From: Patescibacteria group bacterium | GTDB lineage: Bacteria; Patescibacteriota; Saccharimonadia; Saccharimonadales; CAYUUR01 | Assembly: GCA_052034685.1 (NCBI GenBank) | Contig: JBPOIH010000011.1 | Location: forward strand, 17,910-81,909 | Length of the DNA stretch: 64,000 nt | Reading direction: 5' to 3' | Part shown: piece by piece, positions 1 to 64,000 of the stretch | Position numbering within the stretch: position 1 is the first letter of the stretch | How the letters are laid out: the number at the start of each line of letters is the position of its first letter | The notes under the pieces: model-generated | The model's database searches: none | What the model was told of the DNA's origin: nothing | Seen by the model: the letters and a program-made list of their open reading frames with translations, nothing else | Made by a program: the position numbers and the translations under genes

Positions 1-877
1 TAGCAAGGAGTTCTTCAGTCGTAAATACTTCTTGTTCACTGCCGTCATTCCAGCCGAGTGTCGCCAAGAAACTCCGCATCGCTTCTGGCAGAAAGCCTTC
101 GCGGATGTAATCAAGTACGTCTTTGGCGCCGTCGCGTTTGCTCAGTTTTTTATTGCCGTCGGGTCCCATTACGAATGGCACTGTCGCCAGTATTGGTCGT
201 TCCAAACCAAGCGCCTCATAGAGGTTTAGGTAATTTGGAACGCTCGCAATAAACTCTTGGCTGCGTATGATGTGGGTAATTTTCATTTCTGCGTCGTCGA
301 CAATATGTGAAAAGTTATAAGTTGGGTAACCGTCAGACTTTATCAGGATAAAATCATCGACAACCTCTGGCCCGGTGCTGATGTCACCCATGACTTCGTC
401 ATGCCAGGTGTAGGCCTTCGGGTCAGACTTGAAGCGCAGTGGTGTGGTGCCATCCCAGGTTGGCGGGTTTTCTGGCCTGTGGTTGCGATACAGAAAGGGC
501 TTTTTATCCTTCTGTGCTTGTTCGCGGAAAGCCTGGACTTCTGTCGCAGTGTACGGGTCCGCGTAGGCGCGGCCGGCGGCAACGAGCTGCTTGGCCCACT
601 TTTCGTAACTTTCGAGTCGTTCACTTTGTCGGTATGGCCCGAACTCGCCGGGCTGATCGGGACCTTCGTCATAATGCAAGCCAAGCGCCTTGAGGCTGTC
701 CATAAGGTGCTTATCGGCGCCAGCGACTTCTCTTTTCTGGTCGGTGTCTTCGAGTCTCAGGATAAATTTGCCATCATGTTGCCGTGCGAGTAACCACGCA
801 AAAAGCGCGGTTCTGATCCCGCCGACATGGAGTAAGCCGGTCGGGCTTGGAGCAAAGCGCGTTCTAACCTGTTTCAT
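1..877 (-). CDS. gltX: glutamyl-tRNA synthetase, N-terminal ~292 codons; ORF runs off the left edge, so it is absent from the supplied ORF track
   Basis: Hand translation of the minus strand from ATG 877 gives MKQVRTRFAPSPTGLLHVGGIRTALFAWLLAR (class I HIGH-type motif). Mid-gene reads PDQPGEFGPYRQSERLESYE and the edge reads TLGWNDGSEQEVFTTEELLA. No stop was met in the segments translated. Confidence 0.85.
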   Translation of the reverse strand, partial: MKQVRTRFAPSPTGLLHVGGIRTALFAWLLARQHDGKFILRLEDTDQKREVAGADKHLMDSLKALGLHYDEGPDQPGEFGPYRQSERLESYEKWAKQLVAAGRAYADPYTATEVQAFREQAQKDKKPFLYRNHRPENPPTWDGTTPLRFKSDPKAYTWHDEVMGDISTGPEVVDDFILIKSDGYPTYNFSHIVDDAEMKITHIIRSQEFIASVPNYLNLYEALGLERPILATVPFVMGPDGNKKLSKRDGAKDVLDYIREGFLPEAMRSFLATLGWNDGSEQEVFTTEELLA

Positions 878-922
878 CAGAGGTATTTTAGCTGATTCTC
901 GCCAAACTGTAAAAAGATGTTT

Positions 923-2068
923 CTACAGGCTGCTGGCAACACGCAGAAGCTGGTCGCTGTTGAGGTTGGATTTGCCGTCTATCTGGTACCATACGCCGCC
1001 GCTTACCCATGTGGCGCTAGAGTCGTTATACATATAAATAGTACGTCCAGCTTCTTGAAAGGTTTGGTACGGCTGGTTTAAGGTGGCTACAAAGTTATTT
1101 AGTAGTGATTCGCTGTTCCACTCAGAAGGGCGTTGTGAGATCTGGAAGTTGCGTCCGTCGGTATTTGAAGCAAAGTTAATGGTAACTACCCCAGGGGCTG
1201 CCTGGACTGGTCCGCTCATGGCAAAACCAGAGGGTTGATACTCTGGCAGTCGAGCACTAAAGCCTGCTTTGTTAGCAGCCATGCGGACGGCGATGTTTGG
1301 GATATTCTGATAGGCAAAAAAACCAACCAGTAGCAGTATTGACAAACTGGCAGCAGCAGTACTTACAAAACGGCCACTTACGCCAAGTTTTCGCGCGACT
1401 TTGTGTTTTGTTTTTGTCTTAGCTAGTTTGTGCTTGGTGTGGCTGGTTGATTTTTCCATGGCCGCAGCAATACTGGACTGCGTGCTGTTGGTTCGGTTGG
1501 TCGTCGCGGCTTGTTTACTGATAGTCATTGGCGGTGCCGGTTTGTGTGCCGGTGTGATGTGCGCGGGCATAGGTGTAACTGGCAGGTGCTTGGTGGTCTT
1601 GGTGACTGGCTTTGGCCCAAACCCAAACCGGCTAATTAATGGGCTCTGTGCGATCTTGTGTGCCTGCTGGGCACGTTTTTCTTGGATTTGAGCAGGAGTA
1701 GTTACTGCATGGTCGAGTGGGGTCGATACGCCAGAGAAGGTTTTGGTGTGTGTGGCGCTGGATGGTTTCTTTACGGCGCTACGCATAAGAGTCTTTGCGG
1801 CTTGCGGTTTACGGATGGCGTGACTTGGTTTTTGTACAGTTGCTTCTGTCTTGGCTTTCGGTGTGGGCGTAGGGTGAACTGACACGGCAGAGCTACGAAC
1901 GAACCCATCCATGTTTGTGCCTGCTGAGCGTTGTGGGGTTGCTTTTTTGCCGGTTGCAGCCTGATGAACGGTGACTTTAGGCTGTGGCGCTGTCTCTGAC
2001 AGCATCTTGCCACTGACTGCGTCGTATTTTTTGCCGTTCAGTTCAATTACCGATTTGGTATGTGCCAC
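923..2068 (-). CDS. hypothetical membrane-anchored protein
   Basis: 381-aa ORF with a Pro/Ala/Thr/Lys-rich N-terminal half, one hydrophobic helix (AAASLSILLLVGFFAY) and a globular C-terminal domain. No family recognised with confidence. Confidence 0.6.
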   Translation of the reverse strand: MAHTKSVIELNGKKYDAVSGKMLSETAPQPKVTVHQAATGKKATPQRSAGTNMDGFVRSSAVSVHPTPTPKAKTEATVQKPSHAIRKPQAAKTLMRSAVKKPSSATHTKTFSGVSTPLDHAVTTPAQIQEKRAQQAHKIAQSPLISRFGFGPKPVTKTTKHLPVTPMPAHITPAHKPAPPMTISKQAATTNRTNSTQSSIAAAMEKSTSHTKHKLAKTKTKHKVARKLGVSGRFVSTAAASLSILLLVGFFAYQNIPNIAVRMAANKAGFSARLPEYQPSGFAMSGPVQAAPGVVTINFASNTDGRNFQISQRPSEWNSESLLNNFVATLNQPYQTFQEAGRTIYMYNDSSATWVSGGVWYQIDGKSNLNSDQLLRVASSL

Positions 2069-2200
2069 TTTTTTGATTACCCTCTTTTGAATATGCTTGC
2101 GCTTGTATCTGAATAGTATGTATCTTAGCGCTCCTTGTCGTTGTCTGCAAGTAGAAACCTCCGTGACGCCTGCGCTCAGACGTGCTATAAATTGTATTGC

Positions 2201-3664
2201 ATGGATTTTCTAGACCCATCCAAAAAAAGAAAAAACGGCATCAAGTTATTTGTTGGCTATTTACTGGTTGGAATTGCAATCGGTCTGGCCGCGCTAATCT
2301 TAATTTTCTTGTCCTATGGCTATTCACTCGACCGCAAAACAGGTAGTGTTATCCAAAACGGCATTGTCTTTGTGGCCTCTAAACCTGCTGATGCAGAGAT
2401 ATTTATAAATGGCGAAAAGTACAAGGATAATACCGATGCACGCTTAGTTTTGCCGAGTGCGCAGTACAAACTAGAGATACGTAAGAATGGGTACCGAACT
2501 TGGCAGCGTGATTTTTATTTGAGCGGTGGAGAGATTCAGCGCTTTATCTATCCGTTCCTATTCCCGACTACGCTAAGCACGAGCGATGTTGATACATTTA
2601 CTGCGGCCCCGAGTATGGCATCGCAAAGCCCAGACCGTCGTTGGTTGATTGTCCAGTCCACGGCGCGTGATACAAGCTTTTCTCTTTATGACCTGAACCA
2701 AGATGCGCCGGTTGCTCAGTCGCTTGGTTTGCCTAAAAACCTCGCAACTGCAGGTACGACAGACGTGAAGGTCGTTGAATGGGCAAATGACAACAAGCAC
2801 ATCTTGCTTAAGCTGACTCATAAAAAAGGTGTAGAGTATATAATTCTCGATCGTGAGACACCTGCAAAATCACTTAATATCGCATCGACCACTAAGAAAG
2901 TGGCAGATACAGTTACTCTACGCGACAAAAAGTTTGATGCTTGGTACATGCACGTGGCTGGCAAACGTCAACTGTTTGTTGCCAGCGTTGACACGCCAAC
3001 ACCAAAGCTCCTCATAAAAGACGTTGTTGACTATAAGTCGTACGGCACAGACATCATTATGTACGCTACTGAGACAAAAGCATCTAAGGGCAAGGCGCGC
3101 ATTGTGATATGGGACGATGGGCGTGCCGATGTGCTGCGTGAGGTTGCCAAAAGTAAGAAGTATTTGCTTGATGTAACGCGCTTTGATAATCAATGGTATT
3201 TTGTCGCTGGCGCAGCCTCAGACGGTAAGATATATGTATACCGAGACCCCTTTGAAGCTATACGTGCCAAAACTCCCGCCCAGCTTGTACCCGCAACAAT
3301 CATGCGCCTAGATAACCCAACAAACGTGAGTTTTTCACAGAATACACGTTTTGTTGCAGCGCAAGCTGGCGGTACATTTGCGGTGTATGACGCAGAAGCG
3401 GAGCTTGCCTATCGATACGACACTTCGCTTGGTTTTGTAGACGGCCAGAAAGCAGTATGGATGGACGGGCATCGTTTAAGTGCAGTTGTCGATGGTAAAG
3501 TAGTCGTGTTCGATTACGACGGTATAAATATGCAGACTTTGACTGATGCCTCTACGTCCACGCTGCCATATTTCACGAACAATTACGAAACCCTATATAC
3601 AGTTGCGCCTAAGGCAAAGTCAACAGAAGCAAACCTCAAGCGCTCTAGTCTGCTCGTTAACTAG
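2201..3664 (+). CDS. PEGA-domain membrane protein
   Basis: ORF 2135-3664 trimmed to ATG 2201 (MDFLDPSKKRKNG). A TM helix (LFVGYLLVGIAIGLAALILIFL) is followed by a PEGA-like segment VFVASKPADAEIFINGEKY...YKLEIRKNGYRTWQRDF. Confidence 0.7.
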   Translation: MDFLDPSKKRKNGIKLFVGYLLVGIAIGLAALILIFLSYGYSLDRKTGSVIQNGIVFVASKPADAEIFINGEKYKDNTDARLVLPSAQYKLEIRKNGYRTWQRDFYLSGGEIQRFIYPFLFPTTLSTSDVDTFTAAPSMASQSPDRRWLIVQSTARDTSFSLYDLNQDAPVAQSLGLPKNLATAGTTDVKVVEWANDNKHILLKLTHKKGVEYIILDRETPAKSLNIASTTKKVADTVTLRDKKFDAWYMHVAGKRQLFVASVDTPTPKLLIKDVVDYKSYGTDIIMYATETKASKGKARIVIWDDGRADVLREVAKSKKYLLDVTRFDNQWYFVAGAASDGKIYVYRDPFEAIRAKTPAQLVPATIMRLDNPTNVSFSQNTRFVAAQAGGTFAVYDAEAELAYRYDTSLGFVDGQKAVWMDGHRLSAVVDGKVVVFDYDGINMQTLTDASTSTLPYFTNNYETLYTVAPKAKSTEANLKRSSLLVN

Positions 3665-3667
3665 CGC

Positions 3668-4870
3668 TTATTGCTCGTCTCCGCCACGTAGCCATGCCGT
3701 CATGCGGTTCCATAGGCTTGGTGCATTGCCTGGTACAATTTCAGCCGTTTCATCGCTTGCTTTAGCTGTACTTGCCTTGTTGCTTGTTGGACTTGGGCTA
3801 ATCTGCTCTGCTACAACGATAAGCCGGTTAATTGATGTGCCTGGCGGGTCACACGTAATGAGTGTTATTGTTGCTGGTTTGCTGGTTTTACCAAGCACAC
3901 TGACATCGCTCGGCTTAACGATCTTTTTCTCGTAGACTTTATATACGTATCTTTTGCTGTCTTTCGTTAGAATGATGGTATCGCCGGGTTGCAGGCGGTT
4001 TAGGAGTACAAATGCGAATTTATACTTGCCCTGGTTGAGGATGTTGTTGCTGGAGTGCCCTACGATGACGGCGTTCCCCTTCTCTCCTGGGTTAGAGGTT
4101 GTGGCGTAGTGGACAACACCGCGCTCCAACGAATTCTGGATCGCGGACTCCTTGATGCTAGGTTCATCGTAAACGACCGGTATCTCGACGTTGATTTTAG
4201 GAATGATAACTTTTGGTTCTGGGCCGACCGCCGTACTGCTTGGGTCAATGATAATTGGCGTATTGCTAACGGCTTTACTTGGGGTGATAAATGGCGCAAT
4301 GAAGCGTTCATTGAAGAAACCAAAGAGCATAACGAGTAGTACGGTTGCACCAATGCCAAGCCCAAAGAAAACTGACTGCATATGTTGCTTGCGGCTAAGC
4401 TTTTTGTTGCTCACCGCATTGCGTGCGATGCGTCTTTTTAGGTCGCCAACGCTGGTTGGCTTGGAGGACGAATCATGTTTTTTGTCAGCTGATGTTTTGT
4501 GACGTGGTGCGTGGTCTGGTTCAGCCGGCTGGGGCGTAGTAGTTGCTGGCTGTTTCGTGCGATCGTTTGTGTCGTAGAATTCTTGCCAGACTTGGTGTTT
4601 TTCTGTATCAGGCAGACTTTGGTAATACTCATGCCATGCTGTCTGGATCTCTGGCTGTGATTTACCAGAAGCGATAAGCTCGTGCATGTATCGTTGGTGT
4701 TTGCTGCGGTGGTCGGATGATTCTGCTAGTACGGCTTCTTTTTTGGCGCTAGGTTCTTCGCCGTATAAGGCGCTGATTTTTTGCCGGATAACTTGGGCAG
4801 CCAAGTCACCGTCGTGATTAGGTGCACGGTTAGTTGTTGGCTGTGTTGATGATGTGTCGTCTGGGTTCAT
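3668..4870 (-). CDS. sortase-family transpeptidase
   Basis: The C-terminal domain carries NAVIVGHSSN and TITLITCDPPGTS (TLxTC catalytic Cys motif). The N-terminus is a low-complexity region plus a TM helix (VFFGLGIGATVLLVMLFGFF). Confidence 0.85.
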   Translation of the reverse strand: MNPDDTSSTQPTTNRAPNHDGDLAAQVIRQKISALYGEEPSAKKEAVLAESSDHRSKHQRYMHELIASGKSQPEIQTAWHEYYQSLPDTEKHQVWQEFYDTNDRTKQPATTTPQPAEPDHAPRHKTSADKKHDSSSKPTSVGDLKRRIARNAVSNKKLSRKQHMQSVFFGLGIGATVLLVMLFGFFNERFIAPFITPSKAVSNTPIIIDPSSTAVGPEPKVIIPKINVEIPVVYDEPSIKESAIQNSLERGVVHYATTSNPGEKGNAVIVGHSSNNILNQGKYKFAFVLLNRLQPGDTIILTKDSKRYVYKVYEKKIVKPSDVSVLGKTSKPATITLITCDPPGTSINRLIVVAEQISPSPTSNKASTAKASDETAEIVPGNAPSLWNRMTAWLRGGDEQ

Positions 4871-4996
4871 AAAAATGCCGCGTCTCTTTGCGCGATACTC
4901 TAATTATAGTACAATAGCCCCTGATATTAACAGAGATGTTTTGCTTGTGCTTGATTATCTCTTTGTGTGTATCTGTACTTTTCTAGGTTCCCTATC

Positions 4997-5328
4997 GCGG
5001 GCGAGTGGTGGGTTTGTGCGAAGCACAACAAGAAAACAATTGTATACGCGCCGCGTAACTCGTCCGCAAAGACGCTAAACTAACCTTCACAATTCAGTTC
5101 ATAATCAAGGGCGAGTGGCGGGTCTGTGTGAAACACAGCCCAAGAAAAATTGTATACGCGCCGCGTAACTCGTCCGCAAAGACGCTAAACTAACCTTCAC
5201 AACTAGACTACATAACCGCGGGCGAGTGGCGGGTTTGTGTGCAACACAACAAGAAAGTAATTGTATACGCGCCGCGTAACTCGTCCGCAAAGACACTAAA
5301 CTATGCTTAACAACTAGACTATATTACC
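4997..5328 (+). repeat. three tandem ~111-bp units (4997-5106, 5107-5217, 5218-5328) directly upstream of tRNA-Leu, each beginning with a copy of the tRNA-Leu 5' end
   Basis: Each unit starts (G/A)(C/A)GGGCGAGTGG(C/T)GG, as the tRNA does. It then has a ~30-nt insert where the D-loop would be, followed by GTATACGCGC and CGCGTAACTCGTCCGC. The periods of 110/111/111 bp were hand-counted. Confidence 0.85.
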
Positions 5329-5330
5329 GC

Positions 5331-5415
5331 GGGCGAGTGGCGGAACTGGTATACGCGCACGACTCAAAATCGTGTTCCTTACGGATTGAGGGTTCGATTC
5401 CCTCCTCGCCCACCA
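5331..5415 (+). tRNA. tRNA-Leu (anticodon CAA)
   Basis: Acceptor GGGCGAG/CTCGCCC, D arm GCGGAACTGGTATACGC, and anticodon stem-loop CACGA-CTCAAAA-TCGTG. There is a long variable arm, T arm GAGGG-TTCGATT-CCCTC, discriminator A and an encoded CCA. Confidence 0.9.
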
Positions 5416-5578
5416 ATCTAAATGCCGGCCTGTGTGCCGGCTTTTAGATTGGTGAATGAAGCGAATCGAACCCGTACGGCGCAGCCGGGGTTCGTTCATG
5501 AGGAGCTCACGCAGGAGCTTGCTCTGAGTAAGCGACGAAATGCGAGGGCAAAGCCCGAGGTCCCTCCTCGCCCACCAA
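5416..5578 (+). repeat. tRNA-downstream element, Leu copy, ending in an 18-nt copy of the tRNA-Leu 3' end
   Basis: TCCCTCCTCGCCCACCAA occurs at 5399-5416 (tRNA 3' end) and again at 5561-5578. The interior GGTTCGTTCA...CGCAGGAGCTTGCTCTGAG resembles the Ser and Asn copies. Confidence 0.6.
5424..5445 (+). terminator. rho-independent terminator after tRNA-Leu
   Basis: GCCGGC-ctgtgt-GCCGGC followed by TTTT. Confidence 0.7.
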
Positions 5579-5582
5579 GAGG

Positions 5583-6593
5583 CTAGCCAAGAATTTCTAG
5601 GAGTTGATCGGTTCTGCGGTTGAGTCGTTCAGTGACCGCACTGTCACCAACGCTGCTTTCTCCTGCGAGCATTGCTTCGTGTTCGAATACGCACTCTTCA
5701 ATAACTTTCAGTGGACTTATCCACGCAGTACCTCTGTCGTACTGCAAGGCGAGGTCTCTAGTAGCGATGACTGTAGTGATATCTTCAGCGTATATGTCTT
5801 CTGTTCGGACGGCTTTGACCTGTATCTTATAGGCCGGATAGAACTGATAAGAAGCGTCATCTTGTGTCAGGCCTAGTATGTCATATGCTGTTCGTGGCTC
5901 TCCGTATTTGCTAAATTTCACATCTTCACTAAACACCGCCGGTCGCACAAACCAACTTCCGTCACCAACTGCTTGTAGACTGAACCTTTCAAGCACCAAT
6001 GATACGGCTTGCTCGGCAGCGAGTCCCCAAAAATCACTTGTTCGCTCTGCGTCTTCATTGTCTTTGTAGTACTGCTGAGAATTAGCGATCAATTGTGACA
6101 CATTAAGGTTACGATGGTGTGCAGCTCGCAATAGTTCGGGATCCATCCTTGTTTGGGTAGGAGTTAACTGTTCGAAGATATCCATATGGGCAAGCAATAC
6201 TGCTGCTCTTGCAGTTGAATCACACGAGAATATTTCGCCTTCTGAAACGAGGGCCTGTTGCATATTGTGTCGCGCCTGTCCAAGGAATGCACTGCGGGAT
6301 CCGTCGTCTGTTTGCATGGCTATATCAAGATACATTGCACCACTGCGCGCCAGAGCTTCACTCGTTCCTTGCCCCTCGAGTTCATAGACAACCTGGAGCC
6401 TTTCGCTATTATCGGCCGCATCAGCATATCTTTTGGCAAGCTCTTTTGGGGTGGCTGTATGTGCAGGCGCCTTTTCTCCGGCCGCTCCATGATACGTCTG
6501 GTAGTGACGCTTTCGAAGCCTATCTCTCTGTTTCTGCGTTTTCGTGTAGCCGTTAGAATTGTGCTTTGACATCCACCTATTATAAAACAACAA
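5583..6593 (-). CDS. hypothetical protein
   Basis: 336-aa ORF abutting the upstream gene stop; an alternative start is M8 at 6572. No family recognised. Confidence 0.6.
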   Translation of the reverse strand: MLFYNRWMSKHNSNGYTKTQKQRDRLRKRHYQTYHGAAGEKAPAHTATPKELAKRYADAADNSERLQVVYELEGQGTSEALARSGAMYLDIAMQTDDGSRSAFLGQARHNMQQALVSEGEIFSCDSTARAAVLLAHMDIFEQLTPTQTRMDPELLRAAHHRNLNVSQLIANSQQYYKDNEDAERTSDFWGLAAEQAVSLVLERFSLQAVGDGSWFVRPAVFSEDVKFSKYGEPRTAYDILGLTQDDASYQFYPAYKIQVKAVRTEDIYAEDITTVIATRDLALQYDRGTAWISPLKVIEECVFEHEAMLAGESSVGDSAVTERLNRRTDQLLEILG

Positions 6594-7379
6594 CTAGATA
6601 TTTGTCAAAGATGTGGTCAGCGCTTCAAAGAGTTTGGCGGGATGCTGGATCTGCCACACGCTCGCGTTTGCGGCGGTCTTGAGTCGCCAGATCTCGTCGC
6701 TATGTGGAGTGGTGCTCACCTGTCCATTTACGGCTACAAAAAGCTGGTCAACATGTTGCACGATTATGTTTGCCGATTTGCTGGCGGTAAATTCGTGAAG
6801 CCAGGCTGCTAACTGCACAAGACCCATCTGGTACTGGATAGGCTCAGGGTACTTGGCTTTCTGAGCCAGCTGCTGCAGTTGGCTGAGTGACGCTACTATA
6901 GTCGTGTCTGGTCTGTCAAACAGTGTATCTGGGTGCGAATAGAAGTAGTCGATAGCGTCGCGCGTTACAATCATTGGATGAGTAGTTTTTTGCAGGAAAC
7001 TTTCTAATAGAACAGCTGTTTCGCTGTTGCGCCCGAGCTCGCCAGTAATCAGGATCCCGTCTGCCCATTGTGCATGTTCAAGCAGCTCGGCTAGGGCGCG
7101 CTTGGCAAGGCTGCCGCTTGGTGTGCTCGGCAAGAAGTAGGCGTTTTCTAGGAAGGTGCCAACGGTTTTCTGTAGGCAGTCAGGCAGGGCGACACGGATA
7201 CTTCCAATACCGGCTTTGGTTGCCATCTGATATGCCTCGGCAGGTGCTGCAAAACCATGTGCGTTGCCGCCAACAATCAGCAATTTACCTGCTGCATGCT
7301 TCGTCTCCGGCTTGCTCCAGATTAGGTCAGGAAACAGCGGCTTGTCGGTTGATTGTTTATGCCAGTAGGTATTTTCCAT
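6594..7379 (-). CDS. YjeF C-terminal-like / NAD(P)H-hydrate dehydratase-family carbohydrate kinase fold protein
   Basis: Contains GKLLIVGGNAHGFAAPAEAYQMATKAGIGSIRVALPD and ILITGELGRNSETA, typical of the family. The start was moved to ATG 7379, which is preceded by GGAGG. Confidence 0.55.
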   Translation of the reverse strand: MENTYWHKQSTDKPLFPDLIWSKPETKHAAGKLLIVGGNAHGFAAPAEAYQMATKAGIGSIRVALPDCLQKTVGTFLENAYFLPSTPSGSLAKRALAELLEHAQWADGILITGELGRNSETAVLLESFLQKTTHPMIVTRDAIDYFYSHPDTLFDRPDTTIVASLSQLQQLAQKAKYPEPIQYQMGLVQLAAWLHEFTASKSANIIVQHVDQLFVAVNGQVSTTPHSDEIWRLKTAANASVWQIQHPAKLFEALTTSLTNI

Positions 7380-8067
7380 CTTGCGCCTCCAGTTCATATA
7401 TGACGTTTTTACGTTCCACGACTATCTTCCAGCCCTGCTCTTTTGCTAAGCTGTAGAGTTTCTGGTCAGGGTTAAAAGCAATGGGGTTTTCAACCATCTC
7501 TAGCATTGGTGCATCACTCTGACTGTCGCCAACTGCATAGCTGCCATCAAAGCTGAGTCTATTGTCGGTGATTATCTGCTGCAATCGGGCTTTTTTGTCA
7601 GTGCTGGCAATGGCCGCTTCACCCGTAAACTTACCTTCATGACGTTCATATGTGGAGCCTTGCCAGACGTCGAAGCCATATTCTTTGGCAATTTGCTCGA
7701 CCAGTTCTTGATGTGAACCAGAAATAGCAATCAGCACATAGTCTTGTCGCTTAAGTTCGGTAATGAGGTCTCGTGTGTAGGTGTATACCTGTGCTTTGTA
7801 TTCCTGAATAATCTCCCCGACGGCGGTATCAAACTGTTCCGTACTCAGCAGTGGCAAAGCTTGGCTGTAAACGCCAATAAGTGCCCGCTCGTAGTCGTGA
7901 AAGGCGTCAGGGTGTTCGCGGCGCTTCCAGTGCATTCGTGCCTGGTCAAGCTGCCCTTTAGCATCCTCGCCAAGCAAGCCCTTCTTGGCCAGCCGATCAA
8001 CCACTGCGTGGTACAACTGCCACCGGATCAACGTCCCATCAATATCAAACACCGCAAACCTCTGCAT
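7357..8067 (-). CDS. HAD-superfamily subfamily IB hydrolase (SerB-like)
   Basis: HAD motifs FDIDGTLI, ISGSHQE, K...VGDSQSDAPML. Confidence 0.75.
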   Translation of the reverse strand: MQRFAVFDIDGTLIRWQLYHAVVDRLAKKGLLGEDAKGQLDQARMHWKRREHPDAFHDYERALIGVYSQALPLLSTEQFDTAVGEIIQEYKAQVYTYTRDLITELKRQDYVLIAISGSHQELVEQIAKEYGFDVWQGSTYERHEGKFTGEAAIASTDKKARLQQIITDNRLSFDGSYAVGDSQSDAPMLEMVENPIAFNPDQKLYSLAKEQGWKIVVERKNVIYELEAQDGKYLLA

Positions 8068-8082
8068 ATAGCTAGTATACGC

Positions 8083-8580
8083 CTATTGCTTGATCGGTAG
8101 GTAGTGGTCAAGCAAGTTTTGCTCGGCTGGATTCATTTCAAGGAAGCGTTTATCATTGTCGAACTGTATCGCAAATTCCTGAATCTCTGGCACATCTGGT
8201 GATAGCGCAGCGGGCACCCATAGACGATCAGCAGGCCACATTTGGTCATAAGGTAGGTTATTTGTTGCAAACCACGCGGGCTTCATCTCATCTTTTTCAA
8301 CTGCGACACCGCTAAAGTCGTCTGTCACGTAGGCCATGCTGACGACACCAAGTTCCCCGCCAAAAGAAAACAGGAGACGTCCAACGAGCCGAAGACTATT
8401 TACTTCTATACCTGATTCCTCGCGTGTTTCACGAATCGCTGCCTCCTGAAATGCTTCGTCTTTGTCGAGCTTTCCGCCAAAACCGTTCCACCAGCCCTCT
8501 CCGAAGCCGCGCTTCTTCATGCCGAGCAATACTTGGTCGTCCCGTAATGGAAAAACAATGGTTGTTCGAAGCGGTTCCAT
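8083..8580 (-). CDS. NUDIX hydrolase
   Basis: Nudix box GGKLDKDEAFQEAAIRETREESGI. The start overlaps the xth stop by 1 nt. Confidence 0.85.
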   Translation of the reverse strand: MEPLRTTIVFPLRDDQVLLGMKKRGFGEGWWNGFGGKLDKDEAFQEAAIRETREESGIEVNSLRLVGRLLFSFGGELGVVSMAYVTDDFSGVAVEKDEMKPAWFATNNLPYDQMWPADRLWVPAALSPDVPEIQEFAIQFDNDKRFLEMNPAEQNLLDHYLPIKQ

Positions 8581-9377
8581 TAGGAGATCTCGATGCTAAC
8601 TGGGCAATGATCAGAGCCCATGACGTCGGCATGGATTTTGGCATCAGTTATTTTATCAGCAATTGATTTGCTGGCCAGCCAGTAGTCAATGCGCCAGCCT
8701 ACATTACGAGCCCGCGCATTGGCCCAGTGGGTCCACCAGCTGTAGGCTCCTGTCTTGTCTGGGTAGAATTTGCGGAAAGTGTCTACAAAACCTGCTTTCA
8801 AAAAGTTACTAAAGCCTTCTCGTTCTTCGTCGGTAAAGCCATGCTTACCAACATTTGGTTTAGGATTGGCTAGGTCGATTTCTTGGTGCGCTACATTGAG
8901 GTCACCACAAAACAGCACGGGCTTGGTTTCTTCAAGCCGCTTCATGTAGGCCAGAAACGCCGGGTCCCAGTGTTTATGCCGGAGTTCCACACGTGATAAG
9001 TCACCTTTGCTGTTTGGCGTATACACTGTTGCGACAATAAAGTCCTCAAACTCGGCTGCCATCACTCTGCCCTCTTGGTTTGGGTCGCCATATGTATCGC
9101 CAGTTAGTTTGAACTGTTTGATGATGTCTTCTGGAAAGCCATTGGTGATACTGAGTGGTTTGACCTTAGAATAAATCGCCGTGCCACTGTAGCCTTTTTT
9201 GACGGCAGAGTACCAGTATTCTCGGTAGTCTGGCAGATCAACTTCGGCCTGACCAGGCTGGGCCTTAGTCTCTTGTAAGCAGAGAATGTCTGGGTCGTGT
9301 TCTTTGATAAACTGCTGAAAAGCGCCTTTGTTGAGCACGGCGCGGATGCCATTCACATTCCAACTATACAACTTCAT
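8580..9377 (-). CDS. xth: exodeoxyribonuclease III
   Basis: Reads MKLYSWNVNGIRA...ILCLQETK...GDLNVAH...IDYWL...SDHCPV. The ORF-track start at 9464 was trimmed to M30 (9377). Confidence 0.9.
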   Translation of the reverse strand: MKLYSWNVNGIRAVLNKGAFQQFIKEHDPDILCLQETKAQPGQAEVDLPDYREYWYSAVKKGYSGTAIYSKVKPLSITNGFPEDIIKQFKLTGDTYGDPNQEGRVMAAEFEDFIVATVYTPNSKGDLSRVELRHKHWDPAFLAYMKRLEETKPVLFCGDLNVAHQEIDLANPKPNVGKHGFTDEEREGFSNFLKAGFVDTFRKFYPDKTGAYSWWTHWANARARNVGWRIDYWLASKSIADKITDAKIHADVMGSDHCPVSIEIS

Positions 9378-9451
9378 ATCTGCAGTATACCAGAATGCCA
9401 TCCTGTGGTGATTGACTGTCGGGGCGGTTCTGATACACTTGTCTCTTAGAA

Positions 9452-10171
9452 ATGAAACTTGCAAACAAAAGAGTCCTGTTGAAAATATCCGGCGAACAAC
9501 TTGCCGGTAGTCATGGATTCGGTATCGACCCTGAAGTTGCCCGCTACTTTGCGAATGAGCTCAAATCACTGCGCGAAGCTGACATACAGGTCATTGTAAT
9601 TGTTGGCGGCGGTAACATGGTGCGCGGTAAAACACTTGCTGGCGAGAGCCAAATTAAGCGCGTTACGGCTGATCAAATGGGAATGCTATCCGGGCTCATG
9701 AATGCTATGGCCTTAACTGATATCTTTGAAGCAGAAGGCTTGCCGACGCGCTGTCTTAGTAATGTCTATGTTGAGCAGTTAGCAGAAAGCTTTTCATTCC
9801 GTCTGGCAGAAAAGCATCTACAGAAAGGTCGCGTTCTGCTCGTTGCTGGTGGCACCGGCCGGCCGTATTCAACGCACGACACAGCCGCCGTACTCACAGG
9901 TCTTGAGCTGGATTGTGATCTCGTCATGAAAGCAACTAAGTACGACGGAGTTTATGACGACGACCCAGCGGTGAACCCGCAGGCCAGCAAGCAGTCCCAG
10001 CTTAGTTTTCAGTCGGCAATAGAGAATCAGAAGATCAATGTCATGGACAAAGCGGCCATGGGTCTGGCAATGGAACACAAGATGACCGTAGTAGTGTTTG
10101 ACGCTATGAAACCCGGCAATACCCTACTGTCTGCCCAAGGCACGACTACCGGCACAACAATACAGTCGTAA
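9452..10171 (+). CDS. pyrH: UMP kinase
   Basis: Reads KRVLLKISGEQLAG...VIVIVGGGNMVRG...LLVAGGTGRPYSTHDTAA. Confidence 0.9.
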   Translation: MKLANKRVLLKISGEQLAGSHGFGIDPEVARYFANELKSLREADIQVIVIVGGGNMVRGKTLAGESQIKRVTADQMGMLSGLMNAMALTDIFEAEGLPTRCLSNVYVEQLAESFSFRLAEKHLQKGRVLLVAGGTGRPYSTHDTAAVLTGLELDCDLVMKATKYDGVYDDDPAVNPQASKQSQLSFQSAIENQKINVMDKAAMGLAMEHKMTVVVFDAMKPGNTLLSAQGTTTGTTIQS

Positions 10172-10175
10172 TTAT

Positions 10176-10415
10176 CTACTTAAAGCGACTCAAAAGTACC
10201 GCGGCGTCTTTGTTGCTGAGCTTACCGTGCGAAGTTTCTTCTGCCGGCGTATGGCGCAGGTTGCGCAGAATCTGCTGGTAGGTTTTATGTATGGTTTCTG
10301 TTGTCTGGTGTAAAGGACGAATCGATGCTTTTGGTGCTTTAGGCGCAGCTTTGGCAGGATAATTGATAAACCCTTGTATAGCATCACTCCGGTTAACGGT
10401 AGATGACTTACTCAT
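10176..10415 (-). CDS. hypothetical small protein
   Basis: 79-aa ORF whose start overlaps the stop of the upstream gene by 1 nt, suggesting translational coupling. Confidence 0.45.
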   Translation of the reverse strand: MSKSSTVNRSDAIQGFINYPAKAAPKAPKASIRPLHQTTETIHKTYQQILRNLRHTPAEETSHGKLSNKDAAVLLSRFK

Positions 10416-11191
10416 TACACAACCTCAACACATGGCCGAAACCGTTCGGTTTGCATGTAGCCTTTAGGGTCGTCCTGAGCAAAGCGGTAGGCGCCACTCA
10501 TGAATGAGACAGACACAGGTTCGCTGACGTCGTGATTGAGCAACCATGTCCAGCTGTGATGGTCACGTGGTGTAGTGTGACGCAATGCGTACACGGCGTA
10601 TTCATGAATGCCAAAACCACGCGCGTCGTGCCCTGCAATGATATAACTTTGACTGCCAAGGATTTCCTCGGCGCTGCCAAAGTCTAGGCCATCGATGCCG
10701 TCGTAGATGACGAGCAGTCGCCATTTTTTGGATGTAGTTGGTCCGATGATTGTTTCGTTCTGATCGCTGTAGCGGACGTGAGGTTGCTGCAAACGCAGGG
10801 CGTTCAATTGTCCTTGGTCTAGCATTTGTGTCGGTGGTATGAGTTGCATGGTAAACAAGTCAGGAGACACTTGTAGTTCGTCTGCGAGATCGTTAATGAC
10901 TACTTGTGCTTTGGCAATTCTACGTTGTAGTGTTTTATAAGTCGGAATAGCAATACCACGTGCTTGCCATTCGCTTGCGAGCTCGTTATACCAGTTGGCG
11001 GTTTCTGTCTCAGGAGTTTGAACTGATGTCTTGGCGCGATCTTTTCGGATAGCTGCAGCATAACGGTCTTTGTATTGTGTTGAGCTTGCAAAAAGCTGGC
11101 TGCGCTTTTGGTACAAACTACTGAGGTTGCTTTGTAAGTCAGTGATCTCTTGATCAATTTGGTTGAGTTTTTCGAGATTAGTAACTAACAT
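10415..11191 (-). CDS. hypothetical protein
   Basis: 258-aa ORF with a coiled-coil-like N-terminus. No family recognised. Confidence 0.6.
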   Translation of the reverse strand: MLVTNLEKLNQIDQEITDLQSNLSSLYQKRSQLFASSTQYKDRYAAAIRKDRAKTSVQTPETETANWYNELASEWQARGIAIPTYKTLQRRIAKAQVVINDLADELQVSPDLFTMQLIPPTQMLDQGQLNALRLQQPHVRYSDQNETIIGPTTSKKWRLLVIYDGIDGLDFGSAEEILGSQSYIIAGHDARGFGIHEYAVYALRHTTPRDHHSWTWLLNHDVSEPVSVSFMSGAYRFAQDDPKGYMQTERFRPCVEVV

Positions 11192-11200
11192 TGCGTTATC

Positions 11201-11557
11201 CTATCCGACAAGCTGGTTTGTTGGAGTATTGCTTGGTGCGGCAGCTGGGTTGCGTAGCTGTGCGCCAAAGTGCTCTTCAATTGCACTCAGGTGCTTGCCA
11301 GCTTGGTCGCTGACGGCAACGAGGCGCTGTGCATCGTCGGCAATCTTAGACGTCTGCGTAACTGCAATATTAATGCGCTGTACAAGATCTGCACGGAAAG
11401 CGTTGATGGTTGGTGAGCTAATTGCTTCACTCTGTTCAGAAAGGATCTCTGAGAGAATTTGTAGTGTTGGGGCGAGCTCACGGAGCACCGCATCCATTTC
11501 GCGGACTCTGTTATTTGCTCGAGCGTGAGCCTGCTTATCAATTTTGTAGACAATCAT
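11201..11557 (-). CDS. hypothetical helical protein
   Basis: 118-aa ORF, first gene of a co-directional three-gene unit. Confidence 0.55.
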   Translation of the reverse strand: MIVYKIDKQAHARANNRVREMDAVLRELAPTLQILSEILSEQSEAISSPTINAFRADLVQRINIAVTQTSKIADDAQRLVAVSDQAGKHLSAIEEHFGAQLRNPAAAPSNTPTNQLVG

Positions 11558-11638
11558 ACGAACTCCTTGTTTTGTAATGCTATCGTAGCATCAAATACCA
11601 ATAGAGTAAAGTACGTTGCCTAATACACCTGGCTACTG

Positions 11639-13042
11639 TTACAGTGGTTCGCCGAATTTACGACAATCTGGGACCAGCTTGGCGCTAAGGCCGAGATTAT
11701 CGCGTGTTTCACAGCCGATGCCTTCTTGGCTGGCATAGACTTGATTGTAAGTGTTGTCAGCATAAATGTAATAGTATGATGCTCCAGAATCGCAGCCACT
11801 TTCTGATAAGACGAGCTGATCCGTTCCGTCGCGAGCCACAAGTGAAACGCGTCTGAAGTTATTTTCTACACAATCAAACGTCACGCGCTGTTCCATGTAA
11901 TCGGTAATCTTGCTTGGCGTACCACTAGGGGCAAACACAAATGCTGCGGCTTGAGCGTCAGGATTGACTGCTGTACCTTTTTGACTCGGGAAGTTAACGA
12001 GTGAAAACAGAAAATTCTGGCTACTGACAGGTAGCTTAAGCTGGGTGACGGCAGCGGTAGGCCCGGCCAATTCATATCTTTGGGGAGGCTCCTGCCCTGC
12101 GTCAGTGAATGTGAAGTTATTTATCACAAAACCACGTGTTGTGATTACAGGCGCAGGATAGTCCATGGCGTGCTGGTTGATGCGATAGACTTCTTTGAGC
12201 TGCTGGTTATTGAGTCTGCCTACTTTGAGCGTGTACGATGGGTTAGTTGTGTCACTTCCAAGTACGTTTGCATAGAAGGCCTGCATACCAGGATCGTATG
12301 AAATGGCAATATCGGTTGTTACTTCAACCGCACCATCGGGGTTCATAGAAAAATCACTGATATTAATCTCTTGTGGTGGCCGGTTGATGCCCGTGGAGAC
12401 GAGTACTAGCTGGCCTGAATTCATCGCTTCCTCATCGCCTTTTACGTATTGCATGTAGACGTTGTCGCCATCGCTGCCAACAATTTGCGCGTACTGATCA
12501 GGAGCATCAATGCCGCCCATAGTTTTACCTTCCAAACTCACTATAGAAATCGATCGGCTCGACGCCTCCTCTTCATAGGTATCCGTTATCTTTACCAGCG
12601 CATCATTCCCATGCCACGAGTACTGTGTACTAAGATAGTCATCGTCGTTTGGTAGCGTATAAAGAACAGCAAAATTACTGTCCAGAACGACTTGTGATTG
12701 CTCAGAGAACCTGTCGGAATACGTATAGCCTGAGGCCAGATACTTGGTCTGATCAGGGCTTGGGACTAAGTTGGTTACTTCGCCCAAAGATTCGGGTATG
12801 GAGTATTGCTTGCGCTCGCCGGTTTCGAGGTTTTCGCACTGCAGCAAAGGTCCATTCAGCGACACGCAGACCACACCGTTATTGTTAGTAATATACTGCT
12901 TCCCACGTGCGGTCTCGCTGTCCTGCGCCGTCGGCTTGGTTGCGTACAAGTAGATTCCCACGCCTAAAGTAACGAGAGCGAGTAAAATCATACTTACGGT
13001 CACCCATTTGCTCTGCTGCATTGAGGGGCTGGAATCCTTCAT
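11639..13042 (-). CDS. hypothetical membrane-anchored/secreted protein
   Basis: 467-aa ORF with an N-terminal TM helix (WVTVSMILLALVTLGVGIYLY). Confidence 0.65.
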   Translation of the reverse strand: MKDSSPSMQQSKWVTVSMILLALVTLGVGIYLYATKPTAQDSETARGKQYITNNNGVVCVSLNGPLLQCENLETGERKQYSIPESLGEVTNLVPSPDQTKYLASGYTYSDRFSEQSQVVLDSNFAVLYTLPNDDDYLSTQYSWHGNDALVKITDTYEEEASSRSISIVSLEGKTMGGIDAPDQYAQIVGSDGDNVYMQYVKGDEEAMNSGQLVLVSTGINRPPQEINISDFSMNPDGAVEVTTDIAISYDPGMQAFYANVLGSDTTNPSYTLKVGRLNNQQLKEVYRINQHAMDYPAPVITTRGFVINNFTFTDAGQEPPQRYELAGPTAAVTQLKLPVSSQNFLFSLVNFPSQKGTAVNPDAQAAAFVFAPSGTPSKITDYMEQRVTFDCVENNFRRVSLVARDGTDQLVLSESGCDSGASYYYIYADNTYNQVYASQEGIGCETRDNLGLSAKLVPDCRKFGEPL

Positions 13043-13097
13043 ACATTAAGTATAGTGCTATTGCGTAGCAAAATAAACAGCCGTAAGTATTACATGC

Positions 13098-13241
13098 TGG
13101 CGGAGAGAGAGGGGTAACGCACAGCCGCGTCCGTTCTCGGAGCGAGCTCCTGCGAGCGGACTTGCTGACCGAACCTGGCTCGAATCCCTTTTCTTCAGAG
13201 AGAAGAAAAACGGCCACACTTTTGTGTGACCATTTCTCTCC
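13098..13241 (-). repeat. tRNA-downstream element, Ser copy, ending in a 16-nt copy of the tRNA-Ser 3' end
   Basis: TGGCGGAGAGAGAGGG occurs at 13242-13257 (tRNA 3' end, plus-strand reading) and again at 13098-13113. The interior contains GACCGAACC and GGAGCGAGCTCCTGCGAG, as do the other copies. Confidence 0.6.
13203..13231 (-). terminator. rho-independent terminator after tRNA-Ser
   Basis: The minus strand reads GGTCACAC-AAAA-GTGTGGCC followed by GTTTTTCTTCT. Confidence 0.65.
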
Positions 13242-13333
13242 TGGCGGAGAGAGAGGGATTCGAACCCTCGAGACGTTTTGCAACGCCTACACGCTTTCCA
13301 AGCGTGCTCCTTCAGCCACTCGGACACCTCTCC
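13242..13333 (-). tRNA. tRNA-Ser (anticodon GGA)
   Basis: The minus strand reads GGAGAGGTGTCCGAGTGGCTGAAGGAGCACGCTTGGAAAGCGTG...GAGGGTTCGAATCCCTCTCTCTCCGCCA. The anticodon loop is TTGGAAA, with a long variable arm and an encoded CCA. Confidence 0.9.
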
Positions 13334-13455
13334 CAGCTGCTTCATTATACGAAAATCTACCAAAATCCGTAACAATCTGGCAAAAACATACCCTTATGCT
13401 TGTATACAGTGGTACGACAGGGATAGAATAGGAGTAACCTTTTATCAAAACACTA

Positions 13456-14349
13456 ATGGAGAAATCTGTGGCACTTATTCAGCTTAACGATGTCAGCAAA
13501 ATCTACGGTCTTGGCGACGCTACCACGGTCGCGCTAGAAGAAGTGACTTTGAGCATTGATAAAGGTGAGTTTGTGGCAGTGATGGGTCCAAGCGGTTGCG
13601 GGAAATCAACCCTGATGAACATGATTGGTCTGCTTGACCAGCCGACACACGGCGCCTACACGCTCGGTGGTCGTTCAGTCGCAAAGCTGCGTACTAATCA
13701 ACGCGCTAAAGTACGTCGTGACAAGATTGGTTTTATCTTCCAGTCCTTTAATCTTCTGCCGCGACTCATCGTGCTAGAGAATGTCGCTCTACCACTCGCC
13801 TACCGGGGCATGACACAAACGCGGCGGCTCAAACGCGCCAGTCAGCTATTGGCTCGTGTCGGCTTGCAAGACCGCGAATACTATATGCCCAAACAGCTCA
13901 GTGGTGGTCAGGCGCAACAAGTAGCCATTGCCCGCGCCCTCATTAATAACCCAGAAATTATCATTGCCGATGAGCCAACCGGCAACCTCGACAGCGCCTC
14001 AAGCCGGGTGGTTATGGAACTCCTCAGCGAAATTCATCAAGATGGTAACACTGTGCTGATGGTAACGCACAACCCAGAGCTTACCCGCTATGCTACCCGC
14101 GTGGTGTATATGCACGACGGCGCAGTTGTGCATGATGAGAAGAAACCAATCGGCAAGATCCCGGCACGGGCCAAGAAGATTATATTTACGCAGCATACCA
14201 AGACAGAAGAAGACGACCTCGCGGGCGTGTCTGCGCTGATGCATACAATCCCCGGTAAGGACAAATTACAGAAAGTCGTCAAGAAACGCCGCACCCGCAA
14301 GCCAAAGTCGTCACGCAAAAAGACCGCACGGAGCAAAACCCATGTTTAG
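13456..14349 (+). CDS. ABC transporter ATP-binding protein (MacB/LolD-like) with a Lys/Arg-rich C-terminal tail
   Basis: Walker A GPSGCGKST, signature LSGGQAQQ and Walker [13 protein letters not shown]. The tail reads KVVKKRRTRKPKSSRKKTARSKTHV. Confidence 0.9.
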   Translation: MEKSVALIQLNDVSKIYGLGDATTVALEEVTLSIDKGEFVAVMGPSGCGKSTLMNMIGLLDQPTHGAYTLGGRSVAKLRTNQRAKVRRDKIGFIFQSFNLLPRLIVLENVALPLAYRGMTQTRRLKRASQLLARVGLQDREYYMPKQLSGGQAQQVAIARALINNPEIIIADEPTGNLDSASSRVVMELLSEIHQDGNTVLMVTHNPELTRYATRVVYMHDGAVVHDEKKPIGKIPARAKKIIFTQHTKTEEDDLAGVSALMHTIPGKDKLQKVVKKRRTRKPKSSRKKTARSKTHV

Positions 14350-15559
14350 GGGCAATATCAAAATGGCATGGGCTTCTATCAAAAGCGCACGTTGGCGCAG
14401 CTTCCTGACGATGCTTGGGATTATCATTGGCGTGGTTTCGGTGGTAACGATTGTGAGCCTTGGCGAAGGTGTTAAGCGGCAAGTCGCTGGGCAGATTAAT
14501 GACACGGGAAGTGACATTATCACGGTGCTTCCGGGTAAACAATCTGCCAGCACACAAGGTTATGGTCTGCAAGATTTTACAGCACGAGCACCGCAAACAT
14601 TGAGCGACAAAGATTACGTAGTGATTGACCAGACAGATGGCGTCGCTTCGACCGTGCCATTTAGTGTGGTGAGTGGCGTGGCAAGTGTCGAGAACCGGAG
14701 TATGCCAGAAGGCGTTATTTTTGGGACTAACCAAGATCTAGCAGCCACGCTCAACCAAAAAATTGAATTCGGCACTTTCTTTACTGAGGCCGAACTCACC
14801 CGCCAAGTTGCTGTAATCGGCAAGTCGGTTGCAGAACAGCTCTTCCAAGAAAACGTGCCAATCGGTCGCACGCTCACAATCCGGGGTGAAGATTTTATCG
14901 TAAGGGGCGTACTTGAAGCTACTAAGGCAAGTCCGCTCAGTAGTGTTCCGAGCTTCAATGACGCCGTCCTCATCCCCTATCCGGTAGCAACGCAGCTCGG
15001 CGGCGGCTCCTCGCCTATTTACCGTATTGTCGTCAAGCCTACTAATCCATCTGATACTTCTGCTGTCCGTAAAAGTATTGCTGATAGGCTCTATTTCTCT
15101 CATGCCAAGCAAGATGATGTGACAGTGCTGACGCAGCAGGACGTCTTGCGTGCAAATGACGACATCCTGACACTCTTAACGCAGCTAATCACTGCAGTCG
15201 CCGCAATATCGCTACTTGTTGGCGGCATCGGCATTATGAATATCATGTTGGTCGCGGTCAGTGAACGAACTAACGAAATTGGTATTCGTAAAGCAGTTGG
15301 CGCAACCAACACGCAGATTCTCGGCCAGTTCTTGGTTGAGGCCGTAGTGCTTAGTTTCGCTGGTGGTATCTTTGGCGTATTTGCAGCCATCGCCGTTAAT
15401 TTCCTCATACGCATCTTTACTCCGCTGCAGCCAGCTGTTTCGGCCTGGGTTGTACTGATATCAGTTGGAGTCTCAGTTGGCGTCGGTATTGTGTTTGGTA
15501 TTGCCCCTGCTATCAAAGCTGCTCGCAAGCACCCAATTGACGCCTTGCGCCAGGTTTAG
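14342..15559 (+). CDS. ABC transporter permease, MacB/FtsX family
   Basis: Has an N-terminal TM helix, a periplasmic-type domain and a C-terminal FtsX domain (GIGIMNIMLVAVSERTNEIGIRKAVGA). It overlaps the ATPase gene by 8 nt. Confidence 0.85.
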   Translation: MFRGNIKMAWASIKSARWRSFLTMLGIIIGVVSVVTIVSLGEGVKRQVAGQINDTGSDIITVLPGKQSASTQGYGLQDFTARAPQTLSDKDYVVIDQTDGVASTVPFSVVSGVASVENRSMPEGVIFGTNQDLAATLNQKIEFGTFFTEAELTRQVAVIGKSVAEQLFQENVPIGRTLTIRGEDFIVRGVLEATKASPLSSVPSFNDAVLIPYPVATQLGGGSSPIYRIVVKPTNPSDTSAVRKSIADRLYFSHAKQDDVTVLTQQDVLRANDDILTLLTQLITAVAAISLLVGGIGIMNIMLVAVSERTNEIGIRKAVGATNTQILGQFLVEAVVLSFAGGIFGVFAAIAVNFLIRIFTPLQPAVSAWVVLISVGVSVGVGIVFGIAPAIKAARKHPIDALRQV

Positions 15560-15575
15560 ACCCTTATAAACACAG

Positions 15576-15610
15576 TACCCTGCTCCGGGTGCAGAAGCAG
15601 GGTATTATAT
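15576..15610 (+). terminator. hairpin terminator after the ABC permease
   Basis: TACCCTGCT-11 nt-AGCAGGGTA followed by a T-rich tail. Confidence 0.5.
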
Positions 15611-15747
15611 TGGCAACATTGTTTTAGAGCAAGTGTGCCACAACTATAGGTAATACTAGCATAGCCCCAAAAACATTTCTAGATATTTAACACTGATACG
15701 CAGCCGATTTTTGCTATTTAGGGCATTACAGTATATATTGCAGCCAC

Positions 15748-16074
15748 ATGGATTCACTCAAGAACTCTTGGAAACGTTTGCCTGCTCAGGTTCGCCAGGC
15801 AGTAGTGTTGGTGATTGGTATGGCATTTGTCATCGCTGCTCCATTTACGGGAGTTCTACCTGGTCCAGGCGGCATACCGGTGTTTTTAGTAGGAGTGGCT
15901 ATTCTTGCAACTGAGTTCCATTGGGCAGCGCGCCTGCGTGACTATTGTCTGAGGCTGCTGCACGAATTTGGCATCTACTACCGCAAACATCGCTTTCATG
16001 GCAATCTACTTATAGCTACCTTGATCATCGCTGGCGCAGCGATAAGCTACGTCGTGTATACCCGTATCCTGTAA
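15748..16074 (+). CDS. PGPGW-motif small membrane protein
   Basis: Contains GVLPGPGGIPVFLVGVAILATEF and two further hydrophobic helices. Confidence 0.6.
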   Translation: MDSLKNSWKRLPAQVRQAVVLVIGMAFVIAAPFTGVLPGPGGIPVFLVGVAILATEFHWAARLRDYCLRLLHEFGIYYRKHRFHGNLLIATLIIAGAAISYVVYTRIL

Positions 16075-16097
16075 CCCCGCGCAAACTTACGTCAACC

Positions 16098-16127
16098 AAA
16101 AAGCGTCCCCGGTAAGGGACGCTTTTT
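16098..16127. terminator. bidirectional terminator between convergent genes
   Basis: AAAAA-GCGTCCC-cggtaa-GGGACGC-TTTTT. Confidence 0.7.
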
Positions 16128-16148
16128 AGTATCAGCAGTCAGTCGATA

Positions 16149-16775
16149 TTATCGACGAGTGCGTCGTGAGCGGATGTTGTGCGCAACACCAGCGAGTGAA
16201 CCGGTCAACAGTACAGGCGCGATAACGCTTGCAGGACCAGTGCTAGGAAGAGCAGAAGGAGTTACTGTCTGAGGTGTCTCAGGAGTAACAGGCTTTACTG
16301 GGTCTGGACATTTCTCGCCACCGTGCTTCCAGTCGATCAAACGACCTGGCTCAGTTGCGTAGTCTGGAGTACCAGCAGCAGTTGTTGGGCTTGTACCGCG
16401 TAGTAAGTCAGCCTGGAAGAAACGTACAACGTTCTTGTCAGTCTCACAAACCGGGAGGTTTACAGTAACTTCGTGGATACCCACGGCGTACTTGCCAGTT
16501 TTGAAGTCGTAAAGCTTCTGTTCGTTGAGAGGCAAACCCTTAAGGTTTGGTGCTTCCCAAGAAGCGAAGGTTACGTCTTGCATACAGCCAGCGTCACCTT
16601 TTACGGCAAACTTAACTTTTGCAGTTGTACCTGTTACGGTAATGTTCTTCTGCGTGTGGTCACCGCCTACGGCGCCAACGTTACATTCAGCAGCTTTCGT
16701 CTGAGTTGCAGGAATGATAGCTACGATTGAAGCAGCGGTCATAACACCTGCGATCACAAAATTGCGAATCTTCAT
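16149..16775 (-). CDS. LPXTG-type cell-wall-anchored surface protein
   Basis: Signal peptide MKIRNFVIAGVMTAASIVAIIPATQTKA. The C-terminus has LPSTG, a hydrophobic stretch and RSRRTRR. The start was trimmed to ATG 16775, downstream of a GGAAAGGGA purine tract. Confidence 0.75.
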   Translation of the reverse strand: MKIRNFVIAGVMTAASIVAIIPATQTKAAECNVGAVGGDHTQKNITVTGTTAKVKFAVKGDAGCMQDVTFASWEAPNLKGLPLNEQKLYDFKTGKYAVGIHEVTVNLPVCETDKNVVRFFQADLLRGTSPTTAAGTPDYATEPGRLIDWKHGGEKCPDPVKPVTPETPQTVTPSALPSTGPASVIAPVLLTGSLAGVAHNIRSRRTRR

Positions 16776-16879
16776 ATTATTTTTCCCTTTCCTTCCACCC
16801 CTAATTGGGGATTGACTACATATTAGCATAATCATGCGTATATGTCAACAACCTTTAGCAGTATTATTTATCCACAGCT

Positions 16880-18406
16880 TTAGTGCCACACTGTTCGTTT
16901 AAGAATGTTCCCTGCTGTTTGGTTGAGCTGCACGACTGTCGGATTTTGCCAGTACCATAACGAATCGGAACGAATCAACCAGCCACTGATACCTGAACCG
17001 TAGACAAAGATAGCTATAACGGCTGACAGTACGATCCCCTTGGATCGCCAGCGCGAAGGTACACTCCAGGATACGGCTTGGATCATCAGTGCAATAGCAA
17101 GCGGCAGTAGTGGCATGAGGTAGCGTGCCTGGATTGCTTGTGCTGCACCGAGGTCAAGGTACTGTCGATAATTAAAGAGTAGTACAACAAGACCGTAGAA
17201 CAGTATGACAACTATACTGAATCGATACGCTGGACGCCTCAATAGTGGCTTTATCTGTAATAGTATTGCTAGGAGACCGATGACAACAGCGATGGATGCT
17301 ATTGTCACAGGCAGCGGCAACAGCGGTCGGGCCACGATTGGACCAAAAGGTTCCTTATCTGACACGACCGCAGTCGGCGTGTGGCTGAAGATAGCAAAGT
17401 AGCCGCGCTGCACTTTACTCACCCAGTGCTGTGTATAGCTAAAGAAGTTCCCATATAACGGAGTGGCCGGCTTATAGAGTTTATTCTGTTGATTGCGGTA
17501 CCACGGGGCATACTGTTCGCAAACACTTACAGGCTGTACTACAGAACATTCAGCGTTGTAGCCCCCATAGCGCATCTGATTAACACCATAACGCTCCACG
17601 AACATACCGATACTGAAGACCAACATCAGCACTAGTCCAAACCGCACCAGCAGCGCCCGTCGATGAAAATCCTGCCACAGTATCCTAGCCAAGCGCTGTT
17701 TGTAACGATAGATGAGCGTAGCAGCGACGTACATGAGACAAATCAGATAGATTGGCAAAAAGGTTTCCTTCACCAGGCTGGTGAGTGCGCCTGTTGTCAC
17801 GAGTAATACAAGCAGACTAATAGAGGGGCGCTGTTTGGTGATCTGACGATATGCGTACCACAGAACCACAGGGGTAAGCGCAAATAACAGATTATCGTAG
17901 TTGATGTGAGCGGCCAAAAACGGCGTAATTGGTAGACAGACGATGATAAACAGCGCCAGATGTGCAATTTTCTTTGGGACACGCATTGACAGCAGTAATT
18001 TGCGGAAGAGCACTAACCCAAGCGCAAACAGGCCTATATTGAGCACGCGCAAACTGATAATCACTCCAGTATCTGTAGGAAAGATGCTGTCGAGAACGCG
18101 ATACGGGAAGCTCATCAGATAGTGAAACAGATATGAAGGTGTACGGGTAATGTCGCCAAACAGGCTGGCTTCCGGGGGTTGCTGCGTTATAAACGGCGAC
18201 CATTGCTCTGCGTAGACCTTAATAATGCCAAAGTGATAATATTCGTCAAACGGTAACGGATACGCTGCAGACAGAGCAAGCCAAAGCGATTGAACGATGA
18301 GCAAAATGATTGTGCCAGCAAAAAACCAACCATGTTCCAATAGTCGCGTTAGTTTATGCAGAAGCGTGCCATCAGTTGCGGTAGTTTGTAAATGATTCTT
18401 GGCCAT
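16880..18406 (-). CDS. polytopic membrane protein, possibly a GT-C-type glycosyltransferase (tentative)
   Basis: 508 aa with more than 10 hydrophobic helices and an early loop motif PLPFDEYYHF, reminiscent of GT-C/DUF2142-type proteins. The family call is weak. Confidence 0.55.
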   Translation of the reverse strand: MAKNHLQTTATDGTLLHKLTRLLEHGWFFAGTIILLIVQSLWLALSAAYPLPFDEYYHFGIIKVYAEQWSPFITQQPPEASLFGDITRTPSYLFHYLMSFPYRVLDSIFPTDTGVIISLRVLNIGLFALGLVLFRKLLLSMRVPKKIAHLALFIIVCLPITPFLAAHINYDNLLFALTPVVLWYAYRQITKQRPSISLLVLLVTTGALTSLVKETFLPIYLICLMYVAATLIYRYKQRLARILWQDFHRRALLVRFGLVLMLVFSIGMFVERYGVNQMRYGGYNAECSVVQPVSVCEQYAPWYRNQQNKLYKPATPLYGNFFSYTQHWVSKVQRGYFAIFSHTPTAVVSDKEPFGPIVARPLLPLPVTIASIAVVIGLLAILLQIKPLLRRPAYRFSIVVILFYGLVVLLFNYRQYLDLGAAQAIQARYLMPLLPLAIALMIQAVSWSVPSRWRSKGIVLSAVIAIFVYGSGISGWLIRSDSLWYWQNPTVVQLNQTAGNILKRTVWH

Positions 18407-18467
18407 CTATGTAGTATAGCTGAATTACCCTATAGCGACGTGAAATATTTCACAGAAACGACAGTGG

Positions 18468-19529
18468 CTAGATAGTGAAGAGGGTTTCTTGTGTGGTGTC
18501 TTCTGGGTTTGCTTTTGGTTGCTCACTGGTCTTTTGAGTGGCTGGTTTATCTACTTTGGGCGCAACGGCAAGAGGGAAAGCCCGGCCCTGGTACTTTACG
18601 CGAGTTCTACCAGTAGTAAAATGGACGTCTTCATCTCCCTTGATACAGTGGCGACACTGCGGACAAGCACCTTGCAGTTCTTTGGGGTCATTACCAGTAC
18701 GGCGCGGCACCATTAGCTCCATATCGCCGACATTCTCTGGACAGATAGTGCCTTCCCCTTTGCTCAGTTCCATTGTTTCAACGGTGTCTTCACCGCACCA
18801 CGCGATGCGTACAAGATCACCAAACTTAGCTTTCACCTCTCGTGCTCGATCTTGATTGAAGTGGTCAACGCTCATATATAGCGCCAGATTAGGCACCTCT
18901 GCCAAGATTGGGATGACGTCAACCGGGTTCTCGCCCCAGCCAATTGAACGGGTAAACGCCCAGTGTGAGACTTTCGGGTGTCGTTTCATGACTTCTGCTG
19001 AGGCCACTGCGTAGTCCTCAGAGAAATAATCACCGTTCCAGTGTGGTCGATAGATGTAATGCCATGGTTTGGCGCCCCGACGCTTCAGTGTTTTCTCCCA
19101 CTTGTTTATGGCGGGGTCAATAACATCAATCATCTTGCCAACCGTACCAGCGTCGACTAGCCGGTTCATATTACGTTCCATCTTGGCGGCAACAGACTCC
19201 CACTCCTCTGCAGACTTGCCATAACATCCCTCACAAAATGGGGTTGCACCCGGACAGCTATCACCTGCCGGCAAGCCGTAACTATTGCCTATGCGGGCTA
19301 CGTCGTAGCGTTTGTTACGGTAGAAGCGCAAAGTACCCTCAGTTGTAAGCTTGCGAATAAACGACAGTTCGAGCGATGAGCTTTCAGGTGACGGCGCAGC
19401 TTCGTCGATAGCAGTAGCCATGTCAAAATTATTGATAGCGGTGATCTGCTCATCAGTCGGCAAAATTAGTGTTTGTGTCCCTCGTTCCATCTGTCGCTGC
19501 AGTATAGCAACGTCAGTTGTCAGAGGCAA
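18468..19529 (-). CDS. hypothetical Cys-rich protein
   Basis: 353-aa ORF with Cys clusters CPGATPFCEGC and CPQCRHC. No family recognised. Confidence 0.6.
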   Translation of the reverse strand: MPLTTDVAILQRQMERGTQTLILPTDEQITAINNFDMATAIDEAAPSPESSSLELSFIRKLTTEGTLRFYRNKRYDVARIGNSYGLPAGDSCPGATPFCEGCYGKSAEEWESVAAKMERNMNRLVDAGTVGKMIDVIDPAINKWEKTLKRRGAKPWHYIYRPHWNGDYFSEDYAVASAEVMKRHPKVSHWAFTRSIGWGENPVDVIPILAEVPNLALYMSVDHFNQDRAREVKAKFGDLVRIAWCGEDTVETMELSKGEGTICPENVGDMELMVPRRTGNDPKELQGACPQCRHCIKGDEDVHFTTGRTRVKYQGRAFPLAVAPKVDKPATQKTSEQPKANPEDTTQETLFTI

Positions 19530-19616
19530 TCATGAGCGGGATGGTATCTAAGAACTACAGGCAATAACTTAGAAAAACAAGTGTATTAACCCGCTTAAGA
19601 TTTTGGTTCAAGCGAT

Positions 19617-20099
19617 TTAGCCGGCTTGCGCCGCGCGGTATTCAAGTATGCGACTGGCAAATTGTACGATGTCGCCACGGCGTATTTTGAGGCTGTGGTA
19701 ATTGCGGCTGTTACCACCAATTACGATACCTTCGCTGAGCTTGGGGTGTCCGGCAGAGCCTTCAATAAACTGCGCAGTGTACTGTGTTTGTAGGTTCAAG
19801 TAATGCCGCAATACGGCAATATCGACCATGTCATTCGGGTCTCCCTGGTGCTGAGGCAGCAGTTCTGTTTGCGGAGTAGTTGTTTTTTGCAGGCTTTCCT
19901 GCAGGTTCGTTAGCATATCCCATTCATGGTCGCTTAAGGGCTCGATACCCGTTATGTGGTCTATTGGAAGCCCCTCGGGGATAATGGCATAGCGTTCGTC
20001 TTCTATAGCAGTAGTTATCTCGCCATATTGGGTGACGGCTTCGGTGACCCCGATTAAGACCCCCTTGTACTCTCTTGCCTCATAATACAGAAGTTCCAT
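19617..20099 (-). CDS. hypothetical protein
   Basis: 160-aa ORF, co-directional with its neighbours. Confidence 0.55.
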   Translation of the reverse strand: MELLYYEAREYKGVLIGVTEAVTQYGEITTAIEDERYAIIPEGLPIDHITGIEPLSDHEWDMLTNLQESLQKTTTPQTELLPQHQGDPNDMVDIAVLRHYLNLQTQYTAQFIEGSAGHPKLSEGIVIGGNSRNYHSLKIRRGDIVQFASRILEYRAAQAG

Positions 20100-20177
20100 T
20101 GTTCTGGGTGTGATTCCGTGAGTAACACCCTCTGGAACAACAATGTCGTCAAAATCGACATCAACAGGTTCACTAAA

Positions 20178-20537
20178 CTAGAGGGTTTGCTTGTCCGCTG
20201 GGTCGTACGGAAGGCGCGACAGTAGAAACCTGTATTTTGCCTCATGCTCTGCAAAAACTCGCGCGTGCCGTTCTTGCTCGCCAGGGTTTGCCGCTTCTGG
20301 GGCATAGTAAAAGCTGTCGCCGAGTGTACCTTCTGCTGGCAGTCTGCCGTGCCCGGCAAGATATATAATTGCCTCAATAGAGGTGCCATGCCAAGCATAC
20401 GGCGTCTCAGCAATGCCGTTTTCAAACAGTTCAACTGTACGTGCCAGGTGTGGCATGTCTGCAAGTTCACCGAAAACGACATTCATATGCGGACAATACA
20501 ATATATCGGTATTATAATCAATACAGGGCGTAGCCAT
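20178..20537 (-). CDS. hypothetical protein
   Basis: 119-aa ORF. Confidence 0.5.
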   Translation of the reverse strand: MATPCIDYNTDILYCPHMNVVFGELADMPHLARTVELFENGIAETPYAWHGTSIEAIIYLAGHGRLPAEGTLGDSFYYAPEAANPGEQERHARVFAEHEAKYRFLLSRLPYDPADKQTL

Positions 20538-20578
20538 CTGTCTCCAGAGCGCGTATACTACAGCACAAGAAGACGGTT

Positions 20579-22297
20579 ATGCTCAATAATATAGAGAAAC
20601 AAATACCACTTGTCAGTACGCTTCGTCACTATAAGCGGAGTTTGTTTCGGTATGATGTTATTGCTGGCGTGACTGTGGCGGCAATAGCTATACCCCAAGG
20701 CATGGCCTATGCGGAGTTGGCAGGAGCTCCACTCGCCATGGGTCTATACGCAACGTTTGCTGCCATGCTGTTGTTTGCGATCTTCTCAACGACGAAGCGT
20801 GTGATTGTGGGTCCCGATGCTGCCATGTCTGCGCTTACGGGCGCTACACTCATTCCGCTTGCTAACGGCAATCCCGAGCATTACGCCGCGTTGATCGCTT
20901 TGCTTGCCATACTGGTGGGCATTGCCAGTTTGATTGCTGTTGCCGCCAAGTTAACCTTCGTTAGTGAGTTTTTGTCGCGCCCTATCTTGCTTGGCTATAT
21001 GGCCGGGCTGGCGCTAGCTGTTATTGCTTCTCAGGGGCCAAAACTCTTTGGCATTACAGATGTACCGCGAAGCAACTTCTTTGGCACCTTACTGCATATT
21101 ATGACAAACCTAGCCAATAGTCATGACGCTACTTTGCTCTTCAGTATTGTGCTTGGCATTGGTTCCTGGTTGTTGATTCGGCACGCCAAAAAGGTCCCAG
21201 CAACACTAGTGATTCTGTTTGCAAGCATAGTGCTGTCGTGGCTGTTTGATTTTGCCGGTATGGGGATTGCTACCGTTGGGAGTGTCCCAGCCGGCTTGCC
21301 AATCCCCGCCCTGCCAGAAGTTACTTTCTTTGACGTACAAAACCTCGTGGTGCCGGCTTTTGCAATTATGATGGTCAGTTATGCCAACACAATTACGACT
21401 GCTCGTTCTTTCGCTGCTAAGGAGCATAATCATATTAACTCGAGCCAGGAGCTGACAGCGCTCGGTGTGGCAAGTATTGGAACGGGGTTGGCTGGCGGCA
21501 TACCGATTGCCGCAAGTGGTGCACGGACAGCAGTGAATGAGCAGAGTAAGGCTGCAACGCAAGTCGCACAGTTTATTGCAGCAATCGTGGTTGGTCTGAC
21601 CCTACTATTCTTTACCCCAGTACTTAGTTATCTTCCTCTCGCCGCCCTGGCCATTATTATTATCGTGGCAATATTACGCTTGTTTGATATTGCAGAGCTG
21701 AAATCAATCTGGCACGCATGGCGGTCTGAAGCGGTGTTAGCGATTGTAACAGTAATTGGCGTGACGATTCTGGGTATCTTTCAAGGGTTGTTGCTGGCAA
21801 TCTTTTTAGCAATTATAAATCTGATACGCAAAAGTGCTTTCCCTGGTGACGCGGTGCTTGGTGTGGCTGCAGACGGATCGATCCGAGACATGGCACGTCC
21901 GCCCAAGACCGAGGCTATCCCCGGCATTGTAATGTATCGGTTTGATGCCCCGCTGTATTTTGGAAACGCTGAATTCTTCCGTAAACGGGTGCTGAAACTT
22001 ATTGATGATTCTGATGATGTGCGTTGGTTCCTGTGGGATGCCGAGACAATCACGTCATTAGATTCTACTGCGGGTGCGATGCTCCTAGATCTTATCCACG
22101 AACTACGGGCTCGCAAAATAACACTGTGTATTTCGCGTATGAAAGGCCCGATCCGATCTACGATTAATCGTACAAATCGGCTTTCAACAGCTTTCCGTTC
22201 AATACCTCATTATCCGAGTATGGGCAAAGCCCTGGCAGCCTTTGATGAGGACGTTGCTGCCCGGGCTAGTAAGGACGCTGCAAAAGACGCACACTAA
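20579..22297 (+). CDS. SulP-family anion permease with C-terminal STAS domain
   Basis: Contains DVIAGVTVAAIAIPQGMAYAELAG and multiple TM helices. The C-terminal region IVMYRFDAPLYFGNAEFF...LWDAETITSLDSTA is STAS-like. Confidence 0.85.
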   Translation: MLNNIEKQIPLVSTLRHYKRSLFRYDVIAGVTVAAIAIPQGMAYAELAGAPLAMGLYATFAAMLLFAIFSTTKRVIVGPDAAMSALTGATLIPLANGNPEHYAALIALLAILVGIASLIAVAAKLTFVSEFLSRPILLGYMAGLALAVIASQGPKLFGITDVPRSNFFGTLLHIMTNLANSHDATLLFSIVLGIGSWLLIRHAKKVPATLVILFASIVLSWLFDFAGMGIATVGSVPAGLPIPALPEVTFFDVQNLVVPAFAIMMVSYANTITTARSFAAKEHNHINSSQELTALGVASIGTGLAGGIPIAASGARTAVNEQSKAATQVAQFIAAIVVGLTLLFFTPVLSYLPLAALAIIIIVAILRLFDIAELKSIWHAWRSEAVLAIVTVIGVTILGIFQGLLLAIFLAIINLIRKSAFPGDAVLGVAADGSIRDMARPPKTEAIPGIVMYRFDAPLYFGNAEFFRKRVLKLIDDSDDVRWFLWDAETITSLDSTAGAMLLDLIHELRARKITLCISRMKGPIRSTINRTNRLSTAFRSIPHYPSMGKALAAFDEDVAARASKDAAKDAH

Positions 22298-22346
22298 CAG
22301 GGTGACGCATTGGACAGATTATACAGTAAGTGGTAAAATATACTTC

Positions 22347-23195
22347 ATGGAGCCAATGCCTATTCTCGCAAGTGTTACTCCTCAAGCAACTCCTGAGGTA
22401 AGACAATCAATCATGACTCGACGTCTGCGGCTAGGCTATGTTATTACCAATGGGATATCGAGTATTGGTGAACTGATAACAGGGATAGCTTCTGGTGATG
22501 TCGCTAGAGCCATGGACGGTATGCATGGAGCTTCCGAGATATTGATCGGCAATACGCAAATGAAGGATGCTCATGAGCATGACCATGTTCAGGATAGTCG
22601 ACGCCGTAAAATATACACTGCATTGTCAAGTTTGTCGTTGCTCGGAGCCGGTGTGGCAATGGGCGACTTAGCTGGCGCATGGGATGTTGGCATAGATTCG
22701 CTTCCATTGGATGTCGCGGGCCTAGGTTTCTCAGCAGTTTCAGCCGGATCCGGGATCGCTGCTGCCAGTATTATTGTTCATCGGATGCGCTCCAAGTACG
22801 GCGCGATTTTTAGTGGCCGACATCTTAGAAATGAAATCGCTCCAACTGATAAGGACGTGGTAAAGCACATAGTATTGCTCGATACGCCGTCTTCGTCTTT
22901 GGCATTCTTAAGCGGAGCGGCTCGCGTGGCAAGTTACTGGGCCTCTGCAAAAACTGGCTTTGCTGACAGCCTGTCATTGGCGGAGAGCACTATTGGGGTT
23001 ATGAGCGGCATGTGGGGCGCATATCTGTTCCGACCTACAGAGAAAAACCTAGAACATCATCATGGCCAGCACGCTCATGAAACACTACCAGAAGCAGTAG
23101 AAAACCTCGTAAACCTATCTGGCAAGCAGGACATCCCGATTACACTGCACGTTGGATCTACAGTGCAAGAGCAATTTGAAAAGCGTGAATCATAA
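22347..23195 (+). CDS. membrane protein, weak resemblance to cation-diffusion-facilitator TM region
   Basis: ORF 22242 trimmed to ATG 22347, downstream of the SulP stop. It has His/Asp-rich loops (HEHDHVQD, HHHGQHAH). The family call is weak. Confidence 0.45.
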   Translation: MEPMPILASVTPQATPEVRQSIMTRRLRLGYVITNGISSIGELITGIASGDVARAMDGMHGASEILIGNTQMKDAHEHDHVQDSRRRKIYTALSSLSLLGAGVAMGDLAGAWDVGIDSLPLDVAGLGFSAVSAGSGIAAASIIVHRMRSKYGAIFSGRHLRNEIAPTDKDVVKHIVLLDTPSSSLAFLSGAARVASYWASAKTGFADSLSLAESTIGVMSGMWGAYLFRPTEKNLEHHHGQHAHETLPEAVENLVNLSGKQDIPITLHVGSTVQEQFEKRES

Positions 23196-23219
23196 GACTA
23201 TGAAAATCTAGGATAACTA

Positions 23220-23690
23220 TCAGGAGCTGTATTCAATGGCTGTCATCAGGAAGTTATTGCCTGAACGTGAACCGGGTACAGATGATACTGGTTCTGTCTC
23301 AATCATGCCCGGGTTGCGTACGGCGTCGATTTCATAGCCAATAAATTCTTCCATGATGGCGAGCTCTTCTGCTCGTTCTGGGTTCGTTCGTTCGATTTCA
23401 ACGAATAGACTATGGTATTGTCGAAAACTCGATGCTGCCAAAAAAACATCGTTACCACGCACATTTGGCATGCTGTTGCGCATCCCCTTTGCCCATAACG
23501 CAAACTGAATACGGTATTGTCGCTCGCTGCTTAGATCATCAAAAATCTTGTCAAGTGATACATCTTCTTGAAGTTCTTCGTCTGGTAGTCCAAGGCTATA
23601 TGTATCCTCGAGATCTTTAAACTGAGCACGAATTACCATTTCTCTATTTCGAGTAGCTTCAGTGTGTCGCTTTGATACGTTCATGCACAT
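23220..23690 (-). CDS. hypothetical protein
   Basis: 156-aa ORF. Confidence 0.5.
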   Translation of the reverse strand: MCMNVSKRHTEATRNREMVIRAQFKDLEDTYSLGLPDEELQEDVSLDKIFDDLSSERQYRIQFALWAKGMRNSMPNVRGNDVFLAASSFRQYHSLFVEIERTNPERAEELAIMEEFIGYEIDAVRNPGMIETEPVSSVPGSRSGNNFLMTAIEYSS

Positions 23691-23797
23691 ACTTTAGTAT
23701 AATAGTGACTATATGTAAATAACTGAAGGTGATCGTGTTAGGTAATTTCGGTTAATTAAACTCTACGGAACAGTGAAAAAGCTCAAGATCATAAAAC

Positions 23798-26026
23798 TTA
23801 CTGCGGAACCACATAGTCGTTATTCACGTAAAGCCGTTTACTTGAAAAATTCCCAAGTTGCTGCTGGCTCGTCCATAGGTAGTCTGCTCCACTGCCCGGA
23901 CTATACCAAAACACATCTGACCGACCATCACCATTGAAGTCACCACTAATTGGTCGATGATTACCTCCAACGTTCATGGGTTTTGAACTAAACGTTCCCA
24001 GACTACTCGTCCCATACCACAGATAGTCCTTGGCATCTCCCGGACTGTACCAAAACACATCTGACCGACCATCACCATTGAAGTCACCACTTATTGGTCG
24101 ATGATTACCTCCAACGTTCATGGGCTTTGAGCTAAACGTTCCCAGACTACTCGTCCCATACCACAGATAGTCCTTGGCATCTCCCGGACTATACCAAAAC
24201 ACATCTGACCGACCATCACCATTGAAGTCACCACTAATTGGTCGATGATTGCCCCCAACGTTCATGGGTTGATTGATGAACGCTCCTGGGGCTGCAGTCC
24301 CGTACCATACATAATCTTTTGATATACCTGGCCGATACCAGAATATATCCGATCTGCCATCATTATTGTAGTCCCCCGGTATCTGTTGGTATGACCCGTC
24401 AATATTCAGAGACGTGGCATCAAAACGAGAAGCTACATTATTCCCTGTCCATATATAATCAGTGCCTGCTCCCGGACGGTGCCAGAATATATCCCCTAGT
24501 CCATCGCCATTAAAGTCGGTATTACGAATTGATTGTTTACATGACTGAACGAGCGGATTACTCGGGGTACTGTTTAAGCTGTTTGCGGCGTTAACACGTC
24601 CATAACCGTATCTTTCACTGTTTTTTTGACAGCCCATGGCGGCAACCCGTGAACTGTAATTAGTGAGCTTTTGTCGAATCTGTGCAGGTGTTGCTGATGG
24701 CTCCTCGGCTAGTAAGAGTGCGGCGACGCCGGCAACAATTGGGGTGGCGATTGATGTCCCATCGGCAGAATTCGTATAGCTGGTAGTTTGGTTTCCGGCA
24801 GACCAAGTGGGTGTACGGATTGCGCCGCTTCCCGGGGCAGTAATATCAAGCTCTGGTCCCCAGCTACTAAAATCGGCTCGTTCATCATTGGCAGTAGTAG
24901 CACCTACTGAGATTGCATTGTTATAACGACCGGGGTATAACATCTGACCTTGGTAGTCGCAGCCTTGTGATGCATAGCTTGAACTACCGCAGTTGCCAGC
25001 AGCAGCAATTACCGTGACGCCAGCTGCAACTGCATCATTGATGGCGGTTTCCATGGCGGGGTCGCTTTGTGTTGAGCCAAGACTGAGGCTAATTATCTGC
25101 GCTCCCTGCTCCACTGCGTAGTCGATCGCCACTACGATATCGCTCGTAAAACCTGAGCCGTTATCACCGAGCGCTTGCAAGGGCAATATGCGCGTTTGCC
25201 AACTAGCACTGGCCACACCCTTGGCGTTGTTACCGGTGGCGCCGACGAGCCCACTGGTGTTCGTACCATGGCTTACAAAAAAGTGCCCGGGGTTGGTGGT
25301 CCCGGCCAGCGGATTATTGTCTCCCTGGGCGGAATTAGCGAAATCCCAGCCGCGCCAGTCGTCAATTAGTCCATTACTGTCATCATCGAGTCCGTTGGTC
25401 TCTTTGCCGCTACCGGATTCCGCTGCGTTAATATACCAGCGGTTTTCCATGTCCTCGTGGTTTAGTCCAAATCCAGTGTCTATGACGGCTACAATAGTGT
25501 TGGTGCCAGTAGTGGTGTCCCAGGCAGTGTCGAGACCTATTACTTCTGGGTAGTAGTTACTAGAGTGAAGCGGGTCGTTTGGTGTCAGCGTAGCCTGGTA
25601 TACAACGTTTGGTTGAGCAATAGCTCCGTCTGTTGCATTAAGTTCTTCTACGGGCTTAGCAACCACATAGCTCAAACGCGAGGCAATCTGTTGCAAATCC
25701 TCAGCCGATAGTTGGTTAGAGACCAAAAACGCTTGTTTTGCTTTAGTATTTTTGAAGCTAACTATTGATGATGCTTGCTTGCTTGTTTGCGCAGCTTCTG
25801 CCACTTTCGTTTCATCTGATTTTTTATCCGCGATTACACGGTCAATAATACGTTCAGTTAGTGATGGAGGGTTGCTAGGGGCAGTAGCTTGCGTGTAATC
25901 AGGGTTGATAGGATCAGCGATTGGTTGAGGAGTGGCTTTGGAGCTTTGCTGCCACAGGACGTACCCCATCACTGCGGCGCAAATGCCCAACGCGATAACG
26001 CCACCCGTTTTTACCCTCCGATGCAT
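23798..26026 (-). CDS. subtilisin-like S8 serine peptidase with C-terminal FG-GAP/VCBS-like repeats
   Basis: Catalytic-triad contexts VAVIDTGF, HGTNTSG and GTSIATP. The C-terminal repeats read DFNGDGRSDVFWYSPG, and there is an N-terminal TM anchor. Confidence 0.85.
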   Translation of the reverse strand: MHRRVKTGGVIALGICAAVMGYVLWQQSSKATPQPIADPINPDYTQATAPSNPPSLTERIIDRVIADKKSDETKVAEAAQTSKQASSIVSFKNTKAKQAFLVSNQLSAEDLQQIASRLSYVVAKPVEELNATDGAIAQPNVVYQATLTPNDPLHSSNYYPEVIGLDTAWDTTTGTNTIVAVIDTGFGLNHEDMENRWYINAAESGSGKETNGLDDDSNGLIDDWRGWDFANSAQGDNNPLAGTTNPGHFFVSHGTNTSGLVGATGNNAKGVASASWQTRILPLQALGDNGSGFTSDIVVAIDYAVEQGAQIISLSLGSTQSDPAMETAINDAVAAGVTVIAAAGNCGSSSYASQGCDYQGQMLYPGRYNNAISVGATTANDERADFSSWGPELDITAPGSGAIRTPTWSAGNQTTSYTNSADGTSIATPIVAGVAALLLAEEPSATPAQIRQKLTNYSSRVAAMGCQKNSERYGYGRVNAANSLNSTPSNPLVQSCKQSIRNTDFNGDGLGDIFWHRPGAGTDYIWTGNNVASRFDATSLNIDGSYQQIPGDYNNDGRSDIFWYRPGISKDYVWYGTAAPGAFINQPMNVGGNHRPISGDFNGDGRSDVFWYSPGDAKDYLWYGTSSLGTFSSKPMNVGGNHRPISGDFNGDGRSDVFWYSPGDAKDYLWYGTSSLGTFSSKPMNVGGNHRPISGDFNGDGRSDVFWYSPGSGADYLWTSQQQLGNFSSKRLYVNNDYVVPQ
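23895..24270 (-). repeat. near-identical 144-bp intragenic tandem repeats (2 full copies plus a partial one) inside the S8 peptidase gene
   Basis: CCCGGACT(A/G)TACCAAAACACATCTGACCGACCATCACCATTGAAGTCACCAC recurs at 23895, 24039 and 24183, a period of 144 bp. Confidence 0.85.
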
Positions 26027-26076
26027 GCTCTTAAGTATAGCAAAAAGGTTCGTTTATAATCACATCTGCACAAAGT

Positions 26077-26102
26077 AAAACAACCCCGTCAGGGGTTGTT
26101 TT
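26077..26102. terminator. bidirectional terminator
   Basis: AAAACAACCCC-gtca-GGGGTTGTTTT. Confidence 0.7.
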
Positions 26103-26121
26103 ACTAAAGTTGCGTGGAAAC

Positions 26122-26943
26122 TTAGTTCTCGTTTTCTACTTCCTGCTCGTCTTCTGACTCTTCATCCTTGTCATCGTCCTGGTCGTCATCGACATCGTCA
26201 TTGTCATCGTCTTTGTCTACGCTGCCACTCACTCCGTCATTGTCATCATCGTTGTCTTCGGCGTCTTTCCGGCCGTCATTGTCATCATCGTTGTCTTTGA
26301 CGTTTGGTTGTCCGTCATCATCGTTGTCATCGTCGTTTCTGCGTTCTGCACGTTTCTTTTCTTCTTTGCCGTCTTTTGTCTTTACTTCCATGATAGAGCC
26401 ATTATTTGCGTCAACTTCAACGAGCCCTTCATCAACAAACTTTACCCGGTAAACGAGCGTTCCGTCTTCTGTTTCGACTTCTATCTCTTTTATTGCAACC
26501 CCTGGATGTTCTTTTTTAGCAATTTCAACCGCGCTCGAAAGTGACACTTTGGCAGTCAGGTTGCCCGGCAGACTATCGTCGTCCTTGCTGTCGTCATCAG
26601 AGATTGCAATTTGCTCACCACTTGTTGCATTGTAGGTAATTTGCTTGCCATTTGATAGGTGGACTACATATACGAGCACACCGTCCTCAGTCTTCAACTC
26701 GATCCCTTTAGTAGTAAGTGTCGAGTCGTCTTTCTTTGCAATCTCTTCGATTTTATCAAGCGCTAGAACGCTGCCTAAGTCGTTCGGGATTGTGGTTGCA
26801 AGAGGTGTGCTTGACTCTGTCGTTACAGAGCTCTTGGTGTCTTGCTTACCAACGACGTAGTAGCCCACGCCACCAAGTGCAGCCAGTACTAAGACTACGA
26901 TGACGCTCTCTACTGCGGTAAAACCTTTTGCATTCAATTTCAT
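26122..26943 (-). CDS. prepilin-type N-terminal domain protein with two PepSY-like domains and a poly-acidic tail
   Basis: The N-terminus MKLNAKGFTAVESVIVVLVLA carries the G/FTxxE class III signal. There are two PepSY-like units (...IAKKEHPGVAIKEIEVETEDGTLVYRVKF...VDANNGSIMEV). The C-terminal ~90 aa is D/E/N rich. Confidence 0.7.
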   Translation of the reverse strand: MKLNAKGFTAVESVIVVLVLAALGGVGYYVVGKQDTKSSVTTESSTPLATTIPNDLGSVLALDKIEEIAKKDDSTLTTKGIELKTEDGVLVYVVHLSNGKQITYNATSGEQIAISDDDSKDDDSLPGNLTAKVSLSSAVEIAKKEHPGVAIKEIEVETEDGTLVYRVKFVDEGLVEVDANNGSIMEVKTKDGKEEKKRAERRNDDDNDDDGQPNVKDNDDDNDGRKDAEDNDDDNDGVSGSVDKDDDNDDVDDDQDDDKDEESEDEQEVENEN

Positions 26944-27010
26944 TTTGATTCCTTTTGTTTTAGCTATTTTCTTATACCTATTATGCTTAATGTCTCCGCA
27001 AGATCAATAG

Positions 27011-27166
27011 GAAAGTATTTGCAAATTCAAGGCTGCCGAGGCTTGCTACACATCTACTGAGCAGATTAACTTACAAGACCTGCAACGTTGGCTTGAAAAG
27101 TCAGTCAAAATCCAGTGGGACTACAAAAACATCGTTAAACGTCGTGGTGAACTTATTCGTCTATAG
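27011..27166 (+). pseudogene. possible remnant of a DUF1801/YdeI N-terminal-type domain (no start codon)
   Basis: An open frame without ATG reads ...KFKAAEACYTSTEQINLQDLQRWLEKSVKIQWDYKNIVKRRGELIRL*. This resembles the FTS-x-EEIN-type C-terminus of that domain. A YdeI-type gene lies 340 bp downstream. Confidence 0.3.
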
Positions 27167-27217
27167 CAAGGCGCGAGCTTAGTCTAGTCACTAATAGATA
27201 GTTGCTATACTTATTAC

Positions 27218-27466
27218 ATGGCTTTTAATCATTACGCCAAGATAAAACGTATTTTAGAGCAGCAGCCCGACGGCTGGGTGATTCGGAGGATTAACGAGCC
27301 GACCAGTGCCCAGAATTTCAAAGGCGAGACAACACACTTCACCCATTATTACCGGATTTATTCTCATGCTGGCGAGCCTGTCAAGTATTGCAAGTTCCAA
27401 CAAATCGAACGCTTGGCGGATATCTTAAAGCTACCAGTTGAAGCGTTGCCAATAATTGAAACATAG
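27218..27466 (+). CDS. hypothetical small protein
   Basis: 82-aa ORF. Confidence 0.45.
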   Translation: MAFNHYAKIKRILEQQPDGWVIRRINEPTSAQNFKGETTHFTHYYRIYSHAGEPVKYCKFQQIERLADILKLPVEALPIIET

Positions 27467-27502
27467 GCCACGGTTGGCCTGGTGTCATGGCTGCGGTAGT
27501 AT

Positions 27503-27823
27503 ATGTTTATGAAAAAAATCACTCTCCCTGCTGGTGCCGCGCACGAAATGCCTGCTGATCTAGAGAAGTCTTTGCTGGCAAACCCCAAGGCGCTTGCAGC
27601 GTGGCGAGACAAGATTACGCCGATTGCTCGTAACGAGTGGATTTGCTGGACGGTCACAGTGAAGCAGCAAAAAACCCGAGACGAGCACGTCAAGCGTGCG
27701 GTAGAAGAACTGGCTGAAGGCCAACGCCGCCCCTGCTGCTGGATCGGGTGTATCCACCGCACCGACAAAGCCATGAGTCCTTCAGTACAAGGCATCCTCG
27801 CTAAGAGAACAACGCCAAAATAA
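27503..27823 (+). CDS. YdeI/OmpD-associated family protein
   Basis: Reads LEKSLLANPKALAAWRDKITPIARNEWICWTVTVKQQKTRDEHVKRAVEEL. Confidence 0.65.
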   Translation: MFMKKITLPAGAAHEMPADLEKSLLANPKALAAWRDKITPIARNEWICWTVTVKQQKTRDEHVKRAVEELAEGQRRPCCWIGCIHRTDKAMSPSVQGILAKRTTPK

Positions 27824-27840
27824 CGAAAATCATTACTGTA

Positions 27841-28362
27841 CTATGCGAGAGTTACGGACGAATAGTTATCGACTTTGCTTCCGTCATACTGCACGATGCT
27901 TATTTCATGAGCCCGGCCTTGTATTGAGACGTTTTCTCTGTTCAGTTTTTCTACTAATGCCTCCATGTCGGCTTGCGTACCCGTTCCGATTCCCAGATGA
28001 GGAATGAACGGGATGTCGTGGCGTAATTCGCTTGCTAGTACGCCAGTATATAAAGCATCGTGGATGATATTTATATCATCATGGCCGATAGATGGCACAA
28101 GAAATGCGTGGAAAAACTCTCCATCGTCATTTTCTACTACCTTTGTGCCGTCAAAAACCAGGTCAAATGCTTTGGTGTCTCGGAGCGTATTTTGTACGTG
28201 CGCAACAAGCTCGTCCGCGCTGATCTTTTCAGTGCCAAAGACCAACGTAATGTGTGGTTCAACCACATCAAAATAGTGCGTGTCATGCTCTTTGCGGATA
28301 CGCTGGATTGCAGCTAAGTCTTCTGCGCTTAACTGTGGATATATAAGAGCTAAGCTTGCCAT
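27841..28362 (-). CDS. 2H phosphoesterase superfamily (LigT-like) protein
   Basis: Two H-x-T/G type motifs at the expected spacing (EPHITLVFG and FIPHLGIG). Confidence 0.55.
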   Translation of the reverse strand: MASLALIYPQLSAEDLAAIQRIRKEHDTHYFDVVEPHITLVFGTEKISADELVAHVQNTLRDTKAFDLVFDGTKVVENDDGEFFHAFLVPSIGHDDINIIHDALYTGVLASELRHDIPFIPHLGIGTGTQADMEALVEKLNRENVSIQGRAHEISIVQYDGSKVDNYSSVTLA

Positions 28363-28379
28363 AGACCCATCTTAACAAG

Positions 28380-28667
28380 TTACCGCGTAAGATGTCTATC
28401 AAGGATATCGTCTGCTACCGACTCGTTTTCGTCCCAAAGATAACGGGCATCCTCTGGCGTGATTCTGTTTGCATCGAGAGCACGACTAATTGCACGGAAG
28501 TTTCCATTGTGCTGATGAAGGGCCTGCAGCGCAATATCAGTTAGGTCGTATTCGTCGCCTTCCCAACGCGCAAGCTCAATCAATCCTGATTCACCGAGCG
28601 GCTTATACGGGCCGTGGAATACACCCTCTTGTGGGTTTGCAGAAACTGCGGTTTCAATCGTTGTCAT
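28380..28667 (-). CDS. hypothetical protein
   Basis: 95-aa ORF. Confidence 0.5.
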   Translation of the reverse strand: MTTIETAVSANPQEGVFHGPYKPLGESGLIELARWEGDEYDLTDIALQALHQHNGNFRAISRALDANRITPEDARYLWDENESVADDILDRHLTR

Positions 28668-28794
28668 AACTTCTCCTTCTAAACTTGATTATCCCATGTA
28701 CTCAAATATTTACAAACTGTTCTTCAGTGGTTGCATCTGGTAGAACAAGTTATCGACAATAGACAAGTGCACTACGCCCAGCAACGCGTGAATA

Positions 28795-29310
28795 CTAGTG
28801 GTTGATGTAGATGACTATGTTATCGCCCAAGAAGTATTCAACTTCATGCCCCCTCGATGACGAACCGTTGGTGAAGTCCATTGTGTAGGCATCACCCGGT
28901 CCTTGTGTAATCTGTGTATGAGCGTTTTCAAGCTCAGGAATCGCAAATCTTACCTCTTTGAAGCCGGCTAGGGTTAATAGACTACGTGACCCGTTGATAT
29001 AGTCTTGGTGCATTGCCAGTACAGCGTTTTCCCAGAGGTTCATGATAAATATGTCTGAATCGGGGCAGTCGACTCCCGCAAAGCGGAGTAATGCAGCACG
29101 ACAAGAGTTGAATGCCGGAGTACTATCTAACTCGTTTTCTATCGCTCCTGGTCTCAATAGCCATATGCCGTTACGTAGCGTTATTGCTGCGCCTGCGTCG
29201 ATTAGCTCAAGTACATTAACAGCACCAAGCGTTGCTGTCTCTTCGTCGATAATGTGTTCCTGTACAATCACATCGGGCAGGATTGTAACTTTTTCACTAG
29301 TGGCGTTCAT
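28795..29310 (-). CDS. hypothetical protein (weak HxD...H, cupin/2OG-oxygenase-like spacing)
   Basis: ORF trimmed to MNATSEKV. It contains MHQDY and a later RGHEVEY. The family call is weak. Confidence 0.45.
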   Translation of the reverse strand: MNATSEKVTILPDVIVQEHIIDEETATLGAVNVLELIDAGAAITLRNGIWLLRPGAIENELDSTPAFNSCRAALLRFAGVDCPDSDIFIMNLWENAVLAMHQDYINGSRSLLTLAGFKEVRFAIPELENAHTQITQGPGDAYTMDFTNGSSSRGHEVEYFLGDNIVIYINH

Positions 29311-29405
29311 GACACAAATAGTCTGACAGACGTCGCCAAAATGCAAGCATGACCATTATGAATTGGTAGTCGAGTCGTGTTAGTAGCTCGCCGCTAATCG
29401 GTTTC

Positions 29406-29642
29406 TTAACCGAGGGGATTGGTTTCGTCGTTGACTGCAGCGACAATTGCGTCCATGTAGGCGTCGACCGCATCATCAATCAGCACATCAAGCTCGAATT
29501 GTGCCAGGGCTTGTGTCTTTGCTTCCTCACTCAGATTACTTACCTTAAAGAACTCCATCAACATTTGCCTTCGTTCATCTAGCTTAAAACTGAGACTGGC
29601 GGGTATTCGCTCTGGTGCTGGTTGAGATTCCGGGCTCGTCAT
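29406..29642 (-). CDS. hypothetical small protein
   Basis: The ORF-track start at 29837 lies beyond a strong hairpin (AACAGAGCGCC-6 nt-GGCGCTCTGTT near 29700-29727). It was trimmed to M66 (MTSPESQ) at 29642. Confidence 0.4.
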   Translation of the reverse strand: MTSPESQPAPERIPASLSFKLDERRQMLMEFFKVSNLSEEAKTQALAQFELDVLIDDAVDAYMDAIVAAVNDETNPLG

Positions 29643-30045
29643 AACAGTTACGATACCATAAAATTTAAACGCGTAAATAGCCTCGCTACAATAAAAACTA
29701 ACAGAGCGCCGAATCTGGCGCTCTGTTAGTTTAGCTCGTCGCTCTATATTTGAGCGATTATCCAGGCACAACCCGCGAGGCTGAGCAAGAATATGCTTAG
29801 TCCTACTGGCGAACCCTAGCTGAACCATGAGCCCCATGAACGCCAGTGTTTTCTGGACTGTTCATACCAGCGCATTTCTTCTTCTTTTGTCATTTTTGAC
29901 ATAAGATGACTCTTTTTTAGCTAATAGTAAGCCTCTATTATTGTGTTTGCCAGTGAATAGTTATTCTTTAGAGACAAAGGACGATCCGTTGCCTGGACCT
30001 ATCAACGCAATGATTACATCAGATGAGGCCACTCCACGTAGGAAA

Positions 30046-30582
30046 CTATTGCTGGCACAGTTCGGCGAGTTTGAGCGTCGTGTTGGCGTTACGAATAGTT
30101 ATGGATTGGTATGCTTTCGTGCCAACGATCTTGCTGTAGCGCGTGCGGCCAAACGTCTCGAGTGGTGCCGACCAGAAAATGATTGGATGGTGTGCCGCAA
30201 CTTTTTCGTATTCTGGCTTTGCCTCGCCAACTTCGGCCATGATATCTGTCGCACTCTTTGGTGCAATCACGAATATTGCGTTATGTTTAGCGTTGCCATT
30301 GTTCCACCACATCGGCGCACACTCCAATGCTGCCAGTAATTCTTCAGCAATGATAACCGAGCAAACCACCCGGAACCCGAACTGCTTTTCTATTGCTGTT
30401 TCGCAAGCTTCTACAAGCTTGGCGTTGCTGGTTTGCGTTGACTCAAAAATGACATTGCCTGAGTTAATGTAGGTCTGCACATTCTTAAAGCCAGCTCGTT
30501 CAAAACAGCTTTTTAACTCAGGCATGGCCACCTTGTTGTTGCCGCCAACGTTGATCCCGCGCAACAGCGCAATACATTTCAT
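30046..30582 (-). CDS. DUF1697 family protein
   Basis: MKCIALLRGINVGGNNKVAMPELK is the characteristic N-terminus. Start trimmed to 30582. Confidence 0.8.
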   Translation of the reverse strand: MKCIALLRGINVGGNNKVAMPELKSCFERAGFKNVQTYINSGNVIFESTQTSNAKLVEACETAIEKQFGFRVVCSVIIAEELLAALECAPMWWNNGNAKHNAIFVIAPKSATDIMAEVGEAKPEYEKVAAHHPIIFWSAPLETFGRTRYSKIVGTKAYQSITIRNANTTLKLAELCQQ

Positions 30583-30824
30583 GCATATATTATACGAGAC
30601 GATGCTACTGTACTGAATTCTTTTCCATAACACTGCCGCACGCTCGGTCGCGTACTAACTGAAGCATCGGGCGTTTAGAGAAAGTTTACTCATTGTTCTG
30701 ATGTCACGGCACTATAGCAAAGCTCCAAACAGTCTGACTGTGATCCTGCGCAAATTCAATATGGTTGCTCGGCAGATAAATTGAGATTCATATATTTCGG
30801 TGCAGAATGTATATAATAGTTCTA

Positions 30825-31316
30825 ATGGAAAAACTTCAAAAAGAATACTTACAGAGCGCAATGTTCGGGTTTAACGATGCTCTTGTGTCTACAACGGGTG
30901 TTATTGTTGGTATTAGCACGGGTACTGGGAATAAAAAGGTTGTAATCCTGGCGGGAGTCGTAACGATATTGGTTGAGGCGCTTTCAATGGGTTCCGGGCA
31001 ATACCTGAGCTCTAAATCAGCACATCAGCTCGATGGAACCGATTCCTTCAGGATACCTTTGATCAGTGGTCTTGTGATGTTCGCTGCCTATTTCTTGGCT
31101 GGTCTTGTACCGCTTATGGCGATTATCTTATCACCAATGAGTTATGCCAGAAACGCCGCAATTGTTGCTGCACTCAGTTGCCTCTTGGTGCTTGGTTACG
31201 TCAAAGGAGAAATAGTAAAAGTTTCGCCTATAAGAAGCGCAGTAGAGGTCTTTGTAATCGGCGGCATTACCACTGGCATAGGTATTATTGCCGGTAAAAT
31301 CTTTGCCATAAAATAA
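30825..31316 (+). CDS. VIT1/CCC1-family iron/manganese transporter (TM domain only)
   Basis: Contains FGFNDALVSTTGVIVGIS and SMGSGQYLSSKS with five hydrophobic segments. Start trimmed to ATG 30825. Confidence 0.75.
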   Translation: MEKLQKEYLQSAMFGFNDALVSTTGVIVGISTGTGNKKVVILAGVVTILVEALSMGSGQYLSSKSAHQLDGTDSFRIPLISGLVMFAAYFLAGLVPLMAIILSPMSYARNAAIVAALSCLLVLGYVKGEIVKVSPIRSAVEVFVIGGITTGIGIIAGKIFAIK

Positions 31317-31362
31317 CGCACACTGATGGAGTAAGGGTTAACCTATGGGCCAGTATTAAATA

Positions 31363-31478
31363 ATGAAACAGATGCAGTTTACGGTTGAGATTAGTGCTAG
31401 CAAACAAAAGGTCTGGGATACGTTTGGCAAGACAAAACCTTCCGCGATTGGGCTGGCTTGATTGATCCAGGCGCATAA
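31363..31478 (+). pseudogene. frameshifted, truncated SRPBCC/AHSA1-like gene fragment
   Basis: MKQMQFTVEISASKQKVWDTF is followed by a stop 11 codons later. The +1 frame continues WQDKTFRDWAGLIDPGA*, so together they read like the N-terminus of an SRPBCC protein broken by a 1-nt frameshift. Confidence 0.45.
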
Positions 31479-31498
31479 ATTTTCTCGTTAGGCGCGGT

Positions 31499-32008
31499 TC
31501 AGGCTTGTTCGCGAGCGATTGCGACTACTTGGCGCGCAACCACATTAGGGAGAGGCTCGGCGTCGACGATGTGAGTAGCGGTTTCTTCGTACCAAGGCAG
31601 ACGTTCTTCGAAGAGTTCGCGAGCTTTTGTGACGTCACTAAAGAGCGGACGTTCACGCCCTGTGTCACGCATGACGCGTTCCTGAGCCACTTCAAATGGA
31701 GCGTTCAGCCAGACAACAGGAACTTCACTTTCCCGAAGAACTTGCCTGCCTAACTCAGTGCTCACGAAGCCTCCACCCGTTGAAAATACACCTGCGCCCT
31801 CGCCCAATATTGTCTGAAGAGCTTTTGCTTCGGTCTCCCGGAACTTGGCCATGTCAGTTTTGACAAGCTCTGGTACATCAATCCCGGCTGCTTCCATCCA
31901 TTCATCAGTATCTTTGTATGGAACACCTAGAGTTTCAGCGGATAATGAGCCGATGGTCGATTTGCCCATTCCCATGAATCCAGTCAGTATTACTCTTTCT
32001 CCAGTCAT
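31499..32008 (-). CDS. aroK: shikimate kinase
   Basis: P-loop GFMGMGKSTIG, then DTDEWME, then STGGGFV. Confidence 0.8.
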   Translation of the reverse strand: MTGERVILTGFMGMGKSTIGSLSAETLGVPYKDTDEWMEAAGIDVPELVKTDMAKFRETEAKALQTILGEGAGVFSTGGGFVSTELGRQVLRESEVPVVWLNAPFEVAQERVMRDTGRERPLFSDVTKARELFEERLPWYEETATHIVDAEPLPNVVARQVVAIAREQA

Positions 32009-32096
32009 AATGGATTAAAAGTAGCACGTTTTATGGTGTAAGAAAATTGCTTGTGGTCGTTTTTCCACCGTCACTAGCAATATTGATTGTATGAAG

Positions 32097-32732
32097 TTAT
32101 TCTTTAACCGTGAGATCGTCGTGTGCTTCCGCAACTACGGTTAGAGCTTCCGCCAACTCTACGTACCCTACAAGCTCTGCTTGATCTGGAAAGGCAATAT
32201 CATCAAAGTCAACCATGACTTCCCTGTGTCCTAGCCATCCCATCATATGTCCAAAGGCTTCCGAATAAACGCGGCCTTTAAACGAATCATAGACGTCTAA
32301 GTAGAGGCCTTCGGGTACTTCGTGTCGTCTAATATTAAATGGGCGGAATCGATGACGACGCTCCACTAATTCCAGGGTGCCTTCTTGTGTATAGTCTTCA
32401 GTTAAGATTCCAACGGTTTCACCATCGGTATTTGCAGCAGGCAGAGTAAAGAGTGGTAATGAATCAAATCGACTCGGCTGATATCTCAGCAATCGGTCTC
32501 CTACTTGCATTTCTAGTGCAACACGTGTGATACAATCGTAACTTGTTGTTTTTAGTCCAGCGTGTATAAGCATGTCGTCTCCCCCGAGAGCAACTTGTCC
32601 CACTGGAGCAAATTCACTCTGTGTTGGGTCCACGCCAAGAATTCTATGCGCTACCTCGGGAGACAACGCAAGCATAGAGAAAGCGTCTCCACAGGCTTCA
32701 GAATATGGCCCAAAAGCATGTATCTCTGACAT
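32097..32732 (-). CDS. hypothetical protein
   Basis: ORF trimmed to MSEIHAFGPY. No family recognised. Confidence 0.5.
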   Translation of the reverse strand: MSEIHAFGPYSEACGDAFSMLALSPEVAHRILGVDPTQSEFAPVGQVALGGDDMLIHAGLKTTSYDCITRVALEMQVGDRLLRYQPSRFDSLPLFTLPAANTDGETVGILTEDYTQEGTLELVERRHRFRPFNIRRHEVPEGLYLDVYDSFKGRVYSEAFGHMMGWLGHREVMVDFDDIAFPDQAELVGYVELAEALTVVAEAHDDLTVKE

Positions 32733-32799
32733 GAGAATAACGATAACATAATGCACTGTAGCTGTAAAATAAAGCTATTTGGTGTAGTAGAAAAACTGG

Positions 32800-33306
32800 C
32801 TACTGCTTGTAACGTATGGCAGTAACTTTATGGCCTAAGTGGCGCTCAGTTTTTGTAACACCTCCTTCTTCATATCGGCGAGAATCAAAGACATACATAC
32901 CAATTTTTGGCATTATGCTGGCTGGTTTACGCTTGATTATTCTATCTCCGCGGAATGTCGCTACCATTAACTGGTCAGACAGCGTAACTTCTTGAATGTC
33001 TGAAATTACTTTGGCTTCACCGTCTGGTTGTTGTTCGATGACCTCAACCTTGGTTTGTTCTGTTGAGCTTCTCAGTAGGTATGCCGCAGCAATGGTGCCC
33101 ATGTCTTTTGGGCCTACGTCAACAAAGACCGTTAGATCTTGTTTGGGCTGTTCTGTTGCAGAGGCAGTCTTGAATCTGGTTGTATACCCTTCTTCGTCAT
33201 AAGCATAGATCGATCCACGCGAAGTTGTGAACGAAACTACAGAATCCTGAGGCCGTAGCTCAGAGTCTGACGGGCCCGTTGCCTGCTCTTGAGTGTGTTC
33301 TGTCAT
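32800..33306 (-). CDS. hypothetical protein
   Basis: 168-aa ORF. Confidence 0.55.
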   Translation of the reverse strand: MTEHTQEQATGPSDSELRPQDSVVSFTTSRGSIYAYDEEGYTTRFKTASATEQPKQDLTVFVDVGPKDMGTIAAAYLLRSSTEQTKVEVIEQQPDGEAKVISDIQEVTLSDQLMVATFRGDRIIKRKPASIMPKIGMYVFDSRRYEEGGVTKTERHLGHKVTAIRYKQ

Positions 33307-33354
33307 GTATATATCATAGCAAGAACGAGCTTTTCTATATGTTGCAGATAAGTA

Positions 33355-34176
33355 TCAAACCTTTGGCTTCAAGTTCCCGTCGTTTTTGACGTTGACGAAC
33401 TTCAACGATACGAGCAGGAGTAGGATTGGTACATACAAACCAATCGCGCTTATTGCGGCAAACGCAGGTGCAATATCTGGATTTGAGCCAAGGTTTGCTT
33501 CACGGATAAAGACCGAGAAGTCCCATAGTCCGTGCAGTACCATCGGCACCATCAGTAAACCAGACTTACGGAATATCAGATAAAAGATCGCGCCGGTAAC
33601 TGTTGCAAAAGCAATCTGTTGTAGCGTAGGGGCTAGTGCCTGCCCCATAAAGAAGTTCGCACCGTGAAAGATACCAAAGCTCAATGCCACGACCAACATG
33701 ACACGTAGTTCGCTCAGACCCGAACCTCGTGCGCCTCGCAGCACAATGCCTCGGAACAAAAGCTCTTCGTTATAACCCACCAGCGCCGTGCCAATAAAGA
33801 TGTAGCTAATCATTTGCCCAACAGAACTGCCCAGCTGAGCTGATGCGAGATTAGAGATGATACCAATGGCCATTATGATCGCAAAAAGATTCATCCAGCT
33901 GTGGCCTTTGATCTTGTATGTATCGTGCCAAAGGTCCTTCCACCAGCCGCTCCATTTTGCAAATGCTGTGAGTAAGACTGAGCCTGCAACCATTGGCAAC
34001 ACCACTGCTTTTAGGAAGTTATCTGGGCTGTCGGTGATTGTCTCGTAGCCTACGCCGGATAGTTTCAGCGCTGCCGAAAAGAAAATTACATAGAAAACCG
34101 CAGCGAGCAGGCCGTTACGCAAACTCGGCTCTAACTTATATTCACCCGCTTTACGCACCGTATCAGCCTTTGTCAT
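33355..34176 (-). CDS. CPBP-family intramembrane glutamic endopeptidase
   Basis: Motifs EELLFRG, FGIFHG and HGLWD in a polytopic membrane protein. Confidence 0.8.
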   Translation of the reverse strand: MTKADTVRKAGEYKLEPSLRNGLLAAVFYVIFFSAALKLSGVGYETITDSPDNFLKAVVLPMVAGSVLLTAFAKWSGWWKDLWHDTYKIKGHSWMNLFAIIMAIGIISNLASAQLGSSVGQMISYIFIGTALVGYNEELLFRGIVLRGARGSGLSELRVMLVVALSFGIFHGANFFMGQALAPTLQQIAFATVTGAIFYLIFRKSGLLMVPMVLHGLWDFSVFIREANLGSNPDIAPAFAAISAIGLYVPILLLLVSLKFVNVKNDGNLKPKV

Positions 34177-34323
34177 CAGACATCCCCCTTATGTATGATT
34201 TGAATTATACTACGGGTATTGTTGTTTTGCTGAGCAAAACTTTCGACTAGCGTTCTTTTCTGCCTCGTTGCGAACTACATACCTATCCTATATGACAGGA
34301 ACTAATCTGTAGTGGAGACAAGC

Positions 34324-34656
34324 TTACATTTCACTAAGGTGACGTACGGCAATTGTGGCTACAAGGTCAGAGCGATCTGCGATACTTGTGATTATGTCTT
34401 CTGGTGAAGTCGGCTCAAGTGGTTGGCCGCCGGTTAGTCGGACGGGAAAGCTACTCTCTGGATGTTCGTGAATGTCGACTTGAGTTGTTACGACGGTAAC
34501 GCTATCTTGGCCTGGCTGCAGTACAACTGTGTCAACTTTTGGAGGCTTGTGCTCCGTATCAGCAATATGAAGAACAAACCCGCGACCTTGTCCTGTCACA
34601 AGCTCTCTCGACATGAAGCCACCGCTACGCATCAATTCATTAAATTTCTTTGCCAT
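34324..34656 (-). CDS. hypothetical protein
   Basis: 110-aa ORF. Confidence 0.5.
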   Translation of the reverse strand: MAKKFNELMRSGGFMSRELVTGQGRGFVLHIADTEHKPPKVDTVVLQPGQDSVTVVTTQVDIHEHPESSFPVRLTGGQPLEPTSPEDIITSIADRSDLVATIAVRHLSEM

Positions 34657-34735
34657 AAAGTAAAAAATACCACAAAACAGGTACTTCGTAAATACTCAGC
34701 TCCCCTAGTAGATGTACTCCGCAACAACGCTTTCT

Positions 34736-35108
34736 CTAAGTACTGCGCTGTTGTTTCGAGCTGGTCAAGAAGGCTCCATTTTGAGAAGTCGCCATCATGT
34801 ATCCATAATTATGCTTGTTCGTGCCATCGAACACAACGAGCAGCTTTATGGCGATAGTTCCTTGTTTACTGAAGCTTACGTCAGTTGATTCCCAAGCTTG
34901 AAGTTGCGTAAGAAGTTTAATTACCTCGCAATGCATTAAACTGTGTAGCAAATCTTTGGCCCCTGTGCTTAGGAACTCTCCTATATGCCGATTTAATATT
35001 GGCGTACACACTCTTTCCCGATATCATTTTTTGGAGATATCGCATATCTTCCATGGTTTGTTTCTTGATTGCATTGTTTTGATTCGAATTTAGCATTGAT
35101 AGTTTCAT
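34736..35108 (-). pseudogene. possible frameshifted gene divergent from the wHTH regulator
   Basis: A strong RBS (AAGGAGG, 6-nt spacer) precedes ATG 35108, but that frame stops after 63 aa. An overlapping 91-aa frame (35011-34736) continues to the next intergenic region. The product is unidentified. Confidence 0.3.
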
Positions 35109-35197
35109 ATGTACCCTCCTTTTGATTAATATATTTGCAAAAGGTCACTTGCTTGCTATACTAGTAATCATTATTAACTAGTAAACAAAGTATACCA

Positions 35198-35503
35198 ATG
35201 CGCACAACATATAGTCAAGAACAAATCATAAGAACTAAAAGCATCGCCAAGATAATCGGAGATGCCAGTAATGTATTGATCCTTTACGAACTAATGAACT
35301 TTGGTGAAAAATCATTCAATGAGCTAAAACGAATGACTGACATCAATGCCGTCACCCTCTCTAAGAAGTTAACCCTACTTAAGACTGAAGGACTGGTGGA
35401 TAGTCATGAGTGCGGTATCGAGAACCGTTATTTTATTACAGAAAAATCAGAGGACTTTCGACCCCTTATAAGGGATATAGAAAGTTTAGTAATTAACAAG
35501 TAA
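35198..35503 (+). CDS. winged-helix transcriptional regulator (HxlR/ArsR-like)
   Basis: Reads ILYELMNFGEKSFNELKRMTDINAVTLSKKLTLLKTEGLV. Confidence 0.65.
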   Translation: MRTTYSQEQIIRTKSIAKIIGDASNVLILYELMNFGEKSFNELKRMTDINAVTLSKKLTLLKTEGLVDSHECGIENRYFITEKSEDFRPLIRDIESLVINK

Positions 35504-35512
35504 GGAGAATAT

Positions 35513-35755
35513 ATGGGAATACTAGACCAATTACAAAACATAATAGGTGGGGCCACAGACGCAGCACAGGGATCAATCGGAGACGTTGCCGGAGGACTCG
35601 GTGAAATTCCAGGAGTGCAAGAAGTGCAGGATATTGCAGGTGGCGCGACAGAAGCCGTTACTTCTGCCACTGACAGTGCGACCGAAGCGGTAACTTCCGT
35701 GACAGAACAAGGTCAAACTGCTGTTGAGGACATCTCTGGCAATTTAGGCTTGTAG
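35513..35755 (+). CDS. small acidic Gly/Ala/Thr-rich repetitive protein
   Basis: 80 aa, with an AAGGAG RBS 7 nt upstream. It has internal repeats GGATDAAQGS / GGATEAVTSATDSATEAVTSVTE and starts 9 nt after the regulator stop. Confidence 0.55.
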   Translation: MGILDQLQNIIGGATDAAQGSIGDVAGGLGEIPGVQEVQDIAGGATEAVTSATDSATEAVTSVTEQGQTAVEDISGNLGL

Positions 35756-35767
35756 GATCAGTGCGTG

Positions 35768-35790
35768 CTAAAAGGGTTCTACCCTTTTAG
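35768..35790 (+). terminator. hairpin after the small repetitive gene
   Basis: CTAAAAGGGT-tct-ACCCTTTTAG. Confidence 0.5.
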
Positions 35791-36066
35791 CAGGAATGGA
35801 CTTCTGCGCACGTGCTTGATGACTGTACTTACAACCTGTGCTAGCTCAAGCGATTGCCTTGTTTTGTTCGGATCTGACCTGAGAACAATATAAAAACCGC
35901 ACTTAGATGACTACGGATTACTCACGGTCACCCGCAACTAGATTCGAACCAAGTGATTCTACCACCTGATTTTGGGGCACCTTACCTTAGCTTAAATCTG
36001 TTAATTTTCGTAATATTTACTGCGAATGTACGATTACCGTAAAAGACATAGAGTACAATCAGTAGC

Positions 36067-36525
36067 ATGAGTGATCGTATTAAATCATGGCTTTTTGTTA
36101 GCGCTCAGGCCCTGCTACTAGTCTTACTAATATTCTTAACGAATGCAAAAAACACGCCAGTTTATTCTGTAGTATTCGCTGGTCGATTTATCGAAATAAC
36201 CGGATTCATCATTTTATTAGTTTCGTTCTACGACTTACGAAAATCACTAACCGCATTACCGCTCCCCAAAGAAAATGGTGAGTTGCAGATTCACGGACTT
36301 TACAAGTATGTGCGACACCCAATGTATGTTGGAGTTCTGGTGACATCTCTCGGTATCGCAGTTTCTAGCGGCTCTGTTGTTAAGTATCTGCTCGTACTCG
36401 CGCTCTATATCTTGTTTAGTTTTAAGGCGCGATATGAAGAGAAGCTACTCCTTGCTAAGTACCCTGACTACAAAGTATATGTGCATAAGACCCGTCGGTT
36501 CATGCCCACACTATCTAACAACTAA
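36067..36525 (+). CDS. ICMT/PEMT-family membrane methyltransferase
   Basis: Contains GLYKYVRHPMYVG and four TM helices. Confidence 0.7.
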   Translation: MSDRIKSWLFVSAQALLLVLLIFLTNAKNTPVYSVVFAGRFIEITGFIILLVSFYDLRKSLTALPLPKENGELQIHGLYKYVRHPMYVGVLVTSLGIAVSSGSVVKYLLVLALYILFSFKARYEEKLLLAKYPDYKVYVHKTRRFMPTLSNN

Positions 36526-36782
36526 AGCCCGTATTTGGCTTTGACATGACTTTTGTTAATGCCGTTTACTAGATTTGTATAGCCCATGTCTTTTAAAATT
36601 TGCATCGAAGCGTTTGACCGGCTTCCAGACAAGCAATATAAAACGAGCTCAGTATCTTTGGGCACTCCATCGAGCTTTTTAGCACCCTCCATCAATTTTG
36701 ACGGTGGTATATTTATAGCTCCTTTAACGTGTCCTGTTTTATATTCAAGTGGCTCGCGTACATCAATAATAATGCGATTCAT
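36522..36782 (-). CDS. rhodanese-domain protein
   Basis: Contains IIDVREPLEYKTGHVKGAINIP and the active-site loop YCLSGSRS. Confidence 0.85.
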   Translation of the reverse strand: MNRIIIDVREPLEYKTGHVKGAINIPPSKLMEGAKKLDGVPKDTELVLYCLSGSRSNASMQILKDMGYTNLVNGINKSHVKAKYGL

Positions 36783-36865
36783 ACTAATCCTTTATTTTAA
36801 GTGGTACTCATATATTATTGTAAATCATTTACATTAGCAAGATTTAAGCATATACTAAAATTGAT

Positions 36866-37264
36866 ATGAACAATACTACTTCTAGTCAGCGTCAAACCAA
36901 ATACTGCCAATCTATCGAGATAATGCTTGAGGCCATGGGTCATGCCACAAACACCGAGTTGCTCATAGAACTACGCAATACTTACCCTAACCTAAGTGCG
37001 ACAACCGTTCATCGTGCAACTGCAAGGCTTGCATCACGAGGAACAATTGCGGTTGCGCCGACATCGCACGACGGCTCGATGCGTTATGACACTAATGTTG
37101 TGCCCCACGATCACTTTTTATGTACAAACTGCGGAATGCTTCGTGACACTGACGTAAAACATAGAGTGGTGCCGATTCTTGAATCGGCTATTGGCGATTG
37201 CCACATATCAGGACGCTTAACGATTAGCGGTATATGCAGACAATGTAAGGAGAAGAGATTATGA
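36866..37264 (+). CDS. Fur-family transcriptional regulator
   Basis: A wHTH (NLSATTVHRATARLASRG) with HDHFLCTNCG and CRQC metal sites. Confidence 0.8.
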   Translation: MNNTTSSQRQTKYCQSIEIMLEAMGHATNTELLIELRNTYPNLSATTVHRATARLASRGTIAVAPTSHDGSMRYDTNVVPHDHFLCTNCGMLRDTDVKHRVVPILESAIGDCHISGRLTISGICRQCKEKRL

Positions 37265-37506
37265 AAATTACTGTATACAGCACGACAACTTGCCCATACT
37301 GCGTGATGTTAAAAAACTGGCTTGATTCTAAATCGGTAGAATTTACAAATTACATGGTTGACCAAAATCCAATAGCGGCGCAAAACATGATTAACCTTAG
37401 TGGTCAAATGGGTGTACCATTCAGCACTATCGAATACGATGACGGAAAAGTCGAAAAGATTCTGGGCTTTGATAGGCCAAAACTTGAAGCTGCTTTAGCA
37501 AAATAA
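37261..37506 (+). CDS. glutaredoxin-like (NrdH/YruB-type) protein
   Basis: Contains ITVYSTTTCPYC and MGVP. It overlaps the Fur gene stop by 4 nt. Confidence 0.8.
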   Translation: MKITVYSTTTCPYCVMLKNWLDSKSVEFTNYMVDQNPIAAQNMINLSGQMGVPFSTIEYDDGKVEKILGFDRPKLEAALAK

Positions 37507-37522
37507 TACAAAGGAGCTCATC

Positions 37523-38128
37523 ATGAAAAAAATCAATCCAAAGATGCTAGCCGTCACTATCGTAGGTGTCTCAGTCTTACTGGGTATTAGTGGCTATTTT
37601 GTTCTCAACAATGATTCTGATAGAAATAATGCACCCTTAAATGGGTCAAACGTAAAAGCTAGCCAGACTACCGCTACCGAAACCAAAACCACGCCAACTT
37701 TAGCAGGTAAATCTACCGAGGAGCAGGTGCTATTCCTTATCGAAGAAGAAAAGCTGGCACATGATGTATATACGGTTATGTATCAGAAATACGGGGCTAA
37801 TGTGTTTGGCAATATACTGCAGAGCGAATCAACTCATCAGGGTCGAGTACTTACGTTATTGCAAGCACGCAATATTGCAGATCCACGCTCGTCTGAAATC
37901 GGTGTTTTCAAGAACGAAGATCTACAAGCCCTATATAGCCAATTAATTGCACAAGGCAACCAAAACGCAACAGAAGCTTATAAGGTTGGAGTGGTTATTG
38001 AAGAAAAGGATATTGCAGATATTAGTACGCAACTTGCAGCCATAACAGATCAAGATGTTACAGACACTCTAGAATCACTTCGTAGTGGTTCAGAGAACCA
38101 CCTACGTGCATTTAACAGGCAGCTATAG
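37523..38128 (+). CDS. DUF2202 ferritin-like protein, membrane anchored
   Basis: Contains EEEKLAHDVYTVMYQKYGANVFGNILQSESTHQ and GSENHLRAF. Confidence 0.7.
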   Translation: MKKINPKMLAVTIVGVSVLLGISGYFVLNNDSDRNNAPLNGSNVKASQTTATETKTTPTLAGKSTEEQVLFLIEEEKLAHDVYTVMYQKYGANVFGNILQSESTHQGRVLTLLQARNIADPRSSEIGVFKNEDLQALYSQLIAQGNQNATEAYKVGVVIEEKDIADISTQLAAITDQDVTDTLESLRSGSENHLRAFNRQL

Positions 38129-38186
38129 GTTCACTCTTGGCGTCAAACATAACTCTTCGTTCCACTTCTATTCAGAGCAAGTAAAA

Positions 38187-38214
38187 AGTTAGAACCGAAA
38201 TAACAGTTCTAACT
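38187..38214 (+). terminator. hairpin terminator after the DUF2202 gene
   Basis: AGTTAGAAC-10 nt-GTTCTAACT. Confidence 0.6.
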
Positions 38215-38229
38215 TCATCTGATACGGAT

Positions 38230-38400
38230 TGGCTCCCGGGCGAGAATTGCCTGTGGCAGTTCGCAAGGAAACCGAGTGTGCGTGGCTTGGCCGACCGAAC
38301 CGACAACTTGCATCAGCTGAAGCTGTTGCTTTAGCGATTCAACTCTATACCAGGGGCAAGAAAAAAAGAGCCCAAATGGACTCATCTTTTCATGGTTCTC
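38230..38400 (-). repeat. tRNA-downstream element, diverged Asn copy C
   Basis: It starts TGGCTCCCGGG and shares TGTGCGTGGCTTGGCCGACCGAACCGACAACTTGCATCAGCTGAAGCTG with copy A at 49091-49274. By eye it is roughly 70-80 percent similar, not computed. Confidence 0.6.
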
Positions 38401-38414
38401 TGTAGTCCTGGAAG

Positions 38415-38756
38415 TTAGAATTGTTCTGGTATAGTCTCTGCTGCTTGCTGAACAGTCGGAACGAAGCGGATTTCAACTTCCATAGCACCGTCAGCGGCTA
38501 TCCGCTGGGTGTCAACTCGCTCCATTGGCTCGTCTTTGAAACGACACGTAAGACAGCCTAACTTACTTGCAATAGCTTCTCTGTCGGTGGAATTGCCAAT
38601 ATGAAACGGCCATTCATTAGCTATGTCCTTGCTGCCGAAGGGGTATTGTGGGCAGACGACTTCTAGTTTCGGATTATGTGTTGGGTTAAAGTTGCGCAAT
38701 GCTTTATTAGGACAGCCTTCAAATGCTTGCAGTGCAGGTCGTTTACGTTTGAACAT
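38415..38756 (-). CDS. hypothetical protein
   Basis: 113-aa ORF between two repeat copies. Confidence 0.5.
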   Translation of the reverse strand: MFKRKRPALQAFEGCPNKALRNFNPTHNPKLEVVCPQYPFGSKDIANEWPFHIGNSTDREAIASKLGCLTCRFKDEPMERVDTQRIAADGAMEVEIRFVPTVQQAAETIPEQF

Positions 38757-38822
38757 TCTGATATTCCTCTCGATAAGTATTCAATATTACTTGTCCTCTC
38801 TTTGCAAGCATGAGCAAAACAA

Positions 38823-38898
38823 TTCCGGGGTCGGGTAACGCACGTTATCTGTGAGCCGAGCTTGCTCGGGCAACAGACTAACGACCAAGCCGACAGCC
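38823..38898 (-). repeat. degenerate fragment of the tRNA-downstream element (copy D)
   Basis: TTCCGGGGTCGGGTAACGCAC...GAGCCGAGCTTGCTCGGGC...CGACCAAGCCGACAGCC parallels the Asn/Ser copies. Confidence 0.35.
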
Positions 38899-38928
38899 TA
38901 CTGCCAGCGCTCTGTCTGGTTTGCTAAT

Positions 38929-39441
38929 CTAGACGACACTGTCAAAGAACTCTTGAGTAGAACGCGTCACGGCTTCTCTTGCAGCTTCTATCTCAGCCAG
39001 ATTGAGAGGCAATTCTAAAACCTCTGACCCAACAATGCGTATTCTGCGTTGCTCAGGTCGATCGTAGGGCGTTACTTCATAGACCTCTAGGCTGTTAGCG
39101 GTATTCTGTGAACCCAGCAAAATACCTTCAACATTTCCAGGATTTAAGGGATTCGTTTGGGTTATTCGTCTGCGAACAATACGAACTAATACATCAGCCC
39201 ATGAAGGACTGTATGTATAAAATTCTGTCTCTTGTATTTTAAGGCTGCTAGGAGCATGTTCTGAACGTAACGAGCGTAGATTATATTCACCTTTTTGGCT
39301 TGCAGCCACGGCTAATCTCGCTAGAGTGTGAGAACGGCCAAGTTTGTCACTTGGCGGCACAAACTCTCCGCTTAGCGCATCATAAAAAAGTGGGCGTATC
39401 GGAATTTCATACGTTCCTCTAGAAAATCGTCCCGTAAACAT
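38929..39441 (-). CDS. hypothetical protein
   Basis: 170-aa ORF. Confidence 0.5.
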   Translation of the reverse strand: MFTGRFSRGTYEIPIRPLFYDALSGEFVPPSDKLGRSHTLARLAVAASQKGEYNLRSLRSEHAPSSLKIQETEFYTYSPSWADVLVRIVRRRITQTNPLNPGNVEGILLGSQNTANSLEVYEVTPYDRPEQRRIRIVGSEVLELPLNLAEIEAAREAVTRSTQEFFDSVV

Positions 39442-39520
39442 CTACCAATAATACCATATTTTTGGTATTCGTAAAGGTCTTGACTCTTCCTTGTGGACTC
39501 ATTTCGCAACTTTGAGTGCT

Positions 39521-39904
39521 CTAAAGATTCTCGTCAAGGAATTGCTTTAAAGCTACTAAATCCCGTTTAGTATGGTCGTAGTGATAAGTTTTGATTCCTA
39601 CGGATTCTGCGCTTTTTACGGCGTCTGGATTGTGTTCAAAACACACAGTATCGCTTGCATCAAGATTCAAGTACTCCAATAATCTTTCGTAATACGCAGG
39701 ATCAGTCTTTTCTGGATTATGCTTGAGCGTAAAGACATCATAATGTTTATCATGGAGATTGTACTTTTCAAACTGTTCGTCATCAGCACCCGTGAGGATT
39801 ATCTTCAAATTATCATATGTTTCAAGAAGGTCGTACATTTCTTGAAACAATGTCCCGTCTTTATTCACCATTCCATTTATCGCGTCTACAAAGATCGTCT
39901 TCAT
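39521..39904 (-). CDS. HAD-like hydrolase fold protein (tentative)
   Basis: Trimmed to MKTIFVDAINGMV. The C-terminal FEHNPDAVKSAESVGIKTY resembles HAD motif IV, but motif I is atypical. Confidence 0.4.
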   Translation of the reverse strand: MKTIFVDAINGMVNKDGTLFQEMYDLLETYDNLKIILTGADDEQFEKYNLHDKHYDVFTLKHNPEKTDPAYYERLLEYLNLDASDTVCFEHNPDAVKSAESVGIKTYHYDHTKRDLVALKQFLDENL

Positions 39905-39980
39905 ACTGTCAGTATAGCAAAACGAGGCGTTTCTGCCTCGCATCAAACGCGTCGGTTAACTGTCTGTTAAGTAGCTTGAA

Positions 39981-40547
39981 CTATTCAGATGTCGGTATGA
40001 ATCTTGACCGACCTACAAAGGTCTCGCGGCAAATCCATAAGCTGTTTTGGTAATCTGACGCTCCCTGCCAGTTGTCTGCGTCTTCATGATCAGCTTCATA
40101 TAGTTGGCCGTTTACTAGATCAAGCGCTACGCCTCTTGTTTCACGATCAGTTTGGTTACGATCGATTGTGATAGTAGAAGGATTACGGTCAGCGATCACC
40201 TCAGCAATTGCATCAGATGTTGGCCAGCCTTTACTTGGATCTGCCTGCTTGGTTTGTACAATTTTTACATCAGCATCTTGTAGTTTCCCAAAAAAACTAC
40301 ATAACCCACTGACTGTCTCAATTAGGTTAGGTGTGTAAGAAATGTGCGCAAGTAGCCCTTTTTGTCGTTCCGGGGAGTAGATTGACACCGCCTTACACAC
40401 GTAAAGCCCCATGGTGGCAATAAATGGTCGCTCTGCACTAGATGCAGCTACGACAAATTCTCCTTCGCCGACAGCGTGGAAGTCAATTTTTTCTGTGAGT
40501 GGAACAGTTGTAAAACCGCCAATTTCTTGAGAAACCATAAAACACAC
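39981..40547 (-). CDS. hypothetical protein
   Basis: 188-aa ORF. Confidence 0.5.
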   Translation of the reverse strand: MCFMVSQEIGGFTTVPLTEKIDFHAVGEGEFVVAASSAERPFIATMGLYVCKAVSIYSPERQKGLLAHISYTPNLIETVSGLCSFFGKLQDADVKIVQTKQADPSKGWPTSDAIAEVIADRNPSTITIDRNQTDRETRGVALDLVNGQLYEADHEDADNWQGASDYQNSLWICRETFVGRSRFIPTSE

Positions 40548-40588
40548 TATATCACAAAAATAGTAATTAGTCTATAGCAGTCGATAGC

Positions 40589-40767
40589 TGGCCCCCAGGG
40601 GTCGGGTAATGCACATCTTGCACTCGTTCTCGGAGTAAACTCCTGCGGGCGAGCTGGATGACCGAACCAACAACTTGCCTCAGCTGAAGCTGCTGCGTTG
40701 CCGATTCAAATCAAAGCCCAAGAGAATGAAAAAAGACCCTCACATGAGGATCTTTTTTCATTGGCTC
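40589..40767 (-). repeat. tRNA-downstream element, copy B; its last 108 bp form the left direct repeat of the RiPP islet
   Basis: 40660-40767 matches 49173-49280 at 107 of 108 positions (hand-aligned). This includes the terminator hairpin and the first 6 nt of the tRNA-Asn 3' end. Confidence 0.8.
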
Positions 40768-40881
40768 TCCCTAGTGGACGTACTTCGCAACTATTCAATT
40801 ACAGATTTTAGTTGTCCTACGGGCATTATGATTAACTATCTGTATTCAAAAGCTTCTTGCCCATAGATAAATCTGGCTGCT

Positions 40882-41406
40882 TTATTGTGGGTTTGTCATA
40901 GCTCGCAAGTATTTGAGAGTCAGGGACACATTATAATCATGCGTGTTACCGTCAAGTTCGACACAGCTGATATTATCCTCACTTCTCTTCACCATTGTTA
41001 ACACATCCTGATATGTGCCCATTGGGTCATTGTTGTTCTGCAGGATACAGATCGGCATATGACATTTACCGATCCACTCGTCTACCGGTAGGTCAGTATT
41101 TTTAAGCAGATTAATTGGTAGGCCAGCAAAGATACAGGAGTCTGGATTGAGGAAACCTTCAGCAATCAGCTTGAGCGCAAGTACTGATCCTACCGATTTT
41201 GCAATGACACAAGAGAAATTTCTCTGGTCGATAATTGGCTTGAGTCGAAGAATCTCGGCGTCCAAATCAATATACTGGTCGCCGTTTTCCCAATGCAGGT
41301 AGCTAACCGGTGTAACATCAAAGCTCGATCTGGCTGCTTTAGTCAGCTTCAATAGCCAAGTTGCATTCTTGCTGCTGTTACCTGGAAGTATTAGTATATT
41401 TTTCAC
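40882..41406 (-). CDS. small alpha/beta-hydrolase-fold protein
   Basis: 174 aa with a GTG start preceded by AAAGGA. It has a nucleophile-elbow-like AKSVGS, a later NNNDP and GNTHDY. It overlaps the kinase gene by 29 nt. Confidence 0.55.
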   Translation of the reverse strand: MKNILILPGNSSKNATWLLKLTKAARSSFDVTPVSYLHWENGDQYIDLDAEILRLKPIIDQRNFSCVIAKSVGSVLALKLIAEGFLNPDSCIFAGLPINLLKNTDLPVDEWIGKCHMPICILQNNNDPMGTYQDVLTMVKRSEDNISCVELDGNTHDYNVSLTLKYLRAMTNPQ

Positions 41407-42334
41407 GAACGATCCTTTCTATATTCATTAAATCAATCTCCATGTTGATACATTCAAGCGCAATATGAAGTATGCGTGCCTTCTCGCCCTGGTTCATGAG
41501 GAGATCATCATAAGGCACCCACTTATTATTGATTCGATAAATAATAGTCGCCAATAAACAGCCTACAATTAGTTTTTCGTCTTTTTTCTCGAACATCTGT
41601 TGTTCTAACGATGTATATCCAGACATGAACTGGCTTACGGCACCGGGACTGTGGGGTGTGCTAATAGTATGCAATAACAAATGACCGAGAACATAGCCCA
41701 ATTCAAAGACAACATTTCCGATGTGTGCCTTATCAAAATCAATGAAGTATACGTGCTCATTATTGAATAGTATGTTTTTTGGAGACAGGTCACCCATGAT
41801 GAAGGATCTATGTGCATTTTTCAGCTGCGTTGGAAGCCAACTGAGTCCTGCGTATCCCAACGATTCTATGTGATTAAATAACGCAGAACTGTAAAAATCA
41901 CGATCGTCTTTACGGACAAAGTTAATTTCAGTAGTAGCATTGTGGACTCTAGCCACTGAAGCGCCTAACAGATAAAAGAATTCTGGCTTAAGTTTATTCG
42001 AGTTCAGTGATTGTGTGATTATGGTTGCGTTACGGTCAACTGATGTTAGTAAAGCACACCCCAAACTCTCATTATATGCAAGAAGCTTCGGAAAATACTC
42101 AAGAGATGTTGAATCTAGAATTTCTAACGCATGTGCTTCTCTGGCTATGTCGTCAGGAGAAGACGCGACATGGCTGTTGAGTTTGTAATGTGTTCCTCTG
42201 ATTTTCAAATAATAAGTCTCTATATCTGTGCTAATTCGGAAGACGCGATGTATTGAACCTCCACTAACCTCTTGCATAGAGAAAGGCTTGTTAAGTACTT
42301 GGGATGTGAATTTTTTGTACTTGGTGTCTAGCAT
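41378..42334 (-). CDS. APH/choline-kinase-fold phosphotransferase
   Basis: Has a Gly-rich loop (VSGGSIHRVFRI), YYLKIRG (Lys), a catalytic loop GDLSPKNILF and the metal site YFIDFDKA. The start was trimmed to ATG 42334, 7 nt after the YcaO-fusion stop. Confidence 0.7.
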   Translation of the reverse strand: MLDTKYKKFTSQVLNKPFSMQEVSGGSIHRVFRISTDIETYYLKIRGTHYKLNSHVASSPDDIAREAHALEILDSTSLEYFPKLLAYNESLGCALLTSVDRNATIITQSLNSNKLKPEFFYLLGASVARVHNATTEINFVRKDDRDFYSSALFNHIESLGYAGLSWLPTQLKNAHRSFIMGDLSPKNILFNNEHVYFIDFDKAHIGNVVFELGYVLGHLLLHTISTPHSPGAVSQFMSGYTSLEQQMFEKKDEKLIVGCLLATIIYRINNKWVPYDDLLMNQGEKARILHIALECINMEIDLMNIERIVREKYTNTSR

Positions 42335-42341
42335 TTTATAC

Positions 42342-44552
42342 CTAAGGGAAAAAATGAGGGGGATTAGGGTATTTTGACCAACGGGAAGGATAATCAAGAA
42401 CAGAGAACCGTTCATGTGCAAGGGGTTCGTTACCGAAACCGAAATTGAGCGGCAGAAGCACGGGACTGATTATGCGAATCACCCATAAATCGTATTCATC
42501 TACTGGATACTTCATGACAACTTCAATTGGACGGTATTGCTTTATCAGTTCATTCATTTCACCTTCAAAACTGCGCAGTTCATTGACATTTTGGCCTTCA
42601 GAAAAAAGCCAGTCTGTCTCGGCTCTTTTTTTGTTGGCGTAGTAAAGTCCATGATGGTGTGGTGATTCTATATCAACTTTAGCAGGTGACTTATTTCTCT
42701 CTTTGAGCCATGAGAGTAGAGTTGCTTCAAGTTCATCAAAGGCCTTCATTAGTGCCTTATTGTAACTATGGCTTGCCGCCGCTCCGACTACGAAGTATGG
42801 GTAGCTGGTTCGTCTGATGCATATTAATACGGTAGGTACTTGATCAGTCGTTATATCTAAGAATACTAGTTCACTTCCCTTTTCATCAAGCCAGAAAGAC
42901 GCCCGTTGTTTAATGTCTGCAGGAATTAGTTTAAGTGGTATTTGACCGAACGGCCGCTTTGTAAACCAGAGACTTGTAATTGCATCTCGTTCAATAAGTT
43001 CGTACAAAGCACGGACGCGAGCTTCTTCCCTGTCAAAGTGAGCGGCAACTCCGCTTGAACTTATGTTGCAGATTAGCTTGCGTTTCAGCTTCTCTTGGTA
43101 CAGAGGATAGAACACTTGATCGATGATAATGAGTCGTTTGCTGCTATCAGATAGATCGGTTCCTTCTATCCACTGATATTTTTTGGTTGGTGAGAATTTC
43201 TCATAGCGAGCAGAAATTTCTCGCCGCTTATACCACCTATCATCAATAGGCCATAACTGATCTGGGTTAATTGGATCGCAACGCTCTGTCAAATTTTGGT
43301 AAGTATCCTCAACATCATATCTCAGATGGCCGCTTGCAAGGCGCTCTATAGCTTCTGCAATGGTTTTTATATTCGCTTCCAAGGAAGAGTAGCCAGTTGC
43401 AAAAGAAAAACCTTTCATCTTTTTATCTTCAGCTTTTTTTTCAATACTGCGGAAACTTGCTAAGGACGAGACGCGTGGCATATAGTGGTCGGCGTATGTT
43501 AACTCTTCTGCATCGATCCACTCAATCAACTTCCCGTCTCCAACGTATTTTTCCATTAAGTGCCAAAGCTTTTTCATTTGCTCGAGAGGTAGTTCATAGC
43601 TGGTGTCTTTCTCGTCCTTCTCGTACGGTGAAATTATTAGCGGGATTATCGGTGTTTGATTTTGTGTCAGGCTGAATATCTCACGAAATCGGGTGCTATT
43701 AAAACCACCGTACTCTAAAACACCGATTTCTTTCTCGGCACATAACAGTTGGATATTCTGGGCTACATGGCCGCTCTCAAGTAAGGTATATATAAAGCCG
43801 CGATTACTGTACTTTTTTGTGTGAAGAGAAGTATCAGCTGAAATGAGTATGATTGCATCAGCGTTTGTAGCGACATCTTCTCCGCCAAGCGCATAGCGCA
43901 CGTCTTCTATAGAGTATGCGAAATTCTTAACTGGTTCCAACACCTGTTCCACGGCGGAATAAGAATAGACTCCTTGGGAATATTCCCCTATTGTATTCAA
44001 GATGAGCACATTGAAGGATAACGGATATAGTGCCCCAGCTGATGGGACGGTTGAATGTCCGTTGATAAAATACATACGCCCAAGGATGTAATCCAAATCT
44101 GCCTGAGATGTACTCCGTGTTGACGAGAAGGTGCGCGTAGTTTTTCTTTTACGGAGAATAGTCTCAAGTTGTGACTGCTGGCTCGGGTTACCTCCAGTTG
44201 CCGTTCCACGTGCAATTGAAACCGGACTACGTAAGTTAGTTATTTCGTTTGGATTGATCGCTGACCTATATAAGGATTCGTATTGTGTGCTCGTAAGGTA
44301 TGACTTATAGAGTTCTGAAGAATCAGCGACAATACCGAGTTCCTCAAGATCTCTGAGTAACTGCTCAGTGACACGGAGCTTCATCCCAGCCGCCTCAGCT
44401 ATTTCGTTAATGGTGCGAAGGCCATTACAAAACGGTAATATGCAGAAGATTTCTTTAATGTGGCTCTGTATAGTGCACTCACCCTTTTGCGTTATAAACG
44501 TAGCGCCGGCAGGGGTTTTGTAACCAAAAGTAATTGTTAGAGGTTTATCCAT
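42342..44552 (-). CDS. fusion protein: N-terminal wHTH (RRE-like) + SagB-type FMN dehydrogenase + YcaO domain
   Basis: wHTH-like: TINEIAEAAGMKLRVTEQLLRDLEELGIV. SagB-like: ILRKRKTTRTF, PSAGALYP, YTLLESGHVAQN. YcaO-like: ATGYSSLEANIKTIAEAIERLA, SSSGVAAHFDREEARVRALYELIERDA and a Pro-rich C-terminus PNPPHFFP. The start was trimmed to ATG 44552 because the longer ORF overlaps the upstream hairpin. Confidence 0.85.
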   Translation of the reverse strand: MDKPLTITFGYKTPAGATFITQKGECTIQSHIKEIFCILPFCNGLRTINEIAEAAGMKLRVTEQLLRDLEELGIVADSSELYKSYLTSTQYESLYRSAINPNEITNLRSPVSIARGTATGGNPSQQSQLETILRKRKTTRTFSSTRSTSQADLDYILGRMYFINGHSTVPSAGALYPLSFNVLILNTIGEYSQGVYSYSAVEQVLEPVKNFAYSIEDVRYALGGEDVATNADAIILISADTSLHTKKYSNRGFIYTLLESGHVAQNIQLLCAEKEIGVLEYGGFNSTRFREIFSLTQNQTPIIPLIISPYEKDEKDTSYELPLEQMKKLWHLMEKYVGDGKLIEWIDAEELTYADHYMPRVSSLASFRSIEKKAEDKKMKGFSFATGYSSLEANIKTIAEAIERLASGHLRYDVEDTYQNLTERCDPINPDQLWPIDDRWYKRREISARYEKFSPTKKYQWIEGTDLSDSSKRLIIIDQVFYPLYQEKLKRKLICNISSSGVAAHFDREEARVRALYELIERDAITSLWFTKRPFGQIPLKLIPADIKQRASFWLDEKGSELVFLDITTDQVPTVLICIRRTSYPYFVVGAAASHSYNKALMKAFDELEATLLSWLKERNKSPAKVDIESPHHHGLYYANKKRAETDWLFSEGQNVNELRSFEGEMNELIKQYRPIEVVMKYPVDEYDLWVIRIISPVLLPLNFGFGNEPLAHERFSVLDYPSRWSKYPNPPHFFP

Positions 44553-44610
44553 ATGTGATTGTATTTGTTTAATAAGAAAAATGCACAGGCGAGTTCCCCC
44601 GCCCATACAT

Positions 44611-44636
44611 TAAAAAAAGCGCCTTTATGTGCGCTA
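44611..44636 (-). terminator. short hairpin + U7 between the precursor ORF and the enzyme gene (attenuator-like)
   Basis: The minus strand reads AGCGC-acataaag-GCGCT followed by TTTTTTT. Confidence 0.55.
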
Positions 44637-44644
44637 TATGAACT

Positions 44645-44737
44645 CTAGCTTGATCCTGAACAGGACATCGCTGCGTAAGATCGTGCTTTTGTAGCAACTT
44701 TACTGTTGTAAGAGCTTACTGATGCTTTGATCTTCAT
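44645..44737 (-). CDS. candidate RiPP precursor peptide, 30 aa (not in the ORF track)
   Basis: AAAGGAGG, 5 nt, then ATG. The hand translation is MKIKASVSSYNSKVATKARSYAAMSCSGSS*. It lies immediately upstream of the YcaO fusion gene. Confidence 0.65.
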   Translation of the reverse strand: MKIKASVSSYNSKVATKARSYAAMSCSGSS

Positions 44738-44773
44738 GCCAACCTCCTTTCTCAACAAGACGTTGTGAGAAGA

Positions 44774-44802
44774 ATTATCATCTATACGGAATAAAAAGTC
44801 AA
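44774..44802 (-). promoter_or_regulatory. sigma70-like promoter for the precursor ORF
   Basis: The minus strand reads TTGACT, 17 nt, GATAAT. The -10 ends ~36 nt upstream of the ATG. Confidence 0.55.
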
Positions 44803-44819
44803 TCAGCACTCGCTATCTA

Positions 44820-46784
44820 CTAACTGCGTAAGACTGCCAGAGCTCTCAAAGCTATTCCGTCGGCATCTAACCCTGTAAATTTTTCTAATTCTGGGATCGT
44901 CCCAGTTGTGCCGCGTGTAAAACCATGACCCTCGAGCAATCCGAACCTAAGCTCTGATTGACCACATAACGCACTAGCAACCTGGGACCTTAGTATTTCT
45001 GGGTTCCCATTGTATACAGCAAGTATTGGGTGTTCGGGTACAAGTTGATTTACGAATCTTGTGTCGAGAGTCTTAGGGGAGACCACGCTGACCACACGAG
45101 CACCAACCTTATTATCCCTTTCAAGTCGCTTAGAGGCGTTAATCGCTCCGTCAACCGTCATGCCACTACTCACCATAGTTATTACCGGATCGACATCTGG
45201 CTCGAACGCAACATAGCTTTCAAAGTTGTCCTGGTCTCCATATGGTCGGTCGATTAGAGGAATATTTTTCGGATGCAAACGCACGTAGGTCAAACCGTTA
45301 TTTGTCCCTAGGGCATGGTTAAAGATGTTATAGAGATCGCGGACATCTGCTGGCTCATAAAACTGAACTTCTGGAATGTGCATCAGCGCGCCTGGCTGGC
45401 TCATGGATTGGTGCGTCTTACCGTTCTGGGCTTGACTGATTCCAGCATACTCACCTGCGATCAGCATATTGCTTCCGCCCTGGGCGGCAGCATTAATCTG
45501 GTCTAAGGCCCGGTAGAGGAAAGCATCGCCGTAGTTGATGAATATCCGTGCATCAGGATTCTCCGTTGAAATTCCATGAGCCATCGCAATCGTGTGTTGT
45601 TCACGTATGCCCGTATCGAAGTAGTGTGCATACTCCCGGAATCTAGCTTGGTCGACGTAGTCTTTGCGTAAAAAATCAGGAGTAAGCACATAAAATGGTA
45701 ATTCAGGATGCCGCTCAAGAAATTCACTATAACTCTTGAAGTAGCTAAACTGCGCGTAATCCAAGTTGTTAGCATGTGATTCATCCAGTTCTATCTTGAG
45801 ATCTTCCGGTGTAGTCCGGGAATCCGAGAAATCTGATCTGTTTCGTTTGCGTGGCGAAGCAACAAGCTTCCTCGCTGTTGCCGCGACCGATTCTCCTCCG
45901 GCTGCACTAAGTTCTTCATTTAGGAGGTCAATACCGTCTTTTACTGTGCTAGGAGGACACACGCTCAAAGTATGGTAGCCGCTAAAATGTTCTTCAGCCC
46001 CAGCCAGCCCAATGCCTTTTGTCGTGTGAGCAATTACCATCGTGGGACGATCAATATGTTGTAGCTCATCATACATATCAAGTACTTGTGTTACGTCATT
46101 GGCATTTTCAATCTCTTTAACTTTCCAGCCGTAACCTTCCCATACTTTCCTGAGGTCTGTGTTCGAATCTACATCTTCAGTGCCCCCAGATAACTGTTTT
46201 GTATTTTGGTCGATAATACAAATGAGATTATCCAAAGGCTGGGAGGTAGCGAAGCGTGCCGCTTCGCTCACATTGCCTTCCTGCTCTTCTCCGTCTCCAA
46301 GAAAAACGATAACTCGTTCATCATTGTCACTTCGTTTTATTTCAGTTGCAGCACCTATACCGTACGAAAGAAGCATTCCTAGTGAGCCGCTTGGTGTTAT
46401 GTCAACACCAGGCGTGACGTGCATATCTTCATGGCCCTGCAATCGTGAACCATATCGCCTATATGTGCCAAGTTCGTCCCGGTCCAGATAGCCCATAAGA
46501 GCAAATATAGGATATCTGACTGGCCCCTCATGTCCTCTTATCAGCACCCTGTCCCTTCCTGGGTCCTTATCATCCTCAGGGTTGAAATGGAACTGGCCTC
46601 CAAAGTACAAGCATGTTAGTAGTTCCACGGATGATGAGGAGCCTCCGAGGTGGCCACTTTCTGCAGCCAGTACCATCTCAAAACCGTCTCGGCGAACATA
46701 GGACGAGATTTCTTGGAGCTGACCTACCAGCTGCTCTCTCTGCAAGGACGTATCAACATTGACTTCATGAATTTCAGCCGACAC
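44820..46784 (-). CDS. fused transketolase-like thiamine-diphosphate enzyme (N-terminal + C-terminal sections in one polypeptide)
   Basis: Contains ESGHLGGSSSSVELLTCLY and the ThDP motif GDGEEQEGNVSEAARFA...IIDQN. The Pyr-domain reads GIREQHTIAMAHG...RALDQI, followed by a C-terminal domain. The start was moved to GTG 46784, which is preceded by AGGAG. Confidence 0.8.
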   Translation of the reverse strand: MSAEIHEVNVDTSLQREQLVGQLQEISSYVRRDGFEMVLAAESGHLGGSSSSVELLTCLYFGGQFHFNPEDDKDPGRDRVLIRGHEGPVRYPIFALMGYLDRDELGTYRRYGSRLQGHEDMHVTPGVDITPSGSLGMLLSYGIGAATEIKRSDNDERVIVFLGDGEEQEGNVSEAARFATSQPLDNLICIIDQNTKQLSGGTEDVDSNTDLRKVWEGYGWKVKEIENANDVTQVLDMYDELQHIDRPTMVIAHTTKGIGLAGAEEHFSGYHTLSVCPPSTVKDGIDLLNEELSAAGGESVAATARKLVASPRKRNRSDFSDSRTTPEDLKIELDESHANNLDYAQFSYFKSYSEFLERHPELPFYVLTPDFLRKDYVDQARFREYAHYFDTGIREQHTIAMAHGISTENPDARIFINYGDAFLYRALDQINAAAQGGSNMLIAGEYAGISQAQNGKTHQSMSQPGALMHIPEVQFYEPADVRDLYNIFNHALGTNNGLTYVRLHPKNIPLIDRPYGDQDNFESYVAFEPDVDPVITMVSSGMTVDGAINASKRLERDNKVGARVVSVVSPKTLDTRFVNQLVPEHPILAVYNGNPEILRSQVASALCGQSELRFGLLEGHGFTRGTTGTIPELEKFTGLDADGIALRALAVLRS

Positions 46785-46804
46785 TATCTTCTCCTGTTTT
46801 GCCA

Positions 46805-46833
46805 AATCTACATGGAGCACTGATGTTTGTCAA
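46805..46833 (-). promoter_or_regulatory. sigma70-like promoter for the transketolase-like gene
   Basis: The minus strand reads TTGACA, 17 nt, TAGATT, followed by AGGAG and GTG. Confidence 0.45.
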
Positions 46834-46842
46834 GTAGTGGAG

Positions 46843-46851
46843 TGCTATAAT
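46843..46851 (+). promoter_or_regulatory. extended -10 element (TGcTATAAT) for the divergent flavoprotein gene
   Basis: GTGCTATAAT lies on the plus strand 14 nt upstream of ATG 46865. Confidence 0.4.
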
Positions 46852-46864
46852 GCTAGTTATATTT

Positions 46865-48382
46865 ATGAACAAAGATAACATGGATCCTGGACGCCAAGTA
46901 CTTGCGGATGTGAGTAAGGGTTCGGCGATTAACATCACTATTGTAGGATTTGGCGCGGCCGGGCTCGCCTTTTTCGTTCATTTGACTCAGATTCTTGTCA
47001 CTAAGTCGCACGCTAACAACGTCACTATCACAATAATCGATGATGGTAATTTAGCAAAAGGAGTGGCATATAGTGTTACATCTTCTGAAATGGTTCTAAA
47101 CTTTGACGCAAGGCTGATGAATGTCACTCATGACAAGCAACGTGATTTCATGCAATGGCGCCAAGAGAACTCGGGCAAGCATAAGCATCTTGACATAGAT
47201 CTTGATGATTTTTATCCGCCGCGTGGTGAGTTCGGCGCTTACCTGTATGATCGCTGGCAGCAATATCGCAGAATGGCTGAGTCTCATGGAATAACGGTTG
47301 ATCTGGTTACGGATACGGTGACAGACATCCAGCAGACTAATGATGCTTACCTCGTAACGACCTCAACGAAAAGGATTATTGCAAACCATGTCTTGCTTGC
47401 CCTCGGGTGCCAGCAAAAAGAAGCGTATCCATCGATGTTGAGTACCACGGGATATTACAGTGGATTTGATGACAATATTTCCATCAACAACGAAAAGGAT
47501 ATTGTGATTCTTGGTTCACGTCTAACTGCTATAGACGTCGTTCTTGATCTTAAACTACGACAGCGAGTTCCGAATCGGGTACATCTCGTTTCAGATAGCG
47601 GTGACCTGCCGATGGTTCTGTCAACATACAAGCCTTATGATTTAAAATACGCTACAAAGAGTACACTCCTTGCAGCAGCTAAAAGAGCCAACAGTGCAGG
47701 TGGGGATGTTTTCGTGAACACAATATTTCGCGAGCTAGAATTAATCAACCTAGACAACGTACTCGATCGCTCAAATGCTCAGGATGCCTCTGTCGACAGA
47801 TTTTACAAAGATGTTGCAGCTGTGAGGTCCGGCTCGACCATTAATTGGCAGATGGTTCTTATAAGCATATACCCTCACCTTCATGAAGCATGGGGAATGC
47901 TTGACGATAAGGTTAAGGACGACCTGTATCACAAATACCATCATGCATGGGTGAAGCATTTTGTTTCAATCCCGCTAAAGAACGCTGAGAAAATCGAAAA
48001 ACTCCTTAAAAGTGGTGAGGTTATGGTTCACAGTGGCATTAAAAGTTTAGAAGCAGAAGGCGCGGATGATTATTTTGTTTCAACAGATGGGAAAAAAATA
48101 CATGCTGGGTCGATTGTTAATGCCATAGGCTTAAATCATGATCTCACTCTTAACAGGTTACTGAAACGGATGTACGCTCGTGGTATCCTAAGTACAAGCT
48201 TTCTTGGAGATATCAGAATTGCTGTAAATGACTGCAGGATAGTATGTCAAAATCAAACAAAACATGAGATATACGCAATTGGTGAATATACTCACGGTTC
48301 ATGGCTGACGGTTAGTGATTTACAGCAAATATCAAAACAGGCTCTTCTGGCAGCAACATCTATTCTTGCTGGCACCGTATAA
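46865..48382 (+). CDS. FAD/NAD(P)-binding two-Rossmann-domain protein
   Basis: Contains ITIVGFGAAGLAF (GxGxxG) and a second dinucleotide fold, DIVILGSRLTAIDVVLDL. The start is uncertain (46850, 46865 or 46880). Confidence 0.7.
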   Translation: MNKDNMDPGRQVLADVSKGSAINITIVGFGAAGLAFFVHLTQILVTKSHANNVTITIIDDGNLAKGVAYSVTSSEMVLNFDARLMNVTHDKQRDFMQWRQENSGKHKHLDIDLDDFYPPRGEFGAYLYDRWQQYRRMAESHGITVDLVTDTVTDIQQTNDAYLVTTSTKRIIANHVLLALGCQQKEAYPSMLSTTGYYSGFDDNISINNEKDIVILGSRLTAIDVVLDLKLRQRVPNRVHLVSDSGDLPMVLSTYKPYDLKYATKSTLLAAAKRANSAGGDVFVNTIFRELELINLDNVLDRSNAQDASVDRFYKDVAAVRSGSTINWQMVLISIYPHLHEAWGMLDDKVKDDLYHKYHHAWVKHFVSIPLKNAEKIEKLLKSGEVMVHSGIKSLEAEGADDYFVSTDGKKIHAGSIVNAIGLNHDLTLNRLLKRMYARGILSTSFLGDIRIAVNDCRIVCQNQTKHEIYAIGEYTHGSWLTVSDLQQISKQALLAATSILAGTV

Positions 48383-48439
48383 GGTGTATTGTTCCAAATC
48401 GTGTTGACAGTTTTACAATAAAGTAGTATTTTCACTAAT

Positions 48440-48958
48440 ATGAATAAAGCACATATCACTTTAGAATCTAGCCAACAATCTCCAACTACCGAGGGTCTTC
48501 AAACGATCGATATATCTAAACAGCTTTATGGACGAGTCTCCCGCCAAGGATTAGCCGGGCAGCTTACTGCTCCAGATGAGACTCTGGCAAGATGGGCAGC
48601 ATTGCTAGATAAAAAAGTTGAATCCAAGGGGCCTGATTCATATATTGAACTTGCTAACGCAACGCGGTGGTCAGTAGGGCGGGTTGCACTCGCTGAGATT
48701 TCTCTCGATGAGGATAATTTACATGTCCACGGCATTCGTTATGAGGCATGTGACCTGGGAGATGTTTCTGTGTTGGGACTGGCACTCCTTACTGCTGACG
48801 CTGAAGTAATTACGTCCCCTCTTCTGGTAATTACATCTGGAGTGTATGAGAACCCGCTCGGTGTGCGTACTGCAGATTCTCCCTTGTTGAATCCTGATCT
48901 GCAACCTACAGGTCATTGGGTAGATCAAGTCGACACAATCATGTCGTCAGTTGCCTAG
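48440..48958 (+). CDS. hypothetical protein
   Basis: 172-aa ORF, the last gene of the islet. Confidence 0.5.
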   Translation: MNKAHITLESSQQSPTTEGLQTIDISKQLYGRVSRQGLAGQLTAPDETLARWAALLDKKVESKGPDSYIELANATRWSVGRVALAEISLDEDNLHVHGIRYEACDLGDVSVLGLALLTADAEVITSPLLVITSGVYENPLGVRTADSPLLNPDLQPTGHWVDQVDTIMSSVA

Positions 48959-49051
48959 AAGTTAGTAATCAATCTTTCAAGTAACTATATGTCAGTATTA
49001 CATCACTCGCGGTAGTTCGAAGTGCGTCCATTCGCCCCACCCAATATTAAA

Positions 49052-49080
49052 AACAGAGGAATACTGCCTCTGTTAATTTA
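49052..49080 (+). terminator. hairpin terminator
   Basis: AACAGAGG-aatactg-CCTCTGTT followed by an A/T-rich tail. Confidence 0.55.
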
Positions 49081-49090
49081 GTTCTAAACT

Positions 49091-49274
49091 TGGCTCCCGG
49101 GGTCGGATAATGCACGGCTGCAGCCATGCTCCCCGGCTTCCTTGCAGGAGGCCGGGTGTGCGTGGCTTGGTCGACCGAACCAACAACTTGCTTCAGCTGA
49201 AGCTGCTGCGTTGCCGATTCAAATCAAAGCCCAAGAGAATGAAAAAAGACCCTCACATGAGGATCTTTTTTCAT
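49091..49274 (-). repeat. tRNA-downstream element, Asn copy A (contains the tRNA-Asn terminator and the right direct repeat)
   Basis: It begins with TGGCTCCCGGGGTCGGA, a 17-nt copy of the tRNA-Asn 3' end at 49275-49291. The terminator is AGATCCTCA/TGAGGGTCT flanked by A6/T6. Confidence 0.8.
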
Positions 49275-49349
49275 TGGCTCCCGGGGTCGGATTCGAACCG
49301 ACAACCTCGAAGTTAACAGCTTCTTGCTCCACCATTGAGCTACCCGGGA
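49275..49349 (-). tRNA. tRNA-Asn (anticodon GUU)
   Basis: The minus strand reads TCCCGGGTAGCTCAATGGTGGAGCAAGAAGCTGTTAACTTCGAGGTTGTCGGTTCGAATCCGACCCCGGGAGCCA. It is 75 nt, the anticodon loop is CTGTTAA, and CCA is encoded. Confidence 0.9.
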
Positions 49350-49373
49350 ATATTTAGTTGTATTTGTAATGTA

Positions 49374-49432
49374 CTTCGGGCAGCTATGCTGGAGCATTTG
49401 CTCCACTACTATTATCTGAAGCTACCCGGGAA
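49374..49432 (-). repeat. tRNA-Asn 5'-end mimic with an expanded D-loop and a self-closing strand
   Basis: The minus strand reads TTCCCGGGTAGCT-tcagataatagtag-TGGAGCA-aa-TGCTCCA-gcat-AGCTGCCCGAAG. The first 13 nt equal the tRNA 5' end and the last 12 nt are largely complementary to it. Confidence 0.5.
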
Positions 49433-49548
49433 TAACGATCGACTGAAAAGAGCAATCCAAAACGAATACCAGCGCATTATACCGAAGATAATGTGTTGAA
49501 ACAAGCACGTTACAGTCGCTGACGCATCTTGGCATTTATAAGCAAGGA

Positions 49549-50136
49549 TTGCTATACTGCAGGGAACATGAGGCTCAAGTGATATACACACAGAAGATTA
49601 CACCGGAGAAGCTCGAGCAATACGTTGGCAAAAACAAGGCCCTGATTGAGGCGCTGGAATCCGTTGAGGAGTCAGTCTACGTCTTTGACGCTATAGCCAA
49701 CAAGCCCCTGTATGTTAACAGAAGCATTCTTGAGATACTGGGCTATTTGCCAGATCAGATTAAAGAGATGGGTACTAAGTGGTCAGAACTCGTTGTCCAC
49801 CCAGAAGATTACCCACACCTTTCTAATCACATACTCAATTATGCGAAACTATCACCCGGCGCTCGATCGCGCGTGGTCTATCGAGTCAAGGATGCCAAGG
49901 GTATATGGCATAGCGCAGAAAGCACAGGTCTTTTGCTTGAATCAAGTAGCGTAAGCCACAAACTAGTGCTTGGCACCACACGAATTATCCCTGAGACAGA
50001 TGACACACCGCCCAAAAATGGTCATGACCATCGTTGTGTGAACTGCGCAAAATTACTTGGCAAAGAAAATTATGAAAAATCATCGGTTGAGATTAAGTGT
50101 CATCGCTGTGGCGAGTTTAATACTTTATCGCTCTAA
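49549..50136 (+). CDS. PAS-domain protein with C-terminal Com-like zinc ribbon
   Basis: PAS-like region: VYVFDAIANKPLYVNRSILEILGY...VYRVKDAKGIWH. The C-terminus reads CVNCAKLLGKENYEKSSVEIKCHRCGEFN. The start codon is uncertain (TTG 49549). Confidence 0.6.
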   Translation: MLYCREHEAQVIYTQKITPEKLEQYVGKNKALIEALESVEESVYVFDAIANKPLYVNRSILEILGYLPDQIKEMGTKWSELVVHPEDYPHLSNHILNYAKLSPGARSRVVYRVKDAKGIWHSAESTGLLLESSSVSHKLVLGTTRIIPETDDTPPKNGHDHRCVNCAKLLGKENYEKSSVEIKCHRCGEFNTLSL

Positions 50137-50264
50137 GCCGTAGAAGAAAGTTAGAAACAACAGGAAAAGTGTTTCAAAAAAACAGCCGTAGCGCTATAAT
50201 CATAAGCTATAAGGTTTATTGTTTAGAAGGTCTAGAATCTCTTTAAGCCAGGAATAAAGGTTGT

Positions 50265-53200
50265 ATGAGGGTAAACAGTTCTTTCTATAGAGGGAGTATG
50301 AGGAGAATCCGAAGACTCGTTGCGCAAACGAGTCGGTTTATTGCGCGCTTTTTAGCTATAGTTGCGCTGTTTCTACATCGTCAAACAAAGAAGATCTATA
50401 AGTTTACGCACCACCATGTTGCCCAAAAACCTCATGAGAAAATGATGAACCGCCAGGGCAAGTACGCTTCGTGGCATTCATGGGAGCACCACCGGACCGT
50501 GCATTATGCAACCCTGACCGTATATGTGCTGATTGTTGGAGCTATGCTGTTCAGTAACTTTCGTAACGTGTTTGCGGCGTCGGATTTGTCGCAATCATGG
50601 AACTTCACGACCCCATCAAACTATACCTACGATGACACATCGGTCGAGACGAGTGGCACAAGTGCGCGGCATAAGGCACAGAATTATACGTCAGATGGTA
50701 GCACCTCTGCCCTCTTCCATCTTGACGAGTCAAGTGGCACTACTGCTGACGATGCTAGTTCGAACAACAATGATGCTACGACGCAAACCGCCGGCTGGAC
50801 GACGGGCAACTTGAATAATGCGCTTGATCTTAACGGTAGTGACGAGTTTGCCTCTGCGCCGGATAGCGCAAGTCTATCGATGACGGGACAGAATACACTT
50901 GAAGCCTGGACTAAGTTTGATAACACATTTAACACCAATGCCTCTCAAGATCAGGGTGTGATCGATAAGGGCGCGTATAAGATGTATTATGATCGGACCT
51001 CAGGACGGATCAATTATGAAATTGCCAATACAAGTGGTAACAGCTGGACTCGACAAGCTGGAAACGACGCAAATAATAGCTGGGATCTTGACGGGAAAAG
51101 CATCGTACGTGCAACAGTGACAAATGGCACAAATGTATATGCAGGGCTCGGTCTTGGTACGGGTGATGCCGAGGTGTGGAAGTGGACTGGTTCAGCCTGG
51201 AGTCAAATAGGTGGTGATGCCAAAAACGGTAGCTGGGCTGACCAGCAGTTTGAAGACGTGATGGCACTCACAACAAGTGGAACAACACTCTATGCTGGGC
51301 TCGGATCGAATGCAGCCGGTGATGCTGAGGTGTGGAGCTGTGACATGGCGACTAACTGTACGGACTGGACCAAGATTGGCGGTGACGCCGTCAATAGTAG
51401 CTGGGCGATCAGCACGTATGAAGCCGTCACAGCAATGACGGTAATGGGCGGTAATCTGTATGCGGGCTTGAGCTTATCGGCTCAAGACGCCGAAGTTTGG
51501 CGTTGGAATGGCGCTAGCTGGACGAAAGTTGGCGGTGATGGTGTGAGTAGTAGCTGGGCGGCCGCTCTCAATATAGAGGCTGTGCGCTCGCTCACAACTG
51601 ACGGAACGAACGTGTACGCTGGTTTGGGAGACAGTGCTCAAGACGCTGAAGTCTGGTCATACAATGGCACGACATGGACCAAGATCGGTGGTGATGGCGT
51701 GTCGAGTAGCTGGTCTGCCGCCAGTAACATAGAAGCCGTATACTCCCTTACCTACTTTGGTGGCAACCTGTACGCGGGTGTTGGTTTGACGGCTGGTGAC
51801 GCCGATGTCTGGCGCTGGAATGGTGCGACTTGGACACAGATCGGTGGTGACGCACTCAATAGCGGCTGGGCAGCGAGCACATATGAGGGCGTCTATGCCA
51901 TGGCAAATGACGGCACAAATCTCTACGCGGGTGTTGGAAATACTAACGGTGACGGTGAGGTCTTCCGCTGGAATGGTGCAACCTGGACCAAGATCGGTGG
52001 TGATGGTATAAACAGTGGTTTCTCGGCAAACCAAGGTGATGGTGTGTATGCTATGGCGTACGGCAATAGTACGCTGTATTCTGGTTTGTATGATGCGGCC
52101 GGCAATGGCACGCTTTGGGGCTGGAATGGTTCGTCCTGGACGTGGACAGGTGGTGGGTACGTTAATGCGAGTTGGGGATTCTATAACTTACAAAGCGTCG
52201 AAGCAACAACTACACACGAGGACAAGCTCTATGCGGGTACTGGCCTGACTGTTGCAGGTAACGCGATGGTCTGGGAATTTGATGGTACAAATTGGCAGGT
52301 CATTGGTGGCCAGGGCGTACGGGGGAGCTGGGCAGCCGACACGTTCGAGAATGTCTTTGCACTACAGAGCTATAACGGTGATCTATACGCGGGCATTGGA
52401 ACAACTGCCAATGACGCCGAAGTCTGGCGCTACGATGGTTCCACGTGGACAAAAGTGGGTGGTGATAGCCTTAATTCTGGTTGGACGACGAACTTTGAGG
52501 GTGTCTATTCCCTAACCATATATGGTGGCAATCTGTACGCTGGGCTTGGTGCATCGGCGCAGGATGCCGAAGTCTGGCGTTGGAACGGTTCAAGCTGGCT
52601 GAGAGTTGGTGGTGATGGCACGAACAGTAGCTGGTCTGTTGCCAGTAATATAGAGGTGGTTTATGCCATGACGGCCTATGACGGCAACCTGTACGCTGCG
52701 CTTGGTACTTCGACAAATGATTCAGATATTTGGCGTTATAACGGCTCGACTTGGACACAAGTTGGTGGTGATGGCCTAGGGAGTAGCTGGAATACAGCGT
52801 ACGAAGAGGCTTACATTATGAGAGTCTACAACAACAATCTTGTCGTTGGTCTTGGTAGTGGTACGGACGATGCCGAAGTGTGGTCATACAACGGCACGAC
52901 GTGGACTAAGATTGGCGGTGATGATGTCAACAATAGTTGGACGAACGGTACCTACGAGCGGGTTCGTGCGATGGCAGTATATAATGGCAAACTTTATGCT
53001 GGGGTTGGCGACACGGCTGGTGACGGTGAGGTGTGGGAATGGAACGGCTCGACCTGGACACAGATAGCTGGTGATAGTCTTAACTCTGGTTGGACGAACG
53101 TGATTGAATATGTCGGCACACTGATTGATTATAAGGGAAAACTCTACGCTGGTGTTGGTAACTCTGCTAACGCTGATGCGCAGATATGGAGTTATGGCAA

Positions 53201-56200
53201 CAATGCCTTCTTGGCAAGCGCACAGACATCTCAAGATACTGGCTGGCATCACATTGCAGCCACCTACAATGGTTCAACCATGAAAATATACGTAGATGGC
53301 GTGGAGGATGCCTCAGCCTCGGCATCAGTCACTATTCCTGACACGAGCTCCCCACTACTTATTGGTAGCACCTACGGTAGTGGTGGCAGTGGTGACGGAC
53401 AGGGTTACTTTACCGGCCTTATCGATGAGGCGCGGATTAGCTCAACTGCCCGGACGAGCTTCACAACGAAGCCGTACGTGACCACAAAGAAGATTGTTGA
53501 GCTCAACACGCCTACTTATACCAGTGGCGTAGATAGTATTGACAGCTTTGCGGTAAATGAAACGCTTAACGGTGGCAGTATAGGCTATCGTGTGTCGAAT
53601 AACGATGGCGCGACGTGGAAATTCTGGGACGGAGATTCTTGGGAGGATGCGGCCACAGAGAATGATTCCTCCACGGCTGCAGCCATAAGTAGCAATATTG
53701 CCTCCTTGCCAGTGACCTTTGATGGTATCCGTTGGCAAGCCGTGCTTAGTGGTGATGGCAACCAGCGCGTAACACTCAACTCAGTGACAATCGAGGCAAC
53801 TTCAGATATTGTTGATCCAGCTACGAATGCTGATAATATACTGGCGTACAAAGCTAACGGCGGATCGGCAATAAGTGCAAATGAATGGACAAACGGTGCC
53901 TCACCGTACTTTAGTTGGGATGCGGGTAGCGATGCTAGCTCAGGTATTCTTGGGTACTGTTTATACTTAGGCCAAAGTGATACTGCTGATCCAGTAACTA
54001 CCAAAGGCTTACTGGGCAATAGTCCGGTAGAAACTGGCGGCAATTGTGAATTTGCTGTGCCAAGCAATGAAGTAGACTTCGCTAACAGTGGCTACATCAG
54101 CACGGCCATGACATCATCGAGTAGCCCGTACTATCTGCACGTCAAAGCGATTGACCAAGCCGGTAATGTATTTGGTACGGCCGAGACTTTTCAGTTCAGG
54201 TTTGATAACACTGCCCCGGCAAACCCTGGGTTTATAACCGCCCCTTCAGGATTCATTAATACTAAGGAGGCTACATTGTCATGGGCAACAGTTGGCGGTC
54301 AGGCCGCGTCTGACGCAAATTCTGGAGTCGCTGGAATGCAGTACAAGATTGGCAATACTACTTGGTATGGCGATAGTCATACTGGCACCGGGGATAATAC
54401 CGACCTACTTGCCAATGATGGAAGCTATATGACGGTCGATCCACCTGATTATGACAATATCGAGGAAGGCGTAAACACCGTCTACTTCCGTACCTGGGAC
54501 CAGGCCGGCAACGTGACGTCATCTACCGTAACGGCTGCCTTAAAGGTCAACACCAACGGTTCTCCGTCCCCTCCCCTAAATGTTCAGGCTACCCCGTCAA
54601 CTAATACCACTAACTCGTTTGCCTTTGATTGGGATGTGCCACTTACTTTTGTTGGTGACGCGGGAAATCTAACGTATTGTTACACGATCAATGTTGAGCC
54701 CTCAGAGTCGAATTGTTCCTTCACCGGCTCAACATCATTAGGGGCCGGACCGTATGCTACCCAGCCAGGTGAAAATACATTCTATGTGGTGGCACGTGAT
54801 GAATCAAATAATATAAACTACGATAGCTACGCGACCGCATCTTTCACTGCTAATACACCTTCGCCTGGTATTGCTACGAATGTCGATATCGTTGATGTTT
54901 CAATCAAATCTACTTCTAACTGGCGCCTTGCGTTAACCTGGGAGCCGCCAACTTACACCGGTGCTGGGGTTAGTAGTTATAAAGTCTATCGTTCCACTGA
55001 TGATATCAGCTACAGTTTTGTAGGCTCTAGCACGAGTACAACGTACATTGACGCTGGTCTGTCACAGCAAACCTATTACTATTATGTCCGGGCTTGTGAC
55101 AGTACTAATAATTGTAGTGCAAACAGTAGTGACGTATCTCTCTTGCCAACAGGCAAATTTACGGAGCCGGCCACCATGACCAGTGAGCCGAAAGTTTCTG
55201 ATATAACAACTAAGAAAGCTTCGATTTCGTGGACAACTGATCGTGCGAGCGATTCTAAGGTAGCAATTGGTACTAGTAGCGGCGAGTATAGTCCTTCTGA
55301 AGTCGGTAGTTCAGACCAAGTAACTGCGCATACTATTGACCTCGATAATCTGGGTGCGGGCACAACGTACTATTATGTAGTGAAATGGACTGACGAAGAC
55401 GGTAACACCGGCGTGAGTCAGGAGTATACATTTACCACTAACCCTGCTCCAGTTATCAAAGAGGTTGAGACTACCAAAATTGGTCTCGGTAGTGCCATCG
55501 TGAGCTTTACGGTTAAGGGCGCAACCAAGGCAAGTCTTTACTTTGGCCCAGGTGAGTCGTTTGGAGGCGTAGAATCAGTTAATACGTCTGTAGAAGAGTC
55601 CAGGTATAGTGTAGAGATAGCAGGCCTTAGCGATGGCCAGAAATACTTCTATATGGTCTCAGCATTTGATAGCGAAGGCAATGAGTATGAAGGAAACATC
55701 TTCTCATTCTCTACCCCGCCCCGTCCACGTATTAGCAACCTACGCTTCCAGCCAGTTGAGGGCGAGCCAACCAGCACGCAAGAAATCACCTGGTCAACCA
55801 ATGTCCCGTCAACCTCAACCTTGACATATGGAATTGTTGGTACGAATGGAGTTGACGTGCAAGATTCAAAACTTAAGACCAATCACAAGCTTGTTATTCG
55901 TGGCTTGCAGGATGACAGTCGCTACTTCGTGATCGCACAGAGCCGCGATGCTGATGGTAACTTGGCAACATCAGACCGTCAGGAATTCCGTACAGCACTT
56001 GATACGCGTCCGCCAAAAATCATTGATATATCGATTGAAGCCTCAATCCGCGGTACTGGGGCGGAAGCGCGTGGTCAGATTATCGTCTCCTGGAAGTCTG
56101 ATGAGCCATCATCAAGTCAGGTAGCTTACGCAGAAGGTTCTGATGCAAGTGTGTTCAATAGCCGGACTACAGAAGACACTCAGCTGACCACCGAACACAT

Positions 56201-56372
56201 CGTTGTCGTATCAGATTTGCCAACCTCACGCGTTTATAGCATTCAACCAGTATCTTACGATAAGGCCCGTAACGCAGGGCTCGGTGAATCACAATCAGCA
56301 ATCATCGGTCGCGCCAGTGAAAGCGTTTTGACGATTATCTTCAATACACTGCAAAGGGTCTTTGGGTTGTAA
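50265..56372 (+). CDS. 2035-aa surface/secreted protein: N-terminal TM anchor, LamG-like parts, 14 tandem ~56-aa repeats, Fn3-like domain array
   Basis: TM helix: YATLTVYVLIVGAMLF. LamG-like: LEAWTKFDN... and GWHHIAATYNGSTMKIYVDGV...GLIDEARIS. Repeat consensus: LYAGLG-x5-DAEVW-x-W-NG-x-W-x-IGGD. Later units resemble Fn3 or the purple-acid-phosphatase N-terminus (ASISWTTDRASDSKV...TTYYYVV). Confidence 0.8.
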   Translation: MRVNSSFYRGSMRRIRRLVAQTSRFIARFLAIVALFLHRQTKKIYKFTHHHVAQKPHEKMMNRQGKYASWHSWEHHRTVHYATLTVYVLIVGAMLFSNFRNVFAASDLSQSWNFTTPSNYTYDDTSVETSGTSARHKAQNYTSDGSTSALFHLDESSGTTADDASSNNNDATTQTAGWTTGNLNNALDLNGSDEFASAPDSASLSMTGQNTLEAWTKFDNTFNTNASQDQGVIDKGAYKMYYDRTSGRINYEIANTSGNSWTRQAGNDANNSWDLDGKSIVRATVTNGTNVYAGLGLGTGDAEVWKWTGSAWSQIGGDAKNGSWADQQFEDVMALTTSGTTLYAGLGSNAAGDAEVWSCDMATNCTDWTKIGGDAVNSSWAISTYEAVTAMTVMGGNLYAGLSLSAQDAEVWRWNGASWTKVGGDGVSSSWAAALNIEAVRSLTTDGTNVYAGLGDSAQDAEVWSYNGTTWTKIGGDGVSSSWSAASNIEAVYSLTYFGGNLYAGVGLTAGDADVWRWNGATWTQIGGDALNSGWAASTYEGVYAMANDGTNLYAGVGNTNGDGEVFRWNGATWTKIGGDGINSGFSANQGDGVYAMAYGNSTLYSGLYDAAGNGTLWGWNGSSWTWTGGGYVNASWGFYNLQSVEATTTHEDKLYAGTGLTVAGNAMVWEFDGTNWQVIGGQGVRGSWAADTFENVFALQSYNGDLYAGIGTTANDAEVWRYDGSTWTKVGGDSLNSGWTTNFEGVYSLTIYGGNLYAGLGASAQDAEVWRWNGSSWLRVGGDGTNSSWSVASNIEVVYAMTAYDGNLYAALGTSTNDSDIWRYNGSTWTQVGGDGLGSSWNTAYEEAYIMRVYNNNLVVGLGSGTDDAEVWSYNGTTWTKIGGDDVNNSWTNGTYERVRAMAVYNGKLYAGVGDTAGDGEVWEWNGSTWTQIAGDSLNSGWTNVIEYVGTLIDYKGKLYAGVGNSANADAQIWSYGNNAFLASAQTSQDTGWHHIAATYNGSTMKIYVDGVEDASASASVTIPDTSSPLLIGSTYGSGGSGDGQGYFTGLIDEARISSTARTSFTTKPYVTTKKIVELNTPTYTSGVDSIDSFAVNETLNGGSIGYRVSNNDGATWKFWDGDSWEDAATENDSSTAAAISSNIASLPVTFDGIRWQAVLSGDGNQRVTLNSVTIEATSDIVDPATNADNILAYKANGGSAISANEWTNGASPYFSWDAGSDASSGILGYCLYLGQSDTADPVTTKGLLGNSPVETGGNCEFAVPSNEVDFANSGYISTAMTSSSSPYYLHVKAIDQAGNVFGTAETFQFRFDNTAPANPGFITAPSGFINTKEATLSWATVGGQAASDANSGVAGMQYKIGNTTWYGDSHTGTGDNTDLLANDGSYMTVDPPDYDNIEEGVNTVYFRTWDQAGNVTSSTVTAALKVNTNGSPSPPLNVQATPSTNTTNSFAFDWDVPLTFVGDAGNLTYCYTINVEPSESNCSFTGSTSLGAGPYATQPGENTFYVVARDESNNINYDSYATASFTANTPSPGIATNVDIVDVSIKSTSNWRLALTWEPPTYTGAGVSSYKVYRSTDDISYSFVGSSTSTTYIDAGLSQQTYYYYVRACDSTNNCSANSSDVSLLPTGKFTEPATMTSEPKVSDITTKKASISWTTDRASDSKVAIGTSSGEYSPSEVGSSDQVTAHTIDLDNLGAGTTYYYVVKWTDEDGNTGVSQEYTFTTNPAPVIKEVETTKIGLGSAIVSFTVKGATKASLYFGPGESFGGVESVNTSVEESRYSVEIAGLSDGQKYFYMVSAFDSEGNEYEGNIFSFSTPPRPRISNLRFQPVEGEPTSTQEITWSTNVPSTSTLTYGIVGTNGVDVQDSKLKTNHKLVIRGLQDDSRYFVIAQSRDADGNLATSDRQEFRTALDTRPPKIIDISIEASIRGTGAEARGQIIVSWKSDEPSSSQVAYAEGSDASVFNSRTTEDTQLTTEHIVVVSDLPTSRVYSIQPVSYDKARNAGLGESQSAIIGRASESVLTIIFNTLQRVFGL
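51078..53200 (+). repeat. 14 tandem ~56-codon intragenic repeats (beta-propeller-like)
   Basis: I counted 14 occurrences of the (L/V)Y(A/S)G(L/V/I/T)G...(D/G)(A/G)(E/D)(V/I)W core in the translation. Confidence 0.75.
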
Positions 56373-56373
56373 T

Positions 56374-57159
56374 ATGGATAGTAATAAGCAAAACATAATC
56401 AGTCTGACAAACGTTGACCAGTCGTTTGTTGTAGGAGAAGAAAAGATAGATGTCCTCCATGACATAAACTTTAATCTGTCGCCAAATACCTTCAACATTA
56501 TTTATGGTCCGTCTGGCTCTGGTAAGTCAACCTTGCTTAATATTCTGTCAGGACTTCAGAAGCCTTCAGCTGGCACGGTGGTGTTTGGCGGCAGTCGACT
56601 CTATGAATTAAACCCAAACGAGCTTGCCGCCTTCCGTGCCAACCAGATTGGCATCGTGTATCAGCAGAACTATTGGGTGAAGAGTCTTAACGTGGTTGAG
56701 AATGTGTCAATGCCGATGTATTTCTTGGGCTATTCACGCGGTACAGCAGCGAAGATTGCCATCACGGCCTTAGAACAGGTTGGCATGGCGGCATACGCCA
56801 AGAAGAACCCTTCTCTTCTCTCCGGTGGTGAGCAACAGCGTGTTGCGACAGCGCGGGCGATCGTCAATAACCCTCTGTTTATTATTGCTGACGAACCAAC
56901 GGGTAGCCTAGATAGTAAGAACGGCGATATGATTATGAACCTGCTCCAGAAGTGTCAGACAGACCTTAAACGTACCATTATTCTGGTGACGCACAACATG
57001 GAGTACTTGCCTCTTGCTGATAAGTTGTTGCACATAGAAGACGGCCATGTTGTTGAGCAAAAGGATGAGAGTATTAAAGAGACGGCTGATTTGTTACTTG
57101 ATCAAATGAAGCAGCGAATAGATAGACTAGCAAAGGCGAAGGTCCATGGAGCACAATAA
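56374..57159 (+). CDS. ABC transporter ATP-binding protein (MacB/FtsE-like)
   Basis: Walker [10 protein letters not shown], signature LSGGEQQR and Walker [16 protein letters not shown] 56374 lies 1 nt after the giant gene's stop. Confidence 0.9.
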
Positions 57160-58450
57160 CGACAATCCGCAGCCAGCTACGGCACAAACGAGTATGCCTC
57201 GGTTCAGGTCGCCCGAAGCAAAAATTGGTGACGACTCTCTGAGGCGAAAAAAATACCGCGCTATTAAACTTCGAATCATCTTCCATTTGGCCTTACGGAA
57301 CATTACCAGCAAAAAACTCCGATCCTTCCTGACGGTTTTTGGTGTGGTCATTGGTATCGGCTCGATCTTCTTCCTGATGTCATTTGGTATCGGAATCCAA
57401 GATTTGGTTACACGTCAGGTTATTGGCGATAAATCACTCAAGGCACTTGAAGTTACCTCGCCTAACTCACGAATCTTGCAACTAGACGACACGGCGGTTA
57501 ACAGAATACGGACTTTTCCTCATGTCGAAAAAGTTGGTCTTCAGTATTCGTTTCCGGGCAGTGTTGCTTTCGGCGGGGGTGAAGTAGATTCAGTTGTCTA
57601 CGGGATAAACAAGGACTACCAATCAACTACAAGCTTTAACGTACGACAAGGTCGTTTACTTAACGAAGATGATACGCGTTCAGTTGTCCTCAATGCGTCT
57701 GCACTCAAGGCGATCGGAATAGAGGACCAAGCCAAAGCCATTAATCAACAGATAACACTGACTATCCCTTTGCAAAAGGTCAATGCAAAAAAGAACGAGA
57801 TCCGAGATAAGTTCACGATTGTTGGTGTAATTGAGTCCGGTGCCGGGAGTGAAATCTTTACTATTAGCGACATTTTTACCGGCGCGGGAGTGCCCTACTA
57901 CCAGCAGATAAAAGCAGTCAGTGATGACACAAAGAACATCGCGACATTAAGGAAGCAGATTGAGAGCAACGGCTTCCAGACCTCTTCTTTGGTAGACACG
58001 CTTGATGAAATCAACAAAATCTTCAAATTCTTCAATGTTATTCTTGTCAGTTTTGGTTCTATCGGTATGATTGTGGCCGTCTTGGGTATGTTCAACACCT
58101 TGACAATCTCCCTTCTCGAGCGCACCAAGGAGATTGGGCTTATGATGGCTCTCGGTGGCCGACGCTCGGATATGCGCAAGTTATTTATCTTTGAAGCACT
58201 CTTGATTTCGTTTGCCGGTGCGGTTATTGGTATTATTCTGGCCATGTTTGGAGGAACGCTCGTTAACGCCTACTTGAATGCTGGCGCCCGGGGGCGTGGC
58301 GTGACTCAGTCATTCAGTGTTTTTGCATACCCTCTGTGGATTATTCTTGCGGCAATTGGCTTTACGCTCGTCGTTGGTTTGGCGGTGGTGTACTTCCCTG
58401 CTCGCCGTGCTGAGAAGATCAATCCAATCGATGCCCTGCGTCGAGAATAA
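57146..58450 (+). CDS. ABC transporter permease, FtsX/MacB family
   Basis: The C-terminal FtsX domain reads GMFNTLTISLLERTKEIGLMMALGG. It overlaps the ATPase gene by 14 nt. Confidence 0.85.
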   Translation: MEHNNDNPQPATAQTSMPRFRSPEAKIGDDSLRRKKYRAIKLRIIFHLALRNITSKKLRSFLTVFGVVIGIGSIFFLMSFGIGIQDLVTRQVIGDKSLKALEVTSPNSRILQLDDTAVNRIRTFPHVEKVGLQYSFPGSVAFGGGEVDSVVYGINKDYQSTTSFNVRQGRLLNEDDTRSVVLNASALKAIGIEDQAKAINQQITLTIPLQKVNAKKNEIRDKFTIVGVIESGAGSEIFTISDIFTGAGVPYYQQIKAVSDDTKNIATLRKQIESNGFQTSSLVDTLDEINKIFKFFNVILVSFGSIGMIVAVLGMFNTLTISLLERTKEIGLMMALGGRRSDMRKLFIFEALLISFAGAVIGIILAMFGGTLVNAYLNAGARGRGVTQSFSVFAYPLWIILAAIGFTLVVGLAVVYFPARRAEKINPIDALRRE

Positions 58451-58459
58451 ACTTGGGCA

Positions 58460-58921
58460 CTATTTGTATTGTGCCAGGGTACGAGCGGTGTCACGGTTTT
58501 GGTCCCGCTGCTTGATCGTTTCTCGTTTGTCGTAGCGTTTTTTGCCTGTACCTACAGCTATGCGGACTTTTATGTACCTGCCTTTGGTGAGAATGTCTGT
58601 AGGGATTATTGATTTGCCCTGTTGCTTCGCTGCCATGAGTGCGGCAATCTGTTTTTTATTGACGAGTATCTTACGGCTCCTGGTCTGCTCTGATTCGCTA
58701 ATGGGTATGCCGTTTGTACCTGATATCGTGGCATTGAGTAGCCACAGTTCGTTATCTTTGATCGTTACATAGGCGCCACGAAGTTGACCGAGGTGCATGC
58801 GCAATGCTTTGGTCTCTGGCCCGGTCAAAACAAGACCGGCCACTATATCGTCACCGAGGTCGTAATCAAACCGCGCGCGGCGGTTTTTGATCGTCCCTGG
58901 GTTAGTTTTCTTCTTTGCCAT
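58460..58921 (-). CDS. smpB: SsrA-binding protein
   Basis: Reads IKNRRARFDYDL...GLVLTGPETKALR...RKILVNKKQI. Confidence 0.9.
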   Translation of the reverse strand: MAKKKTNPGTIKNRRARFDYDLGDDIVAGLVLTGPETKALRMHLGQLRGAYVTIKDNELWLLNATISGTNGIPISESEQTRSRKILVNKKQIAALMAAKQQGKSIIPTDILTKGRYIKVRIAVGTGKKRYDKRETIKQRDQNRDTARTLAQYK

Positions 58922-58974
58922 GGTAATAAGTATGCCAGTTTAGTGGCGTAAGCCAAAATGCTTATAGGCTAATG

Positions 58975-60192
58975 CTATGGCGTATACTCGCCTTCTCGGT
59001 AAGCTTGGGCGTTTTGAGTCTTTTGAATCGAACGTTTAGCCGCATCCCATAGGCTTGGATCATTACCTTTGACCTTGCGCCAGTACCACCATTCAGCGCC
59101 CCAGAGATCGATGGTTTTTAGACCGGTTGCCTTGCCGTATTCGATACGTTTTTCGAGCATGTCTGCGCTCATTGATTTGTCCTGCTCTTCAATACTAGCT
59201 TGCCGTAGGTCATAGCCGGGTGGCATCCATGGTTCGGCTTGTAGTTCGTGCAGGATGGTATTCCTGCCCGTAGTGAGTTCAGTAGCGCCTGCAAAGAACG
59301 CGTAGTACCAAGACGGTAATGGGTATTCAAAGTATCGCTGTGTGACGGTTTTATCCCATACGCGCTTGTAGACGGCAGCGCCAGATTGGTCAGGCTGCGG
59401 CTCGCCTATTGGCCAGCTTGGCACGGCGTTATTACTGCGGGTGATGACAACTGGCTTAGTACTGTCGAGTGACTTAACAAACTCGAACTCATCAATTAAT
59501 CGCTCGCGTGAATGGTCGGGACAACGGCCAAATACGCTTAAAAAGAACTCGTTTTCTAATTGGTAAGACTTTAGATTAGGGTGATCTTTGTAGCGTTCAA
59601 TCGTTGCTTGCATGAAGTCTTTGAGCTCTGGGTACCACTTGTCTTTGGGCATTTCGCGCGCCCAGTTGGGCATGTGGCATTCTGGCCAACGGGGCTGTCG
59701 CAAGCCAATGGCCAGTGAGACTTCAGCATTTGCCTGTCGTGCCATCTCAAACTGCCAATCAAGCTCACTGAAGTCGTATGTACCGTTAGTCTTTTCAATA
59801 TCACTCCAGTAGCTCACAAACCTAAAACGTCGCAAACCGAGGTCGTTCATCATGGCACTCAGGGTCTCTTTGGGGTCTAGTTCAAAATAGCGAGCATAGT
59901 TTGGTACAAATGTGGTACCCAGCTTGAGTTGCTCGTTTCTGTGCCGAAAGATATAAATCTGTGCAAAGCCATACATGAGCAAGGTCAGCACAAGCACCGC
60001 GGTTACAAAAAATATGCCAATGCGCTGGCCCAAACTGCGTTCCTTCCACCAATATCGCGGTTTCTCTACTCGAAAAGCTTTTTGTACGTGATGCCAGATA
60101 CGGCTGCGGTTGCGCCTTTCATTGCTCCCCCAGCGGCGCGCATAAAAAGGCTTTGATTTTGCGGACGACTTTTTTCGTTTTGTGCGTGGCAT
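58975..60192 (-). CDS. membrane-anchored clan GH-A (GH42/GH5-like) glycoside hydrolase (tentative family)
   Basis: A TM helix is followed by WSDIEKTNGTYDFSELDWQFEMA and YQLENEF (candidate acid/base NE). Confidence 0.55.
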   Translation of the reverse strand: MPRTKRKKSSAKSKPFYARRWGSNERRNRSRIWHHVQKAFRVEKPRYWWKERSLGQRIGIFFVTAVLVLTLLMYGFAQIYIFRHRNEQLKLGTTFVPNYARYFELDPKETLSAMMNDLGLRRFRFVSYWSDIEKTNGTYDFSELDWQFEMARQANAEVSLAIGLRQPRWPECHMPNWAREMPKDKWYPELKDFMQATIERYKDHPNLKSYQLENEFFLSVFGRCPDHSRERLIDEFEFVKSLDSTKPVVITRSNNAVPSWPIGEPQPDQSGAAVYKRVWDKTVTQRYFEYPLPSWYYAFFAGATELTTGRNTILHELQAEPWMPPGYDLRQASIEEQDKSMSADMLEKRIEYGKATGLKTIDLWGAEWWYWRKVKGNDPSLWDAAKRSIQKTQNAQAYREGEYTP

Positions 60193-60214
60193 TTGCTACT
60201 ATTTTACCGTATCT

Positions 60215-61045
60215 ATGAAAAAAACATTAACACTATCGCTGGTTATCCCGGCATATAACGAACAAGATGACATTCGTGCCTGTCTGCAATCAGTGGCCGA
60301 ACAGATAGAAATGCCTGACGAAGTTATAGTTGTCAATAACAATTCAACTGACAAAACTGTAGCAATCGCCTCTGAATTCTCTTTCGTGACCGTCATCAAT
60401 GAACCACGCCAGGGTCTGCGTTGCACGCGAGATACGGGTATTGCAGCGTCCCGTGGCCAGGTCATTGGGAGGATTGATGCAGATACACGTTTAACGCCCA
60501 CTTGGGTACAGCGTGCCAAGCAGGTAATGTCTGACAGTGCGGTGATGGCAGCAACAGGCCCCTGCTATTACCACGACATGCCAGCTAAAAAAGTCGGCTT
60601 ACTGTTTGATCGGGCTATTCGGCGCGGACTGTTCCGGCTTGACGCTTCACCCGTGCTGTTTGGTAGTAACATGGTGCTTCGTCGTACGGCGTGGGATACG
60701 ATTCTCCCATTGCTCTGTACTCAGGGCGAATTCTTTGAGGATGTTGACATCACGATCCATTTTAGACAACAAAAGTTGCAGATTGTGTTTGACGAAGAGC
60801 TTGTTGTGGGCGTTTCGTCGCGGCGGCTCGAGGATGATCCGCAAACGTTTCGCAAAGACATGAAGCTCCATACTGCGACATTTGCCATGCATGGGCAGTC
60901 TAGCCATGTCGCAACCGGCGGCCGTCTTATCTACGTCGGTATTTACCCACCACTCAAGTTACTACGTAGCATCTACGACCCGCACACTAATCAGTTAACG
61001 CTCAGTAAAGCCAAGAGTAAGCCTCGCCCGACTGCCAACACATGA
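60215..61045 (+). CDS. family 2 glycosyltransferase
   Basis: Reads LSLVIPAYNEQDDI...VIVVNNNSTDKT...GRIDADT. Start trimmed to ATG 60215. Confidence 0.8.
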   Translation: MKKTLTLSLVIPAYNEQDDIRACLQSVAEQIEMPDEVIVVNNNSTDKTVAIASEFSFVTVINEPRQGLRCTRDTGIAASRGQVIGRIDADTRLTPTWVQRAKQVMSDSAVMAATGPCYYHDMPAKKVGLLFDRAIRRGLFRLDASPVLFGSNMVLRRTAWDTILPLLCTQGEFFEDVDITIHFRQQKLQIVFDEELVVGVSSRRLEDDPQTFRKDMKLHTATFAMHGQSSHVATGGRLIYVGIYPPLKLLRSIYDPHTNQLTLSKAKSKPRPTANT

Positions 61046-61047
61046 GT

Positions 61048-61614
61048 TTACTCGGCGTTTGACGTATAGCCGCCGTATTTGTTCTGCTCAGGCGTGCAAG
61101 ACTTCCAGAGGCCCTTTTCTTCTGTCCTGGCGGTCGTTTGTAAGGCGCGGAATTCATCGGCCTTGGTGAAAGGAAAGCTAGTGTAGGCAAAGCCGTAGCC
61201 CTGAGCAATAATCTCGGCGTTGACGAGCCTACCATCTGGCAGGTAGATGTAGCGAAGTAATCGGTTATAACGGTCGCGGTTGGTGTTGAGCGGATCGGCC
61301 TCCAGACGAACCGCTTGCTCGCCAATGAGGTCTTTGGTGAACTGGCTGGCAACTTTGCCAAAGCACTGCACGGCCTTGCGGGGGTCTTGTGTCTCTGGCG
61401 TGTCAACACCAATAAACCGTATCTTTTCCTGCCTCCCACTCATATCTACCGTAATGGTGTCGCCGTCGTTGAAGTCAGTAACTGTATAAAACCCTGCTGG
61501 TGCTACCGCGCGCTGGGCAGGCTCTTCTATTAACCCATTGATTTTTGGCCCGACCAACAACACGATTGCAAATACAACCAATCCGACGAGTTGCTTCTTC
61601 TGACGTTTTTGCAT
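61048..61614 (-). CDS. thermonuclease (SNase-like), membrane anchored
   Basis: Reads DGDTITV...IRFIGVDTPE...RYNRLLRYIY. Confidence 0.8.
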   Translation of the reverse strand: MQKRQKKQLVGLVVFAIVLLVGPKINGLIEEPAQRAVAPAGFYTVTDFNDGDTITVDMSGRQEKIRFIGVDTPETQDPRKAVQCFGKVASQFTKDLIGEQAVRLEADPLNTNRDRYNRLLRYIYLPDGRLVNAEIIAQGYGFAYTSFPFTKADEFRALQTTARTEEKGLWKSCTPEQNKYGGYTSNAE

Positions 61615-61699
61615 ACCCCTAGCCTACGCCGCTTACGTTTAAACGCAAGCAGTAGGCTTGAAAATCAACACCACAGTATTAAGTAGTGCCGAGGTTGGA

Positions 61700-61899
61700 T
61701 TAGTAATCGATACCTTTGTTGGCGAGAAACTTATCGTCGAAGTGACGATCCATGAGAGGGGCACATCCCCTCTCATCGCGCCGGCAAAATCGTGCGAGAT
61801 TTTGTCGGGCTGCTCTCCCCTAACTCGAGGAGCTCTTAGTAGTCAATACCTTTATTAGCAAGGAATTTATCATCAAAGTGGTGTTTGACCGCACCCCTC
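61700..61899 (-). repeat. two decayed copies (61700-61753, 61846-61899) of the last 17 codons + stop of the cobO-like gene
   Basis: The copies translate as (M)DRHFDDKFLANKGIDY* and VKHHFDDKFLANKGIDY*, against the gene's IKHHFDDKFLANKGIDY*. The nucleotide differences are mostly synonymous transitions. Confidence 0.75.
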
Positions 61900-61970
61900 A
61901 AAATTCATGATTTTGTGGGGACCCCGCTTGAAAATCAAACACCACAGTACAGATTAGTAACGAGCTAAAC

Positions 61971-62540
61971 TCAGTAATCGATACCTTTATTGGCAAGGAA
62001 TTTATCGTCGAAGTGGTGCTTGATTTTGGTCATGTTGGTGGCGATGTCGACTTTTGGCAGTAGTTTCTCTGGGAAGTTTCGTCCCGTCATGCAGAGGCTT
62101 GTTTTGGCGTGCCTATCTGTAATGAGCTTTTCCATATCACTAACGGCCAACAGCCCGTCATTAACGGCGTTATTAATCTCGTCACATATGACAAGATCAA
62201 ACTTACCGCTCGTAGCGGCTTTGTAGGCTTCTGCATACGTATCGGTGGCGGCTTGTTTGTGTTCGTCTTCTGTAATTCCCTTGGCGCTGAGTTCGCCAGC
62301 GTCGTAGAACCCTTTACCGCCCTTATAAAAGTAGAGTTTTTCTTTGAACAGCGGTTGGATTTTGGCAATAAAACGATGCTCGCCAACTTCCCAGTGCTTA
62401 ATAAACTGAATAAATGCCACCGACCAATCAGTACCAAGTGCTCGTGTCATGAGTCCCATACTGGCACTGGTTTTGCCTTTACTTTCTCCAGTGTAGACGA
62501 TAATAACGCTGTCTTTTTGTTTGTAATCTTCAAATGCCAT
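61971..62540 (-). CDS. cobO: cob(I)yrinic acid a,c-diamide adenosyltransferase (CobA/CobO/BtuR family)
   Basis: Reads IIVYTGESKGKTSASMGLMTRALG...IQFIK...LVICDEINNAV...MTGRNFP...IKHHFD. Confidence 0.8.
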   Translation of the reverse strand: MAFEDYKQKDSVIIVYTGESKGKTSASMGLMTRALGTDWSVAFIQFIKHWEVGEHRFIAKIQPLFKEKLYFYKGGKGFYDAGELSAKGITEDEHKQAATDTYAEAYKAATSGKFDLVICDEINNAVNDGLLAVSDMEKLITDRHAKTSLCMTGRNFPEKLLPKVDIATNMTKIKHHFDDKFLANKGIDY

Positions 62541-62558
62541 GTTTGTAGTATAGCGTAG

Positions 62559-63158
62559 TTATTTCTCCGCCGAGAGTCTTTTGGCAATAACTATTTGTTG
62601 GTGAAGCCCTGCGCGGACTTGTGGCCAGCAAAGCACGATGAGCGTGTCATGGATAAGCTCATCAATTGCACTTGGTGGCAATTCTTCTCCCATAACTTCC
62701 AGTTCAGAAAACAGTTGAGAAACTGGATGATTCACTTCGTATAAGTGCATGCCGAGATCCTGAATAACTGGTTTCGCGTCAACAACGTATTTTCTACGCA
62801 CAGGCGCCTTACCTATCCTTACAGGCGTATTCAGGTATTTCTTCTCAGCATCGAGTTGAGACTCGCGAACTTGCGGAGAAGATATGCCGCGCAGTTCTGG
62901 GAAGTCATCTCCGCAGGTATCCTCAAGACTGTGCAGGACGTGTCGTAAACGATCAGTACGGGTGCGCGTCACGGTAGGCGTGTCATGCAAGCGTTCTGGG
63001 TTGAGGTTAAAGTAGTAGTTCCTGTAGCCTGGCGCCCCCTTAGATTCCCAATAAAAAAACGGGCTTGTCATTTGCCCGTCATTGTTTATAGCCGCATACG
63101 CTTCCTGCGGCGCCCGTGGTGGTGTGCTGTAAGATTCCATTGAGTTATGCTCTGTCAT
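62559..63158 (-). CDS. hypothetical protein
   Basis: 199-aa ORF. Confidence 0.55.
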   Translation of the reverse strand: MTEHNSMESYSTPPRAPQEAYAAINNDGQMTSPFFYWESKGAPGYRNYYFNLNPERLHDTPTVTRTRTDRLRHVLHSLEDTCGDDFPELRGISSPQVRESQLDAEKKYLNTPVRIGKAPVRRKYVVDAKPVIQDLGMHLYEVNHPVSQLFSELEVMGEELPPSAIDELIHDTLIVLCWPQVRAGLHQQIVIAKRLSAEK

Positions 63159-63216
63159 CGTACGACCCCATAATGATATAAGTATATCACTCAGTGGAAG
63201 TGATGCAATCTTCTAT

Positions 63217-63465
63217 TTATTTGATGAGTTTTTTGTCTTTCAGGAATGCGTCAATCTTGGGCTTATCAAAACCGATGATAATCTCACCATCAAGATCGAT
63301 AACCGGTACGCCCATCTGGCCGCTTTTCTCAACTGCTTCTCGGGCTGCTTCAGCGTCTTTTTCTACGTCTTTGTCGGTATAGGCGACACCAATAGAATCA
63401 AAGTACTGCATAGCGGCATGGCAAAAGGCACACCAGGTTGTACTGTATACAGTTATCATCGGCAT
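63217..63465 (-). CDS. glutaredoxin-like (NrdH/YruB-type) protein
   Basis: Contains ITVYSTTWCAFC and MGVPVI. It is a paralog of the gene at 37261-37506. Confidence 0.8.
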   Translation of the reverse strand: MPMITVYSTTWCAFCHAAMQYFDSIGVAYTDKDVEKDAEAAREAVEKSGQMGVPVIDLDGEIIIGFDKPKIDAFLKDKKLIK

Positions 63466-63643
63466 AATTCTCCTCTATCTTTTGGCATTTTGGCACCCTC
63501 CCAGTATAGCGCAGATACTATTCAATGTGAAAAGTATTGCACCACTGGTACGACTACTGGTACACTACTAGGCAGATGAGTAACGCCGCCGCACTGACGA
63601 CGACCTTGGGTATGCCCAGAGACCTCCACGGAGGCCTCATTTA

Positions 63644-64000
63644 ATGTCATTTGCTTTATTTGCTTCCAGTGACATTCACGTCAGCCTTAAAGCTGAAGAG
63701 ATTTTTGTGCTTGGCCCACTAACAGTAACTAACTCGATGCTATACGGTCTTGTTTGTGCGATTGCTATCTGCGCGCTGATGGTCTATGCGGCACGCAAGA
63801 TCAAGGTAAAACCCGGCAAAGGCGTTGCAGCCCTCGTAGAAATGCTCGTAGACTACGTCACCAACATGCTGATGGGCCCTTTTGGTACTAGAGAAAAAGC
63901 CGCCAAGTTTGCACCAATCTTTGGTGTTTTCTTTTTGTTTATTATGTTCAATAACCTACTTGGTTTATTGCCAATCGTTGGCCCGGGCGTCAACGTTGGG
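63644..64000 (+). CDS. atpB: F0F1 ATP synthase subunit a, N-terminal part (runs off the right edge)
   Basis: Hand translation from ATG 63644 gives MSFALFASSDIHVSLKAEEIFVLGPLTVTNSMLYGLV...FAPIFGVFFLFIMFNNLLGLLP. No stop occurs before the window end. Confidence 0.75.
   Translation, partial: MSFALFASSDIHVSLKAEEIFVLGPLTVTNSMLYGLVCAIAICALMVYAARKIKVKPGKGVAALVEMLVDYVTNMLMGPFGTREKAAKFAPIFGVFFLFIMFNNLLGLLPIVGPGVNVG

Follow-up and report, generated by a model that had tools for sequence, protein, structure and literature searches.

The window (the whole 64-kb stretch of DNA analysed here) carries a class D sortase gene and a functional tRNA-Leu(CAA) gene that are separated by an intergenic gap of 460 nt, and directly upstream of the tRNA lies a tandem array, the parts of which are listed in Table 1. 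TRF places an array of period 111 at 4996-5343 (3.1 copies, 86% matches, score 502), and a repeat search recovered three copies of 111 nt with mutual identities of 81-86%; the units are spaced at 110 and 111 nt. With the tRNA itself located by ARAGORN and Rfam, these searches bear out the original prediction, made from this DNA before the present analysis, of three tandem 111-bp units directly 5' of tRNA-Leu. The conclusion that the units are not a chance repeat is supported.

Table 1. Features of the tRNA-Leu(CAA) locus and of the related tRNA-Asn locus (positions are those of the window)
Feature	Position	Strand	Description
Class D sortase gene	3668-4870	minus	divergent from tRNA-Leu(CAA)
Promoter-like motif TATAGTACAAT	4905-4915	+	common to the tRNA-Leu leader and the divergent sortase gene
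TTTTGCTTGTGC	4939-4950	+	5' flank and first 2 nt of type-A tRNA-Leu(CAA); identical to L131 and L141
Unit 1	4997-5108	+	tRNA nt -2 to 13 at 4997-5011 (GGTGG variant); hairpin 5014-5028; GTATACGCGC 5042-5051; tail CGCGTA+ACTCGTCCGC 5052-5067; spacer 5068-5108
Unit 2	5109-5219	+	tRNA nt 1-13 at 5109-5121; hairpin 5124-5138; GTATACGCGC 5152-5161; tail 5162-5177; spacer 5178-5219
Unit 3	5220-5330	+	tRNA nt 1-13 at 5220-5232; hairpin 5235-5249; GTATACGCGC 5263-5272; tail 5273-5288; spacer 5289-5330 (the immediate leader of tRNA-Leu(CAA))
Functional tRNA-Leu(CAA), type B	5331-5415	+	acceptor GGGCGAG/CTCGCCC; ARAGORN; Rfam tRNA 59.8 bits (5331-5412)
tRNA-Leu downstream cassette	5416-5578	+	outside the 5' array, same locus pattern; terminator hairpin 5411-5454; inverted diverged T-arm copy 5460-5473; core CGCAGGAGCTTGCTCTGAG 5510-5528; 18 nt identical to the tRNA 3' end 5561-5578
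Relic upstream of tRNA-Asn(GTT)	49350-49431	minus	82 nt; the tRNA itself is at 49275-49349 (minus)

Each unit starts as the tRNA 5' end and later resumes the tRNA sequence, just as had been described. The 13-mer GGGCGAGTGGCGG, which opens the true tRNA at 5331, recurs at 4999 (with one mismatch), 5109 and 5220, and the two bases ahead of this block match the tRNA as well in units 1 and 3; the decamer GTATACGCGC (tRNA nt 19-28, at 5349 in the tRNA) recurs at 5042, 5152 and 5263. Between these two tRNA-derived blocks the units have a 30-nt insert with a hairpin, compared with 5 nt (AACTG) in the tRNA, so that the expected insert of about 30 nt was right and the D-loop core that it replaces is 5 nt long rather than 4 nt. 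The 16-nt tail that follows (CGCGTA joined to ACTCGTCCGC) includes CGCGTAACTCGTCCGC at 5052, 5162 and 5273, which is complementary to the unit's own start, and is succeeded by a spacer of 41-42 nt whose last ~17 nt are similar to the sequence preceding every other GGGCGAG. With these small corrections, the earlier description of the units is correct. Two open reading frames that cross the array, at 4854-5078 (+) and 5105-5296 (-), were rejected as coding sequence: they represent low-complexity read-through of the repeats, which are spaced at 110 and 111 nt, and the frames do not survive the indels seen between relatives.

Units 1 and 3 are predicted to form a closing helix between GCGGGCGAGT and ACTCGTCCGC, of 10 bp with one G-U pair, in agreement with the original prediction; unit 2 starts with AAGGGCGAGT instead, and its closing helix is therefore only 8 bp. 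The 71-nt modules of units 1, 2 and 3 have predicted folding energies of -26.0, -28.5 and -31.8 kcal/mol, with z scores against shuffled sequences of -2.25, -2.78 and -3.92, respectively. The two internal hairpins expected in each module are both present in the minimum free energy (MFE) structure of unit 2, but the MFE structures of units 1 and 3 favour other internal pairings. The hairpin within the insert is nevertheless genuine in all three units, as TTGTGC-GAA-GCACAA, CTGTGT-GAA-ACACAG and TTGTGT-GCA-ACACAA, the last of these being a better pairing than the TTGTG-tgcaa-CACAA first proposed for unit 3.

The position of the array relative to the presumed start of transcription is unusual. 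In 59 loci of Saccharibacteria, tRNA-Leu(CAA) is preceded by the strongly conserved motif TATAGTACAAT (at most two mismatches), and the synteny of the sortase and tRNA-Leu(CAA) genes is kept in about 60. In 37 of the 59 loci the distance from motif to tRNA is 28-61 nt, compared with 426 nt in the window, and the units therefore lie inside a normally short 5' leader. The sole sigma-70-like site returned by a scan overlaps the same motif on the minus strand (4930-4903). We presume TATAGTACAAT to be a promoter, near which the leader transcript of tRNA-Leu would start and from which the array would be cotranscribed.

The units do not belong to a family that we could name. Rfam, searched at E<=10 over 4400-6000 on both strands, returned only the true tRNA-Leu and no match to the units, in keeping with the original prediction, in which no family was recognised. 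ARAGORN did not call a tRNA in any unit, whether in the window or in those relatives that were checked. It did call a "tmRNA" at 5109-5415, beginning at the 5' strand of unit 2. We reject this call as a composite of the unit-2 5' strand and the 3' half of the real tRNA-Leu: its putative tag peptide, APRNSSAKTLNYA, is atypical, and Rfam has no tmRNA match either at E<=10 (4400-6000) or at gathering thresholds (whole window). RtT RNA was also rejected, since Rfam gives no match in the region and the array is on the 5' side of its tRNA. Finally, a unit profile (nhmmer) found no copy beyond this locus in the 64-kb window or in ~1 Mb of loci, and with copies at this locus only, a dispersed repeat, MITE or REP identity was set aside.

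Relatives of the locus were gathered via sortase homologues and pattern scans. Since the pattern applied to species genomes also matched true tRNA-Leu genes (at least 120 matches), unit-bearing genomes may be missed. Homologous units in related genomes, to which the original prediction had pointed as a check, are present in at least seven other Saccharibacteria lineages (individual loci are given L numbers). At 44% amino acid identity to the sortase of the window, L085 and L122 have one unit each; at 69%, L130 has one unit in which the closing helix is replaced by TTTCTGA/TCAGAAA, and L139 and L140 have two units, the promoter-proximal one decayed; at 70%, L126-129 have one unit that has lost its 5' GGGC, and L141-143 have one with a type-A 5' strand (see below). 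The distribution is patchy: L085 has a unit, and the closer relatives L088, L037, L012, L002 and L094 have none. In metagenomes, the unit-specific pattern had one real match, L122, where the unit sequence is the same as in L085; the other matches were two coding false positives and an unrelated tRNA-Leu 5' fragment beside tRNA-Leu(GAG) (L125). The pattern scan of viral contigs gave no match to the unit.

Within a single 90% sortase cluster, that of the window, genomes have zero, one, two or three units (nucleotide identities that follow are to the window, over the sortase gene and leader). There are three units in the window itself, two in L144 (99.0% identity over 1329 nt), where the order is changed so that a unit-2-like hairpin precedes a unit-1-like one, one with a degraded hairpin in L132 (GCA_964448075.1; 87%), at least one in L137 and L138 (84%), the first lacking GGGCGAG and one hairpin arm, and none in L136 (GCA_018001115.1; 85%). 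A 5' strand or hairpin arm has been lost from the promoter-proximal units of L139 (L139a) and L137 and from the single unit of L126. Short-read contigs also break at the units, and three Logan contigs end inside them. In these comparisons the array behaves as an unstable minisatellite, and the free variation in unit number that had been named in advance as an argument against selected structures is what we see from L136 through L132 and L144 to the window.

Base pairing was counted over 12 distinct units (alignment A2), a sample of sequences that are few and related. In the closing helix, 73% of cells are paired and none of the 10 (8+2) pairs is changed on both sides; when either side mutates, the helix is broken or replaced (L126, L130, L141 and L139a). 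In the insert hairpin, 89% of cells are paired and three of six pairs have double changes (C-G/U-A where the loop is closed, G-C/A-U, and the outermost pair), so the pairing resembling covariation that was remarked upon earlier holds for this hairpin but not for the closing helix. The GCGC palindrome is 87% paired, without double changes. A small helix in the tail, CGTC/GACG, was considered as an alternative conserved element and dropped, as it lacks covariation despite being 85% paired. For the structure as a whole, the observed paired fraction was reached by 50 of 500 column shuffles and the covariation score by 14 of 500, so that it does not exceed shuffles on the first measure and is marginal on the second. 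Orthologous units of L141, L085 and L126 have z scores of -0.39, +0.11 and +0.35, no better than shuffles, and self-closing is therefore a trait of the young copies of the window, not a conserved one.

The unit is, on the other hand, far better conserved than the adjoining leader across lineages whose sortases are 44-70% identical; it includes a conserved 35-nt block, CGTCCG..GAC.CTAAACTA.CCTT.ACAACT, and the tail T that forms the G-U pair is invariant in 12 of 12 units. Decayed copies, moreover, re-form a hairpin by other pairings (TTTGGCT/AGCCAAA in L139a and TGGT/ACCA in L137). On this comparative evidence the insert hairpin is the sole element that may be under constraint, and the persistence of its pairing even in decayed copies hints either at selection or at templated palindrome correction. 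As for the units in general, copy turnover, the decayed copies, an uncompensated closing helix and orthologue z scores near zero all speak against the earlier suggestion that these are selected structures and not decay products. The picture of each unit as a tRNA-sized, self-closing mimic fares no better, given a closing helix that is uncompensated and that relatives lose or replace.

A clue to the origin of the units comes from L131, where an intact 88-nt tRNA-Leu(CAA) with another acceptor stem (GCCGCGG..., which we call type A; the tRNA of the window is type B) is found at the usual spacing from the promoter. The single unit of L141 fills the exact slot of this type-A gene, with the same leader and flank (TTTTGCTTGT), and its first 13 nt, GCCGCGGTGGCGG, are the same as those of the L131 tRNA; after them come the D-loop insert, the rest of the unit, the spacer and a type-B tRNA. 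Type-A nt 1-25 and a hairpin also lie upstream of a type-B tRNA in L084, L118, L073, L020 and L072, and the window itself retains a 12-nt type-A remnant, TTTTGCTTGTGC, at 4939-4950. This sharing of the type-A slot, together with the scattered type-A fragments, therefore points to a locus history of redundant tRNA-Leu copies, one of them decaying. The tail CTCGTCC-G-C may be a mutated acceptor 3' strand (CTCGCCC-A-C), CGCGTA may be an inverted copy, short and templated, of the TACGCG before it, and the 7 nt at the 5' end of the unit may have been converted from type A to type B via recombination with the downstream tRNA. A likeness between the L131 trailer CTACATAAC and the spacer of the window falls in the end of the next L131 gene and was dropped.

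We think it probable that the units are tRNA-Leu pseudogene relics in the leader, amplified and lost by unequal crossing-over, cotranscribed with the tRNA and then discarded. Their parent would be a tRNA-Leu gene copy with the promoter on one side and the working tRNA-Leu(CAA) on the other. The relic would have kept the 5' acceptor strand and the D-arm, with a 30-nt insertion gained in the D-loop, and would have been left without anticodon, variable and T arms, ending in a short tail like the acceptor 3' strand and a ~41-nt spacer. Relic and tRNA have in common ~30 nt (the end of the spacer plus GGGCGAGTGGCGG) as well as GTATACGCGC, which is ample homology for unequal crossing-over; such homologous exchange, or replication slippage, presumably adds, removes and shuffles units, giving the zero to three copies. 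The array would be transcribed in a long 5' leader from the TATAGTACAAT region, and RNase P would cut this leader off at tRNA +1, after which it would be degraded. The self-closing fold could simply be inherited from the self-complementarity of the parent tRNA (acceptor stem and D-arm), with a short, templated snap-back insertion adjoining the D-arm 3' strand. Closure may even be tolerated or mildly favoured, because the 5' strand and tail of a closed relic avoid mispairing with the real tRNA. A dedicated function is not required by the relic model. Weighing against this model are the pairing that the insert hairpin keeps through double substitutions, the better conservation of the unit than of the adjoining leader, the patchy distribution of the unit and the inverted D-arm copy common to the Leu and Asn relics (see below).

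It may be asked whether the units instead act in cis, that is, whether they tune or time the maturation of tRNA-Leu(CAA) or serve as a processing or stability element in its leader. We consider this unlikely, and are similarly doubtful of its specific form, in which four strands compete: the unit 5' strand (1), the unit tail (2), the tRNA 5' strand (3) and the tRNA 3' strand (4), with 1:2 and 3:4 giving a productive tRNA and 2:3 and 1:4 a trapped one. In the MFE structure of leader plus tRNA (4915-5415), the tRNA 3' strand is indeed taken up by the unit-2 5' strand and the tRNA 5' strand by the unit-2 tail, a swap with the geometry of the ARAGORN "tmRNA", but the MFE of an RNA of 500 nt takes no account of folding during transcription or of the tertiary structure of the tRNA. 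The units can thus compete in silico for the acceptor strands of the tRNA and so could matter for its maturation. The compensatory changes in the insert hairpin, the persistence of the unit in those seven or more other lineages and the same architecture at tRNA-Asn (z = -4.27; see below) are also what a cis-acting leader would lead one to expect. A needed element is, however, hard to reconcile with a close relative, L136, that is without units, with a 99%-identical one, L144, that differs in their number and order, or with a closing helix that is uncompensated and lost in L126 and L141. Several orthologous units, in addition, are no stabler than shuffles, and most Saccharibacteria leaders, at 28-61 nt, are without such a module.

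The tRNA-Leu locus is not alone in the window. Upstream of tRNA-Asn(GTT) lies a relic built on the same plan, which opens with tRNA nt 1-12 and an enlarged D-loop and continues through GTGGAGCAA, TGCTCC and AGCTGCCCGA into a spacer of ~36 nt; here, the D-arm 3' strand is followed by a 6-nt inverted copy and then by a tail complementary to nt 4-12, and the whole is predicted to fold closed (-25.3 kcal/mol, z = -4.27). In Leu and Asn relics alike, the D-arm 3' strand is directly followed by its own inverted copy of 6 nt, which pure random decay does not predict. Non-tRNA sequence common to the two is not significant (156 of 2000 shuffles reach the score), and a shared element behind them was rejected on this ground. 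A contig look-up for the tRNA-Asn locus gave matches from the window's own sample only. In a census of 225 ARAGORN tRNAs (window and all loci; 13-mers, at most one mismatch, within 450 nt), copies of the tRNA 5' end were found upstream of 11 tRNAs and downstream of one, and copies of the 3' end downstream of 19 and upstream of none. Independent cases of 5' fragments closed by their complement are L112 (Uhrbacteria), L114 (WWE3) and L125 (from a metagenome), and breakpoints recur at tRNA nt ~25-35 (L084, L118, L036, L082, L125 and L114).

This polarity, and the recurrence of the breakpoints in independent cases, could be explained if the units were scars left on the 5' side by site-specific integration: mini-elements made up of a leader and the 5' part of a tRNA would enter at the D-arm/anticodon boundary, each insertion pushing the prior 5' fragment upstream in a mirror image of the classical att duplications of 3' ends. 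Each unit does supply a direct repeat of 13-15 nt of the tRNA 5' end (with one mismatch in unit 1), and the genome has classical att-type repeats of 3' ends at all three tRNAs and an 8.3-kb low-GC island bounded by such repeats of tRNA-Asn. We nevertheless find this reading improbable. Integrative elements supply the 3' part of a tRNA and are not known to supply the 5' part, and in the array it is the 5' end that is copied, with only ~98 nt between copies. There is no integrase by Pfam among the ten ORFs around the locus (923-11191), the unit is absent elsewhere in the window and the ~1 Mb of loci, the Leu and Asn units lack significant non-tRNA likeness, and the D-loop insert would interrupt an att core. 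The changes in copy number and order, for their part, are explained by homologous unequal crossing-over.

The downstream side of the tRNA genes shows a pattern of its own. All three tRNAs of the window have a downstream cassette composed of a terminator, an inverted T-arm-like segment, a core and a copy of the tRNA's own 3' end. The core CGCAGGAGCTYGCTCYGAG occurs at 5510, 13136 and 40629 (0.01 expected by chance), and the 3'-end copies are exact, start in the T-loop and lie ~130-170 nt past the tRNA end. A second Asn-type cassette is present at 40590-40775; this cassette and the one beside tRNA-Asn bound an 8.3-kb segment of lower GC content, which encodes YcaO/nitroreductase, an APH-like kinase and other genes and no integrase. 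The downstream cassettes look like classical T-loop att duplications and mini-remnants of integrative islands (cf. PMC9897764), and they mark the tRNA genes here as recombination hot spots. We found no evidence that the 5' units arose in the same way.

That each unit is a small-RNA gene in its own right, making a stable, tRNA-sized and tRNA-like RNA that serves RNase P/Z, the CCA-adding enzyme or a synthetase as substrate or decoy, seems to us highly improbable: the 71-nt module, its 10- or 8-bp closing helix (z -2.3 to -3.9), the G3:U70-like pair that this pseudo-acceptor helix would carry and the invariant tail T of that G-U pair (12 of 12 units) are set against units in which a scan found no promoter-like site or terminator (a match at 5167-5155, minus strand, inside unit 2 is merely the GCGC palindrome), which have no T-arm, anticodon arm or CCA, no ARAGORN call and no Rfam tRNA or tmRNA match even at E<=10, whose helix is not conserved in relatives, and which are dispensable in L136.

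A broader speculation, to which we give little credence, is that the tRNA genes of this lineage (and, more widely, of CPR bacteria) are systematically flanked by partial copies of themselves that are not inert, constituting either a four-strand folding system or the footprints of 5'-side mini-elements. If the former were true, closed "half-tRNA" modules would set the share of productively folded pre-tRNA, and a copy number of zero to three would be a fast-evolving dial on the supply of tRNA-Leu(CAA) or tRNA-Asn; if the latter, there would be an unknown class of element that integrates 5' of tRNA genes and brings its own leader. Should the leader modules influence tRNA folding, they would give one tRNA a simple control that evolves fast.

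The significance of the units is chiefly one of caution, in that such arrays break short-read assemblies, trigger a false tmRNA call and could pass for a new RNA family. At the tRNA-Leu(CAA) locus of Saccharibacteria, gene copies have come and gone, with two acceptor types and the relics left behind. In reduced CPR genomes tRNA genes commonly have polar partial copies of themselves, of the 5' end upstream and of the 3' end about 150 nt downstream. The difference in copy number between 99%-identical strains makes the array a potential strain marker.

Several known systems resemble the array in part. As in a tmRNA, a far-upstream 5' acceptor strand can be paired with the 3' T-arm/acceptor across 5109-5415, enclosing a short ORF, but in this case the arrangement is an artefact of unit 2 and the 3' half of tRNA-Leu, with no Rfam tmRNA match. 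In Escherichia coli, the tyrT locus has distal 178-bp tandem repeats (RtT RNA, Rfam RF00391) on the 3' side of the tRNA, each matching the tRNA 3' end exactly over a short stretch, which are cotranscribed and released in processing. Like our units, these are tandem repeats at a bacterial tRNA gene that copy one end of the tRNA; unlike them, they lie 3' and copy the 3' end, and the downstream cassettes of the window (5416-5578 and the others) are a closer analogue of the tyrT repeats than are the 5' units. Partial tRNA genes are also left by integrative elements, as attL and attR (PMC9897764, citing Williams 2002 and Reiter 1989). Such att copies share with the units the presence of exact short copies of a tRNA end near an intact gene, in strict polarity. 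In the classical cases, however, the 3' part is duplicated, and the copies are kilobases apart with element DNA and an integrase in between, whereas here the 5' part is copied with a 111-bp period and neither element nor integrase is present.

The closest analogue is the tandem array of trnF pseudogenes in plastids. Arrays of trnF(GAA) pseudogenes occur in Brassicaceae, Solanaceae and Asteraceae (PMC3786074, citing Koch et al. 2005/2007); their units are tens of bp long, number from one to six and more between and within lineages, and are deemed non-functional products of illegitimate or unequal recombination (PMC3786074). Both arrays consist of tandem partial tRNA copies directly upstream of the functional gene, positioned between or after sigma-70-type promoter motifs, and variable in copy number. 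What would be expected of an array of the trnF type is found here: tRNA nt 1-13 and 19-28 in each unit, no anticodon or T arm, a head-to-tail arrangement upstream of the gene, copy numbers that differ among close relatives, and decayed copies (L137, L139a and L126). The two differ in what is retained, the plastid copies keeping mainly their anticodon, T and D regions, usually without acceptor strands (PMC3786074), and the units of the window keeping the 5' acceptor strand, the D-arm and a tail like the acceptor 3' strand, with a closed fold and without anticodon or T arms. They differ also in host, a plastid in one case and a CPR bacterium in the other. With these differences in mind, the best reading of the units would be as a bacterial counterpart of the plastid trnF arrays (PMC3786074).

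Directly preceding tRNA-Asn(GTT) is a relic built on the same plan as the Leu units, the three 111-bp repeats upstream of tRNA-Leu(CAA) that we read as tRNA-pseudogene relics. This Asn relic consists, in order, of nt 1 to 12, a D-loop of increased size, the 3' strand of the D-arm, a 6-nt inverted copy of that strand, and a tail complementary to nt 4 to 12, and it is predicted to adopt a closed fold (-25.3 kcal/mol, z = -4.27). The Leu units lie in a locus which, in Saccharibacteria, carries two alternative tRNA-Leu(CAA) genes, with acceptor stems of type A (GCCGCGG...) or type B (GGGCGAG...; the functional gene of the window). Among the loci compared (L131, L141, L084, L118, L073, L020 and L072), type A is intact in L131; other loci retain only its 5' fragments, upstream of type B, and in the window the type-A relic is a 12-nt flank. 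ARAGORN also called a tmRNA at 5109-5415, with tag APRNSSAKTLNYA; this is an artefact in which the 5' strand of a Leu unit is paired with the 3' half of tRNA-Leu, and the minimum free energy structure of the 4915-5415 transcript shows the identical strand swap.

Elsewhere, an element of ca. 90 nt was seen upstream of tRNA-Leu(CAG) in two MAGs (L018 and L046), with the first 10 nt of the tRNA at its start and a T-run at its end. Its two hairpins, one with an AAAA loop, differ in sequence between the MAGs yet are paired in both; in L046, the 38-nt leader is duplicated together with the element. The sortase and tRNA-Leu genes are divergent, and the region separating them contains the motif (A/T)TATAGTACAAT, which is highly conserved in the window and in syntenic loci (e.g., L037, L002 and L094). 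In some species it sits inside a palindrome, AACAGATG...CATCTGTT, which from its sequence looks like an operator.

Coordinates of the features described
Feature	Sequence	Position	Strand
Motif between sortase and tRNA-Leu	Window	4900-4930	
Type-A relic	Window	4939-4950	
Contig ends, L001/L135	Window	5067	
Cassette after tRNA-Leu	Window	5416-5578	
Cassette after tRNA-Ser	Window	13101-13241	-
742-aa ORF	Window	23798-26026	-
144-bp-period repeat	Window	23895-24268	
39-bp repeats	Window	26196-26318	
Second Asn-type cassette	Window	40590-40775	-
Contig end, L145	Window	near 49156	
Cassette after tRNA-Asn	Window	49094-49274	-
Relic upstream of tRNA-Asn(GTT)	Window	49350-49431	-
Element upstream of tRNA-Leu(CAG)	L018 (Sungiibacteriota)	2236-2342	+
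Element upstream of tRNA-Leu(CAG)	L046	about 3826-3936	-

Each tRNA gene in the window is followed directly by a cassette of 140 to 180 nt, in which a terminator is combined with an inverted segment resembling the T-arm, a common core and a copy of the 3' end of its own tRNA. The core, CGCAGGAGCTYGCTCYGAG, is common to the Leu and Ser cassettes, and the Asn cassette has a diverged version; the 3'-end copy is exact in all, spans 13 to 18 nt and begins in the T-loop. Across the 225 tRNAs that ARAGORN found in the window and all loci, such copies (13-mers with at most one mismatch, within 450 nt) lay downstream of 19 and upstream of none, and in several CPR phyla, comparable copies follow the tRNAs for Leu, Lys, Cys and Met at a distance of 127 to 172 nt. 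Many downstream cassettes (L024, L007, L118, L010 and L105) also contain a hairpin capped by CC-AGT-GG with covarying stems (e.g., ACTGCCAGTGGCAGT, ATATGCCAGTGGCATAT and GTCAGTCCAGTGGACTGAC), as well as motifs such as CGAGCGAAGCGAG; as judged from sequence, this suggests a conserved structured element.

A second Asn-type cassette, nearly identical over its first ca. 110 nt to that beside tRNA-Asn, has a remnant of the Asn 3' end in front of it and a diverged 3'-end copy as its last part. Together, these two cassettes bound an 8.3-kb segment (40.8-49.1 kb) with a GC content of 0.42 to 0.46, against ca. 0.49, which has the look of an island that inserted at tRNA-Asn. It encodes YcaO and a nitroreductase, an APH-like kinase, and transketolase-like and flavin-monooxygenase-like proteins; no integrase is among its genes.

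Repeats were also seen within coding sequence: a tandem repeat (144-bp period, 2.6 copies, 96% identical) in a 742-aa ORF, and 39-bp repeats in the adjacent ORF. Both ORFs probably encode repeat-containing surface proteins. Logan short-read contigs stop exactly within the Leu units (L001/L135 and L137/L138) or within the Asn cassette (L145); the repeats of these two elements break up assemblies of this lineage.

Follow-up and report, generated by a model that had tools for sequence, protein, structure and literature searches.

Short tRNA-linked units with a conserved core hairpin in Saccharibacteria: candidate non-autonomous integrative modules

Each tRNA gene in the 64-kb stretch of DNA analysed here (the window; 64,000 nt in full) has a short element behind it whose far end repeats the 3′ end of the same tRNA, which raises the question of whether such elements are mobile DNA, a structured RNA or the scars of unrelated insertions. 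The window is in places 78–91 % identical to Saccharibacteria genome bins, so that an origin in this lineage is most likely. These bacteria are ultra-small, live as epibionts and have genomes of about 1 Mb. To our knowledge they hold few recognisable mobile elements and the gain and exchange of accessory genes in them are poorly understood. A compact unit behind a large share of their tRNA genes would give a testable handle on gene flow in this group.

Layout of the units and their tRNA-derived parts

ARAGORN and Rfam agree on three tRNA genes in the window; a ‘tmRNA’ call at 5109–5415 is a spurious extension of tRNA-Leu.

5331–5415, + strand: tRNA-Leu(CAA); its last 17 nt recur at 5561–5577
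13242–13333, − strand: tRNA-Ser(GGA) (ARAGORN, Rfam)
49275–49349, − strand: tRNA-Asn(GTT) (ARAGORN, Rfam)

All three genes have a unit directly behind them. The copied segment consists of the T-stem 3′ strand, the acceptor 3′ strand, the discriminator base and CCA, and the copies are exact over 17 nt for Leu (5561–5577 against 5399–5415, the following base matching too), 16 nt for Ser (13098–13113 against 13242–13257) and 17 nt for Asn (49091–49107 against 49275–49291). Degenerate copies of the Asn 3′ end are found at 40589–40606 and 38230–38240. Every coordinate given for these copies in the original prediction was borne out by sequence comparison, as was the common layout that it described behind the Leu, Ser and Asn genes.

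Six units are present in the window, one behind tRNA-Leu, one behind tRNA-Ser and four arrayed behind tRNA-Asn, with a size of about 145–185 bp from the tRNA CCA to the end of the repeat. Their parts follow a fixed order: tRNA CCA, a terminator hairpin, a hairpin with GGTTCG(R)TC as its 3′ arm, a conserved hairpin and the tRNA 3′-end copy. In tRNA sense, the hairpin with its T run is followed after 20–60 nt by GGTTCG(G/T)TC, with the 3′-end copy about 65–80 nt further on.

5416–5449, + strand: Leu unit, terminator hairpin, bidirectional; the stem extends, the tRNA CCA pairing with TGG
5450–5497, + strand: Leu unit, hairpin 1, with GCGAATCGAACCC (complement of a T-loop) as 5′ arm and GGGGTTCGTTC as 3′ arm
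5497–5542, + strand: Leu unit, conserved core hairpin; P1–P2, CGCA/GAG internal loop, P3 GGAG-CTTG-CTCT; 60.8 bits
5543–5560, + strand: Leu unit, linker and small extra hairpin, within the part 5543–5577
5561–5577, + strand: Leu unit, 3′-end copy of 17 nt (T-stem 3′ strand, acceptor 3′ strand and CCA of tRNA-Leu)
13098–13241, − strand: Ser unit; covariance model 75.6 bits
13198–13241, − strand: Ser unit, terminator
13176–13197, − strand: Ser unit, T-loop-complement arm
13167–13175, − strand: Ser unit, GGTTCGGTC
13122–13167, − strand: Ser unit, core hairpin
13114–13121, − strand: Ser unit, linker TGCGTTAC
13098–13113, − strand: Ser unit, 16-nt tRNA 3′-end copy
49091–49274, − strand: Asn unit A; covariance model 33 bits
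49239–49274, − strand: Asn unit A, terminator
49210–49238, − strand: Asn unit A, complement of the tRNA 3′ third
49188–49209, − strand: Asn unit A, inner hairpin
49173–49187, − strand: Asn unit A, T-stem 5′ copy and GGTTCGGTC
49108–49172, − strand: Asn unit A, divergent core
49091–49107, − strand: Asn unit A, 17-nt 3′-end copy
40589–40761, − strand: Asn unit B; covariance model 69.4 bits
40660–40761, − strand: Asn unit B, left half, near-identical to unit A
40607–40659, − strand: Asn unit B, canonical core
40589–40606, − strand: Asn unit B, degenerate 3′-end copy
38823–38919, − strand: Asn unit D, degenerate; GCTGTCGGCTTGGTC, variant hairpin, GTGCGTTA, CCCGACCCCGG
38230–38392, − strand: Asn unit C; terminator, hairpin 1, A-type core, 3′-end copy
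38360–38392, − strand: Asn unit C, terminator
38293–38359, − strand: Asn unit C, hairpin 1 with T-stem 5′ copy
38241–38292, − strand: Asn unit C, A-type core
38230–38240, − strand: Asn unit C, 11-nt 3′-end copy

A consensus terminator scan of the window flagged, among the unit hairpins, those of Leu and Asn-C alone; it missed the hairpin and T run of Ser (−17.3 kcal/mol, z −6.5) and of Asn-A/B (−22.2 kcal/mol, z −7.2).

The original prediction placed the tRNA-matched part of the unit in the 3′-end copy; this part stands, yet it is not the only one, as the GGTTCG and T-stem 5′ copies and a complement also match the tRNA. GGTTCG is a copy of the start of the T-loop, and in long forms the 8 nt before it match the unit's own tRNA at 6–8 positions. 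The complement of GGTTCG, GA(A/T)TCGAACC, is located upstream of it; long forms add to this the complement of the T-stem 5′ strand and a conserved inner hairpin, AGATTTTC...GAAAATAT. The conserved core hairpin thus occupies the T-loop in a partial copy of the tRNA 3′ third. The 3′-end copy spans 14–18 exact nt in 18 of 39 non-redundant tRNA–unit pairs; several copies stop after about 10 nt or have diverged, often with the core intact.

At five loci (L014, L018, L024, L028 and L029) and in the Asn units of the window, the segment behind the terminator is an imperfect complement, about 30 nt long, of the tRNA. Cognate duplexes in this subset are up to 4.7 sd better than non-cognate ones. For the T-stem-3′/acceptor part, cognate pairing reaches 8.3 of 12 positions vs 7.8 for non-cognate pairing (p=0.009). 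A full antisense copy of the tRNA 3′ third was considered as a universal feature and rejected, a position-restricted test assigning it to a subset only.

Conserved core and its distribution

The interiors of the units share short motifs. In the window, CGCAGGAG-N4-CTCYGAG has three matches (0.00 expected), GTTGKYGGTTCGGTC occurs exactly three times (0.39 expected) and GGTCGRCCAAGCCACGCACAC twice (0.00 expected), while GTGCRTTAYCC is exact at the Ser, Asn-A and Asn-B units and at Asn-D (38823–38919). Both the small hairpin motif noticed at first in the Ser, Leu and Asn-B copies (3 vs 0.00 expected) and the GTGC(A/G)TTA noticed in the three Asn copies A, B and D and in Ser (present at all four as the longer exact motif) were thus upheld. 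The unit motifs are not over-represented elsewhere in the window, and a DNA uptake sequence was ruled out on this ground.

A covariance model was built from 32 cores of relatives. Within the window it picks out the Ser (75.6 bits), Asn-B (69.4 bits), Leu (60.8 bits) and Asn-A (33 bits) units, the remainder being noise; in the collected sequences it finds 88 copies, 67 of them distinct. Rather than dissolving under a statistical alignment and lacking relatives, the outcome that was to count against a single family, the interior likeness across tRNAs did the opposite and produced 88 model matches. These matches, together with the shared covarying hairpin, show that the units form the one family proposed in the original prediction.

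Base pairs of the core take all Watson–Crick forms in RNAalifold (for example GC 12, UA 10 and AU 8 at one pair, UA 16 and CG 16 at another). In the first alignment, with a three-helix structure, covariation was 0.406 vs 0.124 in shuffled alignments (0/500) and 0.015–0.065 with the partners slid. In the model-fitted alignment of the 67 distinct copies, which leans towards the structure used for its fitting, two-sided change is seen in 13 of 15 pairs and covariation was 0.509 vs 0.162 shuffled (0/500), falling to 0.10 or less with the partners slid. The covariation test proposed at the outset thus strongly supports a central core hairpin conserved by covariation. Within the core lies an invariant internal loop, N-CGCA-[stem-loop]-GAG-N′, the closing pair of which occurs in all four Watson–Crick forms. 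Divergent copies keep the loop and compensate the stem (GAAG/CTTC, GGAAT/ATTCC, GATGC/GCATC, AGAAT/ATTCT).

The best-preserved copies are predicted to form a three-way junction, with the complement paired to the two halves of the divided tRNA copy (L024, −63 kcal/mol, z −6.6; L029, z −3.5). Several known structures were considered and set aside. A kink-turn reading of the CGCA/GAG loop was rejected by eye, the bulge and tandem G-A being absent on both strands; a tRNA-like minihelix with a free CCA was ruled out, as the CCA pairs with TGG; and Rfam gave no match to a group II intron domain V, or to an intron behind the terminator. Rfam has no family for the unit, the matches above threshold being only tRNAs and one group I intron, and low-threshold matches over the Ser unit are tRNA-driven or due to chance.

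Closely similar cores are found behind Tyr, Ile and Asn tRNAs of different genomes, as anticipated by the original prediction in its proposal that the target-matching 3′ module had been swapped between tRNA identities. Conversely, neighbouring units within an array have left halves that are near-identical up to GGTTCGGTC, with different cores. The unit family is thus modular, and its breakpoint lies at the T-loop motif or close to it.

A scan of one genome per species with the pattern GGTTCGNTC-N10-14-CGCAGGAG-N3-5-CTCYGAG returned 34 loci. The arrangement of the unit is present at 31; the other three, within coding sequence (Terriglobia, Roseibacillus, Acidobacteriota), were judged chance matches on inspection. 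Of the 31, 27 are labelled Candidatus Saccharibacteria or Saccharimonadales, one is labelled ‘Patescibacteria group’, and three belong to contigs assigned to Acetothermia or Limnocylindria bins, perhaps in error. The same pattern gave 41 loci in metagenomes, of which two were chance matches and 39 were retained. Comparison with relatives, as first suggested, therefore reveals the same architecture at 31 genome and 39 metagenome loci, and units are located behind at least 12 tRNA identities, almost all in Saccharibacteria. The pattern scan had no match in viral contigs, nor did a BLAST search of unit B in phage and plasmid collections.

The arrangement is present behind 3/3 tRNA genes in the window and absent behind some tRNA genes elsewhere. 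The tRNA genes Asp (L030), Thr (L002) and Met (L034) have neither unit nor terminator and are followed directly by a gene. Such unit-less genes belong to different species or different tRNAs, and strain-level polymorphism is seen for cassettes alone. Look-ups of exact proteins for strain variants of the window loci returned contigs that break at tRNAs, or nothing.

Gene cassettes and explanations of the units

Units in arrays border gene cassettes, a feature that goes beyond what was originally described. Read outward, the Asn array consists of the tRNA, unit A, an 8.3-kb cassette, unit B, cassette 2a and a degenerate cassette end, then onward to one gene, unit D, one gene and unit C.

40792–49090, unstranded: cassette 1 (8.3 kb), from the domain content of its ORFs; no recombinase
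40762–40791, − strand: right end of cassette 1, GTTGCGAAGTACGTCCACTA plus GGGAGAGCCA (end of tRNA-Asn)
39511–40588: cassette 2a
39481–39510, − strand: degenerate cassette-end motif closing cassette 2a, GTTGCGAAATGAGTCCACAA plus GGAAGAGTCA

Cassette 1 holds a 172-aa ORF and genes for an FAD/NAD-binding protein, a transketolase-like protein, YcaO plus nitroreductase, an APH-like kinase and a hydrolase; the motif at its right end also closes cassettes at L055, L006, L018 and L021. Right ends of cassettes consist of a conserved motif followed by the last 9–10 nt of the tRNA, the motif being GTTGCGAAGTACGTCMACTA for Asn and Lys and a different, likewise conserved motif for Met. By eye, the cassette-end motif is similar to roughly the final 18 nt of the unit core and linker. 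Cassettes at other loci encode an AadA-like nucleotidyltransferase, an APH-family kinase, a racemase and peptidase, a Vgb-lyase-like protein and a PadR regulator. Locus L035 is 99 % identical to L041/L044, of a closely related strain, through tRNA-Met and the unit to the CCA of the repeat; beyond the repeat, 2.9 kb in L035 and 1.9 kb in L041/L044 contain different genes before the sequences re-converge. The unit-bordered exchangeable cassettes include homologues of antibiotic-modifying enzymes and a YcaO cluster.

Tandem units bounded by the tRNA-end repeat are found at L016, L027 and L039, and in the array at L006 units separate cassettes. A left junction of an L006 cassette, CCCTCCTGGC followed across the junction by ACTCC, would destroy a real tRNA; such junctions fit a role of the 3′-end copy as a safe landing site. 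Arrays, repeat-bounded tandems and unit-less tRNA genes together indicate that the units behave like DNA elements. The scan of 50 window ORFs detected no domain of a recombinase, transposase or reverse transcriptase, and no recombinase is among the 25 Pfam families listed (all families with at least two members) for 149 ORFs around units at 31 loci. With no integrase nearby, the units are not autonomous and cannot move on their own.

These properties make it somewhat probable that the units are non-autonomous integrative modules of about 145–185 bp, specific for tRNA 3′ ends in Saccharibacteria. Their junctions have the pattern of a Campbell-type site-specific insertion with the crossover in the last 16–18 bp of the tRNA gene. 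Of the miniature tRNA-targeting integrative elements first proposed, the insertion junctions are therefore retained, with the correction that the lack of an integrase nearby leaves the units unable to move alone. As a circle, the unit would comprise the tRNA-end copy, the terminator, the T-arm complement, the inner hairpin, the T-stem 5′ copy with GGTTCG and the core, and insertion of such a circle at a tRNA 3′ end would yield exactly the observed order of parts. The unit places a strong terminator immediately behind the tRNA, and would on this reading also supply the 3′ end now used by the tRNA. The displaced copy of the tRNA end may serve as a harmless secondary attachment site, at which further units and cassettes could insert and exchange with the single-copy tRNA gene left unbroken. 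The recombinase would presumably be encoded elsewhere and act in trans, with the inverted T-arm sequences and the conserved hairpin as its putative recognition site, possibly folded as a single strand in imitation of the target duplex, by analogy with attC and the CTX phage attP(+).

Several observations weigh against the integrative reading. No excised form was seen, and the loci include no pair of strains that differ by the unit itself. A new tRNA target would require a joint change of three tRNA-matched segments. Copies of about 10 nt, or diverged copies, are not predicted by simple insertion unless later cargo or decay is invoked. Compensatory changes of the core across many species could equally reflect selection on an RNA, and the tRNA-specific complementarity behind the terminator is clear in the subset only and weak overall.

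A broader version, in which the units form a tRNA-anchored cassette system with an integron-like role, is possible but doubtful; here the unit would be a recombination site equivalent to attC/attI, recognised as a folded strand or through an RNA guide, either of which would mimic or pair with the T-arm/acceptor region of the tRNA gene, with a recombinase in trans and the tRNA-end copy as a decoy site. A folded-strand or guide site re-matched to a dozen tRNAs would, if real, be a new type of programmable integration site served by a recombinase in trans.

The main rival to the reading as integrative modules is that the unit works as a structured non-coding RNA: a trailer of the tRNA, produced by read-through or processing and active in tRNA metabolism, for instance as a protein-binding platform or as an antisense or decoy directed at the tRNA 3′ end, with the tRNA-derived parts as functional pairing segments. 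Such an RNA would account for the covariation of the core (13/15 pairs two-sided, 0.509 vs 0.162 shuffled), the invariant N-CGCA-[stem]-GAG-N′ loop, the frequent location behind tRNA genes (3/3 in the window) and the lack of a mobility gene near the units. Folding of the whole unit is likewise better in tRNA sense (−63.2 vs −59.1 kcal/mol; 34/50, p=3e-5), with more G-U pairs (255 in tRNA sense vs 166). The core alone, however, has no preference for the sense strand, and changes in the complement are of G-U type just 87 times vs 62 of A-C type. The trailer RNA is also less likely because a strong, often bidirectional terminator lies directly upstream, between tRNA and unit, with no room for a promoter. 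Rfam holds no matching family, the 3′-end copy is often diverged or truncated beside an intact core, and the unit–cassette arrays, repeat-bounded tandems and unit-less tRNAs are properties of a DNA element. An RNA function is hence considered unlikely; if correct, it would define a new, widespread class of tRNA-linked structured RNA.

It is improbable that the unit encodes or forms a guide like the IS110 bridge RNA or a homing guide RNA, steering a recombinase in trans by base pairing. One conserved scaffold followed by a 16–18-nt segment identical to the target, combined with 12 different targets, would suit such a guide, as would the complement to the other side of the T-loop and the lack of a cis-encoded recombinase. 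Yet IS110-type, TnpB-type and Cas genes are absent from the window ORFs scanned and from the families listed for ORFs around units, the matching segment is often degenerate, the adjoining intact tRNA gene would stay a target, and the upstream terminator argues against expression. The tRNA-matching segments, moreover, pair together instead of being displayed in loops. A guide of TnpB/IscB type (scaffold and 16-nt guide) was rejected specifically, as the adjacent tRNA would be self-targeted and no such gene is nearby, and an IS110 bridge RNA was rejected for want of a DEDD recombinase and for the pairing, outside loops, of the tRNA-matching segments.

Still less probable is an origin of the sense–antisense–sense layout in replication template switching at terminator hairpins, by fold-back copying with neither machinery nor function. 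The terminator stem does continue into CCA:TGG, at some loci it is prolonged as a long, imperfect palindrome shared with the tRNA 3′ third, and inverted tRNA segments lie on both sides of the inner hairpin as well; but the conservation of core and inner-hairpin sequences across 12 tRNAs and dozens of genomes, the covariation and the conserved cassette ends are left unexplained by such copying.

Independent ordinary att scars of unrelated, later deleted islands or prophages, with interior likeness that is coincidental or due to integrase arm sites, are scarcely credible: an integrase normally leaves direct repeats of tRNA 3′ ends, and islands beside tRNAs with scattered partial tRNAs are known, such as the Prochlorococcus tycheposons (bioRxiv 10.1101/2020.12.28.424599), but 88 model matches with one architecture and precise boundaries, covariation that denotes a maintained fold, a hairpin motif found three times against 0 expected in the window, and complete elements of 145–185 bp from tRNA CCA to repeat at many tRNAs do not fit, and the alignment statistics already contradict this explanation. 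The att remnants offered as an alternative in the original prediction are therefore kept as integrative junctions and given up as three unrelated scars, the copies forming one covarying family.

Relation to known systems

The units fall outside tRNA islands, CIMEs (cis-mobilizable elements), integrons and Xer-exploiting elements because no integrase, attC core sites or dif are found. In our judgement, the unit represents site-specific integration at tRNA genes in a form for which no description was found in a full-text search of the literature; the nearest publications concern group I introns in Patescibacteria tRNAs (PMC13011429) and the tycheposons.

Islands at tRNA genes (Islander-type islands and tycheposons) resemble the units in that they insert at the tRNA 3′ end, restore the tRNA and leave a partial copy at the far end, and in that successive insertions create arrays with accessory-gene cargo in a streamlined genome; in Prochlorococcus, tycheposon islands are insertions at tRNA genes with partial tRNAs (bioRxiv 10.1101/2020.12.28.424599). 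Such islands are integrase-borne, whereas units and cassettes have no integrase in or near them, and the recurring element here is only 145–185 bp. The units also differ from att sites in two features, an inverted T-loop sequence and a covarying hairpin placed within the T-loop of a partial copy of the tRNA. We know of no att site for which either feature has been described.

CIMEs, like the units, are flanked (by attL and attR), have no integration genes and are presumably mobilised in trans. They are kilobase-sized decay products of ICE or IME parents, whereas the units form a compact family whose fold is conserved. Like the units, REPINs and MITEs are small, hairpin-forming, non-coding and present in many copies per genome; the units, however, occur strictly at tRNA 3′ ends and correspond to the individual tRNA in each case. 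The terminal inverted repeats and fixed-length duplication of MITEs are absent, the inverted sequences of the units being internal and their repeat a tRNA segment of variable length, and no transposase is among the neighbouring-ORF families listed.

Elements that lack a recombinase of their own and use a host enzyme include CTX phage with its attP(+), IMEX and the pdif modules of Acinetobacter plasmids. Single-stranded CTX phage DNA has an inverted repeat that folds into a mimic of the chromosomal target; the integrated phage reads target copy, inverted arm, loop and target copy, the same order as in the units. The target here is a tRNA gene instead of dif, the unit is far smaller than a phage, and folding as a single strand is our inference.

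Integron attC sites, also in CALINs (integrase-less attC clusters), are like the units short, structure-conserved, sequence-variable imperfect palindromes that separate gene cassettes; these cassettes lack a recombinase of their own, and AadA-like and APH-like cargo is found here too. Sites of attC type are recombined as folded single strands. Their core-site consensus, RYYYAAC...GTTRRRY, is absent here by eye, and neither IntI nor another tyrosine recombinase was found in the window ORFs scanned or among the families listed for the loci; in place of attC core sites, unit ends and cassette ends carry GTGCRTTA or GTTGCGAAGTACGTCMACTA, after which comes the end of the tRNA. A tRNA gene takes the place of attI as the anchor of the array, its junctions carry the tRNA 3′-end copy, and the cassettes can hold several genes in both orientations. 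Structured elements that separate exchangeable cassettes, as in an integron, are nevertheless present in the Asn array of the window, at L006 and at L035/L041.

Sequences associated with the units

An (A)AGCATAAGCAT-like sequence recurs across loci, 3′ of the last repeat (the copied tRNA 3′ end closing each unit) or of a unit-less tRNA, both in the window and in loci outside it (L numbers; mostly Candidatus Saccharibacteria genomes or metagenomes). Behind this sequence come terminators whose stem reads ACAGAGG/CCTCTGT; this may be one more conserved module 3′ of the tRNA.

Positions of the (A)AGCATAAGCAT-like sequence
Window 49052–49074
L018, about 2530–2570
L021, about 2915–2960
L041, 7470–7510

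Units are also found in tandem: a 2.1-kb stretch of L039 (1–2140) carries three tRNA-Ser genes, two of them each with two tandem units behind, and one such pair is an exact 165-bp duplication, repeat to repeat. Further mini-elements follow a unit-like logic with other interiors (L023, L005 and L002). The one behind tRNA-His carries a ~90-nt unrelated insert within its T-loop copy.

Mini-elements with other interiors
L023 1522–1700, after tRNA-His, 20-nt repeat
L005 about 975–1052 (−) and L002 about 2284–2360 (−), 78-nt type after tRNA-Thr, 12–13-nt repeat

The variable region and cassette 1

Window positions 26000–50000 are a variable region, which extends far past the last unit of the tRNA-Asn array (unit C, 38230–38392 (−)). 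GC content is lower here, at 0.41–0.47 versus about 0.49, and the closest genome bin, L011, has 1.8 kb in its syntenic stretch, with different gene content, where this region has about 12.8 kb. Cassette 1, the 8.3 kb between Asn units A and B (40792–49090), holds what looks like a small gene cluster modifying peptides or metabolites, including a YcaO and nitroreductase fusion of 754 aa. Such a cluster would be unusual in a Saccharibacterium.

Genes in and around the variable region (window positions)
18468–19529 (−), phage-type GP88 domain protein
27841–28362 (−), 2′-5′ RNA ligase (LigT-like), within the variable region
41378–48382, cassette 1 genes: YcaO and nitroreductase fusion, transketolase-like, FAD/NAD(P)-binding protein, APH-like kinase
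50265–56372 (+), 2035-aa ORF adjoining tRNA-Asn on the side opposite the array

The tRNA-Leu neighbourhood and intron-split tRNA-Asn

ARAGORN called a tmRNA at window 5109–5415 (tag peptide APRNSSAKTLNYA) whose 3′ limit is identical to the tRNA-Leu end. No tmRNA was matched there by Rfam, and because the Rfam match is to a tRNA only, the call is false. A neighbouring ORF has no Pfam match; by eye, it contains a D...QVK motif, PD-(D/E)xK nuclease-like.

ORF beside tRNA-Leu
Window 5583–6593 (−), 336 aa, ending 5 nt from the Leu repeat

At L008 1281–1574, and likewise in L037 and L075, a unit stands after the 3′ exon of a tRNA-Asn containing a group I intron (91.7 bits to Rfam Intron_gpI in L008). 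ARAGORN missed the interrupted gene; tRNAs with group I introns overlooked by this program have been published for Patescibacteria (PMC13011429).

Follow-up and report, generated by a model that had tools for sequence, protein, structure and literature searches.

A tRNA-Asn-anchored array of gene cassettes and tRNA-end-copying units in a Saccharibacteria-like genome

Introduction

Tandem accretion at tRNA genes by elements that lack an integrase is known from cis-mobilisable elements of the CIME type and from islands bounded by partial tRNA repeats. In Enterobacteria, the islands at asn-tRNA genes (HPI/ICEKp type) carry a direct repeat of ~17 bp that is the 3' end of tRNA-Asn. The tycheposons of Prochlorococcus build islands seeded at specific tRNA genes, in which adjacent elements are split by partial tRNA copies, degenerate remnants occur and the cargo is adaptive (bioRxiv 10.1101/2020.12.28.424599). 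Tycheposons bring their own integrase and replication genes, and their att sites are partial tRNAs of ~40 nt at seven tRNA/tmRNA genes, tRNA-Asn not among them (bioRxiv 10.1101/2020.12.28.424599).

The locus described here lies in a 64-kb window, the whole stretch of DNA that was analysed, and is a new form of tRNA-anchored tandem accretion. Behind a tRNA-Asn gene, cargo segments (among them an 8.3-kb islet with a YcaO gene) are interspersed with structured units of about 185 nt, called E units here. As in CIME-type accretion, the cargo is free of recombination genes, the borders are repeats that resemble a tRNA 3' end, and segments are stacked head to tail at one tRNA, an order in which newcomers push older segments away from the tRNA; unlike that system, the junction identity here is 7 bp, the cassettes have a conserved end motif of their own, the interspersed unit of ~185 nt re-creates the tRNA end, and no integrase-bearing partner was seen. 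Tycheposons share with this locus the tRNA-seeded islands, the partial tRNA copies that separate neighbouring elements and the remnants, but they belong to another phylum, no integrase was found here, and nothing in them corresponds to the E unit. Like the asn-tRNA islands, the E unit lies between direct repeats, here 17-19 nt long, which comprise the 3' strand of the T-stem, the acceptor strand and CCA of tRNA-Asn, the same sublocation that P4-type integrases target, whereas the element between them is here just ~170 nt long, non-coding, structurally conserved and placed at many different tRNAs. The layout also recalls integron arrays, whose small cassettes mostly lack an integrase, share one orientation and each close with a recombination site that is in part structurally conserved. 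Integron arrays without a nearby integrase exist, and their cassette order varies between close strains. Unlike integrons, this locus has demonstrated no IntI, no attC with R''/L''/L'/R' architecture and no GTTRRRY crossover site, its anchor is a tRNA 3' end, and its cassettes bring their own terminators.

Anatomy of the array

The array at tRNA-Asn is ~23 kb of low GC, reaching to about position 26 kb of the window on the GC profile. The 3' half of the tRNA is identical to that of a tRNA-Asn from a Saccharibacteria MAG.

49275 to 49349, minus strand: tRNA-Asn(GTT) with encoded CCA, the anchor of the array (ARAGORN; Rfam tRNA 64.8 bits).
49091 to 49274, minus strand: unit A, an E unit (alignment; outside-genome covariance model 45.2 bits, E=6.5e-9; 18-mer identity).
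40762 to 49090, minus strand: YcaO islet cassette, 8.3 kb (Pfam; 98.3% identity to locus L046 with the same ends; HMM matches to end and start motifs).
40589 to 40761, minus strand: unit B, an E unit (covariance model 72.3 bits, E=2.9e-15).
39481 to 40588, minus strand: next cargo segment, with genes of 185/188 and 141 aa (cassette-end motif 39521->39481, HMM E=7.9e-5; repeat family D9).
38401 to 39480, minus strand: further cargo segment, with genes of 170 and 113 aa (weak cassette-end motif 38431->38393, HMM E=0.004).
38229 to 38400, minus strand: unit C, a diverged and partly decayed E unit (alignment; nhmmer E=6e-57, its own sequence being part of the profile; covariance model only 13.9 bits, E=0.15).
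35737 to 35949, minus strand: a decayed sequence that may be a fourth unit and includes a T-arm-like fragment (nhmmer E=2e-5; covariance model 14.4 bits, E=0.11).
13088 to 13241, minus strand: E unit after tRNA-Ser(GGA), ending in a tRNA-Ser 3'-end copy (covariance model 76.9 bits, E=2.4e-16).
5416 to 5584, plus strand: E unit after tRNA-Leu(CAA), ending in a tRNA-Leu 3'-end copy (covariance model 50.4 bits, E=4e-10).

Three units thus stand behind tRNA-Asn and one each behind tRNA-Ser and tRNA-Leu, where GGTTCG(G/T)TC, the hairpins HP1 and HP2 and a copy of the cognate tRNA 3' end follow on the same strand, 3' of the tRNA. The covariance model was built from other genomes only, with no window sequences, and its scan of the 64 kb gave, beyond the Ser, Asn-B, Leu and Asn-A units, only two weak matches, both inside the array. 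A tmRNA reported by ARAGORN at 5109-5415 was rejected as an artefact of tandem tRNA-Leu 5' fragments.

The first element of an E unit is a bidirectional terminator, which directly abuts a tRNA-like GAGCCA end. A long hairpin formed by inverted degenerate and direct copies of the tRNA T-arm region comes next, followed by HP1 and HP2, both of conserved structure; the unit closes with 16-19 nt that repeat the 3' end of the cognate tRNA exactly and so re-create the tRNA tip further downstream. In unit A the terminator is followed by an inverted, degenerate version of the 3' half of the tRNA, by hairpin A, by an extended HP1 and by HP2, and the last 18 nt (49091-49108) match the tRNA-Asn 3' end exactly. 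The distal part of unit B is canonical in HP1 and HP2, with a diverged tRNA 3' copy (CCCGACCCCTGGGGGCCA).

The islet itself holds six genes, which by Pfam encode a 172-aa protein of unknown family, an FAD oxidoreductase, a transketolase-like protein, a YcaO-nitroreductase fusion, an APH-type kinase and an alpha/beta hydrolase. Its 5' module (49090->49021) starts with AGTTTAGAAC and runs through a hairpin to TGGGT, and its 3' end motif (40803->40762) finishes in CGAAGTACGTCCACTAGGGAGAGCCA. A 7-bp core, GAGCCAA, which is the tRNA-Asn tip GAGCCA plus the next base, is present at both ends, and it is there that the islet joins its neighbours. The cassette-end motif, ~26-45 nt long, is found on the tRNA strand in the window and in eight other loci (L046, L008, L009, L012, L016, L029, L032 and L004), and the 5' module is conserved in seven loci. 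In L016 and L032, cassettes lie directly between tRNA-Asn and its unit, again with a 7-bp junction identity. In one variant, the cassette end and the cassette start form an inverted repeat and can pair (GTTCTAAC with GTTAGAAC), the observed junction falling in GAGCCAA and not between G and TT; the junction core has no clear dyad-symmetric binding arms. A circular cassette would carry CCACTAGGGAGAGCCA joined directly to AGTTTAGAACTA, and in a further predicted joint the tRNA-end copy of unit A would abut ATGAAAAAAG; neither a circle nor any other excised form was seen.

The islet occurs elsewhere in other company. In L046, from another sample, a copy 98.3% identical over 49115->40761 has the same ends (the fragment meeting AGTTTAGAAC on one side, GGGAGAGCCA on the other), with a different upstream unit, a different downstream neighbour and no 108-bp repeat. 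The islet is missing from the syntenic relative L051, whose tRNA-Asn is identical and whose cargo is different (APH, ABC-F). The comparison with relatives that the first-pass annotation had proposed supports the view of the islet as accessory; exact-protein look-ups for an empty site in the same species returned the same sample only, or nothing. The GC profile it had also proposed does not set the islet apart: the islet, at 0.436, matches the 0.447 of the rest of the ~23-kb array, unlike a lone fresh insertion. The islet is probably a movable cassette, one member of a long array whose anchor is the tRNA-Asn tip.

No recombinase domain was found by Pfam in the six islet genes, in agreement with the early reading that no integrase, transposase or recombinase lies between the repeats. 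The tested ORFs of the window and of L046 likewise gave no recombinase (Pfam, NCBIfam, PHROGs), and among 120 ORFs of related loci there is none in the families matched by at least two ORFs, a list that mostly omits single-ORF families. In the ORF listings of nine loci (the window, L003, L007-L009, L011, L012, L016 and L032), read without a domain search, the genes upstream of tRNA-Asn differ between loci and include no integrase, and the Pfam summaries hold no shared recombinase family. The locus thus has the insertion at a tRNA 3' end and the tRNA direct repeat of a tRNA-targeting element (the 18-nt copy at 49091-49108; GAGCCAA at both islet ends), with no integrase or recombinase of its own in the islet or in the tested window and L046 ORFs; nor do the nine ORF listings and the Pfam summaries contain an intI integrase beside an attI. 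Given that the window and related loci gave no recombinase, the recombination enzyme would act in trans.

Conservation and distribution of the E units

E units were found at a fixed geometry behind at least 10 tRNA species (Asn, Lys, Asp, Arg, Gln, Pro, Met, Ser, Leu and Trp) at 30 metagenome loci, on Saccharibacteria-like contigs that carry no taxonomic labels. Homologous units differ by compensatory base-pair changes. In HP1, whose covarying columns were left free by the search pattern, 85.6% of cells are paired and the covariation score is 0.417, compared with 0.137 in shuffles (0 of 500 reach 0.417) and at most 0.09 in slid controls. G-T wobbles in HP1 are scattered on the tRNA-sense strand. 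Outside the selection made by the search pattern, only 4 of 17 tRNAs carry a downstream 3'-end copy, so that E units are not universal. Many tRNAs have a unit without cargo, and many of the tRNA-end copies among the metagenome units are decayed.

A literature search found no description of this element. With Rfam 15, only tRNAs in the window reach the gathering score, and permissive scans of the A and Ser units gave chance-level matches only. The exact unit-core pattern has no match among GTDB species representatives. In IMG/VR, the E-core pattern gave a single chance match, within a coding region, and the reconstructed circular cassette junction gave none; an attP carried by phages thus finds no support in these scans. 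A tRNA-like minihelix whose acceptor stem would be formed by the unit 5' region and the tRNA-end copy pairs by eye in Asn and in one Arg but not in Met, Ser or Leu, and was rejected as a general feature. The group I tRNA introns of Patescibacteria lie in the anticodon loop and are far larger, and are not relevant as an explanation (PMC13011429).

The 108-bp direct repeat

The islet was first singled out for near-perfect direct repeats of 108 bp on either side of it, and these are real: 107 of 108 positions are identical, the sole difference being C/T at offset 19.

49173 to 49280, minus strand: right copy, made of the tRNA tip, a bidirectional terminator hairpin and the long hairpin A, ending at the T-loop-like GGTTCGGTC.
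40660 to 40767, minus strand: left copy, the proximal part of unit B.

As described earlier, the right copy reaches 6 nt into tRNA-Asn(GTT) at 49275-49349 on the minus strand, and the repeat includes a palindrome, CTTCAGCTGAAG, besides an 18+18-nt hairpin between A and T runs. Beyond the left copy the sequence had been described as diverging where tRNA would be expected; it is not unrelated, being the conserved cassette-end motif, which is weakly similar to the 3' part of tRNA-Asn (4 of 2000 shuffles score as high). A third, diverged copy is at 38276-38342 (90% over 67 nt). Each copy is followed by a homologous segment of ~80 nt that ends in a copy of the tRNA-Asn 3' end, 49091-49108 being an exact 18-mer of it, and the 108-bp repeat forms the tRNA-proximal portion of a structured unit of ~185 nt.

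Units A and B agree at 107 of 108 proximal positions and at only 52 of 89 distal ones (~58%). This pattern suggests that the units recombined or were homogenised recently, and it says nothing of a recent arrival of the islet. Since the L046 copy has the same ends, lies among other neighbours and lacks the 108-bp repeat, this repeat is probably not a scar of the islet's insertion. Loss of the islet by homologous recombination, also suggested at the outset, stands as a prospect: RecA-type recombination between the two copies could delete it, leaving an allele of tRNA-Asn, 108 bp and the distal part of unit B (ATCCAGCTCGCC).

Independent Logan contigs of SRR34217542 match the window at 100% identity, L001 covering 49156->40738 and L013 covering 40709->35172. 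Both break within the left copy, at the place expected of a k=31 graph if the repeat truly exists in two copies, and L013 carries the C variant, so the duplication is not an artefact of assembly.

A model for cassette exchange and its alternatives

The reading we favour, and think likely, is that gene cassettes and, scattered among them, ~185-nt E units make up a ~23-kb array with tRNA-Asn as its anchor in a Saccharibacteria-like (Patescibacteria) genome, that cassettes recombine at the tRNA tip by means of a recombinase encoded in trans, and that the 108-bp identity comes from unit-to-unit exchange. The anatomy, cassette ends that are precise and portable, the spread of the family and the covariation are shown directly. 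Cassettes join at GAGCCAA, and their partner there is the real tRNA end, the tRNA-end copy of an E unit or the preceding cassette's end; every cassette terminates in its own conserved tRNA-tip-like motif. Insertion and excision would proceed by site-specific recombination at the tRNA tip, with the enzyme presumably encoded elsewhere. The 108-bp identity appears to mark an exchange between units A and B, by gene conversion or homologous recombination, that would be confined to their alignable stretch, from the GAGCCA junction to GGTTCGGTC.

The first-pass annotation took the 108-bp repeats for the mark of a recent insertion or duplication at the 3' flank of tRNA-Asn. In that model they would be a duplication of the attL/attR type left by the incoming islet or, in a variant, the product of a Campbell-type single crossover by a circle that had the same 108 bp. 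The 107/108 identity, a repeat that begins at the tRNA tip and an islet without a recombinase speak for such a model, and a circle made of the distal part of unit A, the islet and the proximal 108 nt, crossing with a resident unit, would yield exactly this structure. The L046 cassette, however, has identical ends and no repeat, cassettes elsewhere share only 7 bp at their joints, a third unit and the units at other tRNAs assign the repeat to a pre-existing module, and the distal halves of units A and B differ strongly. We consider this origin of the repeats unlikely. Of the original proposal, an accessory segment that moves horizontally and sits at the 3' flank of tRNA-Asn is supported; the repeats as its footprint are not.

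Of similarly low probability is the possibility that E units are mainly structured small-RNA genes (tRNA-trailer or tRNA-like, acting in tRNA processing, termination or sensing) and that the islands are passive, spread by natural transformation and RecA homology with no dedicated recombinase. Saccharibacteria are reported to be naturally competent, which counts in its favour, as do the compensatory changes and scattered tRNA-sense G-T wobbles of HP1, the cargo-free units at many tRNAs and the negative recombinase searches. On the other hand, a terminator stands between the tRNA and the unit, many tRNAs and close relatives lack units, many tRNA-end copies are decayed, and the nucleotide-precise cassette ends with an end motif of ~26-45 nt across species are unexpected under homology-driven exchange.

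An assembly artefact is hardly credible: repeats longer than k often give misjoins and L001 ends 17 nt short of the right copy, but the copies differ by a SNP, with each variant tied to its own unique flank in the independent k=31 assembly (SRR34217542), and many unrelated assemblies contain units built in the same way.

Significance

Saccharibacteria have tiny genomes with few recognisable mobile elements. This locus presents nucleotide-precise, portable cassettes stacked on a tRNA tip, which is relevant to the exchange of accessory genes in Saccharibacteria; the cargo is a YcaO biosynthetic cluster here and, in a relative, antibiotic-resistance-type kinase and ABC-F genes. A conserved structured module duplicates the tRNA end at many tRNAs. 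We suggest, tentatively, that E units may be an undescribed class of structured element (RNA or folded single-stranded DNA) that copies the 3' end of the preceding tRNA and so provides portable attachment sites, and that with the conserved cassette ends they might form an integron-like system without a linked integrase, driving accessory-gene turnover in the reduced genomes of Saccharibacteria/Patescibacteria. Were the recombination machinery identified, it would explain by what mechanism genes flow in the candidate phyla radiation, and might yield a tool for site-specific integration in organisms that have only lately become genetically tractable.

Anatomy and reality of the repeat pair

The islet, a six-gene YcaO cassette, lies between two copies of a 108-bp direct repeat. 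The copies at 40660-40767 and 49173-49280 do differ at 1 of 108 positions, as the first-pass annotation stated, and the right copy does take in the last 6 nt of tRNA-Asn, given the position of that gene:

49275-49349, minus strand: tRNA-Asn(GTT), by ARAGORN and Rfam
49091-49274, minus strand: unit A, after tRNA-Asn
40762-49090, minus strand: islet
40589-40761, minus strand: unit B
38400-38229, read on the tRNA strand: third, more diverged unit
near 35.8 kb: possible fourth unit

The palindrome reported within the repeat, CTTCAGCTGAAG, is the tip of the second, long hairpin there; another hairpin of 18+18 nt, with an A run on one side and a T run on the other, has the shape of a terminator in both directions. 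On the tRNA strand, each repeat copy runs on into a homologous, diverged segment of ~80 nt that closes with a copy of the tRNA-Asn 3' end, with 49091-49108 an exact 18-mer of tRNA-Asn positions 58-75. The ~185-nt module that contains the repeat is here named the E unit.

An assembly artefact was considered using two Logan contigs from run SRR34217542, both 100% identical to the window. One, L001, covers 49156 to 40738 and ends 30 nt into the left repeat copy; the other, L013, covers 40709 to 35172, with an end 30 nt past the distinguishing SNP. A k=31 graph would give these end points at a repeat truly present twice, and the duplication is real. L001 starts 17 nt short of the right copy, and a k=31 graph with only two repeat copies would let it reach ~49222, inside the repeat; the early stop may reflect a second variant of the right-copy junction in the sample.

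The E unit

The unit is built from the following parts, in order:

Part 1: bidirectional terminator
Part 2: degenerate reverse complement of the tRNA 3' half
Part 3: variable loop
Part 4: direct copy of the variable-loop and T-stem 5' strand, plus TTCG
Part 5: GTCA, then hairpin HP1, then hairpin HP2
Part 6: T-stem 3' strand, acceptor 3' strand, NCCA

Pairing in HP1 is kept across many compensatory changes, with 85.6% of cells paired. The covariation score is 0.417 versus 0.137 in shuffles (0 of 500 as high), and at most 0.09 with partners slid; the covarying columns are N or outside the search pattern, so the covariation is no selection artefact. Scattered G-T wobbles speak for folding of the tRNA-sense strand, either RNA or single-stranded DNA, but one conserved C.A mismatch would be a G.U pair if read on the opposite strand, counter to that orientation.

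Built solely on the metagenome loci, a covariance model clearly picks out four units, Ser (76.9 bits), Asn B (72.3), Leu (50.4) and Asn A (45.2); the rest of the window gives two weak matches, both within the array, and nothing further. Downstream of tRNA-Ser(GGA) and of tRNA-Leu(CAA), the window's two remaining tRNAs, the same order is found: a terminator hairpin, a related element, then a copy of that tRNA's 3' end. Rfam has no family matching the E unit, and no counterpart is described there or in the literature searched.

Searched against GTDB species representatives, the 3' half of tRNA-Asn has matches in Candidatus Saccharibacteria MAGs, in one labelled Parcubacteria and two unnamed, and in no others; several of these also have the tRNA-Asn-then-unit layout. 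In L005, the order is tRNA, unit, 1.3-kb cargo, partial tRNA, unit. A degenerate pattern of the conserved core was used to collect 30 JGI metagenome loci, in which the unit lies 18-110 nt downstream of a tRNA (Asn, Lys, Asp, Arg, Gln, Pro, Met, Ser, Leu or Trp) on the same strand, and the cognate 3'-end copy begins 62-73 nt after GGTTCG. Units are not universal, since the downstream copy is present at 4 of 17 tRNAs outside the pattern selection and no unit follows the identical tRNA-Asn of a syntenic relative.

Tandem and inserted sequences are also found at tRNA 5' ends. Three tandem ~111-nt repeats (4996-5343) lie upstream of tRNA-Leu(CAA), each beginning with the first ~15 nt of that tRNA and containing D-arm sequence split by an insert and a degenerate inverted 5'-end copy; this array explains the spurious "tmRNA" that ARAGORN calls at 5109-5415. 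At the tRNA-Asn 5' end, an 82-nt insert (49353-49434) is bounded by a 15-nt direct repeat (49338-49352 and 49420-49434) that includes the first 11-13 nt of tRNA-Asn; a CGAAGTAC motif and a degenerate tRNA 5' third are found in the insert. The insert is missing in L050, a contig with a 97%-identical PAS protein, so small elements target tRNA 5' ends too.

The islet as a cassette

A 22.8-kb Logan contig from a different sample, L046, was reached via its 98%-identical YcaO protein. It matches the window at 98.3% identity over 49115 to 40761, a span that begins at the tRNA-end copy of unit A and closes with the last GAGCCA. Upstream of the islet it has a different E unit, which in turn follows another cassette end; on the downstream side, in the place of unit B, is a small 65-aa cassette that starts AGTTTCGAAC. 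L046 lacks the 108-bp repeat, and no tRNA occurs within 21.5 kb. The islet is a cassette, and L046 is the decisive comparison. On the upstream side of the L046 islet, among the cassettes there, a 62-aa gene of HTH_17/MerR type, excisionase-like (3112-3300), adjoins the gene for a 415-aa protein without a family match; it is the sole hint of recombination-accessory genes seen.

L051 (NCBI assembly GCA_964267615.1) has an identical tRNA-Asn, a PAS protein of 70% identity and a syntenic right flank. In the interval from tRNA-Asn to a conserved DUF2202-glutaredoxin-Fur-rhodanese block, it has neither islet nor E unit; its cargo there is three APH kinase genes and an ABC-F gene. These kinase and ABC-F-type ATPase genes (4999-9440) resemble antibiotic-resistance genes. 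The 2035-aa protein encoded just upstream of tRNA-Asn (50265-56372), with tandem repeats of about 52 aa and Laminin_G, fn3 and purple-acid-phosphatase N-terminal domains, is conserved in L051; across loci, the genes upstream of tRNA-Asn show no conservation.

The GC profile proposed earlier places the islet (0.436) below the flanks (0.48-0.49) but does not set it apart from the rest of the low-GC array (0.447). Within the islet, a small ORF (44645-44809, minus strand) directly upstream of the YcaO-nitroreductase gene encodes a product with a Cys/Ser-rich tail, ...KARSYAAMSCSGSS, a possible azoline-forming precursor peptide. Encoded in the same cluster are a transketolase-like enzyme, an APH-type kinase and an FAD oxidoreductase, unusual partners for a RiPP.

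Ends, junctions and mechanism

In two further loci, L016 and L032, tRNA-Asn (...GGAGCCA) is followed directly by cargo genes, after which come its terminator and unit. This cargo terminates ...CACTACGGGGAGCCA, so the identity common to both junctions is 7 bp only. The cassette end motif has two forms, ..AGTTGCGAAGTACGTCCACTAGGGAGAGCCA and ..GTTCTAACTTCC.T.ACTACGGGGAGCCA, and is found, always on the tRNA strand, in the window, L046, L004, L008, L009, L012, L016, L029 and L032. The 5' module, AG(G/T)TTAGAAC .. AACAGAGGCAGTATGCCTCTGTTTTT .. TGGGT, is found in the window, L046 (three matches, one weak), L009, L012, L016 (with its duplicate locus L033) and L029. In L029, a ~370-nt insert (~225-600 in tRNA-strand orientation) encodes a small GIY-YIG-type protein; it is flanked by a ~27-nt direct repeat of the HP2 tail and tRNA-Asn 3' copy, and a cassette 5' module comes immediately after it.

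From the GAGCCA junction to GGTTCGGTC, 107 of 108 positions agree between units A and B; further on, only 52 of 89 do. Upstream of the junction, unit A has a real tRNA and unit B a cassette-end motif; the near-identity is therefore exactly the alignable stretch of the two units. Gene conversion or recombination between units would leave such a pattern, though a circle integrating through that homology would also produce it. The first-pass annotation took the repeats to mark a recent insertion or duplication at the tRNA-Asn 3' flank. That interpretation is partly supported, but the repeat is not a product of cassette insertion: the L046 islet does without it, so it is neither needed for nor made by that event. 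Loss of the islet by recombination between the repeats, also proposed, could occur, given 108 bp of direct homology.

These comparisons establish that the anatomy is modular, that the ends are precise and portable, that the core is 7 bp long, that the hairpins covary and that strains differ at the level of cassettes. Cassettes would move by site-specific recombination at tRNA-tip-like sites, with the enzyme presumably encoded elsewhere. Domain search found no recombinase between the repeats, in agreement with the first reading, nor one in the other window ORFs or the L046 ORFs tested, and no recombinase family recurs among 120 ORFs of related loci.

The array has no integrase of its own, the feature that defines tRNA-targeting integrative elements. 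It resembles integron arrays, but no intI was found and no clear attC was recognised. In the way it works it is close to the tandem accretion, at tRNA genes, of elements that lack an integrase, and to Prochlorococcus islands, where elements are separated by partial tRNAs. Ends with Met- and Arg-type tips (GGACTTGGGCTACCA, GGACTACGGTGTACCA) also precede units, suggesting that the same cassette system operates at other tRNAs.
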